64,000 nt of DNA, taken from positions 2,311 to 66,310 of the forward strand of contig CAINLW010000009.1 of NCBI GenBank assembly GCA_903850545.1, in the 5' to 3' direction. The stretch is from an uncultured bacterium. Lineage in GTDB: Bacteria; Patescibacteriota; Minisyncoccia; Phycocordibacterales; GWA1-40-21. The notes beneath the pieces were generated by a model that worked only from the letters and a program-made list of their open reading frames with translations, was not told where the DNA came from and did no database searches. Positions 1 through 64,000 of this stretch are shown here, in pieces (positions within the stretch are counted from its first letter, which is position 1; every line of letters begins with the position of its first letter). The position numbers and the translations under genes were made by a program.

Positions 1-299
1 TTCGTTATTTTTGGGTTTATAAAAATAAGATCATTTGTTTCATTAATCTTTTTTGGCCATTCTGAATCTGTTGAAAAGACTTTTTTTGATATCATAAACA
101 ATCTTATGGGTTGTCCTATTTGAATAGCTGAAATAGCAGCGGCATCAATTTGACTGTGAAGAGCTTTTTTAAGCAAAGTAATGGTTTTTTTGATCTTTAC
201 TGTGCTAATTTCTGTAGCTGGAATAGCTGAAGAAATTTCTCTCAAAATAGGGTTGTCTACTTGTAGTATTTCGGTTTTACTAATTTTGGTTTTTAACAT
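1..299 (-). CDS. def: Peptide deformylase, N-terminal part only; the gene continues past the window start
   Basis: Reverse-strand translation from ATG(299) reads MLKTKISKTEILQVDNPILREISSAIPATEISTVKIKKTITLLKKALHSQIDAAAISAIQIGQPIRLFMISKKVFSTDSEWPKKINETNDLIFINPKIT. This matches the Def N-terminal architecture (DxRLR-like / GxGLAAxQxG-like / NP-E motif regions). The frame is open to position 1. Confidence 0.7.
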   Translation of the reverse strand, partial: MLKTKISKTEILQVDNPILREISSAIPATEISTVKIKKTITLLKKALHSQIDAAAISAIQIGQPIRLFMISKKVFSTDSEWPKKINETNDLIFINPKIT

Positions 300-363
300 A
301 ATCAATAGAATAACATTTTTCAATAAATTGGTCAAAATTTACAAATATGCTATTATCAAAAAC

Positions 364-1356
364 ATGAAATCAAATATTTGGAAAAAAATATATAAAAAAA
401 ATACTTTTTTCTGTCTTGCGCCAATGGCGGATGTTACAGATGTAGTTTTTAGGCAAATAATCACTAAATACAGCAAACACGGTAAAATTGGCGGTGGACC
501 AGATGTTTTTTTTACTGAATTTGTTTCTGCTGATGGGATTGCAAATGAAATAGGTAGAAAAAAGCTTTTGCCTATTTTAAAATTTTCAAAAAAAGAAAAG
601 CCGATCATTGCACAAATATTTGGATCAAAACCGGAAAATATTAAAAAAACTTGTCAGATTATTGCCAAACTTGGTTTTGATGGAATAGATATAAATATGG
701 GATGTCCAGACAGATCTGTAATAAAGCAGGGTGCTGGCTCAGCTTTGATAAGAACACCGAAGCTTGCTTGTGAAATAATACGTTCAGCAAAAGCTGGCGC
801 TCCCAAACTTCCAATTTCAATAAAGACGCGCATTGGTTTTAATGTCATTGAATACAAAAAATGGCTTCCAAAAATTCTGGCTGAAAATATTTCTGCACTT
901 ACGGTTCACTTAAGGACAAAGAAAGAGATGTCGAATGTTTCTGCACATTTTGAGCTTGCAAATGATATTGTAAAAGTTGTTCGAGGATGTGATAAAAATG
1001 TGGTTTTAATCGCTAATGGCGATATAGAAAGTTTAGAGCAGGGAAGAATACTAGCTAAAGATACTGGTTTTGATGGAATAATGATAGGAAGAGGGATTTT
1101 TGGTAATCCATGGCTTTTCGATTCAAAAAGAAAAAATCCACCTAGTACAAGCGAAAAACTTAAAGTTCTAATTGAGCACACAAAACTTTATGAAAAAATT
1201 TTGACTCATAGAAATTTTGCAAATATGAAAAAACACTTCAAGGCATATGTAAGTGGTTTTGATGGAGCAAAAGAATTAAGAATGGAACTTATGGAGACTA
1301 ATAATTCAAAAGAAGTTCAAGTTATTATTGAAAAATTTCTACAAAATATATATTAG
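364..1356 (+). CDS. dus: tRNA-dihydrouridine synthase (Dus family, TIM-barrel flavoenzyme)
   Basis: The listed ORF 181..1356 trimmed to ATG at 364 (MKSNIW...). The upstream part would overlap divergent def. CLAPMADVTDVVFR motif. Family length. Confidence 0.8.
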   Translation: MKSNIWKKIYKKNTFFCLAPMADVTDVVFRQIITKYSKHGKIGGGPDVFFTEFVSADGIANEIGRKKLLPILKFSKKEKPIIAQIFGSKPENIKKTCQIIAKLGFDGIDINMGCPDRSVIKQGAGSALIRTPKLACEIIRSAKAGAPKLPISIKTRIGFNVIEYKKWLPKILAENISALTVHLRTKKEMSNVSAHFELANDIVKVVRGCDKNVVLIANGDIESLEQGRILAKDTGFDGIMIGRGIFGNPWLFDSKRKNPPSTSEKLKVLIEHTKLYEKILTHRNFANMKKHFKAYVSGFDGAKELRMELMETNNSKEVQVIIEKFLQNIY

Positions 1357-1604
1357 TAGTTTTTAATTTATTATTTACAAACTGTAATAAGTGTAATAAG
1401 ATACAAATTAGATGTATAACGCGCACTGTGTAAGGGAGATATGGTGCGTGGTAGTATTCATCTCACTGTCCAAGATTGTTTGCCTCATAATAACCATACT
1501 CCTCATGGGTTTTGGGGACTCTTGAAAAAGGGTTAGGGGCAGTGAGATGTAAGATTTTTCCGAGGCCAATAGTGACCTCGGATTTTTATATTATTTTTGT
1601 GTAC

Positions 1605-1632
1605 TTGACAAGTAGCCTGAGTATGCTAAGAT
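1605..1632 (+). promoter_or_regulatory. Sigma70-like promoter (TTGACA, 16-nt spacer, TAAGAT) in front of a GC-rich structured region
   Basis: Perfect -35 hexamer TTGACA at 1605-1610. The -10-like TAAGAT at 1627-1632 follows a 16-nt spacer. Confidence 0.4.
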
Positions 1633-1639
1633 GTATTTC

Positions 1640-1959
1640 GGACTCGTGAGAATCCCCCTAAAGGACCACTCCGAGCAAAAGTGAGGAGTTTTATGAACAA
1701 AAACAACACTAAAGCACCCTTGATCGAGAGCTAAAATATCGGCGCCCCGGCCTGCAAAATTCACTAAAAGGAGAGGGAAATCCCTCTAAGGAGGAGTGCC
1801 TAACCGCACCCGATATGGAGCCAAACTAACGCCCGCCAAGGGTATTGTTTGGAAAAACCAGCGGACTAGAAGCAAAGATACGTAGCCGTGACGACAAAGT
1901 GTTTTGGGGTCTTGACCCCCGCCCCCAGGAACCTCGTGTTCCTGGGCGGCTTTTTTTTA
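1640..1959 (+). ncRNA. Unidentified structured RNA candidate, about 320 nt and GC-rich, lying between a promoter and an intrinsic terminator just upstream of dnaX
   Basis: GC content is clearly above the surroundings. No ORF of 60 aa or more. Many local helices, e.g. ccgagg..cctcgg at 1560-1581 and ggggtc..gacccc at about 1907-1920. Terminal hairpin gcccccaggaac/gttcctgggcggc followed by T9. Identity (SRP RNA, RNase P RNA, tmRNA or other) is unresolved. Confidence 0.35.
1921..1959 (+). terminator. Rho-independent terminator
   Basis: GC-rich 12-bp stem gcccccaggaac/gttcctgggcggc followed by a run of nine T. Confidence 0.7.
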
Positions 1960-2017
1960 TATTTATTCGCGAAAATTGATGAACTGAGTTATAATATTTG
2001 AGTAATAAATATCATAC

Positions 2018-3067
2018 ATGACAGAAACAGCTTTATATAGAAAATATCGTCCGCAAAAATTTAAAGAAATTTTGGGACAAGATCATATAGTAAAAGTACT
2101 AGAATCTTCTATTAAAAATGGAAATATTGCTCACGCATATATTTTTGCAGGTTCACGAGGAACTGGAAAGACCAGTATTGCTAGAATATTAGCAAAAGAA
2201 ATTGGCACAACAGTAAATGACATTTCCGAAATAGATGCAGCTTCTAACACCGGAGTTGATGATATCCGAGCTTTAAATGAATCTGTAAGCACTTTGCCTT
2301 TTGAATCTGTATATAAAGTTTATATTTTAGACGAGGCTCATATGCTTTCAAAATCTGCTTGGAATGCGCTTTTAAAAACAATTGAGGAACCTCCTAAACA
2401 TGTAATTTTTATTCTTGCTACTACTGAAGCAAACAAAATTCCTGAAACTATCATTTCAAGATGTCAGACTTTCTCATTTAGAAAACCAACTCAAAAAATG
2501 CTAAAAGATGTAGTTGTGGCTATTGCAAAAAAGGAAGGTTTTTCCTTGGAAGCCTCCTCAGCGGATCTTATCGCTTTGCTTGGAGATGGGTCTTTTCGTG
2601 ATGCGCAAAGTATTTTGCAAAAAGTAATGAGTGCTTCAAAAGACAAAAAAATTAGTCATGAAGAAGTAGAACTTGTTACTGGTGCACCAAAAACTGAGCT
2701 AGTAAATGATTTTATAAGAGCTATAGACGAAAACAATCTTGAAATAGGACTTGGAGCTATTTCAAAAGCCACCGAAGCAAATATTGATATGCTTTTATAT
2801 TTTAAACTCGTTCTTCATAAGATGCGTTCAATACTTTTGCTTCGAAATCTGAAAAGCTCAGAAGGGAAGTTACAAGATGAAATGACAGATACCGATTTTA
2901 AATTTCTAAAAGGTCTTGCCGATAAAAAACCATCAAACCCGCCTACAGGTCGGGCAGGAATTACTTCTGATACTTTACTTACACTTTTATCTTATTACGA
3001 TATGGTGGCAAAAGCGTATATTCCCGAGTTACCACTTGAGATCGCTCTTACAAAGCTCATAAAATAG
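2018..3067 (+). CDS. dnaX: DNA polymerase III gamma/tau subunit, short form
   Basis: N-terminal YRKYRPQKF..GQDH, Walker A GSRGTGKTS, DEAH-like ILDEAHML, sensor SRCQ. Confidence 0.85.
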   Translation: MTETALYRKYRPQKFKEILGQDHIVKVLESSIKNGNIAHAYIFAGSRGTGKTSIARILAKEIGTTVNDISEIDAASNTGVDDIRALNESVSTLPFESVYKVYILDEAHMLSKSAWNALLKTIEEPPKHVIFILATTEANKIPETIISRCQTFSFRKPTQKMLKDVVVAIAKKEGFSLEASSADLIALLGDGSFRDAQSILQKVMSASKDKKISHEEVELVTGAPKTELVNDFIRAIDENNLEIGLGAISKATEANIDMLLYFKLVLHKMRSILLLRNLKSSEGKLQDEMTDTDFKFLKGLADKKPSNPPTGRAGITSDTLLTLLSYYDMVAKAYIPELPLEIALTKLIK

Positions 3068-3113
3068 TGTAGAAGATCGACAATTTTTATTAATTTATAA
3101 TTAAAATATAATT

Positions 3114-4874
3114 ATGACCAGTCTAGAAAATAATAAATTTGAAAAAGTGTCTTTAAATGACAAGATGGAAGAATCCCCACTGTTTTCAAAAAGATTTTAT
3201 GAAAAAATGCGTTTATTTGCATTAGCTGGTTTATTGCTTATGCCCGGTTATGGAATTGCATCAAAAAACAAAAACGAATCTACTGAAACATCTACTTCAC
3301 AACTGGAAAATAATCCAAACTATAACGATAGTTTAATAGAGCAATTTAATAAAATTAAACTTGAATCTCCACATATACACAATACATTTTTTATAAAAAA
3401 TGAAAAAACTGGTGTAATTGAAACAAACTGGTGGGCATTACTCGCACCATTTCAAGTAGAATTACCTTGGACAAAAGATGGAGTTAAAGATAGTTATAAC
3501 GTATTACATGATTATGCTCGTCTTTTCATATCCGCAGGAGCACTTAACAATAAAGAATATTCAAAAATTTCAGAATTAATGGAGCAAGAAATAAAACAAC
3601 AGTTGGTAGAAGTTTTATACGGTTTAGACATAAGCAAAAAAGCTCATGAAGCCAATGAAGCGCCAAATTTTGATCAATTAAAAATTGAGAGTATCAATAT
3701 AACCGGAACGGCTTCTCCAGAGGGTCCAGCTTATAAAGGACCAGAAACAATTGAAAGTGTAGATCCAGAAAATCTCAAATTGGCACATTCAAGAGGAGTA
3801 AGTGGTTTTGATGAAATAATTAAGTCACTTAAAAAATTAGGAATAAATCCTGATGAAAAGATATTGCAAAAAGCTCTTTATGGTATTAACTTTGAGGAAG
3901 TGCAATTTTCACCAGATGAAATGAATAGAATGGCAGAATTATCCCGTGACTATTTTGGGTCAGATTCTTTGGAAAAGATCTTTAATATGATTGTTGATTA
4001 TAATGATAAAAAAATCTCAGATCCAAATTTAGTTTTGGAACTTGATTCGAGGGTTGCTTCAAAAAGATCTGTAGAAATTGAAATCGAATATTCTGGCAAA
4101 TTGCATCGAAGCTTCTTAGTACCAATACCACTTTTGCTTTTTATATTACCTTTTATATTTGGAGATGGTCGCAAAAAATATATAAGTAAGATTTCAAAAA
4201 ATGGATCATTTTTTAATGAAAATTATGATACTTTGATTAAATCGGGAAGTGGCGCATATGGTGATAGTGAAAGTGCTGGAATAAGTAACATTGGTAAAAT
4301 TGGTGGTCCAGATAAAGTCAGTGAAGTTTCTATTACAAGTAGCGGAAATGTTGAAAAAATAAGTGAAGCAGAAAAAATTGGTTCTGCAAACGCAATAACA
4401 GAAACTGAAAAAATATCTGAAAATTTTCTTAAATATTATTATTCATCCACTATACCTGAAGGAAAAGATAGTGAGCAAATGGAGGAGGCAACATGGATTG
4501 ATGATCTCTATAATTACTTCGACAGCGAGATTGCGATTAAGAGGGGTTTGAGTTATCGAGCTATTACTGATTCTATTTTATATGATAGTAAAATCTTTAA
4601 AAATAGTGATGAGATAGAATTAAAACTTACATTTCTTATTTTAAATAAATGGACCGAGCATGATTTGGCGGCTCGTCGTGAAGCCGGAGTAGATGAAAAT
4701 GTAATAAATGACGGTTTGAATTACACTGAAAATAATGAGCAAATAAAATGGGCTCGCATGCACGCAAAAGCCATTATTGAGATTGTTAAAATGAAAAAAG
4801 AAAATCCAAACAAGGATTATGAGGAATTGCTTGCAATAAAAGTTCAACAACTTCAAAAAAGAAGAACTTTTTAA
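3114..4874 (+). CDS. Hypothetical membrane-anchored protein (N-terminal transmembrane segment, internal hydrophobic segment)
   Basis: 586-aa ORF. Hydrophobic stretch LFALAGLLLMPGYGIA near the N-terminus and LVPIPLLLFILPFIFG internally. No recognisable catalytic motif. Confidence 0.45.
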   Translation: MTSLENNKFEKVSLNDKMEESPLFSKRFYEKMRLFALAGLLLMPGYGIASKNKNESTETSTSQLENNPNYNDSLIEQFNKIKLESPHIHNTFFIKNEKTGVIETNWWALLAPFQVELPWTKDGVKDSYNVLHDYARLFISAGALNNKEYSKISELMEQEIKQQLVEVLYGLDISKKAHEANEAPNFDQLKIESINITGTASPEGPAYKGPETIESVDPENLKLAHSRGVSGFDEIIKSLKKLGINPDEKILQKALYGINFEEVQFSPDEMNRMAELSRDYFGSDSLEKIFNMIVDYNDKKISDPNLVLELDSRVASKRSVEIEIEYSGKLHRSFLVPIPLLLFILPFIFGDGRKKYISKISKNGSFFNENYDTLIKSGSGAYGDSESAGISNIGKIGGPDKVSEVSITSSGNVEKISEAEKIGSANAITETEKISENFLKYYYSSTIPEGKDSEQMEEATWIDDLYNYFDSEIAIKRGLSYRAITDSILYDSKIFKNSDEIELKLTFLILNKWTEHDLAARREAGVDENVINDGLNYTENNEQIKWARMHAKAIIEIVKMKKENPNKDYEELLAIKVQQLQKRRTF

Positions 4875-4984
4875 AAAATAGTGATAAATATTTGCTTGTT
4901 AACTAATAATAATAAGTATTACTGAGGGATTAAAAGTTATCCACAGTATTAATTGTTGACTATAATTAATATTTGAGTATAATT

Positions 4985-5430
4985 TGCGACAGGAAAAAAT
5001 ATTGATCTTTCTGCGCATAGAAAAACGACCCTTTCGGTCAAGGAAATAGCTATGCGCATAATCCGTATCTTGCGGACAGGGCAAGATAGGGTGCTCTTCA
5101 GAAGAACACCGCTACAAAGTGGGCGACTCTTTAAATAGTTGCCACGGATAAACAAAGTGCAGTAGTGCAAAACAAATCAAGCGCCACCCAAAAAGCGAAA
5201 ACTTGCGGGCCAAAGCGTCAGTTTATGCACTCCAGCCTGTTACTTAAAATTGCGACCAATCACCCTGAGAGGACGCAATTTGTGGCACAAAAGAGTGGTC
5301 ACGCCATTCTTTAGTTAGGGGTCCTGATGGTACTCAGCGAGACCTAAAGCTCGCGTCATCTAGCTTGCTCAGGCATGCAAAAAAGGACCCCGCGATTTCG
5401 CGGTCGAGTGGGGTTGGACTAGTAAAGTTC
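4985..5430. other. GC-rich, highly self-complementary intergenic island between convergent genes; candidate structured RNA or foreign remnant
   Basis: Nested helices: ctgcgcatag..ctatgcgca enclosing gacc-ctttc-ggtc; aaattgcg..cgcaattt; gcgag-acctaaag-ctcgc; ggggttgaac..gttcaacccc at 5410-5440. Only short spurious ORFs. Confidence 0.3.
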
Positions 5431-5530
5431 AACCCCCTCTTTAATTTATAAATTATATTTAATCTACACAATAACCACATTAAAGTGGTTTTTTAATTTT
5501 GTATTTAGAATACAATAGACGTCTTAAATA

Positions 5531-6601
5531 TTAAATTTTCCAATTACCTTTTTCCTGAATTACTTTTCCATCAACAATAATTTGTGCTTTTTTCATACTT
5601 TTAACAATATCCCAATGTAGAGAGGAATCATTTCCACCACCGTTTTCTTTGTAGGCGGCACCCAACGCTAAGTGAATTGTACCACCGATTTTTTCATCAA
5701 ATAATAAATTGTTTGTATATTTATTTATTTTTGGGTTACAACCAATACCAAGTTCCCCTACAAATTCTGAATTTTTGTCTAATGCAAGCATTTTTTTCAA
5801 ATAATCAAGATTTTTTGTCGCTTTTGCTTCAATCACTTTTCCATCTTTAAAAACTAATTCTATATCAGAAACTTCTTTTCCATCTCGAACAGAAGGGAAG
5901 TCAAATTTAATATAACCATTTAAACTTTCTCGAACTGGAGCCATAAAAACTTCACCACCTGGCATATTTTCCTCACCTTTATCAGCAACGGCTTTTTCTC
6001 CATGCACCTTCATTTTCAAATCTACACCAACACCCACAAGGTGAACCTCACTATTTTTCTTAAATTTTAGCAAAATTTTATCCATCAATTTACCCAATTT
6101 TTTCCAATCTTGCAAACACGCACCGAAAACAAAATTTTCGTATTCTGTAAGTGACATCTCAGCTTCTTGTGCTAAAGCTTGGCAAGGATATCCAACAGTG
6201 ACTCTGTGCATTAACGGTTTTGAATTACAAATATGTTCTCTAATAGAATGCGTTACTTTTGATCTTGTGGCGATTTTATTTGAATCACAATTTGTAAGTT
6301 CTCTTGTGTTTGTATCTGTATCTATACCGATATATTTTTGGGAATTTTTGACTACAAACTCAAAATCCTCCGGAAATTTTTCTAGCTGGTGTTGTTGCGC
6401 ATGAGTATAATACGTATGAGTAAGCCCGGGTAACGATAATCTTAACACTGGATGTGCACCTGCTTTTATTACTTCTTCATATAAAACTCGTATAAATTCT
6501 TCTGCTTCAGTGCTACCCGAGATAATAACTTTTTCATTGTGTTTAACAAAAACAGAATATTTAACTACCAACTGCGCTAACTTTTTTGTTCTAATATCCA
6601 T
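5531..6601 (-). CDS. M29-family aminopeptidase (AmpS/PepS-like), tentative
   Basis: 356 aa. N-terminal MDIRTKKLAQLVVKYS and overall layout resemble thermophilic aminopeptidase II (M29). Confidence 0.5.
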   Translation of the reverse strand: MDIRTKKLAQLVVKYSVFVKHNEKVIISGSTEAEEFIRVLYEEVIKAGAHPVLRLSLPGLTHTYYTHAQQHQLEKFPEDFEFVVKNSQKYIGIDTDTNTRELTNCDSNKIATRSKVTHSIREHICNSKPLMHRVTVGYPCQALAQEAEMSLTEYENFVFGACLQDWKKLGKLMDKILLKFKKNSEVHLVGVGVDLKMKVHGEKAVADKGEENMPGGEVFMAPVRESLNGYIKFDFPSVRDGKEVSDIELVFKDGKVIEAKATKNLDYLKKMLALDKNSEFVGELGIGCNPKINKYTNNLLFDEKIGGTIHLALGAAYKENGGGNDSSLHWDIVKSMKKAQIIVDGKVIQEKGNWKI

Positions 6602-6617
6602 TGTATTTAAATTAAAA

Positions 6618-6660
6618 ATTAAATATCAAAAATCAAAATTATAGATTAAATATCAAAAAT
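6618..6660. promoter_or_regulatory. Two perfect 16-bp direct repeats (attaaatatcaaaaat) 27 bp apart, in the promoter region of the M29 aminopeptidase gene
   Basis: Copies at 6618-6633 and 6645-6660. Confidence 0.3.
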
Positions 6661-6760
6661 TTCGATTCAAACTAATAAATTTATACATTAAATTTCAAAA
6701 TATATTTAATAACCTTAGTAGTATTACATCTTCAATAATAACAACTACTTCAAATCTTGC

Positions 6761-8284
6761 TTATTTTAGCACAATTATTGTTTCGTCTCTATCAGGCCCA
6801 ACTGAAATAATCCGAGTTTTAACACCAGCCTCTTTTTCAATAAACGAAATAATTTTTTTAAGTTGTTGCGGAAGTTCGTTTACATTTCTTAGTTTACGAA
6901 TAGTTGTTTGCCAACCAGAAAAAGTCTTATATATTGGTCTACAATATTTCAAAACTTCTTTGTCTGGAATTGCAATGTTGATTTTTGTTCCTTTATTTAA
7001 TATAAGTTCACCTACATGATATTTTGGGCCAGTATATTCATAAGCTACACAAATTTTAATTTCTTTACATAAATCCATTACATCAATTTTGGTAAAAATA
7101 ACATCTGGACCGCTAAATTGAACCGAATATCTTAAAAAGGGAAGATCTAGCCAGCCAGTTCGTCTCGGTCGTCCTGTTGTGGCACCGTATTCATAACCTG
7201 CCATTCTAACAGCTACACCAAGTTTAAATTCATCTGTTTGATCAAGTAGTAAATCTCCAAACTTATCTTTCTCCATCTTTTTTGTTATTCCAGACGTTCC
7301 ACACCATTTGGCCGATTTTAAACCACCCATTTCTGTTGGAAAAGCACCTTCACCAACCCTAGTCATGTATGGAGCCTTTATAATGCCAAAAGTCATATCA
7401 ACATCATTTTCATGCAACCCAACGCCTTTAGCTAAGCCAGCGATTGTGCAATCTGAAGCTGTAACAAAAGGATAAGTGCCATGATCAATACTAAGCAGGT
7501 TTCCTTGAGCACCCTCAAGAAGTATTTTCTTTTTACCAAGATTTTTTCTCAAATAAGTATCTGTATCTGTAATATTATTTTTAAATATTTTGCCATATCT
7601 AGTATATTCTTTAACTATTGCATCTATATTAAATATATTTTTATTGTCGTAAAAACGTCCACAACCCAAATGCTCATGTTGAAGAATTTGTTTAATTACT
7701 TTTTTATCATATTGATTAAGTAAAACTATTTTTTCACGAAGATTTCTAATAAGCTTTTCTTTAAAAATTTTAGGATTAAGCAAATCATTAACAGTAAGGC
7801 CTATGCGAGCATAATGGTCTTCGTATACTGGACCAATTCCTCTGCCAGTTGTGCCTATTTTATTCAAACCAGCTTTGCTTTCTTTTACTCGATCTAATAA
7901 TAAGTGTTGAGGTAATACTAAGTGAGCATCTTTAGAAAAGAATATGTTTTTATTACTACACCCCGAGGCTTTTAAAAGCGACATTTCATGTTCTACAACA
8001 GCTGGATCAAAAGCAACTCCGCTACCAATAATATTAATTTTACCTTTTGAATCATATAGAATCCCTGACGGAATAAGATGGAAAATATATTCTTTATCTT
8101 TGAGACGAATGGTGTGTCCAGCGTTTGCTCCACCAGTACCACGTGCAATAATATCTGCCCATGAACCAAAAAAATCTACAAATTTTCCTTTTCCGGTATC
8201 GCCCCATTGATTGCATACAACTGCAATAGTTTTTTTACCTTTTAATAATTCGCTCGTTTTTTTAAAAAGATTTGTTTTTAACAT
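6761..8284 (-). CDS. purA: Adenylosuccinate synthetase
   Basis: QWGDTGKGKFVD P-loop. GGANAGHTI motif. Longer than the usual 430 aa, at 507 aa. Confidence 0.85.
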   Translation of the reverse strand: MLKTNLFKKTSELLKGKKTIAVVCNQWGDTGKGKFVDFFGSWADIIARGTGGANAGHTIRLKDKEYIFHLIPSGILYDSKGKINIIGSGVAFDPAVVEHEMSLLKASGCSNKNIFFSKDAHLVLPQHLLLDRVKESKAGLNKIGTTGRGIGPVYEDHYARIGLTVNDLLNPKIFKEKLIRNLREKIVLLNQYDKKVIKQILQHEHLGCGRFYDNKNIFNIDAIVKEYTRYGKIFKNNITDTDTYLRKNLGKKKILLEGAQGNLLSIDHGTYPFVTASDCTIAGLAKGVGLHENDVDMTFGIIKAPYMTRVGEGAFPTEMGGLKSAKWCGTSGITKKMEKDKFGDLLLDQTDEFKLGVAVRMAGYEYGATTGRPRRTGWLDLPFLRYSVQFSGPDVIFTKIDVMDLCKEIKICVAYEYTGPKYHVGELILNKGTKINIAIPDKEVLKYCRPIYKTFSGWQTTIRKLRNVNELPQQLKKIISFIEKEAGVKTRIISVGPDRDETIIVLK

Positions 8285-8288
8285 CGAT

Positions 8289-8834
8289 TTATTTATTAGT
8301 TGAAATCAAATATTTATGTAATTTTTTTAGTGCAATATTTCTCATCGCATAAGGTTTATGTTCCTGATTTGTCATCTCGGCGTATGTCCTATCACATCCT
8401 TTTGGAATAAAAATTGAAGCCCAACCAAAACTGTTTTTACCTTTTGGATTTTGAGAAACAGTGCCTTCCATAGAACCACTGAAAAATCTCACTTTTTTTC
8501 CATCATAAAATCCGTAACAAACGGTTGCAGTGCAACTACGATCTTTTCCATCAAGTAATCTGCATAAACCTTCGTTCGTTAACTCATGTTCAAACCATTT
8601 AATAAGCGGGCCAGGCAATTTTCCCAGCGAATGGAAAACAAAAGACACATCTTCAACCAAGATAGTTTTTTTAACTATTTTAAAAGCTCTCTCAGCTTTA
8701 TCTTTTACAATTTCTTCAAGATCTAAAGATTGTACCTCGTGTAAATTTAGCGATTGATGATCAATTGGCATTTTTAAGTAACGACACACTTCCTCAGCTT
8801 TTCCTGCATTTCCAGTAATAAATATTATTTTCAT
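8289..8834 (-). CDS. rdgB: Non-canonical purine NTP pyrophosphatase (ITPase, Ham1/RdgB family)
   Basis: MKIIFITGNAGKAEE N-terminal signature. Length 181 aa. Confidence 0.7.
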   Translation of the reverse strand: MKIIFITGNAGKAEEVCRYLKMPIDHQSLNLHEVQSLDLEEIVKDKAERAFKIVKKTILVEDVSFVFHSLGKLPGPLIKWFEHELTNEGLCRLLDGKDRSCTATVCYGFYDGKKVRFFSGSMEGTVSQNPKGKNSFGWASIFIPKGCDRTYAEMTNQEHKPYAMRNIALKKLHKYLISTNK

Positions 8835-8956
8835 AGTGTAAACTTTAACACGATATAGTCATTATTACAAAAAGTTAGGTGATTCCAAGCTATTGAACCT
8901 ATACGGTACCATTGACAAATATTAAATTAATTGTTAATATTATAGATAGTAGTAAA

Positions 8957-9085
8957 TTTAGTATGTTTCAGCGGTTGAGCCCAAAGGACCAAGAGTTACC
9001 TCCGTGCTTTTGGTGCCTCTCCAGACAAACGCTGAAGCATCCGCCTCATTCAGGTTTGGGCAAACTGAATGAGGCACTTTTTTTT
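8957..9085 (+). ncRNA. Small structured element ending in an intrinsic terminator; candidate sRNA
   Basis: Long-range pairing atgtttcagcg..cgctgaagcat. Terminal hairpin gcctcattcag/ctgaatgaggc followed by T8. No credible ORF; the 99-aa listed ORF has no supporting features. Confidence 0.3.
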
Positions 9086-9181
9086 AAAAGTTGTAAATTA
9101 AAAACATATCTATTTAATAATTTTCAATATATAACCTTATATCTCTGTGTCATTCAAAATGTAAAAAAATATTTACAAGTC

Positions 9182-9817
9182 CTAGCACCCGAAAATTTTG
9201 AGACAAAGTAAAATGATTCCAATAATAACCAAAATAATAAGTAAAAAATGAATAAAAGACAGTAGGTGATTTGAATGGTAATCGTTTCTGTTCCAAACAA
9301 TGTTCATATAAATATTATATTTTTTATACAAAGATATCGGAAGTCCAGCATTAATGGCTTTATCGATTGTATCTTGAGTTCCAAAGCTATTATTTATTTG
9401 AAAAGCAAACACTTCATCTGAAATTTTCACCTCTTCTGTGTTACGAAGCAAATATTCTTTATCATCAATGATGGTGTCGTTTTGTATTTGTATAACTGCG
9501 CTTGGATTTACATCAATTATTTTTACTAAAAGTTTCTCAAGGTTATTAATGATTTCATCAGTAATAGGTTTTTTACACCAATTTGTGCGGTAATTAATTA
9601 TATAATTGTTTAAAAAAGCCGGAATGATTACTTTCAATCTTGATGCATCTGGAAAAAGTTTCATTGCTTCATCTATAGCAAAAAAATCCACACCAGTTGT
9701 TCCACCGGTAACAATTCCATCACCATGAGAAAGAACTTCTCGAGTCGCAGTGCGAACATCATTTTCAACTTCTTTGTTAATAGTTCTCCATGATCCTGTA
9801 AACAAAATCCATTTCAT
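9182..9817 (-). CDS. Rossmann-fold protein with a GG..GVD motif (SLOG/DprA-like), tentative
   Basis: ILFTGSW..HGDGIVTGGTTGVDFFAIDEAM is reminiscent of DprA/Smf and SLOG-family nucleotide-binding domains. Confidence 0.3.
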   Translation of the reverse strand: MKWILFTGSWRTINKEVENDVRTATREVLSHGDGIVTGGTTGVDFFAIDEAMKLFPDASRLKVIIPAFLNNYIINYRTNWCKKPITDEIINNLEKLLVKIIDVNPSAVIQIQNDTIIDDKEYLLRNTEEVKISDEVFAFQINNSFGTQDTIDKAINAGLPISLYKKYNIYMNIVWNRNDYHSNHLLSFIHFLLIILVIIGIILLCLKIFGC

Positions 9818-9844
9818 AATGTTTATATCTAATGTATAAAAAAA

Positions 9845-10201
9845 CTATTTTTTATATTCTTTAACTTTTGCTTTTAATAATTTCACAGCGGAGTCATTTT
9901 TAAGTTTATTGCTTTCTAATAATCCATTGGCCAATCCTAAATAGTAATCTCTCATGTTATATTCATTTCCTTCAGCGGTTTTAACAACACTAGAATTATT
10001 AATATTCATAATGAGAAAAAGAACAGTTTCCATATCACTTTGATTTTCAGAGAGTTTTTTAAGCTCAATCCGTCTAATTTTTATTTCTTCTGATTCAGGG
10101 TTACTGCTATCTAAATTTGAAATGTTGTTTTCTGACATACAGTAAGTATAGCATGATTTAAATATATTTTGTGGATAATAAACTACCTCGGTGTAGAGCA
10201 C
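9845..10201 (-). CDS. Hypothetical protein
   Basis: 118-aa ORF. No recognisable motif. Confidence 0.35.
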   Translation of the reverse strand: MLYTEVVYYPQNIFKSCYTYCMSENNISNLDSSNPESEEIKIRRIELKKLSENQSDMETVLFLIMNINNSSVVKTAEGNEYNMRDYYLGLANGLLESNKLKNDSAVKLLKAKVKEYKK

Positions 10202-10336
10202 ACGAGGTATTCGTCATAATACTTCTGTCTTTGCGAGCGAAGCGTGGCAATCCAGGTTTGTACTGTATGTAGTTCTGGATTGCTTCGCTTCGCTCGCAAA
10301 GACGAAATACAAAACATTAACCGATGCAGAGCATCG
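10195..10336. repeat. Dispersed hairpin repeat, copy A
   Basis: agagcacacgaggtatt..gtctttgcgagcgaagcgtggcaatccag (10227-10255) / ctggattgcttcgcttcgctcgcaaagac (10275-10303)..accgatgcagagcatcg. A second near-identical copy sits at 42810-42950. Confidence 0.7.
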
Positions 10337-10372
10337 AGTAATATTAGGATTTAATCTACAAGATGTCTTTAC

Positions 10373-11206
10373 TTAATACATTAACAAGATTAAGCCCGCT
10401 ACCACAAAAGCAAATGAAACAATTTTTATTAATATATGCTTCTCGTGAAAAAATTTATTCCCGGATACAATAGAAGCAAGTACGGATGTTCCACGTTTAG
10501 CTCCGGTGATTACTGACGTTGGTGCGTATAGATAAGCCATACTCATAAAAACAGCAGCAAAACCTCTAGAAACTGATTGTAATAGAAACTTTTTATTAAA
10601 AACAAATCGAAGTGGATTTTCTTTAGATTTCCAAAAGGCCATTATAAAGAGAGCAACTAATAAAATTGAAATTTCTAGGAATTGTTGAGCTTCTACTGAA
10701 TTATAATTGGTAATTAGATATTTAAAGATTGAAATTGTAGCAACTGCATTAAAAGTACTAAACCATACGTATCTTATTCCTTTTTTACTTAGTCCATGAT
10801 TAATAAATAAAAATATAAGACTCAAAACAATAAAGCTTATTCCAATTAAATTAATAAATGATATTGAATATCCTAGAAAAATATCAACTACCAAAAGAAG
10901 GGGAATTGTACCAACCATCAAAAAACCGAATGTACTACGATCAGCTTCTGCAATAGCATGTAAAGAAGAATATATTTGAGCCCCATCTAACAATAATAGT
11001 AAAGTAAACAAGGGGATAGAAGCAGGATCAAAAATAAAATGACCTTTTATTAAAATAATGCACAAAAAAATAATTGCACCCCAAAAATAATTAAGGAATC
11101 CAAGTGTGTACAGACTCTCGATTTTATGATTTACATTCCATTTCCCGGCTGAAGATGAAACTTCATCAAGAATTGTTCCAATAACAACTAAAATTATTCC
11201 AAACAT
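10373..11206 (-). CDS. Multi-pass membrane protein, unknown function
   Basis: 277 aa. Repeated hydrophobic segments throughout. Confidence 0.45.
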   Translation of the reverse strand: MFGIILVVIGTILDEVSSSAGKWNVNHKIESLYTLGFLNYFWGAIIFLCIILIKGHFIFDPASIPLFTLLLLLDGAQIYSSLHAIAEADRSTFGFLMVGTIPLLLVVDIFLGYSISFINLIGISFIVLSLIFLFINHGLSKKGIRYVWFSTFNAVATISIFKYLITNYNSVEAQQFLEISILLVALFIMAFWKSKENPLRFVFNKKFLLQSVSRGFAAVFMSMAYLYAPTSVITGAKRGTSVLASIVSGNKFFHEKHILIKIVSFAFVVAGLILLMY

Positions 11207-11275
11207 ATCCTAGATTATACTATATATTTGAATATATGCTAAAATTTAACTGTAAATAGTTAATAAATATATTAG

Positions 11276-11839
11276 ATGAAAAGAAATATTAAATTAAATA
11301 ACGAAAATGTCCAATATCTTTTAAAAGAAAGCAAGTGCTCTCGAAGAATGAAACTCGCGGTGTATTGTGATGGAAGTTTTGTTGTAACAACTCCAAAAAA
11401 TATTGATCAGGGAGTAGTTGAAAAGTTTATTGTGGAAAAATCTCATTGGGTATTAGATAGATTAAGTTTTTTTAAAAATTCGAAAAAAATATTTTTTCCC
11501 AAAAGTACTAAAACTGAGTATACGAAACACAAACATACAGCAAAACAAATTGTTCAGCAAAAAATTGAAAAACTCAATTTAATATATAATTTTAAATTTA
11601 ATCGTGTAAGTATTAAAAATCAAAAAACTCGATGGGGAAGTTGTTCAAGTAAAGGCAACTTAAATTTTAATTATAAAATCGCATTAATTCCGGAAAATAT
11701 CGCGGAATATATCGTCGCTCATGAGCTTTGTCATCTTTATGAATTCAATCATTCACCAAAATTTTGGAGCTTAGTTGCAAAAACTATTCCAGATTATTTG
11801 AGTCTTAAGAAAAAACTAAAATCTTGTAGTTTTTATTAG
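11276..11839 (+). CDS. YgjP-like metal-dependent hydrolase (M48/DUF45 family)
   Basis: HExxH motif within IVAHELCHLYEFNHSPKFW near the C-terminus. Confidence 0.55.
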   Translation: MKRNIKLNNENVQYLLKESKCSRRMKLAVYCDGSFVVTTPKNIDQGVVEKFIVEKSHWVLDRLSFFKNSKKIFFPKSTKTEYTKHKHTAKQIVQQKIEKLNLIYNFKFNRVSIKNQKTRWGSCSSKGNLNFNYKIALIPENIAEYIVAHELCHLYEFNHSPKFWSLVAKTIPDYLSLKKKLKSCSFY

Positions 11840-13119
11840 GCTAAGTGCTTATTTTCCATTATTTGTTCAATAGAACTTCCTTTTTCATAAAACACCAAAT
11901 CACTGTTGTTATTTTTCCACATATTTTGTATCTCATCCAAAATTCTCCAGGTTTGTATTATTTCTTCGCTTGATGTAAATAGATTGTGGTCAGAGTTTAT
12001 CGCATTAAATAATACTTGTTCATATGCGTTTGGTAATTCTCCGTAGTATTCTTTAAACAAAAAATGAAGTTTGTGTTTACTGACCTGATGTTCGAGTCCT
12101 GGCTTTTTAGCCCATATACTAAACTCAATTCCAGCATCGGGCTGAACTCGCAATTGTAATTCATTTGATTCGTTTTCATCATCTTTTTTGTAACGGATTT
12201 TTATTACAGTAAATTCTTCTTTTAATGCTTTTCCAGTAGTTAATGTAATTGGAATACCCGCCAGTTTGCTGTCATTCGATTGTAGGTTTATGGAAACGAA
12301 AGTTTCAATCATACTTTTGAGATTGTTCACTTCGTTTCGATATCCTTTGTATTGGGCACGTTTTACGCATTCCTCATTTTTTATATTACATACAATATTG
12401 AGTTGTTTTAATGCTTGTAGACGACATTTTGGCACATCGTCAAGATTTTTTGGTAAATCCATTAATGCTAGCGACGCCAATTGTAAAAGATGACTTTGCA
12501 CTACATCACGCAGTGCGCCGGTTTGTTCATAAAAATTTACACGTCCTTCTATATCAATTTTTTCGCTAACTGTAATCTCTATGCTCTCAATAAAATCTTT
12601 ATTCCACGTTTTTTTGAATAATGAATTACCATTACGAAAAACGATCAAGTTCTGAGATATTTCCTTTGCCATATAATGGTCTACTCTATAAACTTGTTCA
12701 GATGAAAAATACTTATCTACATGTTTAACGAGGTCTTTAGCACTTGATAAATTGGTACCGAAAGGTTTTTCTAACAAAAGTTTATTGTTATTGTGTTTAA
12801 TTAAACTTGATTTACCGATAAGCTCAATTATATCCTTACATGCTTCGGGAGGAACGGCTAAATAAAATATTCTTTGAGTTGGTTCTTTAAATTCTTTTTC
12901 TATTTCATTCAAGTAGACATTTAATCTTTCGTAGTCTTCTTTGTCTGTAATGTCCATTTGAAAATAATCTGAATTTTTTTGGCGAGTCACACCAACAATT
13001 TGAAACTTGTTTGGAAGCATACCAGTTTTTGCAATGGCGTTAATTGCAGGCAAAAGATACCTCTGTGCCAAATCACCAGATACGCCAAAAATTATAAAAA
13101 TTGTAGGGATTTTGTTCAT
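11836..13119 (-). CDS. zwf: Glucose-6-phosphate 1-dehydrogenase
   Basis: N-terminal IFGVSGDLAQRYLLPA NADP-binding motif. RVDHYMAKE (the RIDHYLGKE motif). Confidence 0.8.
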   Translation of the reverse strand: MNKIPTIFIIFGVSGDLAQRYLLPAINAIAKTGMLPNKFQIVGVTRQKNSDYFQMDITDKEDYERLNVYLNEIEKEFKEPTQRIFYLAVPPEACKDIIELIGKSSLIKHNNNKLLLEKPFGTNLSSAKDLVKHVDKYFSSEQVYRVDHYMAKEISQNLIVFRNGNSLFKKTWNKDFIESIEITVSEKIDIEGRVNFYEQTGALRDVVQSHLLQLASLALMDLPKNLDDVPKCRLQALKQLNIVCNIKNEECVKRAQYKGYRNEVNNLKSMIETFVSINLQSNDSKLAGIPITLTTGKALKEEFTVIKIRYKKDDENESNELQLRVQPDAGIEFSIWAKKPGLEHQVSKHKLHFLFKEYYGELPNAYEQVLFNAINSDHNLFTSSEEIIQTWRILDEIQNMWKNNNSDLVFYEKGSSIEQIMENKHLA

Positions 13120-13234
13120 CCCAGTAGTAAAATTTTTAAGCTACTAATATTTATTTTTTTTATCATGATATATTCTAATATTATTACACAGTTGTTTATG
13201 TATTACTAGTTCGTAATTTACTACGGGACAAGTA

Positions 13235-14140
13235 TTAGTTTTTGTTTATTTTATGTCCACCAAAAGCATTGCGCATTGCAGCCAACAATTTGGTGGCAAA
13301 ATTAATTTTGCCTTTTTGAGATTTTACTCTCACATCAAATGCTGATTGCATGGCCGGTGTTTCAATTTTCAAACTTTTTGCTAGTTCAAGTGCCCAGCGA
13401 GCTTCTCCAGACTCAGCTACGAATCCTTCAACTCCTTTTAGGTTCGGATTTTCTTTCAAAACATCGCGACAAAGCTCATTGAGCCAAGAAGTTACAACAC
13501 TGTGATGTTGCCAAACGTCTCCCGCAGCAGCCAAATCGATATTTTTGTATGGCCCTTCTTTCAAAATTCTGTATCCTTCGGCCAATGACTCCATCATTCC
13601 GTATTCTATTGCGTTGTGTGTCATTTTAACAAAATGACCGGCACCACTTTCTCCAAAATGAAAATATGCACCTTCTGGTAAAGATAGTGTTTTTAAAACC
13701 GGTTCTATTATTTTATAAGATTTTTTATCACCGCCTGCCATCATTGAAAAACCATTTTTGTAGCCCCAAATTCCGCCACTGGTTCCAACATCCAAATAAT
13801 TTATTCCGAAAGAGGTTACTTTTTTTGCTCTCTTTTGTGTAAGTCGAAAATCTGAATTGCCTCCATCAATTATAATACTATTCTTTGGCAACAATTTTAT
13901 TAAGGTGTCTAATTCATTATCTACAGCCTCGGCTGGAATCATTAGCCAAATAATTATTCGATCTTTTTTAAATAACTTTACAATATCTTCTTTGGTATAA
14001 GCCGGTGTCATTCCCAAAGTAGCCATTTCGTCAATCGAATTTCGACTCCTATTATGAACTATAACCTTATGTTTTCCTTCATGAAGTTTTTTTGCGATCT
14101 GCATTCCCATTTTACCTAAACCAAAAATTGCTATTTTCAT
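13235..14140 (-). CDS. gnd: 6-phosphogluconate dehydrogenase, short NAD(P)-binding form
   Basis: MKIAIFGLGKMGMQIAKKL..HNRS Rossmann N-terminus. About 300-aa 6PGDH-like layout. Adjacent to zwf. Confidence 0.65.
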   Translation of the reverse strand: MKIAIFGLGKMGMQIAKKLHEGKHKVIVHNRSRNSIDEMATLGMTPAYTKEDIVKLFKKDRIIIWLMIPAEAVDNELDTLIKLLPKNSIIIDGGNSDFRLTQKRAKKVTSFGINYLDVGTSGGIWGYKNGFSMMAGGDKKSYKIIEPVLKTLSLPEGAYFHFGESGAGHFVKMTHNAIEYGMMESLAEGYRILKEGPYKNIDLAAAGDVWQHHSVVTSWLNELCRDVLKENPNLKGVEGFVAESGEARWALELAKSLKIETPAMQSAFDVRVKSQKGKINFATKLLAAMRNAFGGHKINKN

Positions 14141-14142
14141 AA

Positions 14143-14793
14143 TTATTTATTAGTAAATATTGTTAATAATGGTACTTTTTTTAAAACTTGTGATGGTTGT
14201 TCTCTAATACTAATCTCTTTTTGCAAATTTTCAAGCACATTTGGCTTGTTCTGCATCCAAACCACCGCTTCGTCCAGCTTTTCTATTGCATAACATGTCA
14301 AAGTAATTCGAGAAAATTTTGGAGTATCATAATTACAAACAAAATTTTTATCATCAACTGCAATACTTCCTGGTAAGATTCCTGCTGTGTGTCCATCTTC
14401 GCCGATACCAAACAAACCAATTTTGTAATCTGCTGTAGCAAATTCATGTTTAATAATTTTATTAAAATTTTTGGTTGTCGTTTTTTTATCTTTATCAATC
14501 AATACAGGAATAATTTTTGAGTAGGGAAGGACAAATCCATTTTTTATAAGCTGAAAATAATTTGAATCAGGATGATTTATATGGCCATATCTTTCATCGG
14601 TGAGTGTAACCTTTAAATTATTATGTAAGTGTCCTCTCAAAAGTTCCGCTACTTTTATTCCAACAGAAATTGCTGAGCCACCCGCAACAAAAAACAATAC
14701 ATTTTTACCAATTTTTAGTTGATTTAATATAGAAGCTGTAATAAATTTTGCAGTTGTTTCTGGTTTGCTTGTTTTTTTTATTTTAAAACTCAT
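14143..14793 (-). CDS. pgl: 6-phosphogluconolactonase / glucosamine-6-P isomerase family, tentative
   Basis: 216 aa. VLFFVAGGSAISV segment. Position immediately upstream of gnd-zwf in the same orientation. Confidence 0.45.
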   Translation of the reverse strand: MSFKIKKTSKPETTAKFITASILNQLKIGKNVLFFVAGGSAISVGIKVAELLRGHLHNNLKVTLTDERYGHINHPDSNYFQLIKNGFVLPYSKIIPVLIDKDKKTTTKNFNKIIKHEFATADYKIGLFGIGEDGHTAGILPGSIAVDDKNFVCNYDTPKFSRITLTCYAIEKLDEAVVWMQNKPNVLENLQKEISIREQPSQVLKKVPLLTIFTNK

Positions 14794-14938
14794 GTGTTAA
14801 ATTTTTTATGTAAAAAAATTATTTTTAAATAATACTACAAAATACTAATATTAACTAATTAATTATTTATAAATAGATAGTAATACATTATCGCTTGAAT
14901 TAATTTGGTTTTTCTAGTATTCTTCATGAGTCAAACAT

Positions 14939-15012
14939 TGGGGGATCGTCTAATGGTAGGACGCGTGCCTTTGGCGCATGCAATCGGGGTTCGAGTCCCT
15001 GTCCCCCAGCCA
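14939..15012 (+). tRNA. tRNA-Gln (anticodon TTG), CCA encoded
   Basis: Acceptor TGGGGGA/TCCCCCA. D-arm GTCT-AATGGTA-GGAC. Anticodon stem CGTGC/GCATG with loop CTTTGGC. T-arm CGGGG-TTCGAGT-CCCTG. Discriminator G + CCA. Confidence 0.75.
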
Positions 15013-15086
15013 ACAAGTGATAGGTTCTCTCGCACGAGTTGCGTCGAACTATTTTTTTACAATAAAGAAGATAATAAAACCTAATT

Positions 15087-15740
15087 ATGAATGAAAACCA
15101 AATTAATACAGGTCTCTCTTTGTCCGAAATCAAAAAGATTATTATTCATGATACAAACGAACCATTGGTTGAGATTATTGAAAATGAAAAAATAAAACTT
15201 CTAAAAGAACATAAATTTTTATCTCCATATTTGAGAAAATCGGCGAACGATCTGCTTATTGAAGCATCAAGAAACTTACCCGCTACATATAAATTTCTAA
15301 TTGTGACTGCATATCGTCCACTATGGATGCAAAAAATACTTTGGAGAAATAGATTGATACAGATGGCGAAGAAATATCCTTTTAAAATGATTTTTCAATA
15401 TCCTAAATGGAAAAAGATGGCATCTAGATACACAGCTCCTCCTGGTGGATCACCTCATCAATTTGGCGGAGCGGTGGATCTGACAATAATTAACGCCAAG
15501 GGAGAAAAACTTGATATGGGTACAACACTTACCGATTTTGGAGAACGAGTAAGTACTCATAGTAATTTAATTACAGACAAACAAAAAGAAAATCGCAAAA
15601 TTCTTTATGATGCAATGACAAAAGCCGGATTTGTAAATTATCCACTTGAATGGTGGCACTATTCCTATGGAGATAGAACGTGGGCAGCATATACAAAACA
15701 AAAAGAGTGTTTTTATGGGAGAATAGAATCCACTGACTAA
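15087..15740 (+). CDS. D-Ala-D-Ala dipeptidase (VanX-like, peptidase M15D)
   Basis: APPGGSPHQFGGAVDLTI zinc-binding signature. Confidence 0.55.
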   Translation: MNENQINTGLSLSEIKKIIIHDTNEPLVEIIENEKIKLLKEHKFLSPYLRKSANDLLIEASRNLPATYKFLIVTAYRPLWMQKILWRNRLIQMAKKYPFKMIFQYPKWKKMASRYTAPPGGSPHQFGGAVDLTIINAKGEKLDMGTTLTDFGERVSTHSNLITDKQKENRKILYDAMTKAGFVNYPLEWWHYSYGDRTWAAYTKQKECFYGRIESTD

Positions 15741-15757
15741 ACAGATTTTAATGTTCA

Positions 15758-16222
15758 TTGTTTAGATTAAACTATTCAATAATGAGAAATCAAACTATAG
15801 CAAAATTAATAAATAAACTTTATCGAGTATATTGGTTTATCACTCATCCCAAAACAAAAGGTGTTAAAGCCCTTATATTCAACCAAGATAAAATTCTTAT
15901 GGTACGTCTTACATATTATCCAAATACATGGACTTTTCCTGGAGGAGGTGTTAATAAGAAAGAAAATACTATCGATGCAATTATTCGCGAATGTAAGGAA
16001 GAAGTTGGTATTACATTAAAGCATCCGGAATATATTGGAGATCTTCATTTTGAACATGAATATAAAAAAGATACCGTTTCTGTATTTAAAGAAACAATAG
16101 ATGGGCCTGAAATAAAAATTGATGGAAAAGAGGTTGCCGAAGCAAATTGGTATGAGTTAGACAAACTTCCTGTTATGGGTAAGAACGCCAGGACTATACT
16201 TAATATTGTATTAAATAAATGA
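15758..16222 (+). CDS. Nudix hydrolase
   Basis: Canonical Nudix box GGGVNKKENTIDAIIRECKEEVGI (Gx5Ex7REUxEExGU intact). Confidence 0.7.
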   Translation: MFRLNYSIMRNQTIAKLINKLYRVYWFITHPKTKGVKALIFNQDKILMVRLTYYPNTWTFPGGGVNKKENTIDAIIRECKEEVGITLKHPEYIGDLHFEHEYKKDTVSVFKETIDGPEIKIDGKEVAEANWYELDKLPVMGKNARTILNIVLNK

Positions 16223-16234
16223 TAATATAAGAAT

Positions 16235-16558
16235 ATGAAATCAAAAAATGTAAAAATTGTTGTTTTTGTTCCAGAAACTCACTCAGACATAGTTAGAAAA
16301 GCTATGGGAGATGCTGGTGCGGGGAAAATAGGAAATTACAGTCATTGCTCTTTTTCTTCAAAGGGACAAGGAAGATTCTTACCATTGAAAGGATCAAACC
16401 CTTCAATTGGAAAGGTTGGGACATCAGAAGTTGTGGATGAAGAAAGAATAGAGTTTGTTTGTGAAGAGAAAAATCTAAAAAATATTGTTTCTGCAATGAA
16501 AGAATCCCATCCTTATGAAGAGGTAGCTTTTGACATTTATCCACTACTAAATATATAA
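16235..16558 (+). CDS. Nif3/DUF34-like C-terminal domain protein, tentative
   Basis: GAGKIGNYSHCSF..GQGRFLPLKGSNPSIG resembles the C-terminal module of NIF3-family proteins. Confidence 0.3.
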   Translation: MKSKNVKIVVFVPETHSDIVRKAMGDAGAGKIGNYSHCSFSSKGQGRFLPLKGSNPSIGKVGTSEVVDEERIEFVCEEKNLKNIVSAMKESHPYEEVAFDIYPLLNI

Positions 16559-16564
16559 AATAAT

Positions 16565-17119
16565 ATGAAAACCAAGTATATTTTACATGGAGGATTTACT
16601 CCCAAAAACAAAAATGAAAATAATGAGGATTTTTACAAGGAAATTTTAAAGGATGCTCCCGAAGGGGCTAAGATTTTAATAGTTCCATTTGCAAAAGACA
16701 TCGACCGAATTCCTGTTAGTGTCGCAAGAGTTACGGCTGAATTTAATAAAAATAAGTGGCAAGAAAAATTTGATTTTGAAGTAGCAAATGAAGAATCTTT
16801 TATAAAACAAATAGAATCATCCAATGTTATTTATTTCCAAGGTGGAAAAACTTTAAAATTACTTGAGGTTCTTAAAAAGTTTTCTAATTTAAAAAAGATG
16901 TTTGAAGGAAAGATAATTGCTGGTGAATCAGCAGGGGCAAATGTTTTGGGAAAGTTTTTCTATAGTCCAAGCGCTAATGGTGTATTTGAAGGACTGGGTC
17001 TTCTTCCAATTAAAGTCATCCCTCACTATTCTTTAAAATATAGAGATGTATTTAAAGATACGGGATCAGATTTGGACTGCTTGTATCTTAAAGAGTACCA
17101 GTATAAAGTCTTTAAATAA
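16565..17119 (+). CDS. Peptidase S51 / peptidase E-like class-I glutamine amidotransferase-fold protein
   Basis: IYFQGGKTLKLL and IIAGESAGANVLG segments typical of the S51 family. Confidence 0.5.
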   Translation: MKTKYILHGGFTPKNKNENNEDFYKEILKDAPEGAKILIVPFAKDIDRIPVSVARVTAEFNKNKWQEKFDFEVANEESFIKQIESSNVIYFQGGKTLKLLEVLKKFSNLKKMFEGKIIAGESAGANVLGKFFYSPSANGVFEGLGLLPIKVIPHYSLKYRDVFKDTGSDLDCLYLKEYQYKVFK

Positions 17120-17125
17120 AATTAT

Positions 17126-17440
17126 ATGAAAACACTTTTTCAAAAAATCATAAACAAGGAGGAGCCGGCGAAGTTTTTATATGAAGATGACGACTATATT
17201 ATTATTGATAACAAATATCCTAAAGCTCCAATTCATTACCTAATTATTCCTAAAAAACCAATTCATTCTATTTCTGAATCCGTTAATAAAGATAAAGAAA
17301 TCCTAGGAGGACTTTTATTGTTGGCGAGTAGTTTTGCTAAGAAGAAGAAAATCAAAGATTATAAAATAGTTTTTAATTGTGGAAAACATTTACATATTCC
17401 ACATCTACACTTACATTTTCTTGCGGGTGATATAGATTAG
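17126..17440 (+). CDS. HIT-family (histidine triad) nucleotide hydrolase
   Basis: HLHLHF histidine triad at the C-terminus. IIDNKYPKAPIHYLIIPKK. Confidence 0.7.
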   Translation: MKTLFQKIINKEEPAKFLYEDDDYIIIDNKYPKAPIHYLIIPKKPIHSISESVNKDKEILGGLLLLASSFAKKKKIKDYKIVFNCGKHLHIPHLHLHFLAGDID

Positions 17441-18270
17441 TGACTTTTTATTTTCTCCAATTGATTAATAACCATTGTCTTATTATTTTCAAGGACATCT
17501 TTGATATCTTGATATTCCTTATATAATTGGTCGAGTGTAATAACATTCAAATCATAATTAAATTGTATCTGCAGATACTTTTCTTTTGTTATCTCCTTTT
17601 CAAAACTTTTATAAACGAAACCAGAAGCTGGATATAATGTGGTTTTAAAGTTTTTGAAAGCGTAGATTTTAATATTATTAAAAATTTTTAACGAATCAAA
17701 TAACGTCTTATTATATGTATTTGAATTTACAATAAAAACAAAGTATAAATCGTCTTTATGAATTCCTATTTCGCACAAATTAGTTGTTAAGGTAGGAATA
17801 CCAGTTTTTATTAAATTTCCTGAGTCATCAAAATTACCATGAGTTATTAATATATCACTGACAGGATCTCCATTCCTAGCAATCAATTCTCTTAATTTTG
17901 AAAGAAAAATTTTGGTGTCATATGTTTTTATGTTGAGATCCCATGCCACCAGGCCAGATTTTTTTATTTTCGCTTTATAACCAGGATAACTATAATAAAT
18001 CTTTCGTGCATCATCAGCTGAATGAATTGATGGCATGATTTTCTTAAAAGGTATTGCTTTAAACATACTTTCAATAGTTTTAAATTGACGCACTCGCTTT
18101 ACTTCCTTATTTATTCGTTGCTTCCCGCAGACAATAACCAAAACATCTCCCTTTTGGATATTAGTATAACGTATAGTGGCAGCGCGAGTTTCCACCGTTT
18201 TCAATCCATCTTTGATCTCATTAAAATTGTCTTTATCAACTGCACGAAAACGTAATATAATTTTTTTCAT
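17437..18270 (-). CDS. Hypothetical protein, possible ASCH-like N-terminal domain
   Basis: 277 aa. 4-nt overlap with the HIT gene stop. Confidence 0.3.
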   Translation of the reverse strand: MKKIILRFRAVDKDNFNEIKDGLKTVETRAATIRYTNIQKGDVLVIVCGKQRINKEVKRVRQFKTIESMFKAIPFKKIMPSIHSADDARKIYYSYPGYKAKIKKSGLVAWDLNIKTYDTKIFLSKLRELIARNGDPVSDILITHGNFDDSGNLIKTGIPTLTTNLCEIGIHKDDLYFVFIVNSNTYNKTLFDSLKIFNNIKIYAFKNFKTTLYPASGFVYKSFEKEITKEKYLQIQFNYDLNVITLDQLYKEYQDIKDVLENNKTMVINQLEKIKSH

Positions 18271-18303
18271 ATTGGTTACTTTTTATATAGTGTATTTATT
18301 GTT

Positions 18304-18759
18304 TTAATCTGAGATAGATGCAAAAATGCCTCTAAATGATTTACTGAATTCAGCTTGATTAATTTTTATGAGAACATCATTTTTTCCACTTCCGAAGAAC
18401 AGAGAAGGAAGAGAAAGTGTAGAATTATCTGCTATCTGTTTAATCACAGGGTTAATTCCAAAAGGTGACACAGAACCAACACTGTAGCCTGTAAGAGTCA
18501 TTACCTCTGTTGGTTTTGCCATTCGTAATCCTTGCTCTCTCGTAAGAGTTTCAATTTTTGCAATATTTGCTCTTTTGTCTCCAGGTAGGACAACAACAGG
18601 ATTTTTTCCAATGAAAATCAGTGTTTTGATCACCTCTAACGACTCACATTTGCAAGCAATTTGAACATCATGTACTGAATGTACAGCTTGGGTCAAATGG
18701 ATTAATTCAAAATTAATTCCTTTATCTCTTAACTCTTTTATACTGCTTATTTTTTCCAT
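18304..18759 (-). CDS. YbaK/ProX-type aminoacyl-tRNA deacylase
   Basis: GYSVGSVSPFG motif. 151 aa. Confidence 0.5.
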   Translation of the reverse strand: MEKISSIKELRDKGINFELIHLTQAVHSVHDVQIACKCESLEVIKTLIFIGKNPVVVLPGDKRANIAKIETLTREQGLRMAKPTEVMTLTGYSVGSVSPFGINPVIKQIADNSTLSLPSLFFGSGKNDVLIKINQAEFSKSFRGIFASISD

Positions 18760-18900
18760 ATGAATATATTTCTTCTCATTTTACTTATTATGTCCCATGT
18801 ATAAATATATCAGAATATGATTAAAAAATCTTTGTTTTGTTCTGGTTAAAAACATTATTGAAAAATCAGTTTATTCTTAATTAAAATATCTAAAATAAAA

Positions 18901-18934
18901 TTGGGTTCCTATGTCATTCATAGGAACCCAATCT
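18901..18934 (-). terminator. Rho-independent terminator (perfect 13-bp stem) after the DUF1385-like gene
   Basis: ttgggttcctatg-tcattc-ataggaacccaa with an A-rich plus-strand flank (T-run on the minus strand). Confidence 0.6.
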
Positions 18935-18938
18935 GTTG

Positions 18939-19712
18939 TTATGCCAAACTATGATGTTTTGCTACCAGCCGTTCTAGTGCTAACTGTGCAGTCTGCAACT
19001 CGACTTCACCTGGTTCGGTTGTGGTTATCCATTTTTGCAATAACCGGGACATGCCTGATGTTATGGGTATTTTATCCCAGCCTATTAATTTATCTATCCA
19101 CAAAATTGCTTCCATGGATAGTAAATTGACAACTATTGAGTTCACCCCCGAACTTTTGAAGGCGTACTCTGCAATAGTTGTCACTATGATTATAGGCAGG
19201 AATAATCTTCCACCACATTTTTCGTTTACACGGCTCTCTTTCACAATATCCTTCATTCTTACAGACCCAAGACGGTCATATGTGCCGATCGCCTTGTGTT
19301 CTGCACCGTGCCAAGAAGCAACTTCCTGTCGGATATATGTAAAAATGCAAGCATTTATGGTTGCATAAGTGACTAACGAGTCCCACCACCCACTTGATGT
19401 AGGCGCAGAAGCATGATGATGTCCAGGTAGGATGCTTGCTAACATATACAATCCTGCCAAGACTAAACCCCCAAAAACCAAAGTCCTAATTCCTATTTCA
19501 TCAATAAGCATTAGGATTAGTTTGACAGTTTGAGGTATGAAGAACGAACCCTTTTTAGTGATTAGCCGCAGAATAGCCGAATTGCGTTTTACCTCCCACA
19601 GAATACAGTCGGTGAATGGATCGTATTCAGCTGTCGATGTATATTCTTCTGAAAGAATACTTATACTTCTGGATTTGGACATTCCGCCAATAATTCTGAC
19701 TTTTTTCATCAA
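18939..19712 (-). CDS. DUF1385 (YqhQ-like) membrane-associated protein
   Basis: WHGAEHKAIGTYD motif. Hydrophobic segments. Confidence 0.45.
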   Translation of the reverse strand: MMKKVRIIGGMSKSRSISILSEEYTSTAEYDPFTDCILWEVKRNSAILRLITKKGSFFIPQTVKLILMLIDEIGIRTLVFGGLVLAGLYMLASILPGHHHASAPTSSGWWDSLVTYATINACIFTYIRQEVASWHGAEHKAIGTYDRLGSVRMKDIVKESRVNEKCGGRLFLPIIIVTTIAEYAFKSSGVNSIVVNLLSMEAILWIDKLIGWDKIPITSGMSRLLQKWITTTEPGEVELQTAQLALERLVAKHHSLA

Positions 19713-19979
19713 TAAACCCCCAATATTTTATGATATTTGTGATACTCAGTCTCTTATATTCAAACAACATTTCAAATACAAAAAACAGTTTTTGTACATC
19801 TGCCACTAAATATAGTAGATAGAAAAAATATGTCAATTCAAGTAAACGCTCGTATCTTTTGAAAAACGTATCATGAGTAGCTCCTAAAGTGTATCAAAGG
19901 GTTATCATTTTTTTGTGATTAACCTTTTTATATCTTAAATAGATTGGTAATATTTTAATATAAAAGATATAATACAAAT

Positions 19980-20255
19980 GTGAAAAGCGAAGATGTATTC
20001 AAAAGAATAAAAACTTTAGAAAATATTTGGGAAGTAAAACCCGAACTCGCAATAGATGTTATTGCTATGCATGAAAACGCTACAAAACTATGGTTATCTA
20101 GAAACAAGGCTGAAGAAGAAAAACAAAGAAAACTCGCTAATGTTTTTATTGGAGCATGTATAGCAGCAAACAGACTTGGCATATCGGATATTCCAAAAAT
20201 TATTGAAAATCGTTTAGTTGAACTTGAGAAATTGGCTAAAGAAAAGAAAAACTAA
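19980..20255 (+). CDS. Small all-alpha protein, MazG-like NTP pyrophosphohydrolase fold, tentative
   Basis: GTG start. ELAIDVIAMHE..LANVFIGACIAANRLGISD resembles the MazG/HisE helical core. Confidence 0.3.
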   Translation: MKSEDVFKRIKTLENIWEVKPELAIDVIAMHENATKLWLSRNKAEEEKQRKLANVFIGACIAANRLGISDIPKIIENRLVELEKLAKEKKN

Positions 20256-20302
20256 TTTTTTAGTAGTTTTTTTATTTCAAATAATCTCATTATTTATTAA
20301 AA

Positions 20303-20350
20303 TAAAAAAAGTAGCCGCTTCTATTTGTGTAAACAAATAGAAGCGGCTAC
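20303..20350 (-). terminator. Rho-independent terminator (perfect 18-bp stem) after repeat-protein gene A
   Basis: gtagccgcttctatttgt-gtaa-acaaatagaagcggctac preceded on the plus strand by A7. Confidence 0.7.
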
Positions 20351-20365
20351 AATGTTTGTAGATAG

Positions 20366-21181
20366 TTATTTTTCCTCCTTATTATTAATTATTTGGGCCA
20401 TCCTCCTAATGGCATCGCAAGACTCTTGAGAATGATGTTCTGTTTTCTTGAAAACAAATAAACAATCTTTGACGTTTTCAGTAGTGATCAAAGCCTTTTT
20501 AATAGCACTGGACTTAACGATACTTTCATCCGGAGAATCTTTCCACACTTTCATGCATTCCTTGAATGTCGTGGCGACTTCAAGTCTAGACTCGAGTATT
20601 TCGTTTATTTTATGAAGGGCTTTCGCTTGAACAGCGTCACTATATGAATCCCGTAGAACTTCCATGTAATCCCCAAATGTTAAAGCAGTTTCTAGCTTTA
20701 CCTCAAGAAGTTTTTCAATTTTCTCTGACACTTTTAGTTCAATGCAGTTACATATTTGCCGATCATCATCACGATCAATAATCTTTTCACATTCTTTAAT
20801 GGTCGTTGCAAATGTTACAGCTTTTTCCAACAACGCTTTCTGGAAAATACTAACATCACAATCATCAAAGTCCGTGTCGCCATCATCATCACAAAAAATT
20901 AACATATCATAAATCTTCATACACCCCCTGAATGTCGTGGCGTCTTCAACCTCCTTTTTAATAAGCTCCTCAATCTTTTCCTGCGCTTTTTCATAGATAT
21001 TCCTATCAGCAATATCACAATACTTAATTTCCCGACATTCGTTAAGTGTCTTGGCATTTTCGAGTCTCAAGTAAAGATCTGCATGTTTTTTTTCAATGTT
21101 TCCCAATGCCGACTCCGCAAAATATGTTCCGCCGAGGCCTAGAATACTCGCGATTTTTTCCACCAATATTTTTCTGTCCAT
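20366..21181 (-). CDS. Repeat protein, paralog A (~45-aa alpha-helical repeats with A-T-T-F-x-E/G-C-x-K-[IV]-[WY] cores)
   Basis: Internal repeats DATTFRGCMKIYD / ALTFGDYMEVLRDSYSD / VATTFKECMKVWKDSPDE. AAGGAG Shine-Dalgarno 8 nt before ATG(21181). C-terminal CDAIRRMAQIINNKEEK parallels the paralog. Confidence 0.55.
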   Translation of the reverse strand: MDRKILVEKIASILGLGGTYFAESALGNIEKKHADLYLRLENAKTLNECREIKYCDIADRNIYEKAQEKIEELIKKEVEDATTFRGCMKIYDMLIFCDDDGDTDFDDCDVSIFQKALLEKAVTFATTIKECEKIIDRDDDRQICNCIELKVSEKIEKLLEVKLETALTFGDYMEVLRDSYSDAVQAKALHKINEILESRLEVATTFKECMKVWKDSPDESIVKSSAIKKALITTENVKDCLFVFKKTEHHSQESCDAIRRMAQIINNKEEK

Positions 21182-21261
21182 ATACTCGTCTCCTTTAACT
21201 ACAGTTTTTTTAAAGAACTATTTGTTCCAATCAATAATTAAGCATAATCTTTTGAATAAAT

Positions 21262-21288
21262 AAAAAAAGCGAGGATGCCCTCGGTAAA
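21262..21288 (-). promoter_or_regulatory. 27-nt element aaaaaagcgaggatgccctcggtaaaa, copy 1 (weak terminator-like hairpin or shared regulatory site)
   Basis: An identical copy lies at 22335-22361. Each sits ~75-80 nt upstream of a repeat-protein start codon. Confidence 0.4.
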
Positions 21289-21368
21289 ATAGATAATAAA
21301 AATGTCGCACTTGGGATAAAACCAAATGCGACATAAGATCACGTATAACAAATATTCTGCAGAATGAA

Positions 21369-22259
21369 TTATTTTACCTCCTTTCTTTCTATAATCCTTG
21401 CCATCTTTCTGATGACACGACACATTTGTGAACCCCCATCTATAAGTCCATAATTCTTATCCATAAGAATATCTGAGCATTCCTTTGCAGTTCTGGCGAC
21501 ATCAATGGCTCTGTTAGCAATCTTTTTTTGAAGCCATGTGGAATTACTCCCTTCGTCTAAGTCGAGGAGCATATCGTAAAGTTCTTTCATTGAGGCCTTC
21601 AGTAATGCTTTTTTCAAAGACTCACGCTCTATGTAGTCACAATAATCGGGGGAATCTTCATATATCTCCCAGTATTCCTCAGTACTGGTAGCCACCTTAA
21701 GTCTCTGCATGAGAAGTTTTTTTACTTTTTTTCGTGCCTTAAGCTTAATGCGAGGGTCAATACAACCACTAGAAACATCCTCACATTCCCCGACAGTTTT
21801 GGCTGTCTTTAGCTCTCTTCGCATAAGTTTATCCACCATTTCTTTAGCTTTTTGTTTGGTTTTGGTGTTAGCTAAAGGATGATCGCTGATCTCAGAATAC
21901 TCAGAATATCCGAACCAGTCGCCACGACCCTCTTTTGCAATTGTAACAAGTTTTAATTGAAGAAGTTCGTTGAGCTTTTTTCGTGCCATCCTTTTAATGT
22001 CAGTACCTTGGGAATTATAAAGACACTCGCATTCTTTAATTGTTTTTGTGGTCAATATAATTTTATCCAAGATTTTTTGTCTGATATCGCTACCTTTTGG
22101 AGAATATATGTAAACCTTATAGCAATCTCTGGGTGTCGTGGCACATTCGAGTCTCTCTTCTAGTTCGGTAATTGACATCAACCCTAGAGTAAACCTCACG
22201 CTACAAGAACTATTTTCACCGAGAATCTTGACGATTTTTGCCGACGTATCAGTATTCAT
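21369..22259 (-). CDS. Repeat protein, paralog B
   Basis: Start moved to MNTDTSAK (GGAGG Shine-Dalgarno 7 nt upstream; the listed ORF begins 20 codons earlier). Repeats CATTPRDCYKVYIYSPKGSD / VATSTEEYWEIYEDSPDY / VARTAKECSDIL. C-terminal CRVIRKMARIIERKEVK. Confidence 0.55.
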   Translation of the reverse strand: MNTDTSAKIVKILGENSSCSVRFTLGLMSITELEERLECATTPRDCYKVYIYSPKGSDIRQKILDKIILTTKTIKECECLYNSQGTDIKRMARKKLNELLQLKLVTIAKEGRGDWFGYSEYSEISDHPLANTKTKQKAKEMVDKLMRRELKTAKTVGECEDVSSGCIDPRIKLKARKKVKKLLMQRLKVATSTEEYWEIYEDSPDYCDYIERESLKKALLKASMKELYDMLLDLDEGSNSTWLQKKIANRAIDVARTAKECSDILMDKNYGLIDGGSQMCRVIRKMARIIERKEVK

Positions 22260-22334
22260 TTCATTATCCTCCGTTTTAATTTTAAAGACCAATATTTTCT
22301 CCATTCCATGAATAATCATAGTCGTTCTATAAAA

Positions 22335-22361
22335 TTAAAAAAGCGAGGATGCCCTCGGTAA
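22335..22361 (-). promoter_or_regulatory. 27-nt element aaaaaagcgaggatgccctcggtaaaa, copy 2
   Basis: Identical to 21262-21288. Confidence 0.4.
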
Positions 22362-22392
22362 AAATTTTAAAGCTTAATTTTTTTAAACTTAA

Positions 22393-23103
22393 CTAAATGT
22401 CGCTTTGAATATCCTCCCTGAAAAAATATTGAACAGACTTATTTGTTTTCTTTTTAAGATCCTTCAAAACAATTTTTATGCTTTTAATTGAATCAAATTT
22501 AGATGATTCGTTTTTAATTGCAATATTTATTGGCACCCACATATTATGTCCAAAATCTGTATCTTCTATTAATTTTCCTGAATATTTATTCGCGAAGGCA
22601 ATGACAAACAGGACGTCAGAGAAAAGTTCTCCAGATTTATACATAATTCTTCTTTCACATCCAAGAATTTTGAACTTCGCATCAAGTCCAGTTTCTTGCC
22701 TTAATTTTCTGCTAGCAGCATCTTCAAATAATTCTCCTTTAAGTACTACGCCACCCATGACCCCGACTTTTCCATATGAAGGATTAGATTTTCTAATTTG
22801 ATTTAATATTTCTAATTTTCCACCTACAGTTCTTGAAACAATAGTGATAACTTTAACACCAAACAAAGCATCCTCCAATTTGTTGCTTGTGTGGGGATCA
22901 GCTACATATTTCAAACCTTGAGCTGATAGATAGTATTTTGAGTTTTCTTTGGTCAATAACCCCTTTTTTACCAAATGCTGTAAATGATAATTAAATAAGT
23001 CGTTTGGCGTTCCCTGAGGATGCAAATCTGCGTATCTTAAAACATCAGCATTCTTAAGCTTGGAAATAATATAATCTTGGATTGGTGAAAGTTTAGATGT
23101 CAT
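22393..23103 (-). CDS. Winged-helix DNA-binding domain fused to a degenerate Nudix domain (NrtR-like regulator candidate)
   Basis: N-terminal helix-turn-helix-like region. Nudix-box remnant GGVVLKGELFEDAASRKLRQETGLD, in which the REUxEE glutamates are replaced (RKLRQE). Confidence 0.5.
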   Translation of the reverse strand: MTSKLSPIQDYIISKLKNADVLRYADLHPQGTPNDLFNYHLQHLVKKGLLTKENSKYYLSAQGLKYVADPHTSNKLEDALFGVKVITIVSRTVGGKLEILNQIRKSNPSYGKVGVMGGVVLKGELFEDAASRKLRQETGLDAKFKILGCERRIMYKSGELFSDVLFVIAFANKYSGKLIEDTDFGHNMWVPINIAIKNESSKFDSIKSIKIVLKDLKKKTNKSVQYFFREDIQSDI

Positions 23104-23253
23104 GTATTTAAAGAATATACTTTATTTTGAGGAAAATGACAAAGAGTCTGTAGCGTTCTTATTTAATCAAGGTCTGTTTTTAAAGTTACTATTTTGTTTA
23201 TAATTTCTATTAACTGCTTGCTCCACCACAATATTTCATGATACCGTATTAAT

Positions 23254-23922
23254 ATGACAGTGTATGATAAACCACAACCGAAATCAGATGCTCTTGATCA
23301 TATTCGTATAGCAGTAGCCTTGATTCCTACAGAGCCTCTTTTTTCTAATATTATTGAGGCCAGTCAAGCTATAACTCGCCAATTTCAGAATTTTAACATT
23401 ATTGATAAAAATGTTTTTCCTCCTCATGCGTGCCTACATATTTGCACCATATCCAAAGACAAATTGCCACATTTCCTAAAAATAATTAATCAATTGTCCA
23501 ATACAACTTTCCCAATTTTTGATCCATCTATACTAATCAAGGGATCAACGGGCTACATCTCTTTTCAATTAAATATTTCCCCATTGATTCGTTCACTTCA
23601 CGAGAGTGTGTTATCAGCCGCTTTGACTGTTCGGGGAGATGACTATCAGGAAGACCCCGCTCGTTTAGCTCGCCTTTCGGTAGCTGACAGATTGAGCTTT
23701 CAGAAATATGGCAATCGTTTTATCTTCGACAAGTTCAATTTACACATATCCATTGCAAAGGTTGCGCAAGAACATCAAGATGAGGCTTTTGAAATCGCCA
23801 AAACGATCTTAAGCACACCTAAGGCAACGCCCGCAGCTGCTATTCAAGTTTGCGACATCGGAATGCGGAGCGAAAAATGGATCGTTTTATATAGTAAGAA
23901 AATGCAGGGAAAACGTCATTAA
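23254..23922 (+). CDS. 2H-phosphoesterase-like (LigT-like) protein, tentative
   Basis: Two H-x-[ST/C]-x-like motifs about 100 aa apart (PHACLHICTI and NLHISIAKV). GC content above the local average. Confidence 0.3.
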   Translation: MTVYDKPQPKSDALDHIRIAVALIPTEPLFSNIIEASQAITRQFQNFNIIDKNVFPPHACLHICTISKDKLPHFLKIINQLSNTTFPIFDPSILIKGSTGYISFQLNISPLIRSLHESVLSAALTVRGDDYQEDPARLARLSVADRLSFQKYGNRFIFDKFNLHISIAKVAQEHQDEAFEIAKTILSTPKATPAAAIQVCDIGMRSEKWIVLYSKKMQGKRH

Positions 23923-25238
23923 TTTAAATATATAGTTTTATCTTTCAAACTTATTTTACTTTTTAAACATCCCAGTAGTTCTCTCTTTTCTATATCTTTT
24001 CCTTCTCTAAGAATATATTTCGCATAATTTTTAATATCTATATCGGCTATTAGTATTTTTTCATTATTTCCGAGTATCATGTGATTAAATTTTTTGATTT
24101 CTTCAACTTTCGCTTTTATCTTCTCTTTTATTCCAATTTCATCTATATCAATTTTTTCAATTAGGGTTTCAAATTGTTTTATTAGATCTATTTCGTTTAT
24201 ATAACCTCCTTTGCAATTCCTGTCTCTTACCCTGGTACAGCTATAATAGACATGCCTGTGAATATTGCCGTTTTTTTGTTTTTTAAACTTTTCATCTGCT
24301 GTAATTCCAGATCCACAAAGTCCACAAGTCATTAATTTGGTAAAAGCAAATTCCTTACTTTCTGATTTAATAATCTGACTTTTTACTTGATTTTGTACTT
24401 GATCAAACAGTTCTTTGGTAATAAGTGGTTCATGTTTACCCGTATAGAAATTTCCACTTTTTAGTGGATATTCGAAAACTCCATAATAATACGGGTTTCC
24501 TAAAAGTTGATATATATTTCCGAAACTTAATCCTTTGTTACTTTTTACACTTTTGAAATTAATCTCAAACTTCAACCAATTATAGATTTTGTGACCACTC
24601 CATTTCTCATACGCCACCTTTTCAAACATTTTCTTGATTACCGGAGCTCGTTGATGATCAATTACTACGTATCCTTTTCTATCAACCCTTTTTTCGTTCA
24701 AATATCCTACTGGTGGAGGTCCTGGTCTTAATCCCATTTCACATTTAGTTCTTAACCCACGTTTTACATTTACTGATTTATTATCATTTTCTAATTTTGC
24801 TTGAGAACATAAAATCATTAATAAGAACTTTTCGTTTGGTGAATTTATAAATGATTGTCCATAAGTTCTTATTTGTAAAAGTAGTTTCTGATCCATTAAA
24901 TCAACAAGTGATCCAAGATCGCCAGCGTTTCTAGAAAGCCTATCTGGTGCCCAAGTAAGTATTCCGTTAAATCTTTCTTTTCTTATATCTTCAAGTATTT
25001 CTTTAAATATGGGTCTTTGTCCTGAATCTTTAGCTGAATGAGACTCTCTCCTTATATCAATAATCTCAAGTCCTTCTTTTTCAGCCAGTTCAAGCATTTC
25101 TTTTACTTGGGATTCTATAGATAAGATTTGGCGCTCCTCAGATTCTGTACTTTTTCTAGCATATAAACAATATTTAATCTTTGCGGTTGGTATTACAACC
25201 CTTGTACCAATCAAAGCGTTTGTCGCCTGTATTTCCAT
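23919..25238 (-). CDS. Large serine recombinase (resolvase/invertase catalytic domain + recombinase domain + Zn-ribbon)
   Basis: YCLYARKSTESEERQ..SIESQ catalytic-serine region. C-terminal Cys pairs (CGLCGS..CTRVRDRNCKGG). Confidence 0.8.
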   Translation of the reverse strand: MEIQATNALIGTRVVIPTAKIKYCLYARKSTESEERQILSIESQVKEMLELAEKEGLEIIDIRRESHSAKDSGQRPIFKEILEDIRKERFNGILTWAPDRLSRNAGDLGSLVDLMDQKLLLQIRTYGQSFINSPNEKFLLMILCSQAKLENDNKSVNVKRGLRTKCEMGLRPGPPPVGYLNEKRVDRKGYVVIDHQRAPVIKKMFEKVAYEKWSGHKIYNWLKFEINFKSVKSNKGLSFGNIYQLLGNPYYYGVFEYPLKSGNFYTGKHEPLITKELFDQVQNQVKSQIIKSESKEFAFTKLMTCGLCGSGITADEKFKKQKNGNIHRHVYYSCTRVRDRNCKGGYINEIDLIKQFETLIEKIDIDEIGIKEKIKAKVEEIKKFNHMILGNNEKILIADIDIKNYAKYILREGKDIEKRELLGCLKSKISLKDKTIYLN

Positions 25239-25424
25239 GTATTAATGGTGTCAGAGATAGTGTCTTTTGCTAAGCGATAGCTTGTTGGCAACTTTTCTTA
25301 GCAGAATAACTAATTAGCGATATGATCAAGGTAGATTAATAATTTAAAAAGAGTTATTATGTGTAGGACAACTAAATAAGAAGTAGCCTAAACCAGTAGT
25401 AATACTGGCATGGTGAAAGTAAGT

Positions 25425-25510
25425 CCGTTGAAGATAAAAAACCCATCATGTGGGATTTGTCTTCAACGGCCGTATCTGGAAACAGGTATGGAGGGTTCAA
25501 ACCCTCACTC
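25425..25510 (+). other. Structured region upstream of the recombinase: a 10-bp perfect inverted repeat plus a tRNA T-arm-like hairpin; candidate attachment site
   Basis: ccgttgaaga..tcttcaacgg (25425-25469). gaggg-TTCAAAC-ccctc (25491-25506) fits the TPsiC arm consensus, but no complete tRNA could be folded. Confidence 0.3.
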
Positions 25511-25570
25511 ACGTGATGGGCTTTTTGTTTTTCATCACTGGGTTTTAATAACAATTAATAATCTAATGAT

Positions 25571-26206
25571 ATGAAAATTCTCAGAAATATTTTGGGTATA
25601 GGTATCGGTCTTGTTTCTATTGGTTTGTTATTTAGTAAACCAATTTCAGGTATCGTAGGTCTTATTTTTGCAATAAGCTTTTTACCAAAAACGTGGTCTT
25701 ATCTTTCTAAGAAATATAATTTAAATATTCCTAAGCTCTATAAAATATTAATCGTTGTTGTATTACTTTTTGTTTTCTTTAGTCTTTTACCTCAATCAGC
25801 ACCTCAAGTCCAAAATGTTATTAACAATGAAGCTAGTTCAACTACAAATATAATTGATAAAGAAAAAACACAAAGTCTAAATGGTGGTATTAAGTTTAGT
25901 CTTGATAAGGATTACGGATTCGGTGTCATCACTGTTACAAACAAAGATAGCTTTGATTGGAAAGATTGTGTCTTTTCAGTTCCTCTTGCAAAAACTAATC
26001 CTCTTACAATATTAAAAGGAGATTATATGCCTATAACAGCATCTGATTTCTTTAATGATCCTGAGTTTAATAATGGTGGAAAACAAATGACTATGGATGA
26101 TGGCACTTTCAGAAATATAGGAGGTGCTATTAATGTCCAGTGCAGTAATGGTCAAAGCTCAATTGATAATGTTGCTAAAAATTTTAGTAATATAACTGTA
26201 AAATAA
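25571..26206 (+). CDS. Secreted/membrane-anchored hypothetical protein
   Basis: N-terminal hydrophobic segments. Thr/Asn-rich. Confidence 0.4.
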   Translation: MKILRNILGIGIGLVSIGLLFSKPISGIVGLIFAISFLPKTWSYLSKKYNLNIPKLYKILIVVVLLFVFFSLLPQSAPQVQNVINNEASSTTNIIDKEKTQSLNGGIKFSLDKDYGFGVITVTNKDSFDWKDCVFSVPLAKTNPLTILKGDYMPITASDFFNDPEFNNGGKQMTMDDGTFRNIGGAINVQCSNGQSSIDNVAKNFSNITVK

Positions 26207-26210
26207 AATT

Positions 26211-26927
26211 ATGAAAAAAAAGATAATAGTTCTATCTTTCTTTTCACTCCTTATGATAGGGGGTGCTTCAACCGTATTCGCTATTTATGGTATCCAAACA
26301 AAAATAATTAATTGTGTCGCTAACCAAACTTTACAAGACCCTGCTTGCACTCCAGGAGCAGTTTTAACGACGAGTACAACTACAATTTGTAAAACTGGTT
26401 ATACAACAACGGTTCGTGACGTTTCAGTAGCTACCAAAAAGAAAGTTTTTAAGGAATATGGCATTGATTATTCTTTACATTCAAATTATGAAGTTGATCA
26501 TCTAATCAGCCTTGAGCTTGGAGGAAGTAATGATATATCGAATCTTTTTCCCGAGTCATATTTGATTAAAGATAATGCCAGAATAAAAGATAAACTAGAA
26601 AACTATTTGCATAGTAAAGTTTGCAGTGGAAAAATGTCTATCACCGAAGCTCAAAAAGAAATATCAACCAATTGGCTTTATTATTACGATCTTTATTACA
26701 ATGTAAAAGTCGCAACAACTTCAAAAAGCGTTTTACCTGCGACAACTACTTCTATTGTTCCCACCAAATCAATAGCCACATCTTCTACAAATTTTCCCTC
26801 AGTAAAGAAAAGTTTAACTGGTCTTTGCCATGCTTTAGGCACAAGATATTATACTCAGACTTTAAATTACACAGGTTACAATTCGATTGGCGCTTGTTTG
26901 GCAAGTGGAGGAAAATTACCGAAATAA
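26211..26927 (+). CDS. Secreted HNH-family nuclease
   Basis: Signal-peptide-like N-terminus. HNH signature YEVDHLISLELGGSNDISNLFPE. Confidence 0.6.
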   Translation: MKKKIIVLSFFSLLMIGGASTVFAIYGIQTKIINCVANQTLQDPACTPGAVLTTSTTTICKTGYTTTVRDVSVATKKKVFKEYGIDYSLHSNYEVDHLISLELGGSNDISNLFPESYLIKDNARIKDKLENYLHSKVCSGKMSITEAQKEISTNWLYYYDLYYNVKVATTSKSVLPATTTSIVPTKSIATSSTNFPSVKKSLTGLCHALGTRYYTQTLNYTGYNSIGACLASGGKLPK

Positions 26928-26928
26928 A

Positions 26929-28455
26929 TTATCTAAAAAACGGTTTCCAATTTGCTCCAGTAATACCCATAGCTTGGTCAAGATCACTCTCATTAGTATG
27001 ATGATTACTATGATAAATATAACTAATGGATGGTGTACTTTTTGAATCCTCAAACATTTGTAAGATAAGCATTGTCGTGGCGTCAACCAAATCGTCATGC
27101 TTTTCTTTTCCGAAACCCAATATTTGTTCCACTAACTCCTCATTACCTTTATCAGCAAAAACTACACGTCCAAGTTCAATTAAAGCAGAAACAGCCATAA
27201 GTCGATCCTCTTTACTCCAACCTCTTACTGGAAATGGTCTGGCTGGTATTCCCTCAGCCCTTAAGAGATCTGTGATAATTCCTTGGAAGTTTACATCTTC
27301 AACATACACTCGGGAATATGATCCATTATCAGGATTTCGTGAAAGACTTTTAACTCTGCTGATTATTTGGTCAGTAGTTAACCTCGCATTTACTGGATTT
27401 GGTAAAATGTACAATTTTCTATCTTTTCCTGAACCATAGATTTTACCCGAAACCATAGCTGTGTAATCTGCGCCAGCCTTTTGTGATCTTGCAGGGTCAA
27501 TTGAAAGAGCACTGAATCTTAGACTTACTCCAACAGGCAGTTCAGAATAGTGGTGAATATGTTCTCTCTTAATAATCTGATAATCGTTATCGACGATTCT
27601 TAACATATACTCTCTTTGCCAAGTTAGGTCACTAAAACATTTTGATTTTTCATCATCTATATCTTTTTGTGTTTTAAATTTGCCAGGCCAAAGTGGTACA
27701 TTATTTTCATCAATAATTGGAAATTTTCTGAAAACATTTCTTGGATCATTGTTTTGAAAGAATTTTTCCATTCTCATGAGTGTCGAATCGTTGTGCAAGG
27801 GCGTGCCGATGAAAACAAGTTGAGTGTTTCTTTCACCTGCGGGTATGACATCACCTGTTAGCCAGTCATACATTTTATCTCTGTTTTCTTGTGTTCGTAC
27901 TGAATCCGAATCTTCTATATCGTCAGCGATGATCAAGTCTGGTCTATGCTGAAAATGCCTTATACCTCGAATATTTTGCCCAATAGAGCGAGTTGAAATA
28001 TTAGCTCCATATTGAGGAAGAAGAATAGACTGTGTTCCTTCCTGATCGACTTCTTCTTTGAATGGTCCGAAGTCACGTCTAAAGTCATCATTTTCTTCCA
28101 ATTCCTTTTTTATATCGGTAAGGTGTATCTGAGTACTTAGTTGTGTGTGACCTAGAATAAGGATAAACTTTTTCTGCTTTACGCCGACAATTGACCAGAT
28201 GACATACGAAAGAGTGATAATGGTGCTTTTGGCGCTACCCCTAAAAGCGGTAATAACGATATTACGAAGATCAGGATTTTCCGTGAGGTTGAAAATTTCT
28301 CTGTGGAAATCCGCAGTTGGAAATTCTGCATACTTTCTACCGAAGTAATAATGGAAAAACCAATAATGGCTTTTCCTTACCATTGCTAGACGGAATGTTT
28401 TATCTTTAATCATCTGATCGATAATATATTCCTCACTAGGATTTAGGTTGTTCAT
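26929..28455 (-). CDS. Phage terminase large subunit
   Basis: ATPase motif ITAFRGSAKST. Terminase-like length and C-terminal nuclease-like region. Overlaps the upstream small subunit by 20 nt. Confidence 0.75.
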   Translation of the reverse strand: MNNLNPSEEYIIDQMIKDKTFRLAMVRKSHYWFFHYYFGRKYAEFPTADFHREIFNLTENPDLRNIVITAFRGSAKSTIITLSYVIWSIVGVKQKKFILILGHTQLSTQIHLTDIKKELEENDDFRRDFGPFKEEVDQEGTQSILLPQYGANISTRSIGQNIRGIRHFQHRPDLIIADDIEDSDSVRTQENRDKMYDWLTGDVIPAGERNTQLVFIGTPLHNDSTLMRMEKFFQNNDPRNVFRKFPIIDENNVPLWPGKFKTQKDIDDEKSKCFSDLTWQREYMLRIVDNDYQIIKREHIHHYSELPVGVSLRFSALSIDPARSQKAGADYTAMVSGKIYGSGKDRKLYILPNPVNARLTTDQIISRVKSLSRNPDNGSYSRVYVEDVNFQGIITDLLRAEGIPARPFPVRGWSKEDRLMAVSALIELGRVVFADKGNEELVEQILGFGKEKHDDLVDATTMLILQMFEDSKSTPSISYIYHSNHHTNESDLDQAMGITGANWKPFFR

Positions 28456-28846
28456 TTGAGTTTTGATTATTATTTGGTAATGCTAGACGGAGGGCTTCAC
28501 GAAGTAATTTTTCTTGCTCTGGATCGAGGATTTCTTTTTCGTTTTTTATCGTTCCTACTATCTCAACCTTTTCTTTGAATTTTGGATTTCGATGCCTTAA
28601 CCAAAAAGAAAGGGCATTCCAATTTTTTTCTTTTATAAGTGTGAGCAGTTGGCTTTCGGAAATGTCATTGATTAAGGCTTCACCGTCGGCTAATGCTTCT
28701 TCCATATCTTTTGCAAATTCCTTATCTGTATTTTTCCACCTATACAAGCTGACTCTAGATATTGCTACTTTTTCACAGGCAACCTCAATAATCGGAATTT
28801 TTCTTAACTCTACCAGAAACTGATTTTTTACTTTATTCTTTTTCAT
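28436..28846 (-). CDS. Phage terminase small subunit-like helix-turn-helix protein
   Basis: ISRVSLYRWKN helix-turn-helix. Position immediately upstream of the terminase large subunit. Confidence 0.45.
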   Translation of the reverse strand: MKKNKVKNQFLVELRKIPIIEVACEKVAISRVSLYRWKNTDKEFAKDMEEALADGEALINDISESQLLTLIKEKNWNALSFWLRHRNPKFKEKVEIVGTIKNEKEILDPEQEKLLREALRLALPNNNQNSNEQPKS

Positions 28847-30122
28847 AGTAGTTGTGAATTATTTTTGCTTGTTTTCCTGTGAGTTTTAAAAATCTTCTTA
28901 TGGCTAAGTCGATATATATTGGCTGAAGCTCTAGACCATAAACTTTTCTTCTGAGTTGCTCTGCCGAAATTAATGAGCTTGCGGACCCGAGGAAGCTATC
29001 TAATATAATATCTCCGACCTTTGTACATCTTCTGATAATTTTTGAATATAAATTCGTTGGTTTGGAAGTTGCATGTTCCATTTCTTTGCCAGATAATCTT
29101 CTAACCGCCCAGACGTTGAGACAATCAAGGACTTGATCAAACATATCGTTTCCAGTCGTCATGTCCCCATTCATTACCTCATTGAGATTTTGAATGTTTG
29201 GAGCGATATATGGATGACCTCGAAGCCCGTAGGTACAAGGTTCATAGCACTTTGAAAAAGCAATACCTGGGGTCGGGTTTTGTGACTGCTTCAACCATAG
29301 ACACACTCTTTTGTTTTGTATTCCAAAACTTCTATATAATTCTTGTATAAAACCAATATAGATTTGGTCTGAAAAATAAAAGAAATTAACATCATACTTA
29401 GATACAGATAATGCTCCTGCCATGCTTTTTCTAAGGAATTCTTTATATTCAGTGTCGGTTCTATTATCGAGGACTTCACCGCCATAATTTTTTGATCCAC
29501 CTAATCCAGATTTGTAGTTATAATTTATATTGTAGATTGGATCTGAACATACCATTGACGCTTTTTCTTTTCCGAAAAGTTTTTTAACAGCCTCAGCATC
29601 CGTGCTATCTGCACACAAAATTTTATGATCTCCTAATATGACGAGATCACCAAGTTTTGTTTGTGGAATTTTAATTTTGGCTAACTCAATTTTTTCGTCA
29701 AAGTTATCATCCTCAGTTTTTAACTCATCTCCCCAAACTTTTGAAAGATCTATATCACTTAAACCAATGTCAGACAGCAAATCCATCTTAAAATCTTTTA
29801 ATTTTTCAAAATTCCATTGCCCATCATTTAAATTACTTTCGAGACCAATTTTTCTTCTTTCGTCTTCAGAAAGTTTGCGACTTGGGACAAGCACATTAAC
29901 CTCTTTTATCTTTAATTTCATAAGCGCAACCTTCCTTTGGTTGCCAGATAAAATTGTGTTATCTGCATCAATAACAATTACAGCATGAAAACCATGCTGT
30001 TTAATTCTATCCACTAGTCTAGCCATGTCCGGTTTTGTAATCCTGCGAGGATTCGCTTTCCAAACGACTAGTTCTTCGACCTTCCTAACTTCTGCGTGCC
30101 AAACTAATTTTTGTTGAGACAT
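28833..30122 (-). CDS. ParB-like nuclease domain fused to a DNA methyltransferase (N4/N6 type)
   Basis: N-terminal ParB-like region. SDPIYN (DPPY-like) and ILDSFLGSASS (SAM-binding) motifs. Confidence 0.65.
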   Translation of the reverse strand: MSQQKLVWHAEVRKVEELVVWKANPRRITKPDMARLVDRIKQHGFHAVIVIDADNTILSGNQRKVALMKLKIKEVNVLVPSRKLSEDERRKIGLESNLNDGQWNFEKLKDFKMDLLSDIGLSDIDLSKVWGDELKTEDDNFDEKIELAKIKIPQTKLGDLVILGDHKILCADSTDAEAVKKLFGKEKASMVCSDPIYNINYNYKSGLGGSKNYGGEVLDNRTDTEYKEFLRKSMAGALSVSKYDVNFFYFSDQIYIGFIQELYRSFGIQNKRVCLWLKQSQNPTPGIAFSKCYEPCTYGLRGHPYIAPNIQNLNEVMNGDMTTGNDMFDQVLDCLNVWAVRRLSGKEMEHATSKPTNLYSKIIRRCTKVGDIILDSFLGSASSLISAEQLRRKVYGLELQPIYIDLAIRRFLKLTGKQAKIIHNYYEKE

Positions 30123-30216
30123 AAATTTTATTTATGATTAATTAATAAAGTCGTGATTTCTCACGACCCTATTAAACACCATAAAAATAAATAGTTTGGA
30201 AAAAATTGGTCCAGAA

Positions 30217-30954
30217 TTATCCAAAAAGCTTCTTACGCATTTTATCTAAACTTCTTTTAGCATCATATACTTGTTGTGATTTTTTTCTGGATCCAAAATG
30301 TTCCTCGGCGAGGTCTCTCGCTGTTATTTTTTCGGTATATTTTTCTCTATCTTTTTGCCAATTCTCAAACGTAAGCCGTTTAATTGTAGCCTTTGTTATT
30401 TTGTTGATTTTTGGAAAATCCTTCGTCCTTTCTTTAATTAAACGCAGTAAGGATAACTGTTCATTTTTTGTAAGCCTAGAATATATTTCTATTTTTGCTA
30501 CGCGTTCTGTTTTTATATCCCATAGGTATGAAAAATTATCAGTAGGTATAAAATCAAATTTATTGTGAAGGATATATCGTCTTATAACACTGACAAGGTG
30601 AGAAGGTAAATTAAAATTATCTATAACATAATTACTAGCGTCAGTTAGAATATTTGCATGAAGATTTTCTCTGAGGAGTAGATTTAGTTGTTTATTTGCC
30701 ATATTTCGATCTAATTCACCAGATTTCATTTTTTCTCTTAGATACTGATTGTGTCTTTTGTAGTTTTTCGAGTTCAGATATTCACGATCTTTTTCCTCCC
30801 AATAATTTATCCATCTTTCGACTTCTTCATTTTTTGAAAAACCTGATTCAGGTATCTTTAAAAGAATCCGTATTGATTTTATGTAAACCTGAAACTTATC
30901 ATGACCGATTAATAGAGTTAGAAGTTGGACGTTGTTAGATTTGTTAATCATCAT
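30217..30954 (-). CDS. Hypothetical protein (first gene of the packaging-module transcription unit)
   Basis: 245-aa basic protein. No motif recognised. Confidence 0.35.
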   Translation of the reverse strand: MMINKSNNVQLLTLLIGHDKFQVYIKSIRILLKIPESGFSKNEEVERWINYWEEKDREYLNSKNYKRHNQYLREKMKSGELDRNMANKQLNLLLRENLHANILTDASNYVIDNFNLPSHLVSVIRRYILHNKFDFIPTDNFSYLWDIKTERVAKIEIYSRLTKNEQLSLLRLIKERTKDFPKINKITKATIKRLTFENWQKDREKYTEKITARDLAEEHFGSRKKSQQVYDAKRSLDKMRKKLFG

Positions 30955-31034
30955 TGTATTATATCCTAAAAATCCTTTGAAATATAGTAAAAATATGTTA
31001 TAATAATTATATAAAATGTTTTATTTGTATTAAT

Positions 31035-32573
31035 ATGGATCAAACAGAAATATCTATGGAAACGAGTAACAACCAACAAGGCAGTCAATCTACAAAGGGA
31101 GTATATTTTTCTGAGATTTTTGGTGTTCAACACTCAATTATTGAAAAATATGGAGCACTGGATATATCGCTTGTTTGTGACAATCCAGCTTTTGTGGATC
31201 CCTTTCTTATCTTCGCAAATCCTAAATATAGTAAGCTTCATGAATATATAATTAATTATCTTAAATTTTTAAAAGATCTTTCTTCAAAGAATAAAGGAAA
31301 TATACTAAGTGTGGGTGACTTTAAACATTATTATAAATTCCCCGAAGTTAAACAGGTATGGCTTGGTTATTCGCTTAGTGGTAATGGTGGTTTGGGTCTA
31401 GGTATAGAGTTTGCTAGGTCTCTTTATAAAAATTTAAATGAAATATTTTCTGAATTTGGTGACGAAGATATAACAGAAACGGCGCACTTAGAGAAACTGT
31501 GTTTAGTAGAAGATGGCATAGGAGTTGATAAGATTAGTGATTTTACTTTAAATCTAATAAAAATATTTATTCTTGAATATACTCAAGAATTTGCTGAAAA
31601 TTTTTTGGATAAAAAATTCCTATCTGTTTTTGCTGTAAAGAAGACGAGTTTTGATTTTACAAATCAGATTTGGCAGGACGGTTCCTTCAATCTGCCCTCA
31701 ATAGAAATAAATGGGAAAAAACAGTTCGTATTACTTGTTCCAAAAAATATTATAACGAAACACGATAATTGGATTTCAAAAAATGATTTTCTAAATAATG
31801 ATACCTCCATTTTTAATACCATAGAAAATGATGAGTTAAGGACAAAAATTAACAAGTATTTTCTTGATAATCTTTTGACAAAATTTAATAGAGAAAAAAA
31901 GATCGTGAAAGACTTCTCGAGAAAAAGTAAAGTAGTAGCTTTGTCGAAAACCGTTGCGGAGTTTCCTGAGACGCTAGATTACTATATTAGATTCAAAGAA
32001 AACAGAAAAGCTGAAGCATTATTGTCACATGTGGCCAATCCAGAAGAAATTAACCATTTTTTTGATACCTCCATCTTACAGGGTGAATTAGGCGTAAAAA
32101 AGTTTGAAAAGATGTCTTCGTTTGATGATTGTGTTTCTAGAATAGCCTTTTTCAAGAACACCCTAGAATCTAACAGTAAAAAGTTATACATAAAGGATAA
32201 GCCGTTGGAAGAAAAACAACTTCAATTAATGTTCAAGATGGTTACTTTTGATAGTTTGTTTAATTATGATTCCGAAGTAAATAACGGAAGAGGTCCAATT
32301 GATTTTATAATTTCTTATGGAAGTGGTGATAAGACAGGTCTAGAACTTAAGCTAGCTTCAAACACAAAACTAAAAAAGAATCTTAAAAACCAAGGTGTTG
32401 TTTACACTAAAGATTCAAATCTAAAACATGTCATAAAAATAATTTTCTTTTTCTCCGATAAAGAATTGGAAAGAGTGAACAAAATCTTTAAGGAATTGGA
32501 CAAGGTGGTTGATAATAATGAGTTTTTTCTAATTGATTGTCGTAAAAAAGATTCTGGATCAAACCAGGAATAA
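31035..32573 (+). CDS. Hypothetical 512-aa protein with a C-terminal PD-(D/E)xK-like motif
   Basis: GRGPIDFIISYGSGDKTGLELKLASN (D..ExK pattern) near the C-terminus. First gene of a tight four-gene cassette. Confidence 0.4.
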   Translation: MDQTEISMETSNNQQGSQSTKGVYFSEIFGVQHSIIEKYGALDISLVCDNPAFVDPFLIFANPKYSKLHEYIINYLKFLKDLSSKNKGNILSVGDFKHYYKFPEVKQVWLGYSLSGNGGLGLGIEFARSLYKNLNEIFSEFGDEDITETAHLEKLCLVEDGIGVDKISDFTLNLIKIFILEYTQEFAENFLDKKFLSVFAVKKTSFDFTNQIWQDGSFNLPSIEINGKKQFVLLVPKNIITKHDNWISKNDFLNNDTSIFNTIENDELRTKINKYFLDNLLTKFNREKKIVKDFSRKSKVVALSKTVAEFPETLDYYIRFKENRKAEALLSHVANPEEINHFFDTSILQGELGVKKFEKMSSFDDCVSRIAFFKNTLESNSKKLYIKDKPLEEKQLQLMFKMVTFDSLFNYDSEVNNGRGPIDFIISYGSGDKTGLELKLASNTKLKKNLKNQGVVYTKDSNLKHVIKIIFFFSDKELERVNKIFKELDKVVDNNEFFLIDCRKKDSGSNQE

Positions 32574-32611
32574 GGAACTGGAAAAGATTATAACTAATTT
32601 TTAGGAAAAAT

Positions 32612-33679
32612 ATGGAAAAACATCTCAAACCATATCAATACTACTCGGACTTGTACGACAAATACACTGTTGAAAGGTGTCGTAATCTGGAGAAAATTGA
32701 TAATGACATAAAATTGCCAGAGGATAAAATCACAAAAGAAAAGCAACAACATTTTAAAAAAGCTTTTTCCAAACTTCACATGTACTTTGAAACAGGAGAA
32801 GATTACCTAGGGAAATCCAAGAGGATAAACGAATGGATGGAAAGAGATAAAAAATACGATGAATTATATGAGCAGGCAAAAGCCCCAGAAAATATCACAT
32901 GTTTATCTTGTGGTCGTTTGATGTTTGTTGAATCGAAACATCTTGATTTTGCAAATAATGACAAAAGAGATCGGGTGATGTTCTTTTATGATTGCCCCCT
33001 AAAACATAAACCGATGCGTGTTTTTTACGATGACGGGGAAGAATATAGGGTCAAACCCCACATTTGTCCAAAATGTAGTTCATCTTTTAGCGAAGAATCA
33101 AAAAAAGAAAAAGATATAATCTATATTACTTATACTTGTTCGAAATGCGGTTTTATCGAAAAAACTGATTTAGACCTGACTATTAAAGAAGAAAAAATTG
33201 ATCTAGATTTTATTAAAGATCGTAATCGTTTCTGCTTATCTGAAGCCGACGGGCAAAAATATATGGAAGCCAAAGTAAACATAGAGAATCTCAGCAAAAT
33301 AATGGATAAATATAAAGAAAAAGAGAAAAATAAGAATTTATATGATAAGGTGGCGAAACTAAAAAAATTAAAAATTATAGAATTAGAAAAACTACTTACT
33401 CCTATACTTGAATCGGCAAATTATGTTAAGCTCCAATTTCAAACTCCGCAGGTAAGCAAGGATGTTTTTGTCCCATTCATAGTTTATGATTCCAAGAGTG
33501 AACGCTCCGAATACGATAGTAAACATAATCTACAAAAACTCTTAAAAACAAAACTAGAGGATACTAACTGGCGTTTGATGAGTGATGGAGTTAATTATCG
33601 CTTAGGTATGCTTGAGTGGCGTTTAAGAGCTTATGAGCGTGAGGAAGATTTGATTAAGCTAATTGAAGATATAAAATAA
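32612..33679 (+). CDS. Hypothetical Zn-ribbon protein
   Basis: Three CxxC pairs (CLSCG, CPKC, CSKCG). Confidence 0.4.
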   Translation: MEKHLKPYQYYSDLYDKYTVERCRNLEKIDNDIKLPEDKITKEKQQHFKKAFSKLHMYFETGEDYLGKSKRINEWMERDKKYDELYEQAKAPENITCLSCGRLMFVESKHLDFANNDKRDRVMFFYDCPLKHKPMRVFYDDGEEYRVKPHICPKCSSSFSEESKKEKDIIYITYTCSKCGFIEKTDLDLTIKEEKIDLDFIKDRNRFCLSEADGQKYMEAKVNIENLSKIMDKYKEKEKNKNLYDKVAKLKKLKIIELEKLLTPILESANYVKLQFQTPQVSKDVFVPFIVYDSKSERSEYDSKHNLQKLLKTKLEDTNWRLMSDGVNYRLGMLEWRLRAYEREEDLIKLIEDIK

Positions 33680-33687
33680 ACAAATCA

Positions 33688-34479
33688 ATGAACATAAAAA
33701 AGTTTCCCAACCCAAAATTAAATTTACCAAAGGATTTGAAAAAGAAAGCTAAAGAAGACCCCGCTTTATTTTTTAAGTATGTAGATAATTATATTAATTT
33801 AGTTGGTAAATACATTTATACAGATATTAATCTTGACTATCAACCAGTGGACGATAATCACATCCATGCTTGGATACAACGAATAGTGAGTGCAAATCTG
33901 TTAAGAAGTCTATATATTCGTAATGAATTTGTAGAGACGATAAATACTAGAAATTTCGTTGGAATGTTTTTACCACTCAAGGCGTGGTTTGAAATAGTTG
34001 GTGTTCTAGCATCAATTCTAGATTTACTAGAGAAAAAATTGTCGAAAGAAGATTTAAGAGAAAAATTAGAACCATATTGCTTAGGGAACAGAGGGATAAC
34101 AAAAATTGGTGAAGTTGAGTCAATAAATGTTTTAACCATGATAAATAAAGCCAACCGATATCTTGAAAAAATGCAAAAAGAAGTTCAAAATAAAGATAAG
34201 GCATCTCCTGAAACTTTTTTTACCAGTTTTTATGATACAGCAAGTAATCCATCACACCCAAGTTTTGATTCTATGGAAATGGTGGGTTTTCTAGATGAAG
34301 AAAGTGGAACTTGGCGCGCCGAATTGCCAGATAATATAAAAGAAAAAATCGTCACGAGTATTGATGGCTACGGTGGATTACTAATGTCACCACTATTTAT
34401 TGAAAATATTTGTCAAAAAATTTTTCTAATAGAAAAAGACAAATTTTTTAAACTAAAAAGTAAAAAGTATTTTGATTAA
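33688..34479 (+). CDS. Hypothetical protein
   Basis: 263 aa. 8-nt gap from the previous gene. Confidence 0.4.
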   Translation: MNIKKFPNPKLNLPKDLKKKAKEDPALFFKYVDNYINLVGKYIYTDINLDYQPVDDNHIHAWIQRIVSANLLRSLYIRNEFVETINTRNFVGMFLPLKAWFEIVGVLASILDLLEKKLSKEDLREKLEPYCLGNRGITKIGEVESINVLTMINKANRYLEKMQKEVQNKDKASPETFFTSFYDTASNPSHPSFDSMEMVGFLDEESGTWRAELPDNIKEKIVTSIDGYGGLLMSPLFIENICQKIFLIEKDKFFKLKSKKYFD

Positions 34480-34496
34480 TTTATCAAATTAAAACA

Positions 34497-34898
34497 ATGT
34501 TTAATGCCACAACTACACCAATACCAGATTTTACAAAAGAAATGGTTACCCAGATTATTCAAGCATTTGATAAGTTACCATTACAAACCGCTAATATCAT
34601 CTGGTCTATTTTTATTTCAATCTTAAAAGCAGATTGGCCTATTTTATTACTAATACTTTTTATAATTGTTTTAGTCGCGACTCTTAAGATGATGATTGGC
34701 CACTGGGGTATGTTTGGTAGTGTTATTTATAATATCTTGTATTTTGGAGTGCTATTAATTATAGGTCTATTTAAGGGCCCAGAGGTTTTTGTAAGTGATT
34801 TTTATAAGCCATTTTGTCTGATAATACTTTACCCCTTGTGTTATTGGATTACTGGATCAATACTAGATTTGGTTAGAAATAGATTTGGGCGAAGATAA
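34497..34898 (+). CDS. Small multi-pass membrane protein
   Basis: 133 aa with about 3 hydrophobic segments. Confidence 0.4.
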   Translation: MFNATTTPIPDFTKEMVTQIIQAFDKLPLQTANIIWSIFISILKADWPILLLILFIIVLVATLKMMIGHWGMFGSVIYNILYFGVLLIIGLFKGPEVFVSDFYKPFCLIILYPLCYWITGSILDLVRNRFGRR

Positions 34899-34899
34899 A

Positions 34900-35338
34900 A
34901 AGTTACACTCAACTGTAACTTTTTAGATCAATCCTGTGTTACTTTTGTAACTATTTAAATAGCTCTTGTCGCGTCGTTTTGATACACTTAAAAGCGTCAA
35001 AATGACCTTGTGGGGCTTGGCCGACCACGGCTCTGTCTCTAGTCGCTCAGCATTAAGTTTAAGTGGTCTGTTTTGGAAAAAATATTCGCGTCGCTACGCG
35101 ACTGTAACAACGTTTCTGCGAGAATTTGCCACGGCATTTTGAAATCCACAGAAATCGAACAGTACGTGTATATATGATTTTGTGAAAAAGATTCCTGACA
35201 TCGTTTTCTGATTAATTAAGTATATTTTGACTTTCAAGCTAAAATGTGACACTATCGAAATTAGGTCTGAAGAATTTAAAAATCAGATAATATCTGCACT
35301 TTAAAAAAACAATCAGTAATATTAAGGAGGAGGGAGAA
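34900..35338 (+). other. GC-rich structured leader/intergenic island in front of a GC-rich gene
   Basis: Helices gtcgttttga..tcaaaatgac and cgcgtcgc-tac-gcgacg. Ends in a perfect Shine-Dalgarno sequence AAGGAGGAGGGAG. Confidence 0.3.
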
Positions 35339-36313
35339 ATGAACGATAATAAGATACACTTCAGTAACGTGCCGTTTATGGCATATGTCGAGAGCATGGG
35401 AGACGAATTGATAGAATGTACTCCAGTGGTATACGGCGATGGACTCAACTATGGCATCAGTGTGTTATTTCCCAACATGGAAAGTATCACATGGGGTCTG
35501 GTGACACCCAGAAACCTCATCACTGCATGGCGTGGGACAGAAATACTGCGTCATATCCACACCATCGAGAACGGAACACTCTGCGCAGCCTACTACACGG
35601 GTATACGCAGTCCTCACGAGAGTGATATGAAGTCGTACGTGGAACCGATCATCAAAAAAATTGGTCGGGATGTGTACGACACAATCATGTCAATGACCGT
35701 ACCCGAACAAATAATAAGGGCAATACTCGACAATCAGAATGGTGATTCCAAACCTGATCTTTACCCGATAACTGACGAAGTACGGGCGGGAACCATCGAG
35801 TGGCGACAAGAGTTCGTCGAATTCGGGATCAAGCACCCTGATGATGTCGATAACGAAGAGAGGTTGCAGAAAGAGACAATCGCTAAATTCGAACGCCTAC
35901 TGGCTTCCTATGCAAGATCGAGAAGTATACCGAGAAACTGTATGGGTATGAATTACGTCGAGAGTGCTCTATTGACTCTCGTCGACAAGAAAGCCAACGA
36001 GGAACATTCGGATAACGTACTTATCGCTCTCTCAGGTGTCGTCGGCGAACTAAGTATAACGAACTTCGCAGCATTTATATTACCGTTTGGCATTAGTAAT
36101 CAGGCGGAATATGATGCACGAATTAACAAAACCAAGGAGGAAGCACTTGAGTATTCGGCGTCGTGGCTGGCTTCAATTTCTAAACCACCGTGGTTTAGTT
36201 TTCTTAGAAAGAAAGAGACTGTCTCATTCACCTCAGAAAATGCAACGAAGTTGCTCAGAGAATTACTTGAAAAGTATTTTCCCAGAAGGAAAAAGTTAGT
36301 TACTTTTGTGTAG
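35339..36313 (+). CDS. Hypothetical protein encoded by a compositionally atypical (higher-GC) gene
   Basis: 324 aa. Strong Shine-Dalgarno sequence. Codon usage is visibly richer in G/C-ending codons than neighbouring genes. Confidence 0.5.
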   Translation: MNDNKIHFSNVPFMAYVESMGDELIECTPVVYGDGLNYGISVLFPNMESITWGLVTPRNLITAWRGTEILRHIHTIENGTLCAAYYTGIRSPHESDMKSYVEPIIKKIGRDVYDTIMSMTVPEQIIRAILDNQNGDSKPDLYPITDEVRAGTIEWRQEFVEFGIKHPDDVDNEERLQKETIAKFERLLASYARSRSIPRNCMGMNYVESALLTLVDKKANEEHSDNVLIALSGVVGELSITNFAAFILPFGISNQAEYDARINKTKEEALEYSASWLASISKPPWFSFLRKKETVSFTSENATKLLRELLEKYFPRRKKLVTFV

Positions 36314-36568
36314 TCTAGTTCCAATCCTTACAACTCAACTGATGTTTGTTTGACGTTTATCTATACACCAAACTAGGAGAACTGGTGGAAAAATAAGCAA
36401 GAGGTCCCGGCTATTTTCAGCGGGACCTTTTACTTTTTATTTTATTTATTAACTACATAAATATTATAATTTTATAATTCACAAAAATTTTTGTTTAACA
36501 AATTTATCAAGATTATATTTTAGTAATTTTGTCCAGCATTTTTATTAAATTTTGATATAATACCCTAT

Positions 36569-37441
36569 ATGGAATTTATAGAGCCCGAAATCAAATATGC
36601 ACTTAACTTGCTTTTAAAAGAGCGAGCGATAGAAAGAATGGAAAAAATAGGCAATGTTTGGATTGGACCAGATATTTCTTTGGAAAAAAAAGTGATTATT
36701 CCTCCTCTCGCAACTGTTAGAAATATTAATATTGTGGTAAGTAAATCTGATTTACCACCAATAGAAATTGATAGAGGGACTTTTAGTGCACTGCGCTGGT
36801 CTGTTCGAAGTTGTCACGCACAATCAGGAACCGACATAATATTTCATCATTCGAATTTGTCTGATGAAATGATAAAAGATATAAGTGATGGAAAAAGTGT
36901 CTCAATACCAGTAGATATAATGAGTGTTTTAGATAGACCAGTTGAGCTAGAGGGAAATATTATGCGTTTCTTTTGGGTAAATGAGATTAATCGTCTGAGA
37001 CATGAAAAATTACGTGAAGTGGTAGGGAAAGAATTAATAATTGATGGAAAAGAAGGAACAGATTGGTCATATGGCGATTCTACAGAAATTACTGAGAAAG
37101 GAAAATATCCAAATGAATATTATAAAGATTTATGTCTTGTGATTTCATTAAAAGAAAAATATCATATTCCTCCTTCAACTGAAATATTAAAAGTAAATAG
37201 CAAAAAAGATTTACCAAATGTTTTACAAAAAATACCAGTTGGTGAAAAAGCATACTTTTCAGTGGGTGAAACTGTAAATGTAAAATTTGGGAAAAATATC
37301 GTAGGAGTTTTAGTTGCTAGAGGTTATGAACAAGGCATTCATCTTTATTCTCCTTTGATTGATTCTGGCTTTGAAGGTCCCATTAGAACCGAAACCTTAT
37401 TTGGTCTTAAAGAATTAGATCTTTATATATATAAAAAATAA
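36569..37441 (+). CDS. dCTP deaminase/dUTPase-superfamily protein with an N-terminal extension
   Basis: C-terminal VGVLVARGYEQGIHLYSPLIDSGFEGPIRTE matches the dCD/dUTPase motif. Confidence 0.4.
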   Translation: MEFIEPEIKYALNLLLKERAIERMEKIGNVWIGPDISLEKKVIIPPLATVRNINIVVSKSDLPPIEIDRGTFSALRWSVRSCHAQSGTDIIFHHSNLSDEMIKDISDGKSVSIPVDIMSVLDRPVELEGNIMRFFWVNEINRLRHEKLREVVGKELIIDGKEGTDWSYGDSTEITEKGKYPNEYYKDLCLVISLKEKYHIPPSTEILKVNSKKDLPNVLQKIPVGEKAYFSVGETVNVKFGKNIVGVLVARGYEQGIHLYSPLIDSGFEGPIRTETLFGLKELDLYIYKK

Positions 37442-37443
37442 TT

Positions 37444-38079
37444 ATGAATATAAAAAAATATGAACAATCAGGCTTAATTATTGAATCAAATAGTGGATAT
37501 AAAGTCGCAATTGATATTGGTTATTATACTCCAGTAGAAAAATTTGATGTAATTTCTGTAGACGCAATGCTTATTTCACATATTCACAAAGATCATTTTT
37601 CTCTAGAACAAATTAAGAAACTTTCTCCTAATAAATTATATCTTGGTAAAGATTGTATTGAATCATTAAATAATGAAAAATTATCATCAGAAATTATTGA
37701 GGTTAAAACTGGCGACCAAATAAATATAAATGATTTTAAAATATTAATTTTCGATGTAGATCACGGCCCTAATGTGAAGGCACCAGTGGAATCAAATTTT
37801 GGCTATCTGATAGAAGTTGATAATAAAAAAATCTATTATGCTGGAGAAATGTTCTATCAATCAGGAATTGATGTCACTTCATTAGAAGTTGATTATGTAA
37901 TAATACCAATTGGTGGGTATTATACTTTTGGACCAAAAGAAGCTTTGACTTTTTTATCTAAATTTAAAAAAATTGGAAATATTACACCAATGCATTATCA
38001 GAAAAATCCTGAGATAAAAGAAGAATTTGTCAAATTGGCAGTAGCTTGTGGAATCAACGCAGAGAGTATTATTTTTTAA
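37444..38079 (+). CDS. Metallo-beta-lactamase-fold hydrolase
   Basis: HxHxDH motif ISHIHKDH. Downstream DHGPN and PMHY. Confidence 0.6.
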   Translation: MNIKKYEQSGLIIESNSGYKVAIDIGYYTPVEKFDVISVDAMLISHIHKDHFSLEQIKKLSPNKLYLGKDCIESLNNEKLSSEIIEVKTGDQININDFKILIFDVDHGPNVKAPVESNFGYLIEVDNKKIYYAGEMFYQSGIDVTSLEVDYVIIPIGGYYTFGPKEALTFLSKFKKIGNITPMHYQKNPEIKEEFVKLAVACGINAESIIF

Positions 38080-38137
38080 ACAAAAATTATCAAGAAAATT
38101 ATCAAGGCAAGGCCTTAATAATTCTTGAATACAGAAT

Positions 38138-38180
38138 CAAACCTGGATTGCCACGTCGAATTACCTCCTCGCAATGACAC
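38138..38180. repeat. Partial copy (right half) of the dispersed hairpin repeat
   Basis: aaacctggattgccacgtcg..cctcgcaatgaca resembles aaacctggattgcttcg..cctcgcaaagaca of copies A/B. Confidence 0.4.
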
Positions 38181-38183
38181 AGA

Positions 38184-38220
38184 ACAAAAATATTCGTTAA
38201 AGCGAATATTTTTGTTTTTA
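38184..38220 (+). terminator. Rho-independent terminator after the MBL-fold gene
   Basis: Perfect 13-bp stem acaaaaatattcg/cgaatatttttgt, loop ttaaag, T-rich tail. Confidence 0.55.
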
Positions 38221-38310
38221 TGGGAGTAAGCTCGTTTCGGCTAGTAATATTCACGGCATTTTGATGTTTAATCTATTGTTATAAATATTGTATAATCATA
38301 TTTATAATAT

Positions 38311-39747
38311 ATGAATAATAAAAACCAACAATCTGTAATTTTCTCCTGCAGTCATATTTCTAAAAAATTTGAATTGATAGAGGTCTTGAATGATATATCT
38401 TTTACTATATCTAAAAATGAAAAAGTTGGACTGGTTGGCCCCAATGGATCAGGAAAAAGCACGCTACTAAAAATAATCGCAAATTTGATGGAAAAAGATG
38501 GTGGTGTCGTCTCATATTCAAAACAAGTAAAGATTAAGTATCTTTCCCAAATCCACTTAGAAGAAGAAAAACTTAGTGGTGGGGAAATTGCAAAAAAAAT
38601 TCTTTTACCAATAATTTTATCAGATGCGGATTTATATATTTTAGATGAGCCGACAAACAATTTAGATACTGATGGTTTGTTTATGCTCGAAAATTTTATT
38701 AGTAAAAGCAGTAAAGCTTTTTTAATAATTTCACACGATAGAGCCTTTTTGGATAAAATTGTAACTAAAATTATAGAGATTGATGTTGTAACAAAATCAT
38801 CATCAATATATGCTGGAAATTATTCTGATTTCATAAAAGAACGAAAATTAAAAATTGAAAGACAATGGAAAGAATACGACGATAAAGTTGAAAAAACTGA
38901 AAAAATAAAGACTAATGTAAATTTACGTTCTGCTTGGTTAAAAAGAGTCGAATTAGAGAAAAATAGCGCAAAAAATCTACCAATTCACGAAAGAGAAAAG
39001 AAACCTTTAGATTTTCGCAATCCAGATGGAAAATCAGCTAAGCGCTTAAAAGTAATGAAAGACAGACTCGAGAGATACGAAAGCAATTCAAAAAACGTCA
39101 CAAAACCAAAATATAATTTACCACTTAAAATATGTTTTAAAAATGAACGGGGAAGTACAAGTGTTTTTGATTTAAAAATGGTAGAAAAGAAAATTGGCAG
39201 AAGAAAAATAGGACCTATTAATCTTCATATCCAGTATGGCGACAGAATCCATATCATTGGAAAAAATGGAACAGGAAAAACAACATTAATAAAAATGGTT
39301 GTCGGCGAATTGAAAGTTGATTCAGGAATTGTAAAACGAGGTGAAAATGTGGTTGTAGGATATATTCCACAAGAAAAATGGTTGGACAGACCAAATAATA
39401 AAGTTATATCTGAATTCTTAGACGTTACAAAAATATCAGAGACAAATGCTAGAAAAATTTTAAACAGGTTTAGAATAACTACTGAGGACGTAAATAAGCA
39501 CATTTCGTTAATTAGCCCTGGTGAATATTCAAGACTAATTATTGCGGAACTTATTGCAACAAATCCAAATTGTATAATTCTAGATGAACCAAGTAATCAT
39601 CTTGATCTTGAGGTTATTGAGGAATTAGAAAACGGACTTAGGGAATATAAAGGAACCCTTATCGTTGTAAGCCATGATAGATATTTCGTAGAAAAACTAA
39701 AACTTAATAAAGTTATCGATTTAGATAATAATTCAAAAAAAATATAG
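38311..39747 (+). CDS. ABC-F family ATPase (two tandem ABC domains, no transmembrane domain)
   Basis: Walker A GPNGSGKST and GKNGTGKTT. Signatures LSGGE / SPGE. Walker B ILDEPTNNLD / ILDEPSNHLD. Confidence 0.8.
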   Translation: MNNKNQQSVIFSCSHISKKFELIEVLNDISFTISKNEKVGLVGPNGSGKSTLLKIIANLMEKDGGVVSYSKQVKIKYLSQIHLEEEKLSGGEIAKKILLPIILSDADLYILDEPTNNLDTDGLFMLENFISKSSKAFLIISHDRAFLDKIVTKIIEIDVVTKSSSIYAGNYSDFIKERKLKIERQWKEYDDKVEKTEKIKTNVNLRSAWLKRVELEKNSAKNLPIHEREKKPLDFRNPDGKSAKRLKVMKDRLERYESNSKNVTKPKYNLPLKICFKNERGSTSVFDLKMVEKKIGRRKIGPINLHIQYGDRIHIIGKNGTGKTTLIKMVVGELKVDSGIVKRGENVVVGYIPQEKWLDRPNNKVISEFLDVTKISETNARKILNRFRITTEDVNKHISLISPGEYSRLIIAELIATNPNCIILDEPSNHLDLEVIEELENGLREYKGTLIVVSHDRYFVEKLKLNKVIDLDNNSKKI

Positions 39748-39786
39748 AAATAATTTCGCCATATTTTTATCTTTTATTATAATCAA

Positions 39787-40035
39787 ATGTATTACCTCTA
39801 TATTCTTAAATGCGCTGATAAAACCCTATATACTGGAATTACAACAGATTTGAAAAGAAGAATTTTTGAACATAATAATACAAAACTTGGTTCAAAATAT
39901 ACTTCTTCTCGAAGACCGGTAAAAATTGTTTACTTTAGAAAATATAAAAATAGATCACTTGCTTCAATAGATGAGGCTAGGATTAAAAAATTAACAAGGA
40001 AAGAAAAAACCAAGTTAATAAATAAGAAATTGTAG
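39787..40035 (+). CDS. GIY-YIG nuclease-domain small protein
   Basis: YYLYILKCADKTLYTGITTDLKRRIFEH. Confidence 0.65.
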   Translation: MYYLYILKCADKTLYTGITTDLKRRIFEHNNTKLGSKYTSSRRPVKIVYFRKYKNRSLASIDEARIKKLTRKEKTKLINKKL

Positions 40036-40108
40036 TTTTGTGTATTTCGCCACGTTGATAATAGTTACGTTACGTGCTACTTTTCTTCATGAACGTTTTG
40101 GGAGGAAA

Positions 40109-40382
40109 AATGAATATAATAGTTAAAGCGGTAACAAATGTCGGTATGAAAGTCACAGGAAAAAGGACTAACAAGCTACCGAAGATTCCGCAAGGGTGCG
40201 GGTTGGTTGCTGTAATACACAAAGGGTCCGAAGATGTGTTAGAAGACGTGACATATTTAGCAAAATATATGGGTTGTCACATAAAGGACTGCTGCGGAAC
40301 ACACAGGATGGACCTATACATTCTGTCACATTATCAGATGCGGTTGTGTGGTATAGGGCCATGCCAACACAGCAAGAGGTAG
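40109..40382 (+). CDS. Cysteine-rich 91-aa ORF in a GC-rich segment
   Basis: GGGAGG 6 nt before ATG. 8 Cys including CCGTH and CGIGPC. The terminator-like hairpin cgcgcc..ggcgcg lies 34-66 nt downstream. Confidence 0.3.
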
Positions 40383-40459
40383 TTGAGTCACCTAGAAGTA
40401 CTCGTGATCGTCGCGCCTGTATTTTAAGGCGCGGCGATTATTTTTTTATATTTTCTGAT

Positions 40460-40493
40460 AACATTCCGACATTCTGCAGAATGTCGGAATGTT
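40460..40493. promoter_or_regulatory. Perfect 34-bp palindrome 50 nt upstream of the U32 peptidase start; candidate operator
   Basis: aacattccgacattctg|cagaatgtcggaatgtt centred on CTGCAG. Confidence 0.5.
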
Positions 40494-40543
40494 ACTTTAA
40501 ATTAGCCTTTCTTTTATTCAAATATAATGATAAAAATATACTA

Positions 40544-41776
40544 ATGGCAAAATTAACAAACAAACCTGAGTTACTTTCACCAGTACAAGATTTTACATCA
40601 CTAACAGCAGCAATAGAAAATGGTGCCGATGCTGTTTTTTTTGGTATCAAAGGCTTTAATATGCGCGCTGGGGCAAAAAACTTCACTGTAAGTGATTTAC
40701 ATAAAATCGCAAAAACTGCTCACAAAAGTAATGTAAAAACTTATCTAGCTATAAATACTATTATTTTTGAAAATGAACTAAAAGAAGTTGAGAAAATTTT
40801 AATTAAAGTTAAAAAAGCCAAAATAGACGCTATTATCTGCTGGGATTTTGCAATTATACAAATTGCAAAGAAGTTAAAAATTGAAATTCATATTAGCACT
40901 CAAGCAAGTATTGCAAATTCGGAGACGGCAGAATTTTATCAGAAACTTGGTGCGACAAGAGTGGTACTAGCACGCGAGTGTTCACTTGAACAAATTAAAG
41001 AAATAAAGAAAAACACGAATGTTGAAATAGAAATCTTTATTCATGGTGCAATGTGCGTATCTGTTTCTGGAAGATGTTTTATGTCACAATTTTTGTATGG
41101 TAAATCAGCAAATCGAGGTGAATGCTTACAACCCTGCAGAAGAAAATATATTATTAAACAAATTGATGGAGGTGCTGAACTAGAACTTGGTGAAAATTAT
41201 GTCCTTAGTCCAAAGGATTTATGTACAATTGATTTTATAGAAAAAATAATTGATGTTGGCGTAAACTGCTTAAAAATTGAAGGAAGAAACAGAAGTCCTG
41301 AATATGTAGCAACAGTTACTAAAGCCTATCGAACAATTATTGATTTTATTTATTCAGCTAAAGTACGTGACGATAAATTCAAACAGGAATTAAAAAATCT
41401 AAAAAACAAATTATTCGAAGATTTGAATACTGTATATCATCGAGGTAGTAGCAGTGGTTTTTTCCTTGGAAAACCTATTAATGAGTGGACAAAAGATCCT
41501 GAAAGCCAGGCGACTCAAAAGAAAGTATATATTGGAAAAGTTTCAAACTATTATAAAAAAATTGGTGCAATTGAAACAACTATTCAAACAAATAATACAA
41601 TTAGAATTGGTGATACACTTATTATTCAAGGGCCCACAACTGGAAGCATAAAAGAAAAAATTATATCAATTGAAAAAAATCATTTACCTACCAAAATGGC
41701 AAAAAAGGGCGAAAAGATTGCATTTGGAATCAAATCTCTCGTTAGACAAAATGATCAGATATATTTAATTAAATAG
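40544..41776 (+). CDS. U32-family peptidase (collagenase-like / RlhA-TrhP family)
   Basis: Listed ORF trimmed to MAKLTNKPELLSPVQDF. E-x-F-x-H-G-A-M-C-x-S-x-S-G-R-C motif region IFIHGAMCVSVSGRCFMS. Confidence 0.75.
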   Translation: MAKLTNKPELLSPVQDFTSLTAAIENGADAVFFGIKGFNMRAGAKNFTVSDLHKIAKTAHKSNVKTYLAINTIIFENELKEVEKILIKVKKAKIDAIICWDFAIIQIAKKLKIEIHISTQASIANSETAEFYQKLGATRVVLARECSLEQIKEIKKNTNVEIEIFIHGAMCVSVSGRCFMSQFLYGKSANRGECLQPCRRKYIIKQIDGGAELELGENYVLSPKDLCTIDFIEKIIDVGVNCLKIEGRNRSPEYVATVTKAYRTIIDFIYSAKVRDDKFKQELKNLKNKLFEDLNTVYHRGSSSGFFLGKPINEWTKDPESQATQKKVYIGKVSNYYKKIGAIETTIQTNNTIRIGDTLIIQGPTTGSIKEKIISIEKNHLPTKMAKKGEKIAFGIKSLVRQNDQIYLIK

Positions 41777-41838
41777 TCACTGTCATAAATAGTAATAATT
41801 TGATAAAATAGACATACTGTTTTTATAATTATCAATAT

Positions 41839-42711
41839 ATGAAAGTCGAAGCAATACGTGAATACTTGGAAAAATTTAATCAAAATATTTACACCTCTGG
41901 TGAAACTGAATTTTGCTTTGCTCGAGATCTACAAGGATTGCTTGGATATAAAGACTGGAATAATTTCTTGAATGTTATAGGAAAAGCAAAAACTGCTTGC
42001 AACCATTCTGGAATTGATGTTGAGAAAAATTTTAATCCAACCGTCAGACTTGTGAATATTTCTACAAATGGTAGTAAAGATGTTGATGATTTTCTTTTGA
42101 CTAGATATGCTTGTTATTTAATTGCACAAAACGGAGATTCTTCAAAAGAACAAGTTGCTTTTGCAATGAGTTATTTTGCTGTTCAAGCTAGAAAACAAGA
42201 AATTTTAGTAAAGAAACTTGAAGAGTTTGAAAGATTGCAAGCGAGAAAAAAATTAGGCGAAACAGAAAAGCAATTATCCGGAGTTGTTTATGAAAGAGGG
42301 GTTGATGGCGGAGGATTTGCTGTCATTCGAAGCAGTGGAGATGAGGCATTGTTTGGGGGGAAAACTACCGCTGAAATGAAAAATAAATACAAAATTCCTC
42401 AATCAAGAGCATTGGCCGATTTTTTACCAACCATAACAATAAAAGCAAAAGAGTTCGCTGACGAAATTACTGTATTTAATGTAAAGAAAAGTGGGGGAAT
42501 GCGCGGAATAAATAGCATAAAAGAAGAGCATGTTAGAAATAATAGAGACGTGAGAGATCTTTTAAAAAACAGAGGGATTGTCCCAGAAAATTTGCCTCCG
42601 GAAGAAGATTTACAAAAAGTACAAAGAAGAATAAACTCTCAAGAAAAAGTTATTTTAAAAGAAGTAAAGGAAAATCCGGATCATCAAACAGACCAAACGG
42701 TACTAAATTAG
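41839..42711 (+). CDS. Hypothetical protein, possibly DinD/antirepressor-like
   Basis: 290 aa. Weak resemblance only. Confidence 0.3.
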   Translation: MKVEAIREYLEKFNQNIYTSGETEFCFARDLQGLLGYKDWNNFLNVIGKAKTACNHSGIDVEKNFNPTVRLVNISTNGSKDVDDFLLTRYACYLIAQNGDSSKEQVAFAMSYFAVQARKQEILVKKLEEFERLQARKKLGETEKQLSGVVYERGVDGGGFAVIRSSGDEALFGGKTTAEMKNKYKIPQSRALADFLPTITIKAKEFADEITVFNVKKSGGMRGINSIKEEHVRNNRDVRDLLKNRGIVPENLPPEEDLQKVQRRINSQEKVILKEVKENPDHQTDQTVLN

Positions 42712-42809
42712 TAATTGATAAAATTAAAATAAATGTTCTAGTATGAAATATAACGTATGAAATGATGTAGATCAACAAAATCTGCAATTATTATTAAATA
42801 CTTCAATAC

Positions 42810-42950
42810 AGAGCACACGAGGTATTAGCTATTATTATTTCTGTCTTTGCGAGCAAAGCGAAGCAATCCAGAATTACATACAATACAAACCTGGATTGCT
42901 TCGTGCCTCGCAAAGACAATACATAGAAGGTGGACCGATGCAGAGCATCG
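42810..42950. repeat. Dispersed hairpin repeat, copy B
   Basis: agagcacacgaggtatt..gtctttgcgagcaaagcgaagcaatccag (42843-42871) / ctggattgcttcgtgcctcgcaaagac (42891-42917)..accgatgcagagcatcg. Same orientation as copy A. The loop sequence differs. Confidence 0.7.
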
Positions 42951-42962
42951 GGGAATATCTAA

Positions 42963-43850
42963 TCATTTAAATAACTCCAAAAATTTTATAGGATCAATTG
43001 AAATATTATTTATCCGAACTGTTAGATGTAAATGTGGACCAATAACATAACCAGTGTCCCCAGAAATTCCTATCAGCTGGCCTTGTTGTACCAGTTCTCC
43101 GACATTAACTTTTATTTTTGATAGGTGCATGTAAAAAGTCATGACACCTTCTCCATGATCAATAACTATTGTTTTTCCATAAACTTGAAAAGTTTTAGCT
43201 ATACGCACGATACCTTTATTCATCGCCACAACCTTCGTACCAACATCTGCTTTAAGATCAACTCCTTTATGCGCTAAAGTATAAACTCCAGTTTGTCTTG
43301 AATAACCATATTCATCCGTAACTGTGTGATTTAAAATAGGATAAATAAATTTTTTGGACCAAAGTGGTTTTGCAAATGTTTTTATTACAGACAACACATT
43401 ATTTTCAATACTCAAAGTATTAATAACTTTTGTTTGATTTTCTGATGAATTGCCACCCAAATTTTCTGGCACCTCCATTGCAACTTGATATTTATTTCTT
43501 TCCTTTACGGTCAAAAATTGCTCGGATGAACTTCCATTTTTATAATCAAGTTTTATTTTGTAATCACCAATTTTTTTGTTTAAATCAATTCCTAGTAAAG
43601 CAGAGGGAATATTTTTGTATATAAAAAATTTTAAACTCTTATTATCAAAAGTTATTTTTTTTATATCGGACAATTTAACACCGGAAATTTGTATTAAAAC
43701 TGGCTCGCCTTGAAATACAGCATTTTTCGGAATAATGGAAATTGAGGCCATGGCATTTACATGTTGATTTTCAAATAGAAATAAAAAAAATATAAATAAT
43801 ATAACAAAACGATAACTTTTGTTCTTTTTGTCCAGGTTGAATATTTTCAT
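42963..43850 (-). CDS. Secreted M23-family (LytM-type) metallopeptidase
   Basis: Signal peptide. HxxxD and HxH motifs (YTLAHKGVDL .. GPHLHLTV). Confidence 0.75.
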   Translation of the reverse strand: MKIFNLDKKNKSYRFVILFIFFLFLFENQHVNAMASISIIPKNAVFQGEPVLIQISGVKLSDIKKITFDNKSLKFFIYKNIPSALLGIDLNKKIGDYKIKLDYKNGSSSEQFLTVKERNKYQVAMEVPENLGGNSSENQTKVINTLSIENNVLSVIKTFAKPLWSKKFIYPILNHTVTDEYGYSRQTGVYTLAHKGVDLKADVGTKVVAMNKGIVRIAKTFQVYGKTIVIDHGEGVMTFYMHLSKIKVNVGELVQQGQLIGISGDTGYVIGPHLHLTVRINNISIDPIKFLELFK

Positions 43851-43871
43851 AATTGATAGTATTATTATACT

Positions 43872-44282
43872 ATGAATAATAAAATTAAATTAGTAGTAGT
43901 CTTTATATTAGTAGCAATTTTGTCATATTGTTTGTTTGTAAAGTTTTTGGATGAAGACTCATGGATTTGTACAGAGGCAGGCTGGACGGAACACGGCAAG
44001 CCAGATTTTGCTAAACCAATTTTACCCTGTGGAGAAATTGAAGTAAAAAATGTTGTAGAAAATTATTTAAGAGAAAATATTTCAAACATTTCAACAACAA
44101 AAGAAGTTTTGGGAGGCAAATTTAGTATTACAAAATTAAATTGGGTTGGAAACAATTCCGGAATGATTGAATATGAAGATGGTCATATACTTTTAAAAGC
44201 ACTTTTTGATTACAAAATTGAACCTAGCAGTGATGTAAAAAATTATTCTGTTATTATAGAAAATTTCAAAGTGATAAAGTAA
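43872..44282 (+). CDS. Secreted/membrane-anchored hypothetical protein
   Basis: N-terminal hydrophobic segment. Confidence 0.4.
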   Translation: MNNKIKLVVVFILVAILSYCLFVKFLDEDSWICTEAGWTEHGKPDFAKPILPCGEIEVKNVVENYLRENISNISTTKEVLGGKFSITKLNWVGNNSGMIEYEDGHILLKALFDYKIEPSSDVKNYSVIIENFKVIK

Positions 44283-44293
44283 CGCTGATTACA

Positions 44294-44752
44294 ATGATAA
44301 ATAAATTTAAGGAACTTAGAGAAAATAATCCTCATTTTTATCAATTTACGACTTATCTACCAATAAGTATCATAACGACAGTAATAGACTTTGCAATTTT
44401 GAATGCACTGATACTTATTACTGGAAAAAGTGTTGGTTGGGAGTATTCAGTATTCGTAGCTGTCGCTTTTTTGATATCAATAATATGTGGTTATTTTATG
44501 AATAGGCGCTGGACTTTTGATATCATTCACGAAATAGAAATAGTGGAGTTTTATAAATATCTTTTTATTTATATTGTAAGCGCAATTGTAAGCACCTGTA
44601 TAGCTACTTTTTTAGTAAATATTGTGAGAGCACCAAAATGGACAACACCCATGATGTGGGCCAACATTTCTTTGGCACTTACAGTTTTTTTTAATATCCC
44701 TTGGAATTTTTTGTGTATGAAACATCTTGTTTTTAAAAAACACGATTGTTAA
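44294..44752 (+). CDS. GtrA-family small membrane protein
   Basis: 4 hydrophobic segments. RRWTF motif. Confidence 0.55.
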   Translation: MINKFKELRENNPHFYQFTTYLPISIITTVIDFAILNALILITGKSVGWEYSVFVAVAFLISIICGYFMNRRWTFDIIHEIEIVEFYKYLFIYIVSAIVSTCIATFLVNIVRAPKWTTPMMWANISLALTVFFNIPWNFLCMKHLVFKKHDC

Positions 44753-44901
44753 ATTTATTTATCAAATATTAATTTAATGTAAATTGTACTTCGAGAATTG
44801 GCTTTTCAATTTATTTTATGTTATAAACTGACGCAGGAATAAAAAGTGGTTTTGTGTGTTCTTTGGTAGTAAAACGCAGTTTATTTTAGAAGGAGGAGAA
44901 A

Positions 44902-45384
44902 ATGAAAAATAAAAGTACCGCGATTAACGTTGATGATATAGATGTTAAAATTCTGCTGGCAGTTTTTGAGCGCGAGTGCATTCTTAACAGATTGCCGCTC
45001 CGTTTACCAGCAAATATTCCCGCCGAAGAAAAAACTTCTTTCTTCAAGCGGTTGCGGACAGAGCAGGATATCTTTTTACGTGATTTTTATAATAAACACA
45101 TCAGTGACAAAAAAGAATCGCCTGACAAAAAGCTGGAGGCTTACGTTATCGGCAAAAAAATTAAGGGGTCGAAAACAGGAAAGAACGAATGGACTCCTGC
45201 AAGCATTGACGCCCTCGCAAGAAAGAAGGGAAAGCTTCCCAAAGGATCAACCGATGGTATGACCAAGGCCGAGCTGAAGGAGTTCAAAAAGCTTCGGTGG
45301 AATTATAAATACGGAAAACGCCCCGTTACAAAAAAAGGAAAAGGGCGCGGTCAGTCCTCAGGGGCTGAATTGGAGGGCGATTGA
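44902..45384 (+). CDS. Hypothetical basic protein encoded by a higher-GC gene
   Basis: GAAGGAGGAG Shine-Dalgarno sequence. Lys/Gly-rich C-terminal tail. Confidence 0.45.
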   Translation: MKNKSTAINVDDIDVKILLAVFERECILNRLPLRLPANIPAEEKTSFFKRLRTEQDIFLRDFYNKHISDKKESPDKKLEAYVIGKKIKGSKTGKNEWTPASIDALARKKGKLPKGSTDGMTKAELKEFKKLRWNYKYGKRPVTKKGKGRGQSSGAELEGD

Positions 45385-45582
45385 AAAAAAAACAACTGAC
45401 TTTGTAACAACGGGAGGAAAACTTACATGGACAGATGTAGAGTCCAAAATTGCTGCTACTAAAGCTGCTAAGGAGGCAGAAATAAGGTTAAAAGAAGAAA
45501 AGATAGCAGAATTAAGAAAAAGAACAGGACTCTCGGTGCATGAAGCACCAGAAAGCAGGTAAGTAGACAGTAGTAAATATCA

Positions 45583-45620
45583 GCCCCGCCCGGAGTAATC
45601 TGGGCGGGGCTTTCAACTTT
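45583..45620 (+). terminator. GC-rich hairpin terminator
   Basis: gccccgccc..gggcggggc followed by TTTC. Confidence 0.45.
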
Positions 45621-45657
45621 ATATAATTAGTTTTGAACTCTGTCTTTGAAATTAAAG

Positions 45658-45695
45658 ACGACCGAGCTCCCCTGGGAGCTCGGTCGTATTTTTGT
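45658..45695. terminator. Bidirectional terminator (perfect 14-bp stem) between convergent genes
   Basis: acgaccgagctccc-ct-gggagctcggtcgt. T-run downstream on the plus strand and A-rich upstream. Confidence 0.6.
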
Positions 45696-45704
45696 GCTGA
45701 GAGT

Positions 45705-46157
45705 TCAGCGCGGAATCGACACTACTGTGATACCAGCAAAAGTATATTTCTTCGGCATCACTACAATTTTCCATCCTTCGCGAAGGCCGATGCCGCCACC
45801 ATGTGAGAACTTGACTTTGTTTTCTGGTGATAAGGTTGCTTCAACATCGGCCCAGAAAAGGTCGTCGACGGCATTAGCGAAGTCACATTCGACCATCGTT
45901 CGTCCCAAATTTTGGCACTTGGGACAGGTGAGCGAGTCGCCTGTGGTCGAGCAGTCAACCATCTCGTTGTGTTCACCAGCCATCTTGTTGTACGAGTCTA
46001 TGGTGTTGTTTTTGAAGGCGTAGAACTTTTGAAGTTCAATGTCGGTTATCTGTCCTACTATCACCTCATTCGACCCCACCTTATCATTCGGACCTTTGAT
46101 ATCCTCAGGTTTTATAGCCGAAATTCCGTCACATAACCGCCTCAGTATCTTTGTCAT
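45705..46157 (-). CDS. Hypothetical protein with a CxxC motif, encoded by a higher-GC gene
   Basis: AAGGAGAG Shine-Dalgarno sequence 5 nt before ATG(46157). CPKC. Confidence 0.45.
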   Translation of the reverse strand: MTKILRRLCDGISAIKPEDIKGPNDKVGSNEVIVGQITDIELQKFYAFKNNTIDSYNKMAGEHNEMVDCSTTGDSLTCPKCQNLGRTMVECDFANAVDDLFWADVEATLSPENKVKFSHGGGIGLREGWKIVVMPKKYTFAGITVVSIPR

Positions 46158-46430
46158 TTATTCTCTCCTTGTGTACATTTTACAGGTTTTCAAAACCTGT
46201 TTCGTATCGGATGTTAATATAAAAAATGTTGTTTGTCAATCTACTTTGGTATGTCTAATATTCAAACAGAAAGTATATAATTAACGTAAATGATTATCAT
46301 GTTGACAATAATCATCATATAGACTATAATTAACTCAATTAAGAAGTAAGTTGATTTTTGTAAGGATTAGTCGTCTTTCGTTTCAAGTGAGGTCTTAAGG
46401 ATTTATTAAGTGTGCGTAATTTATAATTGA

Positions 46431-46697
46431 ATGAAAAAATTATATGTAGGTGGTGTTTCTTATAGCACTACAGAGCAAGCTTTATCAGACGCTTTTTCAA
46501 AAGCAGGAGAAGTCGCATCAGTTGCTATCATCATGGACAAAATGACTGGTAGATCAAAAGGATTCGGTTTCGTTGAAATGGTAACCGAAGAAGGTGCAAA
46601 AGCAGCCATAGAAATGTGGAATGGTAAAGAACTTGACGGCAGAAAATTGACCGTTAACGAAGCAAGACCAAGAGAAGAGAGACCAGCAAGATACTAA
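46431..46697 (+). CDS. RRM-domain RNA-binding protein
   Basis: RNP-2 LYVGGV and RNP-1 KGFGFVEM. Confidence 0.75.
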   Translation: MKKLYVGGVSYSTTEQALSDAFSKAGEVASVAIIMDKMTGRSKGFGFVEMVTEEGAKAAIEMWNGKELDGRKLTVNEARPREERPARY

Positions 46698-46712
46698 TCT
46701 CAAACTAGCTTT

Positions 46713-46746
46713 AAAAAAAGACCCGCGCAAGCGGGTCTTTTTGTTT
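46713..46746 (+). terminator. Rho-independent terminator
   Basis: agacccgc-gcaa-gcgggtct followed by T5. Confidence 0.7.
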
Positions 46747-46756
46747 GTTTTTTATA

Positions 46757-47314
46757 CTATTCTAAAATAAATACGGCAGTAGCTATAGTTGTTGTCCAAA
46801 GTCCGTTTTTGTCTCCCTCAGCAGATTGACTAATGTTTGTTGTTTTAAAAATGTTTCCACTTGTTTTATAAATCTGTTCTCTTTCTTCCCAAGCTTGATT
46901 TGGATCAAATGAAATACCTAAAGTTGTAGCAAGCATTGTGGCAGCTAAATCTTCTGCATATTCACCAGCAATTTCTCCTTTTTCTCCATAAGCATGATGT
47001 TCAGATAAATACCCATAACCATTTTTTTCTGAAGGAATAGCCAAACCTATAGCAGAAGAAACAAGGCGATTTGGCTCGCTAGTCTCACTTCTTGCCATAA
47101 CACAAAAGGTAATTTGTCCCGGTTTAAGATATTTTAAACCTTCATCTTTTGAGATTATTTTGCATTCTGGAGGGAAAATACTTGAAACATAAACAAGATT
47201 ACATCCTTCTATACCAGCGCTTCTGAGAGCCAACTCAAACGACGCAAGTTTGTCTTTGTGTACACCAACACCTTTTGTCAAAAAGACTTTTTTAGGAACC
47301 ATTGTGTCTAACAT
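46757..47314 (-). CDS. pdaD: Pyruvoyl-dependent arginine decarboxylase
   Basis: [32 protein letters not shown] (Ser-Ser self-cleavage site). Confidence 0.6.
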
Positions 47315-47434
47315 ATATTTATTATAATTTTTTATATCAACTGATTAAGCGACAGTTTAGCTTTAATTTATATTATTTATTTTAGCTTTGGCCATTATAA
47401 AGTAGAATATAATTAAATACAAGGTTTTTTGATA

Positions 47435-47455
47435 ATTATTATTATTATTATTATT
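47435..47455. repeat. (ATT)7 trinucleotide microsatellite in the pdaD upstream region
   Basis: attattattattattattatt. Confidence 0.8.
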
Positions 47456-47585
47456 TATTCACAAATTATATATTAGTTAAAAAAAATTTTTATGGTTTGT
47501 ATTAAAAAATAATATTATATATAAAACATAAAGAGCCATATCGTTGGCTCTCGGTACGTCCGCTTGCGAGAATAATTATTATATT

Positions 47586-47819
47586 TTATTTATTTTCGTT
47601 CTCCTTTAAGAATTTTGCCCCTGCTTCAGTGATTTTGAAAAGTTTTTCTTCTTTTGTCACCAGCCCCTTCCTAACGAGGTGCTGAACACCAGTTGCGACC
47701 ATATACCTGCCATGAGCTATGGAAATTTTTTGTTGCTTACAAACAGCATCAATAATTTCCTCATTGGTGGCGCCATGCCGTTTTACCGCATCCAAAACCT
47801 TTAATATATTTATTCCCAT
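47586..47819 (-). CDS. Small hypothetical protein, possible winged-helix
   Basis: GGGAGGG Shine-Dalgarno sequence. 77 aa. Confidence 0.4.
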   Translation of the reverse strand: MGINILKVLDAVKRHGATNEEIIDAVCKQQKISIAHGRYMVATGVQHLVRKGLVTKEEKLFKITEAGAKFLKENENK

Positions 47820-48232
47820 TTTTCCCTCCCAAAGATCCCGCTGGGATTACAATTACATAGGCAAAATAAAAAGTCAACATACTCATTTGTTCTATTGACT
47901 TTATTTGGCATTTAGTTTACACTTGTAATAACTTTAAAACGAATGTGTTGCGGGCGTAAAGTGCCAAATAAGTAGGCTAGATTAAGTTGCTAAACGTCTT
48001 GCTTAAAAAAATAAGTTAAATTTTAAAAAGGAATAGAGAAACCTTATTGGGGAGGTTTGTCTTTTTTTGTTTAAAATTTGGTTTTTGTAAATAACAAAAA
48101 CCTTGTCAGTATGAATATAAAAATGTCGCATATTTTTATATTTTTTGACAAATAAATCGTATTTATTTTTTTGTGCGAGATTTTGTTAGATTAATACTTA
48201 ATATTTACTAACGAAAATAATAAAAATTATTC

Positions 48233-51200
48233 ATGAAAAGACCGGCAAATATTTTAACTGAAGGTGCGACTGGAGGAGAGCTAAAAAAGAAATATTTTAG
48301 CAAATACAAGAAACCTCTAATCAACACGCCAAACTTAGTTGACCACCAAATTAAGTCATATAAGTTGTTTTTGAAAGATGGTATCGCAGATGTGTTTAAA
48401 GAATTTTCCCCAATCAAAGATTACGCAGACAAAAAATTTGAATTGTATTTTTCTGGATTTGAAATTGGTGAATCAAAATATAATGAATTTCAAGCAAAAG
48501 AAAAGAAAATTTCATATGATGGACAACTAAAAGCAAAGGTTATCTTAAAAAACAAAACCTTTGGAACAGAAAATGAGCAGGAAATCTTTTTGACTGATAT
48601 TCCTCTTATGACTGATCATGGTACTTTCATTATAAATGGTATTGAAAGAGTTGTTATTCCTCAACTTGCAAGATCATATGGAATATTTTTTACTTTAAAC
48701 GATGCAAAAGGTAAAAATCAATTTGGAGCAAAAGTTATTCCAGCTCGCGGTTCTTGGATTGAAATTGAATCTGAGACAGACGGTGCTATTTATGTAAAAA
48801 TAGACAAAAAGAGAAAATTTGCGATTTCTTCTCTTTTGAGAATTTTTGGTGCAAAAACAGATAAAGATATTACAGCATTATTTGATGGTAATGATGAAGC
48901 TTTGAAAGTTATTGAGACAACTATTCTAAAAGACCATGCAAAAAGTCAAGACGATTCATATCTTGAAATATACAAAAGATTAAGAGACGGGGATCTAGCG
49001 GCACTTGAAAATGCAAAAGAATATGTAAATGCAGTATTTAGTGCAGAAAGATACGATATATCAAAAGTTGGACGTTCAAAATTCAACAAGAGATTTAATT
49101 TACCTACAGATGAAAAAACTCTAGAGAAAAAACATATTACTCTTGAGGATTTTGTTATTACAATAAAAAAGATTGTTGAACTTAATAATGATCCTGAAGC
49201 AAAAGAAGATGATATTGACCATTTGGGTTCAAGACGTGTCCGTTTTGTAGGAGAACTACTACAGCAAAAGTTTCGTGTTGGTATGGCACAAATGAAAAGA
49301 AATATTCAAGACAGAATGTCTACCGTTGATCCTGATATAAAAATGCCAGTTCAATTTATTTCTGCAAGACCACTTCAAGCAAGAATTAAAGAGTTTTTCT
49401 CAACAGGTCAAATGTCACAGTTTATGGATCAGGTAAACATTTTGAGCGAGCTTGAACACCTAAGAACGCTTTCTGCACTCGGTCCTGGAGGACTTACTAG
49501 AGAAAGAGCGGGATTCGAAGTTAGAGACGTTCACCCATCACACTATGGAAGACTTTGTCCTATTCAAACACCTGAAGGTCAAAACATTGGTCTTATTTTG
49601 AGGATGTCAACTTACGCAAAAATAAACGATTTTGGAATGATTGAAACTCCATATGCAAAAGTAAAAAAGGGAGTTATTACAAACGAAATCAAATATTACA
49701 ATGCGGTTGAAGAAGAAAATTTTAAAATTGCACACGCTGCCACAGCATATGATGACAAAGGAAAAATCTTAGAGGAAGAAGTTGAAGTTCGTCTAAACGG
49801 AGAACCAAAACTTGTAAGAAGTGATGAGGTAGATCTTATTGACGTTGCAGCAAACCAAGCATTTTCAGTTGGAACTTCTATTATACCTTTCTTAAACCAC
49901 GACGACTCTACAAGAGCTCTTATGGCAACGAACATGCAAAAACAAGCTGTTCCTTGTGTTATTCCTGAGGCAGCACTTGTTGCAACTGGAATCGAAGCAG
50001 AAGCAGCAAAATACACAGGTAGAGTAATTTTGGCAGAGGAAGAGGGAACAGTTACAGCAATTGATGCTACAAAAGTTGCAGTAAAATCTTCAAAAACAAA
50101 CAAAGAAAAGGTTTACAGTCTTGTAAATTTCTCAAGAACAAATGGATTTACCCCGTTCCACCAGAGACCAAGTGTCAATCTTGGACAAAAAGTTAAAAAA
50201 GGGGAATTACTTGCAGATACTTCATCTACTGTCAACGGAGAAATGGCACTTGGACAAAATGTTCTCGTAGCTTTTATGACATGGAGCGGATCAAACTATG
50301 AAGACGCAATTATTTTATCTGAAAAATTAGTTAAAGATAGCAAATTTTCATCAATACACATTGAAGAAATACAGGTAAATGTTCGCGATACAAAACTTGG
50401 ACCTGAAATCACAACTCACGATATTCCAAATGTTGGAGAAGCAAAATTAAAAAATCTTGATGAAGACGGAATCATTAGAATTGGAGCTGAAGTAAACACT
50501 GGAGATATTCTTGTTGGTAAAATTACACCAAAAGGAGAAACCCAGCTTACACCTGAAGAAAGATTGTTAAGATCAATCTTCGGAGAAAAAGCTAGAGACG
50601 TTAAAGACACATCAAAAAGATTAGAAAGTGGAAAATTGGGAAGAATTATTTCTGTAAAAGTATTTTCTAGAGAAAATGGAGATAAACTTGAATCAGGAAT
50701 TATAAAAAGAATTCACATAGAAGTAGCTCAATTAAGAAATGTTTCTGTCGGAGACAAACTTGCTGGTAGACACGGAAACAAAGGTGTTATTTCAAAAATC
50801 TTGCCAGTTGAAGATATGCCGTTTATGGCAGATGGAACTCCCGTTGATGTTATCCTTACACCACTCGGTATTCCAAGTCGTATGAACCTTGGACAAATTC
50901 TTGAATTACACTTAGGACTTGCTGCAAACACTTTAGATTATCAGGCAATCGTTCCACCTTTCATGGGAGCAACTGATACAGAAATAAAAGAAGAACTTGT
51001 AAAAGCTGGTTATAATTCAAACGGAAAAATGCCACTATTTGATGGTAGAACCGGTATAAAATATGAGCAAGATATTTCTGTTGGATATATGTATATTTTG
51101 AAACTTCACCATGAAGTAGAAGACAAGATACACATGAGATCTATCGGACCTTACTCAATGATTACTCAGCAACCTTTGGGAGGAAGAGCACAAGGAGGAG

Positions 51201-51448
51201 GACAGAGATTTGGAGAAATGGAGGTGTGGGCACTTCTTGGATACGGTGCTGCTTATACGCTACGCGAAATGCTCACTATAAAATCAGATGATATTGTGGG
51301 AAGATCATCAGCTTTTGATTCAATCGTTAAAGGAGAAAGAATCAAACAGCCAAATCTCCCAGCATCATTTAATGTATTGTTAAATAGCTTGAGAGGTCTC
51401 GCTCTAAATGTCGAACTCAAGAATGAAGATTTAGAAGAAGAAAAATAA
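48233..51448 (+). CDS. rpoB: DNA-directed RNA polymerase beta subunit (compact, 1071 aa)
   Basis: Rifampicin-region and catalytic motifs present (GSRRVRFVGELL.., NMQRQAVP-like, HGNKGV). Confidence 0.95.
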   Translation: MKRPANILTEGATGGELKKKYFSKYKKPLINTPNLVDHQIKSYKLFLKDGIADVFKEFSPIKDYADKKFELYFSGFEIGESKYNEFQAKEKKISYDGQLKAKVILKNKTFGTENEQEIFLTDIPLMTDHGTFIINGIERVVIPQLARSYGIFFTLNDAKGKNQFGAKVIPARGSWIEIESETDGAIYVKIDKKRKFAISSLLRIFGAKTDKDITALFDGNDEALKVIETTILKDHAKSQDDSYLEIYKRLRDGDLAALENAKEYVNAVFSAERYDISKVGRSKFNKRFNLPTDEKTLEKKHITLEDFVITIKKIVELNNDPEAKEDDIDHLGSRRVRFVGELLQQKFRVGMAQMKRNIQDRMSTVDPDIKMPVQFISARPLQARIKEFFSTGQMSQFMDQVNILSELEHLRTLSALGPGGLTRERAGFEVRDVHPSHYGRLCPIQTPEGQNIGLILRMSTYAKINDFGMIETPYAKVKKGVITNEIKYYNAVEEENFKIAHAATAYDDKGKILEEEVEVRLNGEPKLVRSDEVDLIDVAANQAFSVGTSIIPFLNHDDSTRALMATNMQKQAVPCVIPEAALVATGIEAEAAKYTGRVILAEEEGTVTAIDATKVAVKSSKTNKEKVYSLVNFSRTNGFTPFHQRPSVNLGQKVKKGELLADTSSTVNGEMALGQNVLVAFMTWSGSNYEDAIILSEKLVKDSKFSSIHIEEIQVNVRDTKLGPEITTHDIPNVGEAKLKNLDEDGIIRIGAEVNTGDILVGKITPKGETQLTPEERLLRSIFGEKARDVKDTSKRLESGKLGRIISVKVFSRENGDKLESGIIKRIHIEVAQLRNVSVGDKLAGRHGNKGVISKILPVEDMPFMADGTPVDVILTPLGIPSRMNLGQILELHLGLAANTLDYQAIVPPFMGATDTEIKEELVKAGYNSNGKMPLFDGRTGIKYEQDISVGYMYILKLHHEVEDKIHMRSIGPYSMITQQPLGGRAQGGGQRFGEMEVWALLGYGAAYTLREMLTIKSDDIVGRSSAFDSIVKGERIKQPNLPASFNVLLNSLRGLALNVELKNEDLEEEK

Positions 51449-51501
51449 TCTCAACATTTAGTTGTAGAAAAAATCTAAAAAATAATTAAATACTAAATAT
51501 T

Positions 51502-54500
51502 ATGATTAAAACAAAACAATCTTCAGATCAAAATTTCAACACAATATCCATCCACATTGCTTCTCCTGAAGTTATTGCAAAATGGTCATTTGGTGAAATT
51601 ACAAAACCGGAAACCATCAACTACAGAACGCAGAGATCAGAAAGAGGAGGACTCTTCGATGAAAAAATATTCGGTCCAGATAAGGACTACGAATGTTATT
51701 GCGGAAAATACAAAGGAATAAGATACAAAGGAATTGTTTGTGAAAAATGCGGAGTTGAAATAATCAGATCAATAGTCAGAAGAGAAAGAATGGGACATAT
51801 TGAATTGTCTACACCTGTTTCCCATATTTGGTTTTTGAGAGGAATACCTTCAAGACTTGGATCTGTAATGGGAATGTCAGTTGCTGATCTTGAAAAAGTT
51901 ATTTATTTCGCTGGATATATTATTACCCAAACTTTCCAACAAGAGAAAGATAGGATCTTAAAAGAAATAGAAAACGAATTTAAAAACAAAATAAAAACAG
52001 TTACCGACGAAAAAACAAAGGAAGCCTTGAAAGAAATGGCTACGAATGCCAAAAAGGAAGTTGAAGGAATTGTTGAAGGTAAAGTTTTAAACGAAGCTTC
52101 TTATCATAAATATTCAATAAAATACGGTCCTGCTTTTGAAGCTGGCATAGGAGGAGAAGTTATTTATGAACTTCTTAAAAAATTAAACTTGGATGATTTA
52201 GAGAAGAAAATTGTTACCGCACTAGAAAAAGCGAACTCTGCTGATTCTGAAAAACTAAACAAGAGATTGAGTTTGATAAGATCTATGATTGCATCAAAAT
52301 CAAGACCTGAATGGATGTTCTTAACAAAAATTCCTGTTATACCACCTGCACTAAGACCGATGGTACCACTTGATGGAGGAAGATTTGCTACATCTGATGT
52401 AAACGATCTTTACAGAAGAGTTATTAATAGAAATAACAGACTTCTTAAGCTAAAAGAAATTCATGCTCCAGACGTTATCTTGAGAAATGAAAAAAGAATT
52501 CTTCAAGAAGCGGTTGATGCCTTGATAGATAATTCAATCAGACATGGAAACGCTTTGTTTTCTGCTATGGGTTCGGCTTCAAGTAAAAGACTGTTGAAAT
52601 CTTTGGCAGACAATTTAAAAGGAAAAAGAGGTTTATTCAGACAAAATCTTCTTGGAAAACGTGTTGACTATTCTGGTAGATCAGTTATCGTTGTTGGTCC
52701 TGAATTACACTTGGATCAATGCGGGCTTCCAAAACACATGGCTCTTGAACTTTTTAGACCATTCGTTATTTCACAACTTTTGAAAAAAGAATTGGCTTAT
52801 AACATTCGTGGGGCTGGTAGATTGATTGATGATGGAGATCAAGAAGTTTGGGCAATACTTGAAGATGTCATTAAAGATAAATATGTTCTTCTAAACAGAG
52901 CCCCTACGCTTCACAGACTTGGTATTCAAGCTTTCAAACCAATACTTATCGAAGGAAACGCTATTCAGATTCACCCATTGGTATGTACAGCTTTCAACGC
53001 TGACTTCGATGGAGACCAAATGGCAGTTCACTTGCCACTAGGCGAAGAAGCGCAAAAAGAAGCGAAAGAAATTATGGCTGCTGACAAAAACATTTTGAAA
53101 CCTGGAGACGGAGATCCAACAATTTCTTCGAAACTTTTGGATATTGTGCTTGGATGTTATTGGATGACAAAAAATGTTGAGGGTGAGAAAGGTGAAGGAA
53201 AATATTATTCTTCAAAAAACGCCGCTATTACAGCTAGAGACTTTGATGTAATAGGATTTAGAACAAAAATTAAAGTTTTGCCATCAGAGAAAAAGAAATA
53301 TGACCAATTTGAAGGTAAAATATTTGAAACAACAGTTGGTAGATTGTTATTCAATTCATCATTACCTGAAGATTACCCATTTGTTAACAAAGAAATTGAT
53401 AACAAACAACTTAAAAAAATTATTGATGATTTAATTGTTCAGCATGGTCCAAATTCAATTGCTCCTATTATGGACAAAATCAAAGAGTTTGGATTCAAAT
53501 ATGCAACCTTATCAGGTGTCACTTGGGGTATAGATGATATTCAAATTCCAAAAGAAAAAGAGGCTATTGTTAAAAAAGCAAAACATAAATCTTTTGAGGT
53601 TTCTGAACAATTTAACGAAGGTTTGCTTATTGAAGAAGAAAGAATAAGAAAAAATATTGAAATTTGGCAAGGGGCAAAAGGAGAATTAGAAAAACTTATT
53701 ATTCCTTCTCAAGACAAAAACAGTTCAGCTTGCGATATGACAAAGTCTGGAGCTAGAGGATCTTTAGGACAACTAGTTCAAATGGCAGGTATGAAAGGTA
53801 TGATTCAAAACACAATGGGAGACACTATTGAATTCCCAGTTATTAACTGTTCAAAAGAAGGTTTTACTCCAATTGAATACTTCATTACAACTCACGGTTC
53901 AAGAAAAGGTCTTACTGACACTGCACTTAACACAGCAAGAGCTGGTTATTTGACCAGAAGATTGTTTGATGTTGCGCAAGATATTATTATCAAAGAAGAA
54001 GATTGTGGAACAAAAGAAAGTATAAAAATTTACAAGAGCTCTGGTAAGGATACAGGATCGTCTCTTGCAAAAAATATTAGAAGCAGAATTCTTGCTGAAG
54101 ACGCTGTAATGAAAGATGGGACTGTTTTATTCAAAAAAGGAACCCTACTTACAAAAATTGATGCTCAAGTGATTGAAAAATCAGATGTTGAGTCTGTTGC
54201 TGTCAGATCTCCACTTGTTTGTAAAACATTACACGGAATTTGCGCAAAATGTTACGGTATGGATCTTGGAAGAAATGCTTTGATAGATCTTGGAGAGGCT
54301 GTTGGAACAATCGCTGCTCAAGCTATCGGAGAACCAGGAACCCAGCTTACAATGAGAACATTCCACTCTGGAGGTGCTGCAGCTGAAGGTGGAGATATCA
54401 CGCAAGGTTTGCCTAGAGTTGAAGAAATTTTTGAAAAGAGAAGACCAAAAAATCCAGCCGTTATTGCAACAGTAAATGGTTTAATAACTTCTGTAAAAGA

Positions 54501-55176
54501 TTTTGGTAAAGAAAAAATAATCACAATAATTCCAGATCTAGAAGACAAAGGTAAAACAAAAAAATCAGGAGAAATTGAATACGTATTCAATCCAAAAAGA
54601 GTTGCGTTAGTTAAACAAGGAGATAAAGTCAAAAAAGGTCAATTACTCACAGACGGTTCAGCAGATGTAGATGAAATATTTGAATTTGCTGGAAGAGAAA
54701 AAGCTATTGAATATATTATTACCGAGGTCAGCAAACCTTACGAATTGCAAGGAGCTGCAGTTTCAAGAAAACACATTGAAATTATCGTTAAACAAATGTT
54801 TTCAAAGAAAATCGTCTCAAATCCAGGTGCATCTGATTTCTGTGTTGGCGACATCATTGATGAACTAGATTTGAAATTAGAAAATGAAGAAATAGCAGAG
54901 AGAAAAGGTGAACCAGTAGAAGCAAAACCTTTAGTTATGGGAATCACGGAATCATCACTCTCAAGAAGAAGCTTCTTATCCGCTGCTTCATTCCAACACA
55001 CAGTAAGAATACTTATAAATGCCGCAATAAAGGGAACAAACGACAATCTAGTTGGTCTAAAAGAAAATGTTATTATCGGTAGAATAATTCCATCTGGAAC
55101 AGGATTCGAAGGTAGTAAAAAATATGAAATGATAAGAGAGGTTCAAAAACAATTTGAAGGTGAAAACGAATACTAG
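51502..55176 (+). CDS. rpoC: DNA-directed RNA polymerase beta-prime subunit
   Basis: Zn-finger CYCGKYKG..CEKCG. NADFDGDQMAVH catalytic motif. Confidence 0.95.
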   Translation: MIKTKQSSDQNFNTISIHIASPEVIAKWSFGEITKPETINYRTQRSERGGLFDEKIFGPDKDYECYCGKYKGIRYKGIVCEKCGVEIIRSIVRRERMGHIELSTPVSHIWFLRGIPSRLGSVMGMSVADLEKVIYFAGYIITQTFQQEKDRILKEIENEFKNKIKTVTDEKTKEALKEMATNAKKEVEGIVEGKVLNEASYHKYSIKYGPAFEAGIGGEVIYELLKKLNLDDLEKKIVTALEKANSADSEKLNKRLSLIRSMIASKSRPEWMFLTKIPVIPPALRPMVPLDGGRFATSDVNDLYRRVINRNNRLLKLKEIHAPDVILRNEKRILQEAVDALIDNSIRHGNALFSAMGSASSKRLLKSLADNLKGKRGLFRQNLLGKRVDYSGRSVIVVGPELHLDQCGLPKHMALELFRPFVISQLLKKELAYNIRGAGRLIDDGDQEVWAILEDVIKDKYVLLNRAPTLHRLGIQAFKPILIEGNAIQIHPLVCTAFNADFDGDQMAVHLPLGEEAQKEAKEIMAADKNILKPGDGDPTISSKLLDIVLGCYWMTKNVEGEKGEGKYYSSKNAAITARDFDVIGFRTKIKVLPSEKKKYDQFEGKIFETTVGRLLFNSSLPEDYPFVNKEIDNKQLKKIIDDLIVQHGPNSIAPIMDKIKEFGFKYATLSGVTWGIDDIQIPKEKEAIVKKAKHKSFEVSEQFNEGLLIEEERIRKNIEIWQGAKGELEKLIIPSQDKNSSACDMTKSGARGSLGQLVQMAGMKGMIQNTMGDTIEFPVINCSKEGFTPIEYFITTHGSRKGLTDTALNTARAGYLTRRLFDVAQDIIIKEEDCGTKESIKIYKSSGKDTGSSLAKNIRSRILAEDAVMKDGTVLFKKGTLLTKIDAQVIEKSDVESVAVRSPLVCKTLHGICAKCYGMDLGRNALIDLGEAVGTIAAQAIGEPGTQLTMRTFHSGGAAAEGGDITQGLPRVEEIFEKRRPKNPAVIATVNGLITSVKDFGKEKIITIIPDLEDKGKTKKSGEIEYVFNPKRVALVKQGDKVKKGQLLTDGSADVDEIFEFAGREKAIEYIITEVSKPYELQGAAVSRKHIEIIVKQMFSKKIVSNPGASDFCVGDIIDELDLKLENEEIAERKGEPVEAKPLVMGITESSLSRRSFLSAASFQHTVRILINAAIKGTNDNLVGLKENVIIGRIIPSGTGFEGSKKYEMIREVQKQFEGENEY

Positions 55177-55278
55177 GTTTAACAGGATATAGTAAGTAGC
55201 TTTTTAGCTTCTTAGTAAAATACATTAGAATGTGTTTCCTAAAAAGCTAATAAGCTACAAGCTAATAAGCTATTTATA

Positions 55279-57054
55279 ATGTCCTCCGTAGATCAAATAA
55301 AAGAAAGATTAAATATTGAAGGTGTTGTTGGCTCCTACATCAAACTTGAGAAAGCCGGCAACAGCTTAAAAGCAAGGTGTCCTTTTCACAATGAAAAAAC
55401 GCCATCTTTCTTCGTATCTCCAGAGAGAGGAAGTTATTATTGTTTTGGGTGCGGTGCAAAAGGGGATATTTTTACTTTTGTTCAAGAATTTGAAGGTATT
55501 GATTTTCTTGGATCATTAAAAATTCTTGCAGATAAGGCAGGTATAACTCTTGAGAAATTTACTTCAAAAACTACTGACAAAAAAGAAAGATTATATCAAC
55601 TTTTGGAAACTGCGACTTTGTTTATGCAGAAAAACCTTGAAGCAGAAGATATTCCTTTAAGTTATTTGAAAAATAGAGGTCTCAACAACGAAACCATTAA
55701 AAATTGGAAAATAGGTTATGTCCGCGATGAATGGAGATCTATTTCTGATCATTTAAAATCAAAAGGGTTTATTGATGATGAAATAGAAAGAGCTGGAATA
55801 TCAAAAACTGAAGGAAAAAACACTTATGACAGATTTCGTGGACGAATAATGTTTCCTATTTTTGACTCTGCTGGACGTGTAATCGCATACTCTGGAAGAA
55901 TACTTCACGATGACGGAAAATCTGCAAAATATTTAAATTCGCCACAAACTGAGCTTTTTGATAAGTCAAAGGTTCTTTATGGATACGATAGAGCAAAACA
56001 ATCCATTAGAAAGTTTGATTTTTCAATTTTAGTTGAAGGACAAATGGATTTACTCATGGCACATCAAGCAGGTTTTACAAATGCTATTGCATCTTCTGGA
56101 ACCGCCCTCACAGTAGAACACTTGGCATTATTAAAAAGAATATCGAACAAAATAATAATGTCGTTTGATTCAGATTATGCGGGGGCAAAGGCAGCAGAAA
56201 GGGGATGGGCATTAGCACTTTCAAACGGAATGGATGTAAAAATCGCTGAAATACCAAAGGGATTTGATCCTGCCGACTTAATCCTTAAAGATAAAGAAAA
56301 ATTTAAAGATGTTATTAAAAATTCTACATTTTTAATAGATTTTCTTTTAAATAGAATTGAAGCGGAACATAAAGACCTGCCTGCGCAGGCAGGCAAAAAG
56401 AAATTGTGGCAAACAATAAAAAATAAGATTTTGCCATATGTTTACTTATTAGACGGAAATACGGAAAGAAGTAGATATGTAAAAAAAATATCCGATCTAA
56501 TAGACATAAAAGAAGACTTTATCTGGGATGATTTAAAAAAGGTCAAACTCGATGATGAATTTCAACCACAAAACACACAAGTCGAAAACAAAACTATAGA
56601 AAAAGAGATAAGTCAGGAAATATTAAAAAAAGGTTCGATAGAAAGAAGTTTGGCATCTATTTTGACTAAACAAGAGGGTCGGCAAACAGATACGACAAAT
56701 GTGCGAGAAAAAATAAAGAACATATTAAGTGATGAAAAATATTTAAAGTTTCAAGAAGAATACAAAAATAAAATAAATGAATTAGCTTTTGAAGCAGAGG
56801 GGTACTACGAAAATATTGACGACGATAAATTACAAAAAGAAACGGAATATTTGATTTTAAATCTACGCGAAGAATACTATAAAAAAGAACTGGAAAAGCT
56901 TTTAACAAACCTAAAACTAGCAGAAAAAAGTAAAATTGCAGAAATGATAGAGTCCATATCGCTAAGATTAAAACTACTGATGCAAAAATTAAGTGAGATT
57001 AAAAGCGAAAAAAATTCTTTTTATAAAAATAATCTCGATCAACCAAAAAAATGA
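55279..57054 (+). CDS. dnaG: DNA primase
   Basis: Zn-binding [33 protein letters not shown]. Confidence 0.85.
56374..56394. repeat. 21-nt palindromic insert gacctgcctgcgcaggcaggc, in-frame within dnaG (encodes DLPAQAG)
   Basis: Identical 21-mer at 60599-60619 in an unrelated gene. Core cctgcctgc|gcaggcagg is a perfect 18-nt palindrome. Confidence 0.85.
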
Positions 57055-58283
57055 AAAAACACAAAAAAACAAAAAAAGTTTCTAAAAGAAAAATAGTAAA
57101 AGTTAAAAAAACTATTAAAAAGATAGTTCATAAAACGTCTACTAAAACAAAATCTGCTCCAAAATCAAAACCCTCTCCAAAAACAAAAAGTCCAAAGATT
57201 TCTTCTAAACTTAAAGAAATGGATATAAAGGCAGGCAGACTTATTTCAAAAGGTAGAGAAAGAGGTTTTATTACTTATGATGAGATTCTAAAGGAATTTC
57301 CTAAAATCGAAGATGATATTTTTTTCCTTGATGATTTATATAGCAAACTTGTAGTTGCAGGAATTGATGTTCTTGAAGGAGGCGGAATGCTTGAAGTTGA
57401 CGAAGAACAAATCAAAAAATATTCAACTTATGGCTCACGTTCAGCAGATGCTGGATATGACTCTATTCAAATATACTTGAAAGAGATCGGACAATATCCG
57501 CTTATCAATGCTTCAATGGAAAAGGATTTGGCAAGAAAAATTCAGCAAGGTGACAACGAGGCCAAAAATCTTTTAGCAAAAGCCAACTTAAGACTTGTTG
57601 TTTCTATAGCAAAAAAATACGTAGGAAGATCTGCCGATCTTACACTATTAGATTTGATACAAGAAGGGAACCTCGGTTTATTTAAAGCGGTAGATAAATT
57701 TGATTGGACAAAAGGTTTTAAATTTTCAACTTACGCAACTTGGTGGATAAGACAAGCGATTACAAGAGCTCTTGCCGACCAATCAAGAACAATCCGTGTA
57801 CCAGTTCACATGGTGGAAACAATCGCAAAATACAAACAAGTTTACAGAAGGCTATCTCAAGATTTGGGAAGAGAACCTCTTTCAGAAGAAATTGCTACTG
57901 AAATGGGACTAGAGGTAAGCAAGGTTTACATGATTGAAAAAATTGACCAAGACACAATATCTTTGGAAGCTCCCGTTGGTGACGATGATGATGGAAAATC
58001 AACTCTTGGTGACTTCGTTGCAGACGATAAAATACTTTCACCTGATCAAGAATCATCCAGAAGAATTCTTTCTGACCAAGTTAAAGAAATTCTAAATGAC
58101 CTTTCATTAAAAGAGAAAAAAATTCTTGAAATGAGACATGGATTAAATGACGGTGTCACTCACACACTTGAAGAAGTCGGACTAGAATTTGGCGTAACCA
58201 GAGAAAGAATTAGACAAATTGAAGCTAAAGCGCATGAAAAAATAAGAATTCATGAAAAAATAAATAGACTTCAAGCATATTAG
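57051..58283 (+). CDS. rpoD: RNA polymerase sigma factor, sigma-70 family (primary-like)
   Basis: Region 2 [23 protein letters not shown]. Region 4 [22 protein letters not shown]. 4-nt overlap with dnaG. Confidence 0.9.
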
Positions 58284-58362
58284 AAGCTGACTCCGTCAAA
58301 TTGACTTTTTTGACCGAGGCTGACTACTATCACGTTTGGTTAATAAATCATTATATTTAACC

Positions 58363-58395
58363 GCACCAACCACGAAGAGTGGGTGGTGCTTTTAT
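58363..58395 (+). terminator. Rho-independent terminator after rpoD
   Basis: gcaccaacc..gggtggtgc followed by TTTTAT. Confidence 0.55.
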
Positions 58396-58445
58396 AAACA
58401 AAAAAAGACTAGAAACTGTAGCATTTAAGTGCTAATATTTACTGT

Positions 58446-59087
58446 ATGAAAATATACTTTGTAAGACATGGTGAAAGCAAAGGTAATGTTGGACCTTTTG
58501 TTCAGGGTCCAGATGAACCACTTACTGAAGCAGGCCTTAAACAAGCACAGTTTGTGGCAAAAAGATTAGAATCTATTCCTGTTGACGTTATTTTAAGTAG
58601 TCCAGAAAAACGTGCAGAAATGACAGCAAAAATCATAAGTGCGACTATTAATAAACCAATAGAATTAAGTAATTTGTTGATTGAATTTGTTAAACCGTCG
58701 GTAATTGTTAAAAAACTTAAAAAAGATCCTGAAGTAAAAGAAATTAAAAAGCTTATAAAAGATCATTTTCACATTTATGGATGGAAACATTCTGATGAAG
58801 AAAATTTTGAAGATTTTAAAAAAAGAGCAATAAAGCTTCTTAATTATCTTTCAACACGTAAGGAACAAAACATTCTTATTGCTACACATGGAATTTTTAT
58901 GAGAATGCTTTTGGCGATTGTTGTTATGGGCGAAGAGCTTACCTCCCGTGAATATTGGAAATTTTTTATTACATTTTCCTTAGATAATACGGGTATAATG
59001 GTGCTTAAATCTAACGATGTTGGATTATATGAAGACTCACCTAAATGGGAATTGATTACTTGGAATGACCATGCCCACTTGGATTAA
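58446..59087 (+). CDS. Histidine phosphatase (phosphoglycerate mutase family)
   Basis: FVRHGESKGN catalytic RHG motif. Downstream ATHG. Confidence 0.65.
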   Translation: MKIYFVRHGESKGNVGPFVQGPDEPLTEAGLKQAQFVAKRLESIPVDVILSSPEKRAEMTAKIISATINKPIELSNLLIEFVKPSVIVKKLKKDPEVKEIKKLIKDHFHIYGWKHSDEENFEDFKKRAIKLLNYLSTRKEQNILIATHGIFMRMLLAIVVMGEELTSREYWKFFITFSLDNTGIMVLKSNDVGLYEDSPKWELITWNDHAHLD

Positions 59088-59093
59088 AAATTT

Positions 59094-60116
59094 ATGACCA
59101 CAGAATCTAACATTAGAAATATTCCACTTCCTGAAGATCATGAATTGATTGAACATTATCAACCAAGATTTTTAGGTATGGGCGGAGACCATCTTGTATA
59201 TGAAGTGGGAGGACATCCCGATGTTGTTATTAAAGCATCAACATATTATATAAAAGATATTTTGCTTGGCGAAAAGACAAAAGACCTTGTTGCAACTGAG
59301 ATATTAATAAAAAATGATCAAATCAGAGAGTTACGTGCTTTTTGGGGGAAAAAACACACTGTTCCAGAAAGACGTTACCTTATGCGAGTTCCGATTTCAA
59401 AAGATTTGTTAGATGAAATATTTAAAAATGATTGGTTAAGACGTGTTCCTCCAAATGGTTACGAGTCTTTAAAAGAGGTTTGGACATCAGTGATAGTGCA
59501 AGAAAAAGTTCCTGAAATTAATAACCCAGAACACAAAAGTTTTAGTTTTGGTGGTTTTGTGGAGGATGAATTAGAGAATATTGATCAAGTACAGTATGAA
59601 AAATTAAATCATACTTTTATTACCCATGAAACTGTATTAAATGAGGAAGATTTAAACCTATTCTTTAATCTACAAGATAGTCCAAAAACTCATCATTTAA
59701 AAGATCTGATCAAGCAAGCAGAAAGTGATAACGAGCTTAAAGAAATGCTTAAGAAGTTTGTTTTACAGGCGATCGATTTTGCAATAAAAACTGGGAATAT
59801 TTTGGCTCTAGCTGGAGAAAATAATGTTATTTTTTACAAAAAAGACAACGGCTGGAATTACTTACTAATAGATGCGACGCCCGTTCATTCAGGGCCAGTA
59901 TTTAAAGCATCCATGGAGATTCTTCATAAAATTATGCTTGGTGAGAATATTGATATTAAAGAAAAAGATTTATTAAAAAAAGGGTTAAATTTTACAAGAA
60001 CAATAAATGGTTTTGCAAAGAGTCTCGGTTTAAATGATTTTTTAGATATTATCAATACTCAAGATTCATTAGATAAAATTAATTTCTCAAGAATTTTTAA
60101 AGCATCTTTAAAATAA
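59094..60116 (+). CDS. Hypothetical protein
   Basis: 340 aa. No motif recognised. Confidence 0.4.
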   Translation: MTTESNIRNIPLPEDHELIEHYQPRFLGMGGDHLVYEVGGHPDVVIKASTYYIKDILLGEKTKDLVATEILIKNDQIRELRAFWGKKHTVPERRYLMRVPISKDLLDEIFKNDWLRRVPPNGYESLKEVWTSVIVQEKVPEINNPEHKSFSFGGFVEDELENIDQVQYEKLNHTFITHETVLNEEDLNLFFNLQDSPKTHHLKDLIKQAESDNELKEMLKKFVLQAIDFAIKTGNILALAGENNVIFYKKDNGWNYLLIDATPVHSGPVFKASMEILHKIMLGENIDIKEKDLLKKGLNFTRTINGFAKSLGLNDFLDIINTQDSLDKINFSRIFKASLK

Positions 60117-60229
60117 TTAAAACCATCTTATAGACTTGTGATTGTTTTGTTAACTCTAGAGAGATCGAGCCAAAATAAGGTCACTAATGTAACTATTCTA
60201 TATTTGCATTAATTTGATACAATAATCAA

Positions 60230-61843
60230 ATGAAGCAGCTTACAAAAACAGATTTTATATCATACAAAGAGTGTCCAAATAATGTTTGGATAAAATGGCA
60301 TATGCCGGAAGAATATGCAAAATTTCCTGTTTCTGAATTTGAACAATCGCTTGGAGAAATGGGAAATGAGGTTGAAGAATTGGCGCGTGATATGTTTCCA
60401 AATGGCTATTTAATTGAAAAAAGAAGCGAGGGCGCACAGGAACTCACGATGAAGTTGATGAGCGAGCATACGCCCATCATTTATCAGGCAGTGTTTAGTA
60501 CTGACAAATATTTAGCTGCAACAGATGTTATACACTGGAATGAAAAAGCTAGTGCTTATGACCTTTATGAAATTAAAATGTCTTCTACAGAAGGCGAGGA
60601 CCTGCCTGCGCAGGCAGGCGAAATAACAGATGATAACACTCCGCCAAAAGTAAATAAAAAAAGAGAAACTCAATATGAGTATGACCTCGCATTTCAAACA
60701 AATGTCGCTAAACTTTGTGGTGTAAATTTTAATAAAAAATATCTTGTTCGACTAAATAAAAAATATGTAAGAAGTGGGGAATTAGATTTTTCTAAATTAT
60801 TCGAAATAACAGATAAAACTGAAGTATTAAATGACATTTTTCTTTCTGTGACATCAACAGAAATGAATTCGGCTTATGAATATCTTTCAAACACGAAACA
60901 ATCCATTAAAAGGTGTCCGTGTTATTACAAAGGACGTTCGTCACATTGCACAACTTTTAGTATCAGCAACCCTGACGTGCCCATATACAGTGTTCATGAT
61001 TTAAACAGAATTGGAAATAGTAAAAAATATTTAAGTGAGCTTTTAAATGAAGGTGTAATGGAAATAGATAAAGTTCCAGAAGACGATAGGCTAAAACCAA
61101 AACAAAAGAAAAGTGGAGAACTAAGCAAGCCTAAAAAATTAAACCAAGTCAGAGTTTATAAAACAAAAGAACCCATTGTCGATATAATTTCTATTAAAAA
61201 AGAACTGGATTCACTAAAATATCCTTTGTATTTTTTAGATTACGAGACCTCACCTCGAGCAATTCCTCTCTATAATGGTTATCGTCCGTACCAACATGTA
61301 GTTTTTCAATATTCATTGCATATTTTAAAAAACAAAGATGCTAAACTTGAACATAAAGAATGTTTGATACTTGATGGGGATCCTGCTGAAAGATTGGTTG
61401 CAAGTTTAAGAAATGCTATTGGAGAAACTGGAAGTGTTATTTCTTGGTATAAAAGTTTTGAAAATTCTCGTAACAAAGAATTGGCAAATTTAGTGCCAGC
61501 TCAATATGATTTTCTTTACAGTGTCATCAATCGCACATATGACCTAATGGACATCGTCGATAAGCAATACTTTGTTCATCATGGTTTCAAAGGAAGTTCA
61601 TCGATTAAAAAAATACAGCCGGTTATTGCTCCAGATTTTTCATACAAAGAACTTGATGTACACAATGGAACAGACGCGATAGAGGCTTATAGACAAATAT
61701 CTAGCGGTGAATTAGTTGGTAAAGATGCTGAAGAAAAAAGACTGGCAATGCTTAAATACTGCGAATACGATACTAAAATTATGTATATAATATGGAAATA
61801 TTTCACTGATTTGATTGAAAATGAGCTTTTGCCAGATAAATAG
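60230..61843 (+). CDS. Cas4/RecB-like PD-(D/E)xK nuclease-like N-terminal region with a Cys cluster, plus a C-terminal DUF2779-like region; tentative
   Basis: N-terminal YKECP. DVIH..YDLYEIK (D..ExK). Cys cluster CPCYYKGRSSHC. C-terminal YFLDYETS segment. Confidence 0.35.
   Translation: MKQLTKTDFISYKECPNNVWIKWHMPEEYAKFPVSEFEQSLGEMGNEVEELARDMFPNGYLIEKRSEGAQELTMKLMSEHTPIIYQAVFSTDKYLAATDVIHWNEKASAYDLYEIKMSSTEGEDLPAQAGEITDDNTPPKVNKKRETQYEYDLAFQTNVAKLCGVNFNKKYLVRLNKKYVRSGELDFSKLFEITDKTEVLNDIFLSVTSTEMNSAYEYLSNTKQSIKRCPCYYKGRSSHCTTFSISNPDVPIYSVHDLNRIGNSKKYLSELLNEGVMEIDKVPEDDRLKPKQKKSGELSKPKKLNQVRVYKTKEPIVDIISIKKELDSLKYPLYFLDYETSPRAIPLYNGYRPYQHVVFQYSLHILKNKDAKLEHKECLILDGDPAERLVASLRNAIGETGSVISWYKSFENSRNKELANLVPAQYDFLYSVINRTYDLMDIVDKQYFVHHGFKGSSSIKKIQPVIAPDFSYKELDVHNGTDAIEAYRQISSGELVGKDAEEKRLAMLKYCEYDTKIMYIIWKYFTDLIENELLPDK
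60599..60619. repeat. Second copy of the 21-nt palindromic insert (encodes DLPAQAG in-frame)
   Basis: gacctgcctgcgcaggcaggc, identical to 56374-56394. Confidence 0.85.
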
Positions 61844-62017
61844 GGATTTGTACCAAAACCTCACAAAAAGGCCCAAATTAGGCCAAATATTGCGTATTAG
61901 AGGCATAATTTACTCAAAATTCATCAATTAAAGTGGTTTGACCAAAGGCCAAACCGCTTTTCTGTTTTTTAAAAAAATTAAACATTTACTTACCTTGAAT
62001 CACGAATCTCCCTTTTC

Positions 62018-62192
62018 TGTCATCCTCGCTTCGGCAGGGTTGAAGTTGGGATGGGACCCAACTTCAAGGACGGACTGAGCGGAGGCGAAGGAGTCGGGGT
62101 CGCGAGATTTTTCAGCTGAAAAATACTTGTGATCCAGATTAATTGAATTAAAATGCGATACAACCTGGATCCCCGCATCCGCGAGGATGACA
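62018..62192. other. GC-rich structured element with 12-bp terminal inverted repeats and nested palindromes; candidate miniature mobile element or structured RNA
   Basis: Terminal inverted repeats tgtcatcctcgc (62018-62029) and gcgaggatgaca (62181-62192). Internal hairpin ttgaagttggg..cccaacttcaa. Perfect palindrome atttttcag|ctgaaaaat. gatccagatt..aacctggatc. Confidence 0.4.
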
Positions 62193-62217
62193 ATTCGGAG
62201 AGTTTCGTAATTCACAG

Positions 62218-63009
62218 TTACTTAACTATCAAATCCAAAATATCTTTTACGTTTTGTAATGGTAACGCACCATTTATAACAATCTTTTTGTTTGAATCTG
62301 AAACTGAAACAAAAACATTACCGTCGCTATCAATCAAACTATTTTTAGAAATATATTCATCTATTTGGTTTTTTACTTCTGAGGTTATAGATGTTTTTAA
62401 TAAAATAACATTATAAGGAGTAGATCGTGCTCCAGCATTTACACCATCTTGAAAATTTTCTGCAACAAGATTCGCATATTTACCAGAATTTAAACATTCA
62501 TTAAATTTTGTAACATCAATACCAACATTTTTTGCAAATTCAGGAAGTTTACTAGCATCAAGTCCATTGTTGGAAGGAGTATTGGCATAAATCATATCCA
62601 ACATTTTCCAAAAAGTAGTATTTCCACCTAGTTCATTCGCACATTCCGTAGATTCAGCTTCTTTTCTTGATTTTGAATGTAATTCATCAATGGGAAAATG
62701 TCTATATACCCAAGCAACTTTTCCTTCTTTTCCGTATGTGTTCATAATATTTTGCATTGTGTTTTGAAATATTCTACAAAAAGGACACTCGGTGTCAGAA
62801 AATTCTACAATAACTGCCTCAGCATTCGGGTTACCTAAAATATGATCAGTACTTGATACTGGATTAATATTAATATCTGATTGAAAAGAAGAATTATTAT
62901 TTACCAAAGATGGCTTATTATTTTTAGAATAATAAATTCCACCAGCAACCATAAGGCCGATAAAGATAATAAAAGCTGGAATATAATAACTGTTTTTTGA
63001 TTCCTCCAT
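62218..63009 (-). CDS. DsbA-like thiol:disulfide oxidoreductase (thioredoxin fold), membrane-anchored
   Basis: N-terminal transmembrane segment. CPFC active site in SDTECPFCRIF. Confidence 0.65.
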   Translation of the reverse strand: MEESKNSYYIPAFIIFIGLMVAGGIYYSKNNKPSLVNNNSSFQSDININPVSSTDHILGNPNAEAVIVEFSDTECPFCRIFQNTMQNIMNTYGKEGKVAWVYRHFPIDELHSKSRKEAESTECANELGGNTTFWKMLDMIYANTPSNNGLDASKLPEFAKNVGIDVTKFNECLNSGKYANLVAENFQDGVNAGARSTPYNVILLKTSITSEVKNQIDEYISKNSLIDSDGNVFVSVSDSNKKIVINGALPLQNVKDILDLIVK

Positions 63010-63142
63010 AATTTGTTAGATAATTATAACACGTAAATTTTATTTTAAATAATAAAATATTTAAATTTATTCAATACAAACTTAAAAACAATCAGTATAT
63101 TTCATCTTGCAAAAGTTTTAATTTTCGTGTAGTATATTTCTC

Positions 63143-63460
63143 ATGGAATTCGCAGTTATAAAAACAGGTGGAAAACAATACAAAGTTTCAAAAGGTGATT
63201 CTATAAAGATAGAAAAGCTTTCTGATACTGCTAAAGTTGGTGATAAAGTCGCTTTTGAAGAGGTGTTGTTGGTAGATAATGGAAAAGATACTACAGTTGG
63301 TGCACCGTTCATAAAAGGAGCAAAAGTTGAAGCAACAATAGCTGAAATAGGAAAACTTCCAACGGTTACTGTAATTCATTACAAACAGAAGAGCAGATAC
63401 TTCAAGAAAAACGGACACAGACAACCATTCTTCAAAGTCACAATCGATTCAATAAAGTAA
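63143..63460 (+). CDS. rplU: Ribosomal protein bL21
   Basis: MEFAVIKTGGKQYKVSKGD. Confidence 0.85.
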   Translation: MEFAVIKTGGKQYKVSKGDSIKIEKLSDTAKVGDKVAFEEVLLVDNGKDTTVGAPFIKGAKVEATIAEIGKLPTVTVIHYKQKSRYFKKNGHRQPFFKVTIDSIK

Positions 63461-63483
63461 AAATAGAACACATAAATTCAAAA

Positions 63484-63517
63484 AAGTCGCGCATTTTAAG
63501 CGCGACTTTTTATTTTT
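63484..63517 (+). terminator. Rho-independent terminator after rplU
   Basis: aagtcgcgc-attttaa-gcgcgactt followed by a T-run. Confidence 0.7.
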
Positions 63518-63594
63518 AATTTGATAAAATATTGTAGTATTTAAATTTTCGTAGGATTTCGTTATTATTCGTAGTTTTTATTTTCGCATATTAA

Positions 63595-64000
63595 ATGAAA
63601 AGCAAATCTCATAAATACATCTTTGTTATTGGAGGAGTTATGTCAGGTGTCGGTAAAGGTATTGCAACTTCTTCCATCGGAGCAATTCTACAGTCAAAAG
63701 GTTTTGTTGTGAATCTTCTAAAAGCCGATCCATATTTAAATGTGGACGCAGGTACCATGAATCCAGTTGAACACGGAGAGGTCTTTGTTCTTGATTCTGG
63801 ACTCGAAACAGATCAAGACATGGGAAATTATGAAAGATTTTTAAACAGAAGTCTTTCAGGAGATGATTACATAACATCAGGAATGGTTTACAAACATGTT
63901 ATTGATGCCGAAAGAGCTCTCAAATATGGTGGAAAATGTGTTGAAGCGATTCCACACATTAGAGACGAAATAGTTCATCGTTTTGAGAAATCTGCAAAAG
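63595..64000 (+). CDS. pyrG: CTP synthase, N-terminal part (runs off the window end)
   Basis: MKSKSHKYIFVIGGVMSGVGKGIATSSIGAIL..DPYLNVDAGTMNPVEHGEVFV. Not in the ORF track because no stop falls within the window. Confidence 0.8.
   Translation, partial: MKSKSHKYIFVIGGVMSGVGKGIATSSIGAILQSKGFVVNLLKADPYLNVDAGTMNPVEHGEVFVLDSGLETDQDMGNYERFLNRSLSGDDYITSGMVYKHVIDAERALKYGGKCVEAIPHIRDEIVHRFEKSAK

Follow-up and report, generated by a model that had tools for sequence, protein, structure and literature searches.

Transcription factors that use a Nudix fold as their sensor are already known as a kind (NrtR, AraR, PMC9503650). NrtR from Shewanella (3GZ5/3GZ8) and AraR from Bacteroides (5BS6) are one-component regulators in which a perturbed Nudix effector module is combined with a winged helix, and their palindromic operators adjoin the regulator gene. 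In NrtR-type proteins the perturbed signature accompanies a several hundred-fold loss of activity, and activity is known for some NrtR members whose boxes are intact (PMC2330246). Both families were discovered by a comparative-genomics logic like the one followed here (PMC2330246, PMC4666351). Nudix- and WYL-sensor transcription factors also adjoin ADP-ribosylglycohydrolase conflict systems (PMC9503650). These factors resemble the predicted regulator described below in being small-molecule-sensing one-component proteins beside variable effector genes; however, they are predicted repressors in defence contexts, whereas here the commonest downstream gene encodes a metabolic-looking oxygenase. 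Enterobacterial NadR provides another parallel, with an N-terminal DNA-binding domain and a nucleotide-metabolising fold that senses a nucleotide co-regulator, and PMC2330246 gives its operator as an 18-bp palindrome. In NadR the helix-turn-helix is fused to NMN adenylyltransferase/ribosylnicotinamide kinase, a sensor fold unlike the Nudix fold of the present family; NadR retains its enzymatic activities and represses NAD genes.

The locus described here lies in a 64,000-nucleotide stretch of DNA (the window) from an uncultured member of the Patescibacteria. Gene regulation in Patescibacteria (CPR) is almost unexplored, and the organisms are mostly uncultured. A literature search returned no paper linking Nudix regulators to Patescibacteria/CPR, and the family presented below, in which a winged helix-turn-helix (wHTH) is joined to a Nudix domain, is undescribed.

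Domain architecture and the degenerate Nudix box

The regulator gene and its protein comprise the following features:

22393..23103, minus strand: wHTH-Nudix regulator open reading frame, 236 aa, stop codon 22393-22395 (open reading frame list and translation)
22894..23103, minus strand: N-terminal winged-helix DNA-binding domain, aa 1-70
22966-23004, minus strand: recognition helix, aa 34-46
22396..22866, minus strand: C-terminal Nudix-fold domain, aa 80-236
22684-22752, minus strand: degenerate Nudix box, aa 118-140
23114..23142, minus strand: sigma-70-like regulator promoter, TTGTCA-17-TATATT (consensus scan, 10/12 matches; a consensus match only)

A preliminary description of this DNA had proposed a winged helix and a Nudix domain in the reverse of the NrtR order, and this arrangement was borne out, the wHTH covering aa 1-70 and the Nudix domain aa 80-236. 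The N-terminal region, previously called DNA-binding-like, has a winged helix-turn-helix fold of the MarR/ArsR type. This domain was resolved by fold comparison alone; a wHTH profile gave no significant match to PDB sequences, and the regulator scored under the cut-offs of the HTH_45, DUF7347 and Sso10a models in Pfam/NCBIfam. Compared with MarR/HxlR/ArsR regulators, whose Pfam models stayed below threshold, the wHTH domain is just ~70 aa long and the MarR-type dimerisation helices are missing; we infer that dimerisation of the regulator, if any, must come via the Nudix domain. The Pfam NUDIX model matched aa 96-195 (E 7.5e-8, 32.9 bits against a 21.1-bit cut-off). The regulator promoter ends 11 nt before the ATG, and the predicted mRNA is nearly leaderless.

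Alignment of the Nudix-box string GGVVLKGELFEDAASRKLRQETGLD (aa 117-141) with the consensus GX5EX7REUXEEXGU gave G118, E124, R132, K133, L134, R135, Q136, E137, T138, G139, and L140. RKLRQE stands where REUxEE is expected; two of the three glutamates have given way to K133 and Q136, and E137 is kept, so that the earlier claim of metal-binding glutamates replaced by K and Q is true for two of the three. A second, intact Nudix box, a possibility raised beforehand, was looked for in the regulator protein and was absent. Among 84 homologues, the first REUxEE glutamate is replaced by K in 82 and by R in 2; at the second, Q occurs in 41, E in 17, I in 8, V in 7, and D in 3; and the third is E in 83. 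Elsewhere in the box, G1 and E7 are present in 84/84 and R15 in 83/84. Because K or R occupies the first position in all 84 sequences, the E-to-K replacement is a hallmark of the wHTH-Nudix family and not a chance event in the window copy. Invariant basic or polar residues of the Nudix domain are R91, R104, K112, K122, R132, K133, R151, R152, H186, and N187. The Nudix domain of the regulator is probably inactive as a hydrolase; residual or unconventional catalysis is possible because E124, R132, and E137 are retained.

The preliminary description had also read the protein as NrtR-like and sensing ADP-ribose. One part of this reading stands, as a degenerate Nudix domain accompanies a wHTH and the perturbed signature is an NrtR-type trait (PF00293 Nudix fold present, catalytic signature not intact). 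The top PDB sequence match of the regulator is the NrtR-family AraR from Bacteroides (E 1.6e-4), and weak matches to NadM-Nudix were found in NCBIfam. The rest of the reading does not stand. The two domains come in the opposite order, the wHTH belongs to the MarR/ArsR type, and no NAD-metabolism genes occur in any locus examined around regulator homologues; the Nudix fold appears no nearer to NrtR than to MutT. In contrast to NrtR/AraR, the present family belongs to Patescibacteria and has no link to NAD or arabinose genes, and its candidate operator (see below) is unrelated to NrtR boxes and differs in sequence as well as in position, at about -42 in a promoter without a -35 hexamer. Membership of the NrtR family was ruled out by domain order, wHTH type, operator, and gene context; a true NrtR-family regulator with permuted domains, sensing ADP-ribose and controlling NAD metabolism, is extremely improbable, and nothing in the analysis points to ADP-ribose in particular. 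Most simply, the wHTH-Nudix protein is a fusion independent of NrtR/AraR, and in this family an inactivated Nudix fold was apparently recruited a second time, independently, to serve as the sensor of a transcription factor. Its mode of action probably resembles that of NrtR in being one-component and nucleotide-sensing.

Distribution of the family and its palindromic element

A word-indexed search retrieved >650 regulator homologues, nearly all 235-245 aa long and 60-70% identical over their full length. Those with names belong to MAGs of Patescibacteria, Parcubacteria or Paceibacterota, and their annotation reads 'NUDIX hydrolase' or 'MutT'; many of these database names probably give the wrong function. 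A profile search of 1.84 billion representatives returned 1032 clusters at E <= 1e-3, of which 515 also reached E <= 1e-10; both domains are present in nearly all. The family amounts to ~500 clusters at 50% identity, and all placed members are Patescibacteria. The recognition helix, NDL[FY]NYHLQxLVK, does not vary across the family, not even in orthologues of 36-41% overall identity (labelled Dojkabacteria or Patescibacteria group), which keep the palindromic motif described below as well. One protein of 412 aa (P0069, on the contig of locus L032) combines wHTH-Nudix with a PemK/MazF toxin domain (PF02452) and is either a fusion or a gene-calling artefact.

Distant relatives at 24-28% identity share the same architecture, and an intact REUxEE is found in P0233, P0243, P0251, P0263, P0266, and P0270. 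P0266 and a canonical member are encoded in one Paceibacteria MAG, GCA_038230075.1 (L113 4001-4711; L068). P0266 has an intact RELMEE box and a recognition helix that differs from that of the canonical family, and no TACCGAGG motif was found near it. Since both proteins occur in the same MAG, the canonical and distant wHTH-Nudix proteins are paralogous subfamilies, and because several distant relatives keep an intact REUxEE, the ancestor of the family was probably catalytic. A wider wHTH-Nudix superfamily with differing specificities is suggested.

These intact boxes bear on the view that the regulator is an active Nudix enzyme with non-canonical chemistry, targeted to DNA or RNA by the winged helix or bifunctional like NadR/NuhA. 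The view also draws on the activity of some intact-box NrtR members and on the invariance of G118, E124, R132, E137, and G139 in the box. However, the first glutamate is K or R throughout the 84 sequences, most of which have Q, I or V at the second, the perturbed signature of NrtR-type proteins goes with the loss of activity cited above, and the tight link to a promoter element favours regulation as the main role. We consider such an enzyme unlikely.

The genes that follow the regulator were compared in ~8 kb around each homologue. Five long contigs carry a gene for a ~276-aa 2OG-Fe(II) oxygenase on the same strand, 75-125 bp after the regulator; the oxygenase is present in 44 of ~84 non-redundant loci, directly downstream of the regulator in 41. 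Searched against PDB, the oxygenase profile placed two uncharacterised structures on top, followed by thymine dioxygenase (E 1e-8, nearly full length) and AdaV, a dAMP halogenase, which are its best characterised matches. Other recurrent neighbours or downstream genes encode YfbR-like HD, HIT, CYTH-like, and unknown proteins. The downstream genes suggest a shared theme of (deoxy)nucleotide or nucleobase salvage, a reading based on weak similarities (oxygenase, YfbR-like dNMP nucleotidase, HIT, CYTH). The window and its closest relatives are without the oxygenase and have a 316-aa repeat protein in its place; tblastn over the 64 kb found no oxygenase, indicating that this organism has swapped the downstream gene. 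Near one homologue (L001 2022-6593), the gene of the DNA polymerase III alpha subunit contains an intein with a LAGLIDADG endonuclease (PF14890, PF14528).

Between the regulator and oxygenase genes lies a conserved element, TTTACCGAGGAnnTCCTCGCTTTTTT. Its core is an 18-20-bp imperfect palindrome, TACCGAGG-N4-CCTCGCT(A/T), a 7-4-7 repeat with a free 4-nt middle and half-site centres ~11 bp apart. The asymmetry of the palindrome is strictly conserved, with C at position 3 and also at position 18, and is not explained by a symmetric dimer. Of the 77 species-representative genomes whose downstream sequence was long enough, 63 have the motif (allowing at most 2 mismatches over 14 specified bases) within 300 nt after the regulator stop codon, where shuffling expects 1.1, and 71 have it within 4 kb downstream of the regulator. 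Copies lie on the strand of the regulator gene in 80 of 81 cases. Only 6 hits in 319 kb fell upstream of or inside the regulator gene. The regulator genes themselves have ordinary promoters and no motif upstream, and these motif-free regions led us to reject autoregulation through the motif.

Scanned for the exact 20-base motif, 241 million metagenome records yielded 23 hits, 19 of them in Patescibacteria-type loci. The regulator lies upstream of the motif in 16 of the 19 and only the oxygenase downstream in 2, and the remaining one is a duplicate of a regulator locus ending at the contig end. The other 4 hits are in-frame chance matches in GC-rich organisms. In such organisms the exact 22-nt motif occurs by chance within HIT-family coding sequences, where it encodes RTEDLLAFRD (L093 482-503, L097 2365-2386), which shows that matches to so short a motif have to be judged by their surroundings. 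More than 120 matches to the 14-base core in viral contigs were likewise set aside as chance, none having the extended flanks, the regulator or the oxygenase.

The association suggests that the element is probably the binding site of the wHTH-Nudix regulator. An alternative is that the element is read by a different transcription factor, or by a sigma factor, the wHTH-Nudix gene being a mere conserved upstream neighbour. Adjacency of gene and motif is correlative, and the asymmetry of the palindrome together with the missing -35 hexamer (see below) could reflect a recogniser other than a symmetric dimer. Yet among the genes around the motif the regulator alone is constant, with differing genes downstream, neither the recognition helix nor the motif changes across deep lineages, and the paralogous subfamily in the same genome, with its different helix, has no such motif. 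Recognition by another factor is thus quite improbable.

Promoter geometry and the module in the window

A second constant feature follows the palindrome. Of 102 non-redundant instances, 87 have a TAnnnT hexamer beginning at motif position 41, 42 or 43, against ~2 per position elsewhere. The motif logo was made from pattern matches, so its core positions are ascertainment-biased, while the flanks and the -10 signal are unaffected. Motif positions 18-23 read CTTTTT, leaving no -35 hexamer at the -35 position; the regulator's own promoter in the window, in contrast, has a good TTGTCA-17-TATATT. The distance from motif to start codon is ~50-57 nt, independent of the downstream gene family. Inferred from the -10-like hexamer, the centre of the palindrome would lie ~42 bp upstream of the transcription start.

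This placement recalls class II activator-dependent promoters, in which CRP/FNR sites are centred near -41.5, as the palindrome would take the place of the missing -35 hexamer. The regulator protein family is, however, unrelated to CRP/FNR, and the start is deduced from the -10-like hexamer. With this class II-like geometry, we lean slightly towards activation; the alternative is repression, with the -35 region occluded. An argument against activation is that MarR/ArsR-like proteins and NrtR usually act as repressors.

The element occurs in two identical copies in the window, arranged as follows:

22337..22363, minus strand: 27-mer copy 1, TTTTACCGAGGGCATCCTCGCTTTTTT (core 22342-22360; ~30 nt past the regulator stop codon)
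22315..22320, minus strand: -10-like TATGAT, putative promoter of repeat gene 1 (motif positions 41-46)
21369..22259, minus strand: repeat-protein gene 1 ('rep316'), predicted target (start ATG 22259, M21)
21302..21334, minus strand: terminator-like hairpin ending repeat gene 1 (13-bp stem and T run)
21263..21289, minus strand: 27-mer copy 2, identical (core 21268-21286)
21241..21246, minus strand: -10-like TATGCT, putative promoter of repeat gene 2 (motif positions 41-46, by the spacing rule)
20366..21181, minus strand: repeat-protein gene 2 ('rep271'), second predicted target, paralog of gene 1
20311..20350, minus strand: strong bidirectional terminator-like hairpin closing the module (18-bp stem)

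These are the only two 27-mer copies in the 64 kb, one upstream of each repeat-protein paralog, and the paralogs are likely targets, as the preliminary description's grouping of them with the regulator would imply. The proteins share 33-37% identity (BLASTP, E 2e-10), and the homology of their upstream sequences extends from the motif across the 5' UTR, making the duplicated unit one of motif, -10/promoter, 5' UTR, and gene. Both are helical-repeat proteins containing a recurring unit of ~35-40 aa of the form ..A(T/K)T..EC..(V/I)... No homologues outside the lineage were found in 5.8 billion clusters, and searches of Pfam, NCBIfam, and PHROGs gave nothing credible. The longest open reading frame of repeat gene 1 starts at ATG 22319, within the -10 box. 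The true start is probably ATG 22259, 60 nt downstream, because GGAGGA precedes it, the database version of the protein has 296 aa, and the start codons of both paralogs are then 101-105 nt from the motif start.

Most Paceibacteria-type loci have a T run after the motif, so that the element also fits a minimal terminator pattern. This raises the alternative that it acts at the RNA level, as a terminator, an attenuator or a 3'-end stability hairpin, with the regulator unrelated or RNA-binding. The G+C-rich 5-bp hairpin with its T run is detected by a terminator scan (in the window, a 5-bp stem and T6-7), and the strand bias of the copies agrees with such a role. A few variants also keep pairing by wobble or double changes (T-G in 4, T-A in 2), compatible with G-U pairs. 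In many lineages, however, including distant ones, the T run is replaced by CTCTAGA or CTAT, and the palindrome, its TACC/GCT flanks, and the recognition helix stay unchanged. The hairpin has a fold energy of just about -7 kcal/mol (z -0.6 to -1.9), and the clear terminators of the window have 13-18-bp stems; the region of the hairpin at 21302..21334, immediately upstream of copy 2, reaches -27 kcal/mol with z = -5.8. In a covariation test, the four core pairs were invariant and the variable pairs showed no consistent compensation, the outer pair being broken (C-T or C-A) in ~1/4 of instances and the inner pair freely variable. Sequence, not structure, is conserved across lineages whose synonymous sites are saturated. 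An Rfam search of the element region at permissive E-values gave sub-threshold chance matches only.

The spacing to the -10 hexamer is rigid, copy 2 is placed after an independent strong terminator, and the motif stays before the oxygenase or HD gene when the regulator sits apart (L015, L058, L047, L094). Six observations argue that the element is primarily a DNA-level promoter element, namely the replaceable T run, the weak 5-bp hairpin, the uncompensated pairs, the fixed -10 spacing, the retention of the motif with the downstream gene, and the duplication unit in the window. We therefore regard a primarily RNA-level role as improbable. The element is evidently the 27-mer put forward earlier as a possible shared operator; it emerges as a family-wide, promoter-linked palindrome that travels with the regulator gene, and its standing as an operator candidate is strengthened.

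The surroundings of the module are mixed. A 222-aa gene (23254-23922, plus strand) lies divergently to the regulator gene; PF13563 and PF06299 are found in its homologues, and the motifs H58-x-S/T and H164-x-S are conserved in its family. In the first motif of the window protein (H-A-C-L), Cys takes the place of the Ser found in most homologues. Its earlier identification as 2H-phosphoesterase-like is thus upheld, but its assignment to the module is not, as it lacks a copy of the motif and its place beside the regulator is not conserved. A prophage or integrated element begins ~800 bp from the regulator gene and covers 23919-30954, probably further. It encodes a serine integrase (23919-25238; phrog_95, E 7e-59), a large terminase (26929-28455; phrog_38, E 1e-81), a small terminase (28436-28846), and a ParB-like/DNA methyltransferase fusion (28833-30122).

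On the other side of the regulator, within a few kb, lies a cluster of small genes for nucleotide or peptide handling (15087-19712), labelled by precomputed Pfam annotations of the identical contig and a Pfam search:

15087-15740: VanY
15758-16222: NUDIX
16565-17119: Peptidase_S51
17126-17440: HIT/DcpS_C
18304-18759: tRNA_edit
18939-19712: DUF1385

No motif was found upstream of these cluster genes.

Proposed regulatory model and its implications

We favour, as the probable explanation, a one-component transcription factor whose wHTH binds the palindrome, whose degenerate Nudix domain senses a nucleotide, and which controls the adjacent variable promoter cassette. The ligand-sensing regulatory role proposed from the first reading of the DNA is predicted here too, as it fits both the architecture and the motif association. 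The MarR/ArsR-like winged helix, presumably dimeric, would bind the 18-20-bp palindrome downstream of the regulator gene. The Nudix domain, which lacks the first metal-binding glutamate throughout the family and in most cases the second as well, would serve as the sensor of a phosphorylated nucleotide-type ligand, and the ligand would switch either DNA binding or the recruitment of RNA polymerase. The palindrome would act from ~42 bp upstream of the inferred start on a promoter with a -10 box and without a -35 hexamer. The portable cassette would drive a variable gene, mostly the thymine-dioxygenase-related 2OG-Fe(II) oxygenase and otherwise genes for YfbR-like HD, HIT, CYTH or unknown proteins. 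In the window, the cassette copies may drive the two orphan helical-repeat paralogs, one each.

A more specific version of this model, which we hold to be rather unlikely, names the effector and the outcome. The regulator would be a MutT-like-fold sensor of a (deoxy)nucleotide or a damaged or non-canonical nucleotide, and would activate salvage or clean-up genes, or lineage-specific orphan genes, via the cassette. If true, this would amount to a central nucleotide-scavenging circuit in organisms without de novo nucleotide synthesis, and to the first transcription factor-operator-effector triad defined for CPR.

A single purified protein and an oligonucleotide of 27 bp would suffice to test the favoured model in vitro. 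For the Patescibacteria, the wHTH-Nudix proteins constitute a widespread CPR regulator family with a defined candidate operator/promoter architecture and a candidate nucleotide-metabolism regulon.

Follow-up and report, generated by a model that had tools for sequence, protein, structure and literature searches.

The region at about 23.9–30.2 kb of the analysed DNA, a stretch of 64 kb called the window below, is best explained, with roughly an even chance that the explanation is right, as a member of a recurrent group of compact integrative islands, which may be phage satellites and in which the structured RNA LOOT heads a slot for accessory genes. The backbone of such an island would consist of a large serine recombinase (LSR) gene, the LOOT RNA gene and an operon encoding, in this order, a ParB-methyltransferase (MTase) fusion, a TerS-like protein and the terminase large subunit TerL, and slots between and beside the backbone genes would hold swappable accessory genes. 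In the window, the slot cargo would comprise a secreted HNH-like protein and a poorly characterised one of 211 aa, with a 2H phosphoesterase gene and a DUF8370/DUF8371 candidate defence gene as flanks. A LOOT-bearing island was found in at least about 100 species, mostly Patescibacteria, and the gene order of the window island was kept in 15 of 15 close relatives.

The cmscan search placed LOOT (Rfam RF03000) at 25385–25506 on the plus strand with a score of 85.6 bits (gathering score 46.4; E = 9e-15), the match covering the full model (1–121), and our own covariance model R1 scored the same segment at 119.7 bits. Judged by these matches, it is an already known structured RNA, present in a single copy within the 64-kb window and with a folding z-score of −6.3. 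The RNA as modelled by Rfam has four hairpins, with an invariant internal loop CCUAAAC/GCAUGG in P1 and a GAAA tetraloop capping hairpin 3; this tetraloop and the receptor-like P1 loop may hold the four hairpins together. Hairpin 2 is the perfect 10-bp inverted repeat CCGTTGAAGA/TCTTCAACGG (25425–25434 and 25460–25469) that had been described in an earlier note on this DNA, and hairpin 4 (25491–25506) is GAGGG-TTCAAA-CCCTC. The position and stem given for hairpin 4 in that note were correct, the loop having 6 nt and not 7. Its interpretation as a TΨC arm, that is, as the 3′ piece of a tRNA duplicated by integration and an att candidate, was rejected: ARAGORN found no tRNA at this site, and both hairpins belong to a single LOOT RNA. 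The 3′ end of the sole tRNA of the window (Gln, 14939–15012) is not duplicated anywhere in the window.

A strongly covarying helix and a U-tract lie just 3′ of the Rfam LOOT model, and these are the new elements of the RNA. The 5′ strand of the helix (25437–25452, plus strand), an A-run followed by CCCAUCAUGUG, is located in the apex of hairpin 2, and the 3′ strand (25510–25526) belongs to an extension at 25507–25533 on the same strand, which ends in the U-tract UUUUUGUUUUU. In an alignment of 98 sequences, 12 of the 16 pairs showed compensatory changes, and 90.7% of the cells of the helix were paired, as compared with about 40% for a slid partner; for all LOOT structure together the value was 92.4%. 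The covariation shows that the long-range helix is real. The apex–tail duplex had a median energy of −23 kcal/mol, whereas shuffled tails gave −9.5 and those taken from random partners −12. In 96% of the sequences the local apical hairpin and the long-range helix use common nucleotides, so that the two are mutually exclusive. The T-run and the next G were nearly invariant in 141 LOOT sequences, which carries no independent weight, the loci having been chosen and trimmed by a filter demanding a T-run and then a G. The 3′ extension looks like an intrinsic terminator, and transcription would end there.

The LSR gene (23919–25238, minus strand; 439 aa) had been recognised correctly in the earlier note. 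Its product matched the Pfam families Resolvase (3e-19), Recombinase (1e-11) and Zn_ribbon_recom (2e-7) and the integrase family phrog_95 (7e-59), its translation contained the catalytic-type motifs YARKST and DRLSR, and the nearest solved structures were those of SPbeta YokA/SprA and the TP901-1 integrase. Homologues of the LSR were present in 102 of 199 LOOT loci. Where at least 2, 4 or 6 kb of sequence upstream of LOOT was available, a divergent LSR gene lay there in 72/121, 56/80 and 34/43 loci, respectively; in none of these sets was it on the same strand. The spacing between the two was about 135–185 nt in most of the 21 loci in which they adjoin (range 54–431 nt). In the window, the LSR gene and LOOT are separated by a putative divergent control region (25239–25384), which showed conserved blocks in an alignment of 15 relatives and contains the inverted repeat TTTTGCTAAG/CTTAGCAGAA at 25265–25306 and promoter-like hexamers, with one consensus promoter match, TTAGCA-17-TATGAT, at 25298–25326 (plus strand). 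LOOT is probably transcribed from this promoter region of its own, divergently from the LSR gene.

The minus-strand operon starts with the MTase gene (28833–30122), whose product combines a ParB-like N-terminal domain (residues 10–156; phrog_620, 5e-19) with an N6/N4 DNA methyltransferase (Pfam N6_N4_Mtase, 7e-20; phrog_498, 4e-71). It is followed by the gene for a small DNA-binding TerS-like protein (28436–28846; 136 aa), whose PHROG matches reached only about 1e-8 (phrog_4044, phrog_4102 and, as terminase small subunit, phrog_309; 4e-8 to 4e-6) and which had a sub-threshold HTH_Tnp_1_2 match, and by that for TerL (26929–28455; 508 aa), with a phrog_38 match of 1e-81 over residues 17–480 and 25–29% identity to TerL of Mu-like and other phages. 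Homologues of the MTase, the TerS-like protein and TerL occurred in 44, 37 and 24 LOOT loci, respectively. Among 49 loci with 5 kb or more of downstream sequence, 16 had at least one of the three genes downstream of LOOT in the opposite orientation. The minus-strand gene series of the earlier note, with the unknown ORF ahead of the operon, was borne out at the positions given. The same holds for the note's statement that structural genes are missing, as family searches matched no portal, capsid or tail family anywhere at 20–43 kb; such genes were likewise absent from every relative examined, and no replication gene was identified in the island.

Pattern scans of species-representative genomes gave at least 120 LOOT loci, most of them in metagenome-assembled genomes of Patescibacteria, and scans of metagenomes gave at least 120. 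About 200 loci, mostly from Patescibacteria genomes, were collected among the matches listed, and our covariance model confirmed 97 of the 99 genome loci tested. Ascertainment by a sequence pattern and a tail filter fixes the invariant motifs and may miss divergent members, and ORF calls in the relatives were naive. In a sampling independent of LOOT, six of nine viral contigs retrieved by LSR homology carried it. The RNA was missing from some close islands (L369, L371, L372 and L390) and is therefore not essential to the backbone. In a second architecture (type II: L370, L388 and L389), LOOT adjoins the MTase operon instead of the LSR gene, again at the head of the cargo. Nucleotide similarity between related islands broke at the 3′ ends of the LSR gene, LOOT and the TerL gene, at the 5′ end of the MTase gene and 50–102 nt upstream of LOOT, where it resumes. 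Cargo of the relatives included type I restriction-modification, PLD-SNF2 with an Eco57I methylase, Gabija-like OLD with UvrD, and a reverse transcriptase.

A co-oriented ORF followed LOOT in 163 of 170 loci at a median gap of 42 nt, and the gap was 45 nt or less in 115 of 161. An N-terminal hydrophobic segment was present in 126 of 161 (78%) first ORFs after LOOT versus a background of 25%. Shine-Dalgarno sequences were not enriched on the cargo ORFs (8 of 161 versus 8.7 expected). In the best reading, LOOT is the head of an accessory-gene slot, acting as an attenuating leader or an sRNA. It may be both a stable RNA of about 145 nt and an attenuating leader, in which the extent of read-through into exported accessory proteins would depend on whether the local apical hairpin or the terminator helix forms. 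As a point against this reading, the TTTTTG sequence (U-tract and G) together with the gap of about 42 nt could house a promoter for cargo mRNAs with short leaders.

It is possible, if doubtful, that LOOT is instead a stand-alone trans-acting structured sRNA, for example of a protein-binding or immunity type, the 3′ helix being only its terminator, the cargo having its own promoter and the co-orientation of downstream genes merely reflecting the organisation of the slot. Rfam types the family as sRNA, and its discoverers reportedly took the same view. The RNA folds compactly and has many tetraloops, LOOT and its cargo are common to two loci of one genome (L173 and L176) as a unit, and the TTTTTG end with the following gap could form a unit from −35 to ATG. 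Moreover, LOOT may be a mere stand-alone sRNA because the terminator-like helix, which ends in a conserved U-tract, is so stable (about −23 kcal/mol). Against this, the co-orientation and the short gaps leave scant room for an independent promoter and a leader, the mutually exclusive helices are the layout of an attenuator, and a long, variable single-stranded loop by which LOOT could base-pair with a target is missing.

Of the two possibilities raised in the earlier note, a truncated prophage or a satellite-like island, the evidence agrees with a phage-derived element without structural genes and is compatible with a satellite that keeps packaging specificity. A one-off remnant does not fit, as the LSR, LOOT and the TerL/TerS/ParB-MTase genes recur with intact ORFs in many species and the cargo turns over at strain level. 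Decay of a formerly complete temperate Patescibacteria phage, which would have lost its structural genes and left the other genes as drifting remnants and the RNA as a phage sRNA, is improbable. In its favour, TerL is clearly phage-derived, portal, capsid, tail and lysis genes are all missing, att sites were not found, and decay does occur, as exemplified by L384 with its split LSR and split DUF8370 genes. However, the reduced set recurs with full-length ORFs in dozens of species at 35–72% protein identity, which argues for selection on this set and not independent decay; a portal gene never followed TerL in the TerL-bearing LOOT loci and relatives examined; and cargo turnover at defined breakpoints, also between strains, suggests an active platform. 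Rather unlikely, too, is a domesticated or defensive ParB-MTase/TerS/TerL module residing on an LSR island and, for instance, blocking the packaging of invading phages. The islands carry defence genes and sit among them, neither capsid genes nor a pac site were identified, and four islands (L172, L174, L058 and L357) keep TerS and MTase without TerL; yet the computed evidence fits a satellite equally, and packaging-hijacking satellites have as their signature an integrase with TerS next to it, TerL being optional and capsid genes absent. Very unlikely is a role of LOOT or its flanks as a recombination site, either as a host gene into which LSR elements insert, in the way that tRNA genes serve tyrosine integrases, or with the intergenic dyad as attP, attL or attR. 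In its favour, LOOT is tightly linked to the LSR gene, similarity breakpoints flank it on both sides, and the dyad TTTTGCTAAG...CTTAGCA lies in a conserved region of about 42 bp just upstream of the LSR gene. Nevertheless, in both architectures LOOT is flanked on either side by backbone genes and so lies inside the island, it is intact and unsplit, it occurs twice in some genomes and on viral contigs, in type II islands it does not adjoin the LSR gene, and neither partial copies nor flanking repeats were found.

In the preferred explanation, an integrative island with a LOOT-headed slot, the LSR probably integrates and excises the island, and TerS (with TerL) and the MTase may direct its packaging into capsids of a helper phage, as the island itself lacks genes for capsid, tail and lysis. 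We know of no helper phage for it. SaPI, PICI and PICMI are satellites with the signature named above. A search for att sites, an empty site, an excision circle and direct terminal repeats, including the attL/attR repeats and the circular junctions suggested in the earlier note, found none, and the island ends and mobility therefore stay putative. The island genes were conserved neighbours of one another in relatives, in surroundings that varied. The outcome which that note had named as contrary to its view, no repeats or tRNA match together with conserved chromosomal neighbours, was accordingly found by half; its observations were partly confirmed and its interpretation partly supported.

The first accessory gene of the window (25571–26206, plus strand; 211 aa) starts 38 nt past the LOOT U-tract. 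It had no significant family match, and since homologues were present in only two LOOT loci it is variable cargo; a membrane location of its product may be suggested by a weak sub-threshold Wzy_C match. The product of the second (26211–26927, plus strand), previously called a secreted HNH nuclease, has the signal peptide and a possible HNH motif, EVDH..GG..N, but its HNH Pfam match was below the threshold (E = 0.013; 16.1 bits versus 21.4). Its C-terminus matched phrog_37565, and homologues occurred in four LOOT loci, the copy in L290 lying beyond the LSR gene on the other side. The 245-aa ORF at 30217–30954 (minus strand), with a terminator hairpin of its own at about 30150–30170, matched no family in Pfam, PHROG or PADLOC-type searches, had a homologue in only one other LOOT locus and gave an AlphaFold model too poor for use (pLDDT 45); it is probably variable cargo rather than backbone.

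On the left, the 2H phosphoesterase family gene (23254–23922, plus strand; 222 aa) converges on the LSR gene with a 4-nt overlap with its stop codon. It was considered as a split attB gene and rejected because it is full length compared with its homologues, which have 191–220 aa and PF13563 or PF06299. A homologue with 59% identity is flanked by a TraG-like and a TIR gene, and the window gene is a flank or accessory gene. On the right, metagenome scaffold L001 was 100% identical to the window at 20297–31005 and then carried a different gene, so that a further variable slot is present there; the breakpoint directly follows a promoter-like sequence, TTGAAA-N16-TATAAT (30975–31005, plus strand). 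In the window this slot holds the gene at 31035–32573 (plus strand), for whose product a portal identity was rejected in favour of a DUF8370/DUF8371 protein (PF28123 and PF28130). Such a protein, with 990 homologues having both domains and a match to PADLOC PDC-M36A (4e-17), is a candidate for a defence or restriction-modification-associated function; in relatives, its gene neighbours methylases, a Methylase_S-like gene and GmrSD, and it also adjoins the decayed LSR island in L384.

The Rfam search of the window resulted in one complete LOOT RNA (RF03000) at positions 25385–25506 of the plus strand, which was aligned with positions 1–121 of the 121 of the model at 85.6 bits (gathering score 46.4, E 9e-15); it is the only LOOT in the window, where no partial copy was detected. 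The window RNA contains the four hairpins with the tetraloops of the Rfam model. The 10-bp inverted repeat and the GAGGG-TTCAAA-CCCTC hairpin, from which the earlier note had derived a tRNA arm and an att candidate, are both present, but the inverted repeat forms the base of LOOT hairpin 2 and the supposed T-arm is LOOT hairpin 4, so that the tRNA-arm/att reading is wrong. Neither ARAGORN nor Rfam gave a tRNA match at 25.2–25.6 kb, and the expected direct repeat of a tRNA 3′ end was not found, the 3′ end of tRNA-Gln, the sole tRNA gene of the window, being single there with up to three mismatches allowed. The observation underlying that note was, nevertheless, largely real.

In a model-based alignment of 98 LOOT sequences, 92.4% of the structure cells were paired, as compared with about 40% when the partners were slid, and compensatory changes were found in 11 of 11 pairs of hairpin 2, five of eight pairs of hairpin 3 and six of six pairs of hairpin 4. 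The GAAA loop of hairpin 3 was invariant, partly by ascertainment, since the loci had been collected with a sequence pattern and the invariance of LOOT motifs is to that extent built in. An extra helix outside the Rfam model joins the 5′ half of the hairpin 2 apex (25437–25452) with the 3′ tail (25510–25526). It comprises 16 pairs, 12 of which show compensatory changes, and 90.7% of its cells were paired in the 98 sequences, no structure having been fitted to these columns of the alignment. Directly after this helix follows a U-tract which is near-invariant, in part by construction because the loci were chosen with a T-run-then-G filter. The apex–tail duplex had a median energy of −23 kcal/mol versus −9.5 kcal/mol with shuffled tails and −12 kcal/mol with the tails of other members. 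In 96% of the sequences this duplex and the local apical hairpin claim common nucleotides, and therefore the hairpin and the long-range helix are alternatives.

The CCUAAAC/GCAUGG internal loop, invariant in LOOT, occurs also in group I introns that were recovered with a loose DNA pattern. That first pattern was discarded for LOOT detection, its matches being for the most part chance matches and group I introns. The LOOT 5′ module GCCUAAACC...GGCAUGG was seen inside group I introns of five viral contigs (L020, L026, L039, L048 and L065), of which L020 carries three introns and L048 has its intron in a tRNA-rich stretch with 14 tRNA matches over about 4.7 kb. The loop being found in group I introns fits a tetraloop-receptor role and suggests a module of this type, a reading based on comparison with the 11-nt receptor.

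The first sizeable ORF after LOOT was co-oriented with it in 163 of 170 distinct loci, at a median gap of 42 nt from the U-tract (38 nt in the window), and an N-terminal hydrophobic segment was found in 126 of 161 of these first ORFs as compared with 25% of background ORFs, the encoded proteins belonging to many unrelated families. LOOT has thus a leader-like position, with a structured domain directly upstream of co-oriented ORFs and, as far as computation goes, a terminator-like stem with a U-tract whose 5′ strand is able to pair inside the structured domain. Shine-Dalgarno sequences were not enriched ahead of the cargo ORFs and so gave no help in fixing their start sites. In a subgroup (L074, L122, L128 and L147) the 42–45 nt that separate the U-tract from the cargo start codon fold into a conserved hairpin of 9 bp, GCGTCTTAT...ATAAGACGC, and a YAGGGTTAT motif in the gap after LOOT is common to other members.

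The window has a G+C content of about 32%. Its left part contains chromosomal purA, Ham1, G6PD, 6PGD and tRNA-Gln, and its right part an ABC-F ATPase, a U32 peptidase and rpoB/rpoC-sized ORFs. Between them, the island backbone extends over about 23.9–30.2 kb, and the gene calls of the earlier note for this region were borne out by Pfam and PHROG matches. In the large serine recombinase (LSR; 23919–25238, minus strand), the N-terminal resolvase catalytic domain bears the serine motif; a Recombinase domain and a zinc ribbon are also present, the Pfam matches of all three exceed the threshold, and there are YARKST and DRLSR motifs. On the same strand lie the terminase large subunit TerL (26929–28455; phrog_38, 1e-81), a TerS-like small subunit (28436–28846) assigned solely on PHROG matches of about 1e-8, a fusion of a ParB-like N-terminal domain with an N6/N4 methyltransferase (MTase; 28833–30122), and an ORF of 245 amino acids (30217–30954) with no family match, the AlphaFold model of which (pLDDT 45) was too low in confidence for use. 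The plus-strand ORF at 26211–26927, previously called a secreted HNH nuclease, begins with a clear signal peptide and contains an HNH-like motif, but its Pfam HNH match stayed below threshold.

To the left of the LSR gene lies a 2H phosphoesterase gene (23254–23922), which was ruled out as a split attB or target gene since it is full length. The gene of its closest homologue (59%) has that of a TraG/VirD4-like coupling protein on one side and that of a TIR-domain protein on the other, with a relaxase nearby (contigs L364–L367), and so the 2H gene is itself tied to mobile or defence contexts. To the right of the island, a DUF8370/DUF8371 protein is encoded at 31035–32573 (PADLOC PDC-M36A, 4e-17), whose gene lies beside methylases in other genomes and recurs beside one decayed island. 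The protein is very conserved, with 50–77% identity among 990 homologues, and elsewhere (L379–L382 and L384) its neighbours are EcoRI-type or Eco57I-type methylases, a Methylase_S-like gene, GmrSD and Bro-N. The protein looks like part of a restriction or defence system not yet characterised. A portal or capsid reading of 31035–36313 was dismissed, as searches of Pfam, PHROG and PDB sequences gave no match there and the first gene proved to be this DUF8370/DUF8371 gene. Throughout 17–44 kb of the window, portal, capsid, tail and lysis families had no Pfam or PHROG match.

For a survey of its distribution, a specific DNA pattern was scanned against IMG/VR, species-representative genomes and metagenomes. 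True LOOT loci numbered five in IMG/VR, at least 120 in the species-representative genomes, mostly metagenome-assembled genomes (MAGs) of Patescibacteria, and at least 120 in the metagenomes; four of the genome matches listed were labelled Gammaproteobacteria/Pseudomonadales and about a dozen were unclassified. A covariance model built here confirmed 97 of the 99 genome loci tested, and no match was obtained in the isolated phages of INPHARED.

The counts of neighbouring genes rest on ORFs called mechanically in relatives, many of the loci being short. An LSR homologue was present in 102 of 199 LOOT loci (naive ORF calls and blastp). Where at least 6 kb of upstream sequence was available, the LSR was upstream and divergent in 34 of 43 loci and in none of them upstream on the strand of LOOT. 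In the 21 loci with the LSR start within 450 nt upstream of LOOT, the distance was 54–431 nt (median 163 nt), the window having 147 nt. Of the 49 loci in which the sequence continued for at least 5 kb past LOOT, 16 had TerL, TerS or the MTase downstream in convergent orientation. Conversely, six of nine viral contigs fetched by LSR homology alone carried LOOT. The window's order, a leftward LSR, rightward LOOT and cargo, and leftward TerL, TerS and MTase, was found in 15 close relatives. In a second architecture (type II; contigs L370, L388 and L389), LOOT with its cargo is divergent from a co-directional series of MTase, TerS, TerL and LSR. Some islands lack TerL and retain TerS and the MTase, and four (L369, L371, L372 and L390) lack LOOT. 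The backbone is a recurrent one, and a portal gene was never found after TerL in the relatives examined. In agreement with the earlier note, which had pointed to the lack of portal, capsid or tail genes after TerL, none were found either in 17–44 kb of the window (Pfam and PHROG) or in those relatives.

Around this backbone the genes turn over. The nucleotide similarity between related islands breaks at the LSR 3′ end, 50–102 nt upstream of LOOT, at the LOOT 3′ end (+146 to +177), and at the TerL 3′ end and the MTase 5′ end, and in two loci of one MAG the common sequence is limited to LOOT with its promoter region and cargo. Scaffold L001, from the window's own population, is identical (100%) to the window over 20297–31005 (10.7 kb) and then continues with a different ORF, MATKTKLPVANAKEQ... 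(L001:1-218). The divergence begins exactly after a near-consensus promoter, TTGAAA-N16-TATAAT (30975–31005), and represents a gene replacement at the strain level. The cargo and flanks in relatives include a type I restriction-modification system, a PLD-SNF2 protein with an Eco57I methylase, a Gabija-like OLD protein with UvrD, a reverse transcriptase and a LexA-C5 methylase. The island family possesses variable slots; an integron-like cassette array was rejected because the cargo genes abut with no repeated sites between them.

Direct or inverted repeats between the candidate ends of the window island and of two relatives did not exceed shuffled controls, a weak negative result since the sequence common to the att sites of an LSR is only about 2 bp long. 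The contigs on which an empty site was sought were those with the exact proteins encoded by the 2H gene, by the 59% homologue of this gene, by the 245-aa ORF and by DUF8370 homologues; they showed only collinear fragments or unrelated contexts. No circular or terminally redundant contig occurred among 55 whole contigs. Five short metagenome contigs with the left flank (L374–L378) end inside the LSR gene, at 23961, 23981, 24244, 24458 and 25102, which suggests population heterogeneity or repeat-induced assembly breaks. On viral contig L122 a tRNA gene (L122:12735-12806) lies about 750 nt past the LSR 3′ end; nothing else in the family hints at an island end next to a tRNA. Upstream of the LSR start, the window and its relatives share a dyad at 25265–25306, TTTTGCTAAG ... 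CTTAGCA(A/G)AA, with GTTGG(C/T)AAC-type repeats between its arms, which could be an operator, a hairpin of the LSR 5′-untranslated region or a recombinase binding site.

It is plausible by analogy that the island works most like packaging-hijacking satellites of the PICI/PICMI kind. Like SaPI/PICI, PICMI and capsid-forming PICI (cf-PICI), the island is small, encodes an integrase and its own small terminase (on the PHROG matches of about 1e-8), lacks genes for tail and lysis, and serves as a carrier of defence and accessory genes in hotspots. What sets it apart is a serine rather than a tyrosine recombinase, the usual possession of TerL but no capsid genes, where PICI have TerS only and cf-PICI the full capsid set, and a conserved structured RNA in its backbone; no Stl/AlpA-like regulatory or replication module was found. 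The backbone and flanks gave no family of a replication module (primase/rep with ori) or master repressor, either of which could be hidden among the ORFs with no family match. The three-domain recombinase is that of SPbeta SprA/YokA, TP901-1, A118 and SCC Ccr. Like SCC, the island is a small platform on which an LSR bears variable cargo, and it differs from SCC in its terminase and RNA genes and from SPbeta and TP901-1 in having no phage structural genes and no detected attB/attP.

The LSR would mobilise the island, and a helper phage would package it in a satellite-like manner by means of the island's own TerS/TerL. A complete tailed prophage was rejected, since portal, capsid, tail and lysis genes were found neither in 17–44 kb of the window nor in the examined relatives. 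The satellite-like half of the earlier proposal (a truncated prophage or a satellite-like island) remains plausible, and the island now has its place in a family; a prophage in decay is unlikely because the same reduced and intact gene set recurs. The terminase module may, alternatively, have a role other than packaging. As to LOOT, its being a recombination site or target is unlikely, as backbone genes flank it on both sides. An obligatory cofactor or guide of the LSR was rejected as the main reading because close islands lack LOOT and because LOOT in type II islands adjoins the MTase operon and not the LSR.

As a leader, LOOT would attenuate transcription into the exported accessory genes through its terminator helix, and it may accumulate as a small RNA as well. 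A weak point of the leader model is the great stability of the terminator-like helix. A promoter for short-leader cargo mRNAs could lie concealed in the TTTTTG end with the short gap, and it is quite possible that LOOT is a purely trans-acting sRNA. A bolder joint reading, to which we give a rather low probability, is that LOOT represents a novel class of cis-regulatory RNA and the island a novel, LSR-using and terminase-only phage satellite of Patescibacteria. LOOT, folded by the tetraloop-receptor contact, would then sense a small molecule, a protein or a cue of helper-phage infection, and by adopting either the apical hairpin or the terminator helix it would control the switching-on of exported proteins with anti-phage or surface-remodelling roles.

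Leaders of the c-di-GMP-I (GEMM) type precede diverse genes for membrane and secreted proteins, also in phages. LOOT resembles them in its compact conserved fold, GNRA tetraloop and receptor-like loop, and resembles terminating riboswitches in its location directly upstream of diverse co-oriented genes, its terminator-like end and its competing pairings. It has, however, no sequence or structure homology to the Rfam riboswitch classes, and its "terminator loop" is a folded RNA of about 57 nt, since the 5′ strand of the terminator sits mid-RNA. In the lysogeny modules of temperate phages, superinfection-exclusion membrane proteins are encoded next to the integrase or repressor, as in lambda cI-rexAB. 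The island similarly has exported or membrane and defence genes by the integrase and a putative promoter divergent from the integrase gene, with a structured RNA in the place of the repressor gene, no protein repressor having been found.

The LOOT motif is reportedly among the candidate structured RNAs of Weinberg et al. 2017. In the Rfam papers (Rfam 14 and 15) it is a metagenome-derived sRNA family with no function or context given, and no connection between LOOT, serine recombinases and Patescibacteria elements was made in the literature searched. New with respect to this literature are its occurrence in many Patescibacteria genomes, its linkage to LSR/terminase islands, its location about 40 nt ahead of co-oriented genes for exported proteins, and the covarying 3′ helix with the U-tract; the genomic context and the 3′ helix appear to be previously undescribed. 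An orphan motif since 2017, represented by metagenome fragments only, thereby acquires a defined genetic context in which its function is testable, inside Patescibacteria LSR/terminase islands where it heads a slot occupied by genes of exported and defence proteins, together with a terminator-like helix that had not been modelled. Little is known of mobile elements and phage interactions in Patescibacteria. To our knowledge, no satellite-like or defence-carrying integrative platform has been described before in these ultra-small and mostly uncultured bacteria, and the islands would be the first. Their recombinases constitute a large and diverse LSR set with a recognisable genomic landmark, which could aid the finding of att sites.

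Outside the island, two tandem paralogues with no assigned function (20366–21181 and 21369–22319, 33% identity over 84 amino acids) occupy 20366–22363. An 84-nt segment with the GC-rich hairpin GCGAGGATGCCCTCG is repeated at the 5′ end of each and just upstream, and a 34-nt motif occurs five times within them. Two local peaks of G+C content, 0.43 (35001–36000) and 0.45 (45001–46000), stand out from the value of about 0.32 for the whole window. Neither gave an Rfam match, and the former coincides with an ORF at 35339–36313 that has no family match. A Bro-N domain protein (41839–42711), with a near full-length match to phrog_8036 (1e-78), is encoded between the U32 and M23 peptidase genes and may be a second sign of DNA from a phage or mobile element. 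In contig L379 the DUF8370 gene, too, has a Bro-N gene as its neighbour.

What the first reader, a model, noticed from the sequence alone, without database searches (positions are those of the whole stretch)
31035..34898. Tight four-gene cassette of unknowns in the prophage-like region: candidate defence/abortive-infection system
Four plus-strand ORFs with 8-38-nt gaps sit between the phage packaging/methylase module and a GC-rich foreign-looking gene. The first is 512 aa and carries a C-terminal PD-(D/E)xK-like motif, GRGPIDFII..GLELK. The second is 355 aa with three CxxC Zn-ribbon motifs. The third is 263 aa and unknown. The fourth is a 133-aa multi-pass membrane protein. A predicted nuclease-fold protein plus Zn-ribbon partners and a terminal small membrane protein is a recurring architecture in phage-defence and abortive-infection operons, and the mobile-element context fits. 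None of the four matches a family I recognise.
Basis: inference. Interest (0 to 1): 0.65.

Follow-up and report, generated by a model that had tools for sequence, protein, structure and literature searches.

The report
Mosaic cargo operon, not one system
The four tightly packed genes are real and probably transcribed together, but they are separately travelling accessory genes carried by a small integrated mobile element of a Patescibacteria genome, and only the first has a clear prediction, as a stand-alone nuclease of an untested family often found inside restriction-modification systems.

Summary
All four plus-strand ORFs exist at the stated coordinates, with 38/8/17-nt gaps. One strong promoter-like site lies upstream, there is no internal terminator, and a hairpin follows gene 4.

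They are not a conserved four-gene system. Across about 190 fetched loci the four co-occur only in near-identical strain copies.

- **Gene 2 (two zinc ribbons)** is known only from Patescibacteria-type sequences. It lies near restriction-modification genes or the recombinase/terminase/ParB-methylase backbone also present in this window.
- **Gene 4 (small membrane protein)** is adjacent to gene-2 homologues in four independent loci. One of these has a HEPN protein in place of gene 3.
- **Gene 3** occurs alone elsewhere.

Verdict: a mosaic cargo array. The defence flavour is plausible and the single-system reading is not supported. Interest is moderate to low.

The parts
30977..31004 (+). Promoter-like site (TTGAAA, 16 nt, TG-TATAAT; 11 of 12 matches) 31 nt upstream of the gene 1 start codon
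   Evidence: This is a consensus match only. It is the best-scoring site in 30100-36600.
31035..32573 (+). Gene 1 (P1), 512 aa. N-terminal DUF8370 domain (about aa 23-300) with invariant D49, D55-P-F, H151-x-E153 and D165-x-x-S-D169. C-terminal DUF8371 domain, a PD-(D/E)xK nuclease (about aa 380-510; E393, D423, E437-x-K439, Q453-xxx-Y457).
32612..33679 (+). Gene 2 (P2), 355 aa. Long helical hairpin (aa 8-88), beta domain with two zinc ribbons (C97/C100/C128/H132 and C152/C155/C176/C179), helices (200-268), and a C-terminal ferredoxin-like alpha/beta domain (271-354). The family is known only from Patescibacteria-type sequences.
33688..34479 (+). Gene 3 (P3), 263 aa, helical by sequence. Invariant R73-S74, N86, N89, E102, Y182 and N187-x-x-H190 (the 'SNPSHPS' motif). 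It fills a variable slot between gene 2 and gene 4.
   Evidence: 57 homologues, none with a Pfam domain. Alignment. DUF5677 matches only below threshold, in 4 of 24 members, best E 0.0012. Contexts. Absent between the gene-2 and gene-4 homologues in L108 and L116, and replaced by a HEPN protein in L113.
34497..34898 (+). Gene 4 (P4), 133 aa, a small membrane protein with three to four hydrophobic segments. It recurs next to gene-2 homologues.
   Evidence: 79 cluster representatives, 43 at E<=1e-10. Hydropathy. Adjacent to gene-2 homologues in L108, L113, L116 and L152.
34898..34924 (+). Perfect 10-bp AT-rich hairpin (AAAAGTTACA / TGTAACTTTT, 6-nt loop) ending in a T run, overlapping the gene 4 stop codon. 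Candidate terminator of the unit.
   Evidence: Read directly. The scan did not list it because it has fewer than 3 G-C pairs. That scan found no terminator-like site on the + strand within 31035-34898.
23919..25238 (-). Large serine recombinase at the left end of the element (context)
   Evidence: Resolvase, Recombinase and Zn_ribbon_recom domains. Homologues at 56-80% identity lie next to gene-2, gene-3 or gene-1 homologues in L011, L014, L096, L097, L105/106, L118, L135 and others.
25385..25506 (+). LOOT RNA (Rfam RF03000), part of the same element family (context)
   Evidence: 85.6 bits against a gathering score of 46.4. Also found above the gathering score in L096 and L105/L106, which share the backbone.
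26929..30122 (-). Backbone module: TerL (26929-28455), TerS (28436-28846) and a ParB-like N6/N4 DNA methylase (28833-30122) (context)
   Evidence: Within 8 kb of gene-2 homologues, the methylase occurs in 28 of 86 loci, TerS in 24 and TerL in 10.
30217..30954 (-). 245-aa ORF of unknown function, divergent from gene 1. No family match and no homologue in any fetched locus.
35339..37441 (+). Two further cargo ORFs of unknown function: 324 aa (35339-36313, in a 43% GC kilobase) and 290 aa (36569-37441). They are followed by host-like genes for a metallo-beta-lactamase-fold protein and an ABC-F protein.
   Evidence: They accompany genes 1-4 only in the near-identical strain copies L004-L006.

Best explanation
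The four ORFs form one transcription unit in the variable cargo region of an integrated Patescibacteria mobile element. The element spans roughly 23.2-37.4 kb of the window. Its backbone is a large serine recombinase, a LOOT RNA, TerL, TerS and a ParB-methylase, and no capsid or tail genes were seen.

The unit is a mosaic of independent modules, not one machine.

**Module A: gene 1.** It is a self-contained two-domain enzyme of the DUF8370-DUF8371 family. The N-terminal domain has an invariant cluster of acidic and histidine residues. I infer that this is a sensing or second catalytic site. It is fused to a BamHI-like PD-(D/E)xK nuclease. Because the family recurs alone inside or beside RM operons, I infer that it is a stand-alone defence nuclease. 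It could be a modification-dependent (type IV-like) enzyme. Alternatively it could be a second-line nuclease guarding an RM system, in the way PrrC guards EcoprrI. Either way it would cut invading, or in an abortive scenario cellular, nucleic acid once the N-terminal domain is triggered.

**Module B: genes 2 and 4.** A zinc-ribbon, probably nucleic-acid-binding, protein is loosely but recurrently paired with a small membrane protein. The slot between them is variable. Here it holds gene 3, in L113 it holds a HEPN RNase-type protein, and in L108 and L116 it is empty.

**What is shown:** the ORFs, the operon-like layout, the fold and catalytic motif of gene 1, and the distribution and neighbourhoods of all four genes.

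**What is inferred:** any defence function, the role of the gene 1 N-terminal domain, and any interaction between genes 2, 3 and 4.
For: **Layout.** Gaps are 38/8/17 nt. There is one strong promoter-like site and no internal terminator, and a hairpin after gene 4.

**Element.** Host-like genes lie to the left (S51 peptidase, tRNA_edit, NUDIX) and to the right (MBL-fold, ABC-F). The same backbone order, <REC <TerL <TerS <MT ... P2>, occurs in L097 and L111. The backbone carries a gene-1 homologue in L105/L106 and gene-3 homologues beside the recombinase in L011 and L014. LOOT RNA recurs with the backbone.

**Independence.**
- Gene 1 family: at least 990 hits. It was found in 80 genomes from Patescibacteria to Actinomycetota, 8 viral contigs and 17 plasmids.
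- Gene 2 is nearby in only 2 of the 88 genome and viral loci. Genes 3 and 4 are in none.
- The closest independent gene-2 relative (L108, 78% identity) has gene 4 directly downstream. It has no gene 1 upstream and no gene 3 between.

**Gene 1 function.**
- The catalytic residues are kept in at least 65 of 67 homologues.
- Homologues are embedded as HsdM-HsdS-[P1]-HsdR, HsdM-[P1]-x-HsdS (L017), EcoRI-type methylase-[P1]-GmrSD and methylase-helicase-GIY-YIG-[P1].
- The commonest neighbours are N6_Mtase, Eco57I, ResIII, Methylase_S, N6_N4_Mtase, RhuM and GmrSD.
- PDC-M36 was itself defined by embedding in BREX, DISARM or type I RM systems.

**Gene 2 with gene 4.** They are adjacent in L108, L113, L116 and L152, with overlapping start and stop codons in L113 and L116. 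The middle gene of L113 is HEPN_Cthe2314 (6.5e-10). A second small membrane family, c12, is adjacent to gene-2 homologues in 4 further loci.
Against: - No experiment exists for any of the four families. All annotated homologues are 'hypothetical protein'.
- Gene 1 matches only the N-terminal half of PDC-M36A, and that candidate is itself untested.
- Roughly two thirds of gene-1 loci show no RM or defence gene within two genes, by my rough reading of the counts.
- The tight spacing and single promoter are what a functional operon would also look like. A lineage-specific functional combination therefore cannot be excluded.
- Gene 4 accompanies only about 5% of gene-2 homologues. A small membrane protein next to a given gene is not rare by chance.
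- Gene 2 is linked to the TerS/methylase backbone in a third of loci. It could therefore serve the element's own life cycle rather than defence.
Confidence: 0.6

Rival explanations
1. The four genes form one integrated defence or abortive-infection system. In this reading it would consist of a nuclease effector, zinc-ribbon and helical partners, and a membrane protein.
For: Tight spacing, one promoter-like site and no internal terminator. Cargo position in a mobile element. Nuclease fold in gene 1. The arrangement is kept in seven contigs.
Against: Those contigs carry 100%-identical proteins from one sample series, so they are strain copies. In about 190 fetched loci the four never co-occur. 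Gene 1 is solitary in 86 of 88 independent loci. Gene 3 is never seen with the others. The closest independent gene-2 relative lacks genes 1 and 3.
Confidence: 0.06
2. The genes serve the mobile element's own biology rather than host defence. For example, gene 2 could be a regulator or a replication or packaging factor linked to the TerS-TerL-methylase module. Gene 4 could be a holin-like or exclusion protein. Gene 1 could be a nuclease used by the element.
Confidence: 0.2
3. Gene 1 is an ordinary type II restriction endonuclease whose partner is a neighbouring methylase. In the window that would be the ParB-like N6/N4 methylase at 28833-30122.
For: The best structural matches are BamHI, OkrAI, BglII and BstYI. 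A methylase is the commonest neighbour (N6_Mtase 9, Eco57I 8, N6_N4_Mtase 4+2). An EcoRI-type methylase lies directly upstream in L001 and L020.
Against: Most of the roughly 73 loci have no methylase within two genes. The neighbouring methylases are of many unrelated types, which argues against a fixed cognate pair. Sequence conservation is unusually high: 60-77% across distant lineages, and motifs are kept down to 23% identity. A 370-aa conserved extra domain is present. In type I operons the gene is an insert between complete hsd genes.
Confidence: 0.1

Closest known systems
Pfam DUF8370 (PF28123) + DUF8371 (PF28130) proteins; PHROG phrog_30194
   Same: Gene 1 is a full-length member. The identical protein in the public collection carries both domains. 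phrog_30194 matches residues 23-510.
   Different: Nothing differs. These are names without a function. All annotated plasmid homologues are 'hypothetical protein'.
PADLOC phage-defence candidate PDC-M36 (Payne et al., bioRxiv 10.1101/2024.01.29.577857). It was predicted by 'guilt-by-embedding' in BREX, DISARM or type I RM systems and is untested.
   Same: The N-terminal half of gene 1 matches PDC-M36A (4.3e-17). Gene 1 homologues are likewise embedded in type I RM operons.
   Different: Only profile positions 30-246 of 457 match. PDC-M36 is a three-gene cassette, FAM_01399>>FAM_00303>>FAM_00303. None of genes 2-4 matches any PADLOC model.
PrrC/EcoprrI (and RloC): an anticodon nuclease embedded in a type I RM locus and held latent by it (from my own knowledge; Payne et al. 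also note PrrC as almost exclusively embedded in type I RM)
   Same: The genomic logic is the same. A solitary nuclease gene is inserted between hsdS and hsdR (L002/L003) or between hsdM and hsdS (L017).
   Different: There is no sequence or fold relationship. PrrC is an ABC-ATPase-type protein with an anticodon-nuclease domain, whereas gene 1 has a PD-(D/E)xK domain. In the window itself gene 1 is not inside an RM operon.
BamHI-like type II restriction endonucleases (BamHI, OkrAI, BglII, BstYI)
   Different: Identity is 8-12%. Gene 1 has an extra 370-aa conserved domain, no obligatory methylase partner, and far higher conservation than restriction enzymes usually show.
Defence or 'moron' cargo hotspots of prophages and phage satellites, such as the P2/P4 hotspots (from my own knowledge)
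   Same: A conserved backbone of recombinase, packaging genes and methylase carries different accessory genes at the same positions in different copies.
   Different: This is a Patescibacteria element with a serine recombinase, a LOOT RNA and no visible structural genes. No cargo gene here has a demonstrated defence function.

Membership tests
DUF8370/DUF8371 protein family (Pfam PF28123 + PF28130) | Both domains present in one polypeptide of about 500 aa | tested here: met
   The identical protein P0001 carries both precomputed domains. Fragment mapping places DUF8370 at the N-terminus and DUF8371 at the C-terminus. The local Pfam copy predates these models, so this rests on the precomputed hits.
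PD-(D/E)xK nuclease superfamily (gene 1 C-terminal domain) | Restriction-endonuclease-like alpha/beta core fold | tested here: met
PD-(D/E)xK nuclease superfamily (gene 1 C-terminal domain) | Conserved catalytic D ... (D/E)-x-K residues | tested here: met
   D423 is kept in 66 of 67 homologues, E437 in 67, K439 in 65, E393 in 65 and Q453 in 65. All are invariant in the 29 close homologues.
PD-(D/E)xK nuclease superfamily (gene 1 C-terminal domain) | Metal-dependent nuclease activity | not testable with these tools
   This needs purified protein.
PADLOC candidate system PDC-M36 | Full-length match to PDC-M36A | tested here: inconclusive
   E 4.3e-17, but only residues 48-275 match, against profile positions 30-246 of 457.
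PADLOC candidate system PDC-M36 | Partner genes of the cassette (FAM_00303 twice) adjacent | tested here: not met
   Genes 2-4 and both flanking unknown ORFs have no PADLOC hit at E<=0.1.
   They occur together only in 100%-identical strain copies. They are not together in 88 gene-1 loci, 86 gene-2 loci or 8 gene-3 places.
Type II restriction-modification pair | A cognate methylase adjacent in essentially all members | tested here: not met
   Methylase domains occur in about a quarter of the neighbours examined, and they are of several unrelated types.
RM-embedded accessory defence genes (PrrC-like genomic logic) | Gene inserted between the subunit genes of a complete type I RM operon, on the same strand | tested here: met
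   This is met for homologues: HsdM-HsdS-[P1]-HsdR in L002/L003, and type I methylase upstream in 9 loci with HsdS downstream in 6 of about 73. It is not met for the window copy, which lies between an unknown 245-aa gene and gene 2.
HEPN / DUF5677 (gene 3) | Profile match above threshold; Rx4-6H motif | tested here: inconclusive
   DUF5677 scores 16.1 bits against a cut-off of 27.1. It matches 4 of 24 family members, with a best E of 0.0012. The conserved motif is S-N-P-S-H with no arginine. There is no relation to the HEPN protein of L113 (hhalign probability 0.2%).

The most novel reading that the evidence does not exclude
Genes 2-3-4 could be one instance of a Patescibacteria-specific modular system. 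In it a conserved zinc-ribbon protein (gene 2) and a small membrane protein (gene 4, or the unrelated c12 family) would frame an exchangeable middle gene. That gene is gene 3 here, a HEPN RNase-type protein in L113, and absent in L108 and L116. The zinc-ribbon protein would act as sensor or adaptor, and the middle and membrane proteins as alternative effectors. Separately, gene 1 could prove to be a widespread stand-alone defence nuclease with a second, still unknown active site in its N-terminal domain.
Probability: 0.15. Interest if true: 0.6.

Novelty: new member of a known kind. Interest (0 to 1): 0.35.

Why it matters
Patescibacteria (CPR) have tiny genomes, and very few of their defence genes or mobile elements have been characterised. 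This locus shows a small integrated element whose backbone recurs in many metagenomes with changing cargo. The backbone is a serine recombinase, a LOOT RNA, TerS/TerL and a ParB-methylase.

It also gives a concrete candidate for testing. The DUF8370-DUF8371 nuclease is pan-bacterial, highly conserved and repeatedly inserted into restriction-modification operons, and no function has been assigned to it. Showing that it restricts phages or plasmids would name two domains of unknown function and add a single-gene system to the defence catalogue.

The four-gene 'system' itself should not be pursued as a unit.

Tried and rejected
- **Family libraries.** Pfam, NCBIfam, PADLOC and PHROGs gave nothing significant for genes 2-4 or the flanking unknown ORFs.
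- **PDB sequence searches.** Profile searches for genes 1, 2 and 3 gave nothing significant.
- **Unavailable library.** The afdb50 fold library was not on the machine. The N-terminal domain of gene 1 therefore could not be compared with predicted structures.
- **Attachment sites.** A direct-repeat search for attachment sites around the element found nothing convincing. This is expected for a serine recombinase.
- **Gene 4 searches.** Close-relative scans of viral and metagenome contigs found nothing. An HMM of the gene 4 family found no copies beyond those that tblastn had found.
- **Gene 3 versus the L113 middle gene.** I tested whether the L113 middle gene is a divergent gene 3. It is not.
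- **Clade test for gene 2.** I tested whether gene-2 proteins with a gene-4 partner form one clade. They do not, and are scattered over the tree.
- **Membrane neighbours of gene 2.** A small multi-pass membrane neighbour was seen in 10 of 63 loci. That is close to what chance might give, so I do not use it as evidence.
- **Literature.** Searches for PDC-M36, DUF8370, DUF8371 and LOOT gave no functional information.
- **Exact window protein.** The look-up of encoding contigs holds no record for the gene 1 protein.


Full report
**1. Observation**

They are 31035-32573 (512 aa), 32612-33679 (355 aa), 33688-34479 (263 aa) and 34497-34898 (133 aa), with gaps of 38, 8 and 17 nt.

A near-consensus promoter-like site (TTGAAA, 16 nt, TG-TATAAT) ends 31 nt before the first start codon. 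No terminator-like site lies on the plus strand inside the block. A perfect 10-bp AT-rich hairpin overlaps the stop codon of the last gene. The four genes are therefore very probably one transcription unit.

The quoted motifs are real. GRGPIDF...GLELK is in gene 1, and gene 2 has three CxxC pairs plus a C...H pair. Gene 4 has three to four hydrophobic segments.

**2. Surroundings**

- Left of 23.2 kb lie ordinary cellular genes: an S51 peptidase, an ASCH-domain protein, a tRNA-editing domain protein, DUF1385 and NUDIX.
- From 23.9 kb come a large serine recombinase, a LOOT RNA (Rfam, 85.6 bits) and two small ORFs.
- Then, on the minus strand, come TerL, TerS and a ParB-like N6/N4 DNA methylase, followed by an unknown 245-aa ORF.
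- Next come the four genes and two more unknown ORFs. One of these is in a 43% GC kilobase, against a 31% background.
- From 37.4 kb cellular genes resume, starting with an MBL-fold protein and an ABC-F protein.

No capsid, portal or tail gene was recognised. This is a small integrated element of about 14 kb, not a complete prophage. I found no flanking direct repeats. Serine recombinases do not need them, so the ends are approximate.

**3. Gene 1**

*Family.* The protein has at least 990 relatives in the large protein collection. The best 120 are 46-77% identical over the full length. The identical protein carries two recent Pfam domains, DUF8370 and DUF8371. Fragmentary homologues map DUF8370 to the N-terminal 300 residues or so and DUF8371 to the C-terminal part. 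Gene 1 also matches phrog_30194 end to end. Its N-terminal half matches the PADLOC model PDC-M36A.

*Conservation.* In 67 full-length homologues, some only 23% identical, E393, D423, E437, K439, Q453 and Y457 are kept in 64-67. The same holds for an N-terminal set: D49, D55-P-F, H151, E153 and D165-x-x-S-D169. The nuclease prediction is therefore sound. The N-terminal domain looks like a second functional site. Whether it binds metal, binds a ligand or is catalytic is unknown.

*Distribution.* One species-per-genome scan found gene 1 in 80 genomes. These include Patescibacteria (63-69% identity), Legionellaceae, Thermomonas, Paracidovorax, Acidobacteriota, Bacteroidales, Clostridia and Gastranaerophilales (35-45%). 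They also include Actinomycetota and Alphaproteobacteria (23-27%). It is also on 8 IMG/VR contigs and 17 plasmids, always annotated 'hypothetical protein'. It is in none of 50,697 GenBank phage records.

*Neighbours.* The neighbourhoods seen were:
- HsdM-HsdS-[gene 1]-HsdR.
- EcoRI-type methylase-[gene 1]-GmrSD.
- Methylase-DEAD helicase-GIY-YIG-[gene 1] on a Paenarthrobacter plasmid.
- Inside a Tn3-type transposon on pSmeSM11a.
- HsdM-[gene 1]-x-HsdS in L017.

I scanned two genes on each side of about 73 loci. The commonest domains upstream were N6_Mtase (9), Eco57I (8), ResIII (5), N6_N4_Mtase (4), HSDR_N_2 (4) and phage integrase (4). Downstream they were Methylase_S (6), ResIII (4), RhuM (3), Eco57I (3) and GmrSD (2).

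PDC-M36 is one of 145 candidates that Payne et al. derived from genes embedded in BREX, DISARM or type I RM systems. It is a three-gene cassette and has not been tested.

*Conclusion.* Gene 1 is a solitary gene with the genomic habits of a defence gene. It needs none of genes 2-4. By tblastn, gene 2 is near it in only 2 of 88 independent loci and never adjacent. Genes 3 and 4 are near it in none.

**4. Gene 2**

*Family and structure.* It has at least 435 full-length relatives at 46-82% identity. None has a Pfam domain, and every organism name given is a Patescibacteria lineage. The model (pLDDT 87.2) shows four parts: a long helical hairpin, a beta domain holding two zinc ribbons, more helices, and a C-terminal alpha/beta domain. 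Invariant C97/C100/C128 with nearly invariant H132 form the first ribbon, and invariant C152/C155/C176/C179 form the second.

*Neighbourhoods.* I clustered the neighbours of 86 gene-2 loci.
- Backbone genes within 8 kb: ParB-methylase in 28, TerS in 24, recombinase in 12 and TerL in 10.
- Other recurrent neighbours: LexA/S24-like repressor in 11, and SNase in 7.
- Restriction genes: type IIG in 6, HsdM in 6, PLD-SNF2 helicase in 5, ResIII in 5, type ISP in 4.
- Host genes xseA/xseB in 4-5.

In L097 and L111 the order <REC <TerL <TerS <MT ... gene 2> is the same as in the window. Gene 2 is thus a frequent passenger of this element family and of RM islands, with changing immediate neighbours.

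**5. Gene 4 and the slot between genes 2 and 4**

Gene 4 belongs to a real family. It has 79 representatives at 50% clustering, 43 of them at E<=1e-10, all about 120-135 aa. Homologues lie directly beside gene-2 homologues in four independent loci:
- L116: gene 2 then gene 4, with a 4-nt overlap.
- L108: gene 2 then gene 4, the latter cut off by the contig end.
- L152: gene 4 then gene 2.
- L113: gene 2, a 260-aa gene, then gene 4, with abutting start and stop codons.

The 260-aa gene of L113 is a HEPN_Cthe2314 protein (6.5e-10). It is unrelated to gene 3 (hhalign probability 0.2%). L108 is the closest independent relative of the window's gene 2, at 78% identity. It has no gene 1 upstream and no gene 3 between.

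A second, unrelated small membrane family (c12, about 160 aa) is adjacent to gene-2 homologues in four further loci. Gene-2 proteins with these partners are scattered over the gene-2 tree.

This linkage is the only recurrent one among the four genes. It covers only about 5% of gene-2 loci. The raw frequency of small membrane neighbours (10 of 63) is not clearly above chance.

**6. Gene 3**

It has 57 relatives, again only from Patescibacteria-type sources and with no Pfam domain. Conserved residues include R73-S74, N86, N89, E102, Y182 and an S-N-P-S-H motif. DUF5677 matches stay below threshold.

Elsewhere it stands alone, in the following settings:
- Between DUF2726 and a homologue of the window's recombinase (L011).
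- After two tRNA genes and before the recombinase (L014).
- After RhuM (L013).
- Two genes from a type I HsdR/HsdS pair (L188).
- Overlapping the stop codon of a Schlafen/AlbA_2-HATPase_c_4 gene.
- Near a rolling-circle Rep gene (L189).

It has no viral-contig homologue.

**7. Synthesis**

The cassette is a real operon-like block, but its content is a mosaic. The same backbone carries different cargo in different copies. The backbone consists of the recombinase, LOOT RNA, TerL, TerS and ParB-methylase. Each of genes 1, 2 and 3 has its own distribution.

*Shown:* the coordinates, the layout, the fold and motif of gene 1, and the distributions.

*Inferred:*
- Gene 1 is a defence nuclease, either type IV-like or an RM guard in the manner of PrrC.
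- Its N-terminal domain senses or catalyses something.
- Genes 2 and 4 cooperate.
- Gene 3 occupies an exchangeable slot.

I put about 0.6 on this overall reading. I put 0.06 on a true four-gene system. I put 0.2 on the genes serving the element's own life cycle. I put 0.1 on gene 1 being an ordinary type II enzyme.

**8. Novelty and score**

Gene 1 is a new member of a family already catalogued as two DUFs. It is related to an already published but untested defence candidate. Genes 2-4 belong to uncharacterised families restricted to Patescibacteria.

A specialist would find nothing here very surprising. Cargo arrays of candidate defence genes on mobile elements are well known. The testable points are the DUF8370-DUF8371 nuclease and the possible gene 2 / variable gene / gene 4 module. 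Interest: 0.35.

Noticed in passing
window 25385-25506 (+); also L096 1-109 (-), L105 2646-2785 (+), L106 3158-3297 (+): A LOOT RNA (Rfam RF03000) lies beside the serine recombinase. The same RNA family passes its gathering score in three other loci that share the recombinase/TerS/ParB-methylase backbone (L105 and L106 look like two copies of one element). LOOT therefore appears to be a component of this Patescibacteria mobile-element family. No functional literature was found.
   Followed up: partly
window 23254-37441; L097, L111, L105/L106, L096, L118, L135: A recurrent small element backbone: large serine recombinase, TerL, TerS and a ParB-like N6/N4 methylase, with no recognisable capsid or tail genes in the stretches read. 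Different cargo sits at the same positions. It looks like a phage satellite or a degenerate prophage.
   Followed up: partly
window 35104-35142 and 38226-38264: A 39-nt direct repeat (74% identical, GTAAC..CGTTTC.GC.AG...CACGGCATTTTGA) lies upstream of both the GC-rich 324-aa gene and the ABC-F gene. It could be a shared regulatory or RNA element.
   Followed up: no
window 35339-36313 and 45001-46000: Two local GC peaks (0.43 and 0.45, against about 0.31). The first covers a 324-aa ORF with no family match. That ORF is found only in the strain copies of this locus.
   Followed up: no
L113 1573-2355: A HEPN_Cthe2314 protein sits between the gene-2 and gene-4 homologues, at the position gene 3 holds in the window. 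Its start and stop codons abut those of both neighbours.
   Followed up: yes
L017, L097, L115, L156 (cluster c12): A family of multi-pass membrane proteins of about 160 aa, with no Pfam match for the representative scanned, lies directly beside gene-2 homologues in four loci, on either side.
   Followed up: partly
window 39787-40035; L001 14555-14788, L030 14718-14954, L041 4616-4849, L166 15503-15736: A small 82-aa ORF has close relatives (45-67% identity) a few kb from gene-1 or gene-2 homologues in several unrelated loci. The L001 relative is a called gene with a GIY-YIG domain.
   Followed up: no
L111, L131, L152, L172, L173: Gene-2 homologues lie next to xseA (exonuclease VII large subunit) and a 78-aa gene that I presume is xseB (not scanned), usually directly downstream and once divergent. 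This suggests a preferred insertion spot.
   Followed up: no
L105 7489-8936 / L106 8001-9448: In this viral-contig copy of the backbone, the gene-1 homologue and the recombinase are each split into two ORFs. This may reflect decay or an assembly or frame problem.
   Followed up: no

Follow-up and report, generated by a model that had tools for sequence, protein, structure and literature searches.

The window analysed here, a 64,000-nt segment of a bacterial chromosome, contains a stand-alone gene for a 324-aa protein (35339-36313, + strand; GC3 0.49) that was probably acquired recently, by lateral transfer, from a GC-richer Patescibacterium using Shine-Dalgarno (SD) sequences. The acquisition would be recent enough that mutation bias has yet to erode the synonymous sites of the gene. 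The surrounding block would consist of two unrelated things side by side—that is, the expression cassette of the 324-aa gene and, upstream of it, a conserved non-coding element.

Housekeeping genes in the window include dus, dnaX, purA, zwf/gnd/pgl, rpoB, rpoC, dnaG, and rpoD, as well as genes for an ABC-F ATPase and a U32 peptidase, and a single tRNA is located at 14939. The named homologs of the unannotated proteins belong to Paceibacterota, Uhrbacteria, and the "Patescibacteria group," which makes the Patescibacteria/CPR origin assumed in the initial annotation a reasonable one for the window. Patescibacteria have tiny genomes and are mostly unculturable, and, to our knowledge, little is known about gene exchange among them. 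The mean GC3 of 50 native genes was 0.224 (sd 0.035), a comparison drawn from one 64-kb window that contains no ribosomal-protein genes. The values for rpoB, rpoC, rpoD, and the gene for an RRM RNA-binding protein were 0.206, 0.218, 0.209, and 0.27, respectively.

The 324-aa gene, whose ORF lies where the initial annotation had placed it, has a GC content of 44.6% (0.446), versus 32.9% for the window, with GC1, GC2, and GC3 values of 0.474, 0.372, and 0.492, respectively; its GC3 is thus 7.7 sd over the mean of the native genes. The deviant codon usage ascribed to it was also confirmed: its synonymous choices, scored as per-codon log-likelihood against the codon usage of the window itself, gave z = -5.0. 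Similar values were observed only for 45705-46157 on the - strand (-5.3), 44902-45384 (-4.1), and 18939-19712 on the - strand (-4.1).

The signals for expression of the gene are compact. As had been claimed, a textbook SD sequence (AAGGAGG, 35324-35330, + strand) stands 8 nt before the ATG. The promoter would lie in an AT-rich spacer (35151-35323, + strand; 29% GC) in which there are weak sigma-70-like matches only. Downstream, an intrinsic terminator (36403-36444, + strand) consists of a 7-bp GC stem with flanking pairs followed by a U-run; its hairpin, GGUCCCG...CGGGACC at 36403-36427, has a folding z of -4.8, and AT-rich sequence (13.5% GC) is back from 36436, in agreement with the described return to AT-rich context behind a GC-rich hairpin. 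The region 35324-36444 would therewith form a self-contained expression cassette of strong SD, 975-nt gene, and intrinsic terminator. Neither an integrase nor a transposase adjoins the gene, the nearest recombinase being 10 kb off, and no convincing flanking repeats or att sites were found around it, short repeats occurring at chance level only.

Translation-initiation signals separate the GC-rich genes of the window from the rest. A match of at least 5 nt to the anti-SD complement, located between -20 and -4, was found for 6 of the 60 ORFs, four of which are the GC-rich genes starting at 35339, 40110, 44902, and, on the - strand, 45705; a fifth, 20366-21181 (- strand), belongs to a mildly GC-enriched block. 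An SD sequence is thus present in 4/4 GC-rich genes versus 2/56 others (hypergeometric probability ~3e-5), and a search independent of start calls (AGGAG, 4-10 nt, ATG) gave the same picture. Native genes of the window are essentially without an SD sequence. With SD sequences restricted to the GC-rich genes, foreign and native genes therefore differ in translation start as well as in composition. The initial annotation had touched only briefly on this contrast.

The three further genes, noted earlier as similar (at 40109-40382, 44902-45384, and 45705-46157), are indeed all GC-rich and SD-led, the last on the - strand. The first encodes 90 aa (40110-40382, + strand; GC3 0.48), with the SD sequence GGGAGG and a strong terminator at ~40404-40441; the true start of the peptidase U32 gene is probably at ~40545, downstream of it. 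The other two encode 160 aa (44902-45384, + strand; GC3 0.46; SD AAGGAGG; terminator at 45582-45611) and 150 aa (45705-46157, - strand; GC3 0.54; SD AAGGAG; terminator at 45658-45687), and form a convergent pair in which both genes end in a 13-bp GC terminator. The junctions of the second GC-rich island of the window also recur in independent assemblies. No matches to the 90-, 160-, and 150-aa proteins were found in Pfam, NCBIfam, or PADLOC, nor any phage matches to the latter two, and the 150-aa protein is an ORFan with two relatives in 5.8 billion sequences. Bearing the same signature, these three genes would likewise have been laterally acquired, and the common combination of SD sequence and GC3 therefore points to at least three small foreign islets in the window.

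The product of the 324-aa gene, predicted to be cytoplasmic, is a real protein of an uncharacterised family found so far only in Patescibacteria. At E <= 1e-3, 67 homologs were found, nearly all of 305-345 aa (~322) and 42-62% identical, the nearest at 62%; those with names are from Minisyncoccia, Moranbacteria, and the "Patescibacteria group," all of them Patescibacteria/CPR. Searching 1.84 billion cluster representatives with a profile expanded the family to 381 clusters at 50% identity, 215 of them at E <= 1e-10. Alignment of 37 members showed 12 invariant residues and the long conserved motifs PRNLIAAWRGTE, VPExIIRAILDNQ, and ITDEVRAGTIxWRQEF. None of the 67 homologs carries a Pfam domain, and ten remote, longer members gave one sub-threshold Pfam match and nothing else. 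For the 324-aa protein itself, Pfam, NCBIfam, and PADLOC returned no matches, a PHROG search gave a single, non-significant one (E = 0.08), and a sequence-profile search of the PDB gave nothing meaningful.

The AlphaFold2 model obtained with an alignment is confident (pLDDT 92.7, pTM 0.82), and predicts a five-stranded beta domain (residues 5-54) followed by 13 helices. Foldseek comparison of the model with the PDB and BFVD gave nothing significant. In topology, the modelled helical domain appears to resemble a cyclin-box/TFIIB-like domain, a resemblance and not a membership: unlike the cyclin-box fold proteins (cyclins, TFIIB/TFB, ORC6, and the Rb pocket), to which it has neither sequence or profile similarity nor a significant Foldseek match, the 324-aa protein comes from a bacterium, carries an additional beta domain at its N terminus, and shows nothing suggesting a kinase or RNA-polymerase partner. 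At a guess, and with low confidence, the beta domain and the cyclin-box/TFIIB-like domain might make it a regulatory scaffold that binds proteins or nucleic acids.

Among 185,579 species representatives (one genome per species), 11 family loci were found, in Paceibacterota, Minisyncoccia, Moraniibacteriota, Staskawiczbacteria, Parcubacteria, Microgenomates, a "Saccharibacteria" MAG, and unclassified Patescibacteria; a metagenome scan yielded 11 more. The family was found neither in the phage collections IMG/VR and INPHARED nor in the plasmid collection PLSDB. Its distribution is patchy and non-syntenic. The neighbourhood is different in every genome—for example, IF3/L35/L20 with secY-adk-map, L21 with recR/dnaB, pyruvate kinase, or type II secretion genes—and the family gene is always monocistronic. 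In nearly every homolog, AAGGAG or GGAGG is appropriately spaced from the start, and a terminator rich in GC follows directly downstream. Relatives of the 290-aa gene downstream of the window copy (71%, 54%, and 51% identity) have no 324-aa gene nearby, with neither flank being syntenic. A tRNA was located within ~450 nt in 4 of 22 scanned family loci, two of which look orthologous, and this is not significant.

Over 19 loci, the GC3 of the family gene ranged from 0.31 to 0.74, and its correlation with that of the flanking genes was weak (r = 0.39). In hosts with GC3 values of 0.18, 0.24, 0.25, 0.33, and 0.39, the family gene was at 0.57, 0.54, 0.58, 0.48, and 0.59, respectively, and the GC step coincides with the edges of the gene; in mid- and high-GC hosts, the gene is roughly at flank composition. 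Un-ameliorated copies are thus present in all five of the lowest-GC hosts, and an ameliorated copy in none. In a neighbour-joining tree, low-GC hosts are scattered among high-GC ones, with the window copy grouping with copies from hosts of GC3 0.40-0.64.

Amino-acid usage was compared through the fractions of residues with GC-rich codons (Gly/Ala/Arg/Pro, GARP) and AT-rich codons (Phe/Tyr/Met/Ile/Asn/Lys, FYMINK). The window protein has the family's lowest GARP fraction and one of its highest FYMINK fractions, values that, on their own, looked like a long AT-rich residence. Across the family, amino-acid usage correlated with the gene's own GC3 at r = -0.65 (FYMINK) and +0.73 (GARP), and with host GC3 at r = -0.22 and +0.41, respectively; the member from a host of GC3 0.48 (L002) hardly differs from the window copy in this respect. 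Amino-acid usage therefore tracks gene GC3 rather than host GC3, so that a donor of ~45-50% GC fits each of the three codon positions, which argues against selection on synonymous sites only and suggests that the copies in AT-rich hosts have not been resident for long.

GC at all codon positions, codon choice, amino-acid usage, and the SD sequence are those of an SD-using genome of ~45-50% GC, which marks the gene as a lateral one. From this pattern we infer the direction and recency of the transfer, and the likeliest donor would be another Patescibacterium of ~45-50% GC. The recent acquisition from a higher-GC donor proposed in the initial annotation thus gained support from the synonymous and codon signal, which goes beyond amino-acid content, the absence of that signal from the native housekeeping genes examined in the window (rpoB, rpoC, rpoD, dnaG, and the RRM gene), the foreign-style SD sequence, the patchy and non-syntenic family, and a tree that mixes host GC. 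Neither native, highly expressed genes of like composition nor vertically inherited homologs were found in the window, which contains no ribosomal-protein genes, or in the fetched loci. Its further proposal, that such genes could be derived from the host of an episymbiont, was not supported: every named homolog is from Patescibacteria/CPR, and none was found in the phage or plasmid collections searched.

A native, vertically inherited gene, with GC-rich codons and SD sequence kept by selection, for example for a very high level of expression or for the structure or stability of its mRNA, is an unlikely alternative but one with several observations in its favour. The family is GC-richer than its flanks in most hosts, the lowest-GC hosts hold no ameliorated copy, the strong SD sequence and terminator are conserved over the family, and the mRNA of the window gene folds with z = -3.0 relative to synonymous-codon shuffles. 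However, rpoB, rpoC, rpoD, and the RRM gene lack such a bias, and synonymous selection would not yield an amino-acid composition that tracks gene GC3; a patchy, non-syntenic distribution and a tree interleaving hosts of differing GC also speak against vertical descent. Selection on mRNA structure was rejected as the cause of the high GC, the family's mean z (-1.72) being ordinary beside a mean of -1.58 (sd 1.37) for 17 control genes taken from the family's loci. An artefact, whether through chimeric assembly or as a chance ORF within a long GC-rich non-coding RNA, can be set aside almost entirely. RNA genes often account for GC-rich islands in AT-rich genomes, but Rfam returned no match here, and the 324-codon ORF has a confident predicted fold and is conserved as a protein across 67 homologs. 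An assembly chimera was rejected on the finding that at least four independent assemblies, from several samples, share these junctions at 99.9-100% identity, upstream genes and 324-aa gene included. With contigs this similar across samples, SNPs are uninformative on ongoing GC-to-AT decay.

Two other sources for the gene were considered. A phage-like element with genes for a serine recombinase, small and large terminase subunits, and a methylase lies 5-11 kb upstream (23919-30122), and the 324-aa gene could be a remnant of it or a phage "moron," given its autonomy, its own terminator, its composition unlike that of its neighbours, and the presence, just upstream, of a candidate defence gene (PDC-M36A, 31035-32573; E = 4e-17) besides the phage-type genes. 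This origin is improbable, however: the phage-like genes are near-native in composition (GC3 0.21-0.30), the immediate neighbours of the 324-aa gene are not phage genes, and elsewhere the family gene sits between housekeeping genes with phage genes absent around it, while IMG/VR, INPHARED, and the BFVD structures contain no family match and PHROG no significant one. Transfer from the episymbiont's host bacterium would agree with a gene GC-richer than its genome, as many candidate hosts would be, but is very improbable in view of the absence of any named non-Patescibacterial homolog among the 67 close matches and 11 genome loci, the absence of the family from the plasmid and phage collections searched, and the location of the homologs amid Patescibacterial housekeeping genes.

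Within the preferred reading of lateral acquisition from another Patescibacterium, the un-ameliorated copies in the five lowest-GC hosts fit rapid turnover; a composition constraint intrinsic to the gene would also fit. More speculatively, and as a possibility still open to considerable doubt, the family might be an autonomous, fast-turnover cassette of SD sequence, gene, and terminator that moves among Patescibacteria too often ever to be ameliorated in AT-rich hosts and imports SD-dependent translation into genomes whose own genes do without it; the previously undescribed, small RNA-like element found beside it in two genomes might then have a functional link with it or be the sign of an insertion hot-spot.

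Lateral acquisition of a compositional islet is an ordinary, well-known kind of event. Like the composition-based islets of the Lawrence and Ochman amelioration framework, the 324-aa gene has atypical GC at all codon positions and atypical codon usage, sharp boundaries, a patchy phyletic distribution, and a variable context. Unlike them, it is single, without adjoining mobility genes, flanking repeats, or a tRNA; its donor would be in the same phylum, and the foreign genes are SD-led, whereas the native ones are without an SD sequence. Phage morons, described by Hendrix and colleagues, are reportedly autonomous transcription units inserted between phage genes. The 324-aa gene is like them in being stand-alone, with a terminator and presumably also a promoter to itself, and in lying, with deviant composition, between unrelated genes; it differs in its location outside a recognisable prophage, in its family's absence from every phage collection searched, and in the position of other family members among housekeeping genes. 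The literature on SD usage or the composition of horizontally transferred genes in Patescibacteria, and on LOOT RNA, offered nothing directly useful.

Less ordinary are the SD sequence carried only by foreign genes, the repeated un-ameliorated copies in AT-rich hosts, the confidently modelled fold that matches no assigned one, and the adjoining conserved element. The case changes no major question by itself. Its interest lies in compositional islets of Patescibacteria that may be traceable to transfer within the phylum instead of from hosts, in foreign genes that can be recognised from the way their translation is initiated, in addition to their GC, and in a conserved family with a confident predicted fold that is flagged as a candidate accessory function, together with a candidate new small RNA.

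The region upstream of the gene differs from its earlier description as a GC-rich leader, entered by an abrupt GC switch at about 34900 and carrying several stable helices. An AT-rich perfect hairpin, AAAAAGUUACA...UGUAACUUUUU (34896-34925, + strand; z = -4.7), closes the upstream gene block and forms the left limit of the unit. The GC content is 29% at 34899-34949, 44% at 34950-35150 (with peaks of 47-49%), and again 29% at 35151-35338, so that the GC-rich stretch spans only ~34950-35150. Compared with dinucleotide shuffles, the folding z was -0.83 for the 447-nt leader (34899-35345), and for its GC-rich part (34940-35160) it was -0.56 (+ strand) and -0.16 (- strand); z values of -3 to -10 were obtained for the further long intergenic regions of the window that were tested. 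No Rfam match was found in the leader, even at E <= 10, and neither blastn nor nhmmer detected similarity to it upstream of the family homologs. A structured cis-regulatory leader or riboswitch of the 324-aa gene was rejected on these grounds: no upstream conservation, no excess folding, and no Rfam family.

The stretch from 34955 to ~35150 would instead be a conserved non-coding element in its own right, with transcription from the + strand. Three copies of it were found, the window copy at 34955-35075 (+ strand), with a core hairpin at 35012-35040 and GC-rich sequence continuing to ~35150. In a six-frame tblastn search, the sole match was a nucleotide-level one, which paired 34961-35051 with intergenic sequence of L033, the 4.9-kb contig of the closest relative found, which carries no family member. 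Local alignment of 34955-35075 with L033:1058-1178 scored 23, a value reached by 0 of 2000 shuffles (mean 9.0, sd 1.3, maximum 16) and above the maximum of 18 over 3,916 tiles of other loci. A covariance model built from these two sequences located the third copy at L001:7200-7085 (43.6 bits, E ~1e-7), and no further copies were found in the other loci at hand or in IMG/VR. A pseudogene remnant was rejected, with the tblastn match being at the nucleotide level only and a 5-nt indel among the three copies arguing against coding.

The L033 copy lies directly upstream of a NUDIX gene, and that in L001 is on the opposite strand, 146 nt downstream of the 324-aa homolog of that locus. The element thus adjoins a family gene in two of three cases; its presence in L033 without a family gene indicates that it is neither part of the cassette nor a dedicated leader of the 324-aa gene. 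It could represent either a small RNA gene or a cis-acting element. The core hairpin is kept in all three copies with compensatory changes: across the three sequences, whose ends are unmapped, double changes occur in 4 of 14 pairs. Two G-U pairs never vary, and they place the transcript of the element on the + strand of the window.

A conserved GC-rich non-coding element was found on the plus strand at 34955-35075 of the window, with the high GC content extending to about 35150. Further copies are located in other genomes, at L033:1058-1178 (plus strand) and L001:7200-7085 (minus strand), and the core hairpin covaries among the known copies (n = 3). A gene of the 324-aa family adjoins two of these three copies, and L033 is without one. 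Rfam contains no family for the element, and it may represent a new small RNA.

Many members of the 324-aa family were observed to be half-length, both in the profile search and in the compared loci L015 and L025, and to cover only one end of the protein, either N-terminal (about residues 1-175) or C-terminal (about 175-320). The N-terminal half copy at L015:5929-6531, for example, adjoins dnaG-rpoD in a genome of 29% GC. Splitting or decay of the gene may explain these half-length members and would be consistent with rapid turnover.

Just upstream of the GC-rich block of the 324-aa gene, a 512-aa protein (31035-32573, plus strand) was found to match PDC-M36A, a candidate defence family in PADLOC (E = 4e-17). 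Its gene is the first of four on the same strand, with the others, lying within 32612-34898, encoding unannotated proteins; the block 31035-34898 may be a defence islet.

With respect to the other GC-rich genes, a small GIY-YIG-like ORF (39788-40036, plus strand) is located 5′ of the 90-aa gene. The U32 peptidase ORF, as mechanically listed (526 aa, GTG at 40196), overlaps both the 90-aa gene and its terminator, and translation probably begins instead at an ATG near 40545. Beyond the 160-aa gene's stop codon, an open frame of about 55 codons without an obvious start (45385-45560, plus strand), containing …TWTDVESKIAATKAAKEAEIRLKEEK…, extends up to the terminator; it could reflect read-through or a frameshifted extension, or else a small gene that escaped annotation.

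A recognizable Shine-Dalgarno (SD) sequence was not found in native genes across the window, including rpoB, rpoC, dnaG, and rpoD. In some of them, a TATAAT-like box directly precedes the ATG (e.g., at 36569), suggesting that initiation in this organism is leaderless or SD-independent.

Five long, ORF-free intergenic regions (1357-2017, 4875-5530, 10202-10372, 47315-48232, and 61844-62217) are predicted to fold into very stable structures (z = -3.3 to -10), a long hairpin in the case of 10202-10372, and several are GC-enriched (39-42%). None of the five was matched by Rfam at gathering score; they may be unannotated structured RNAs, such as divergent SRP, RNase P, or 6S RNAs, or leaders.

In the four to five genes of the region 18939-23922, GC3 is intermediate (0.34-0.38) and codon usage is atypical. 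Among them are a DUF1385 gene (18939-19712; codon-usage z = -4.1) and an SD-led gene (20366-21181; AAGGAG). The region may represent an older island that has been ameliorated in part. It is abutted by a serine recombinase gene (23919-25238, minus strand). This gene and a phage-like block (26929-30122) encoding both terminase subunits (small and large) and a DNA methylase flank a full-length LOOT RNA (RF03000; 25385-25506, plus strand), whose score of 85.6 bits exceeds the gathering score of 46.4.
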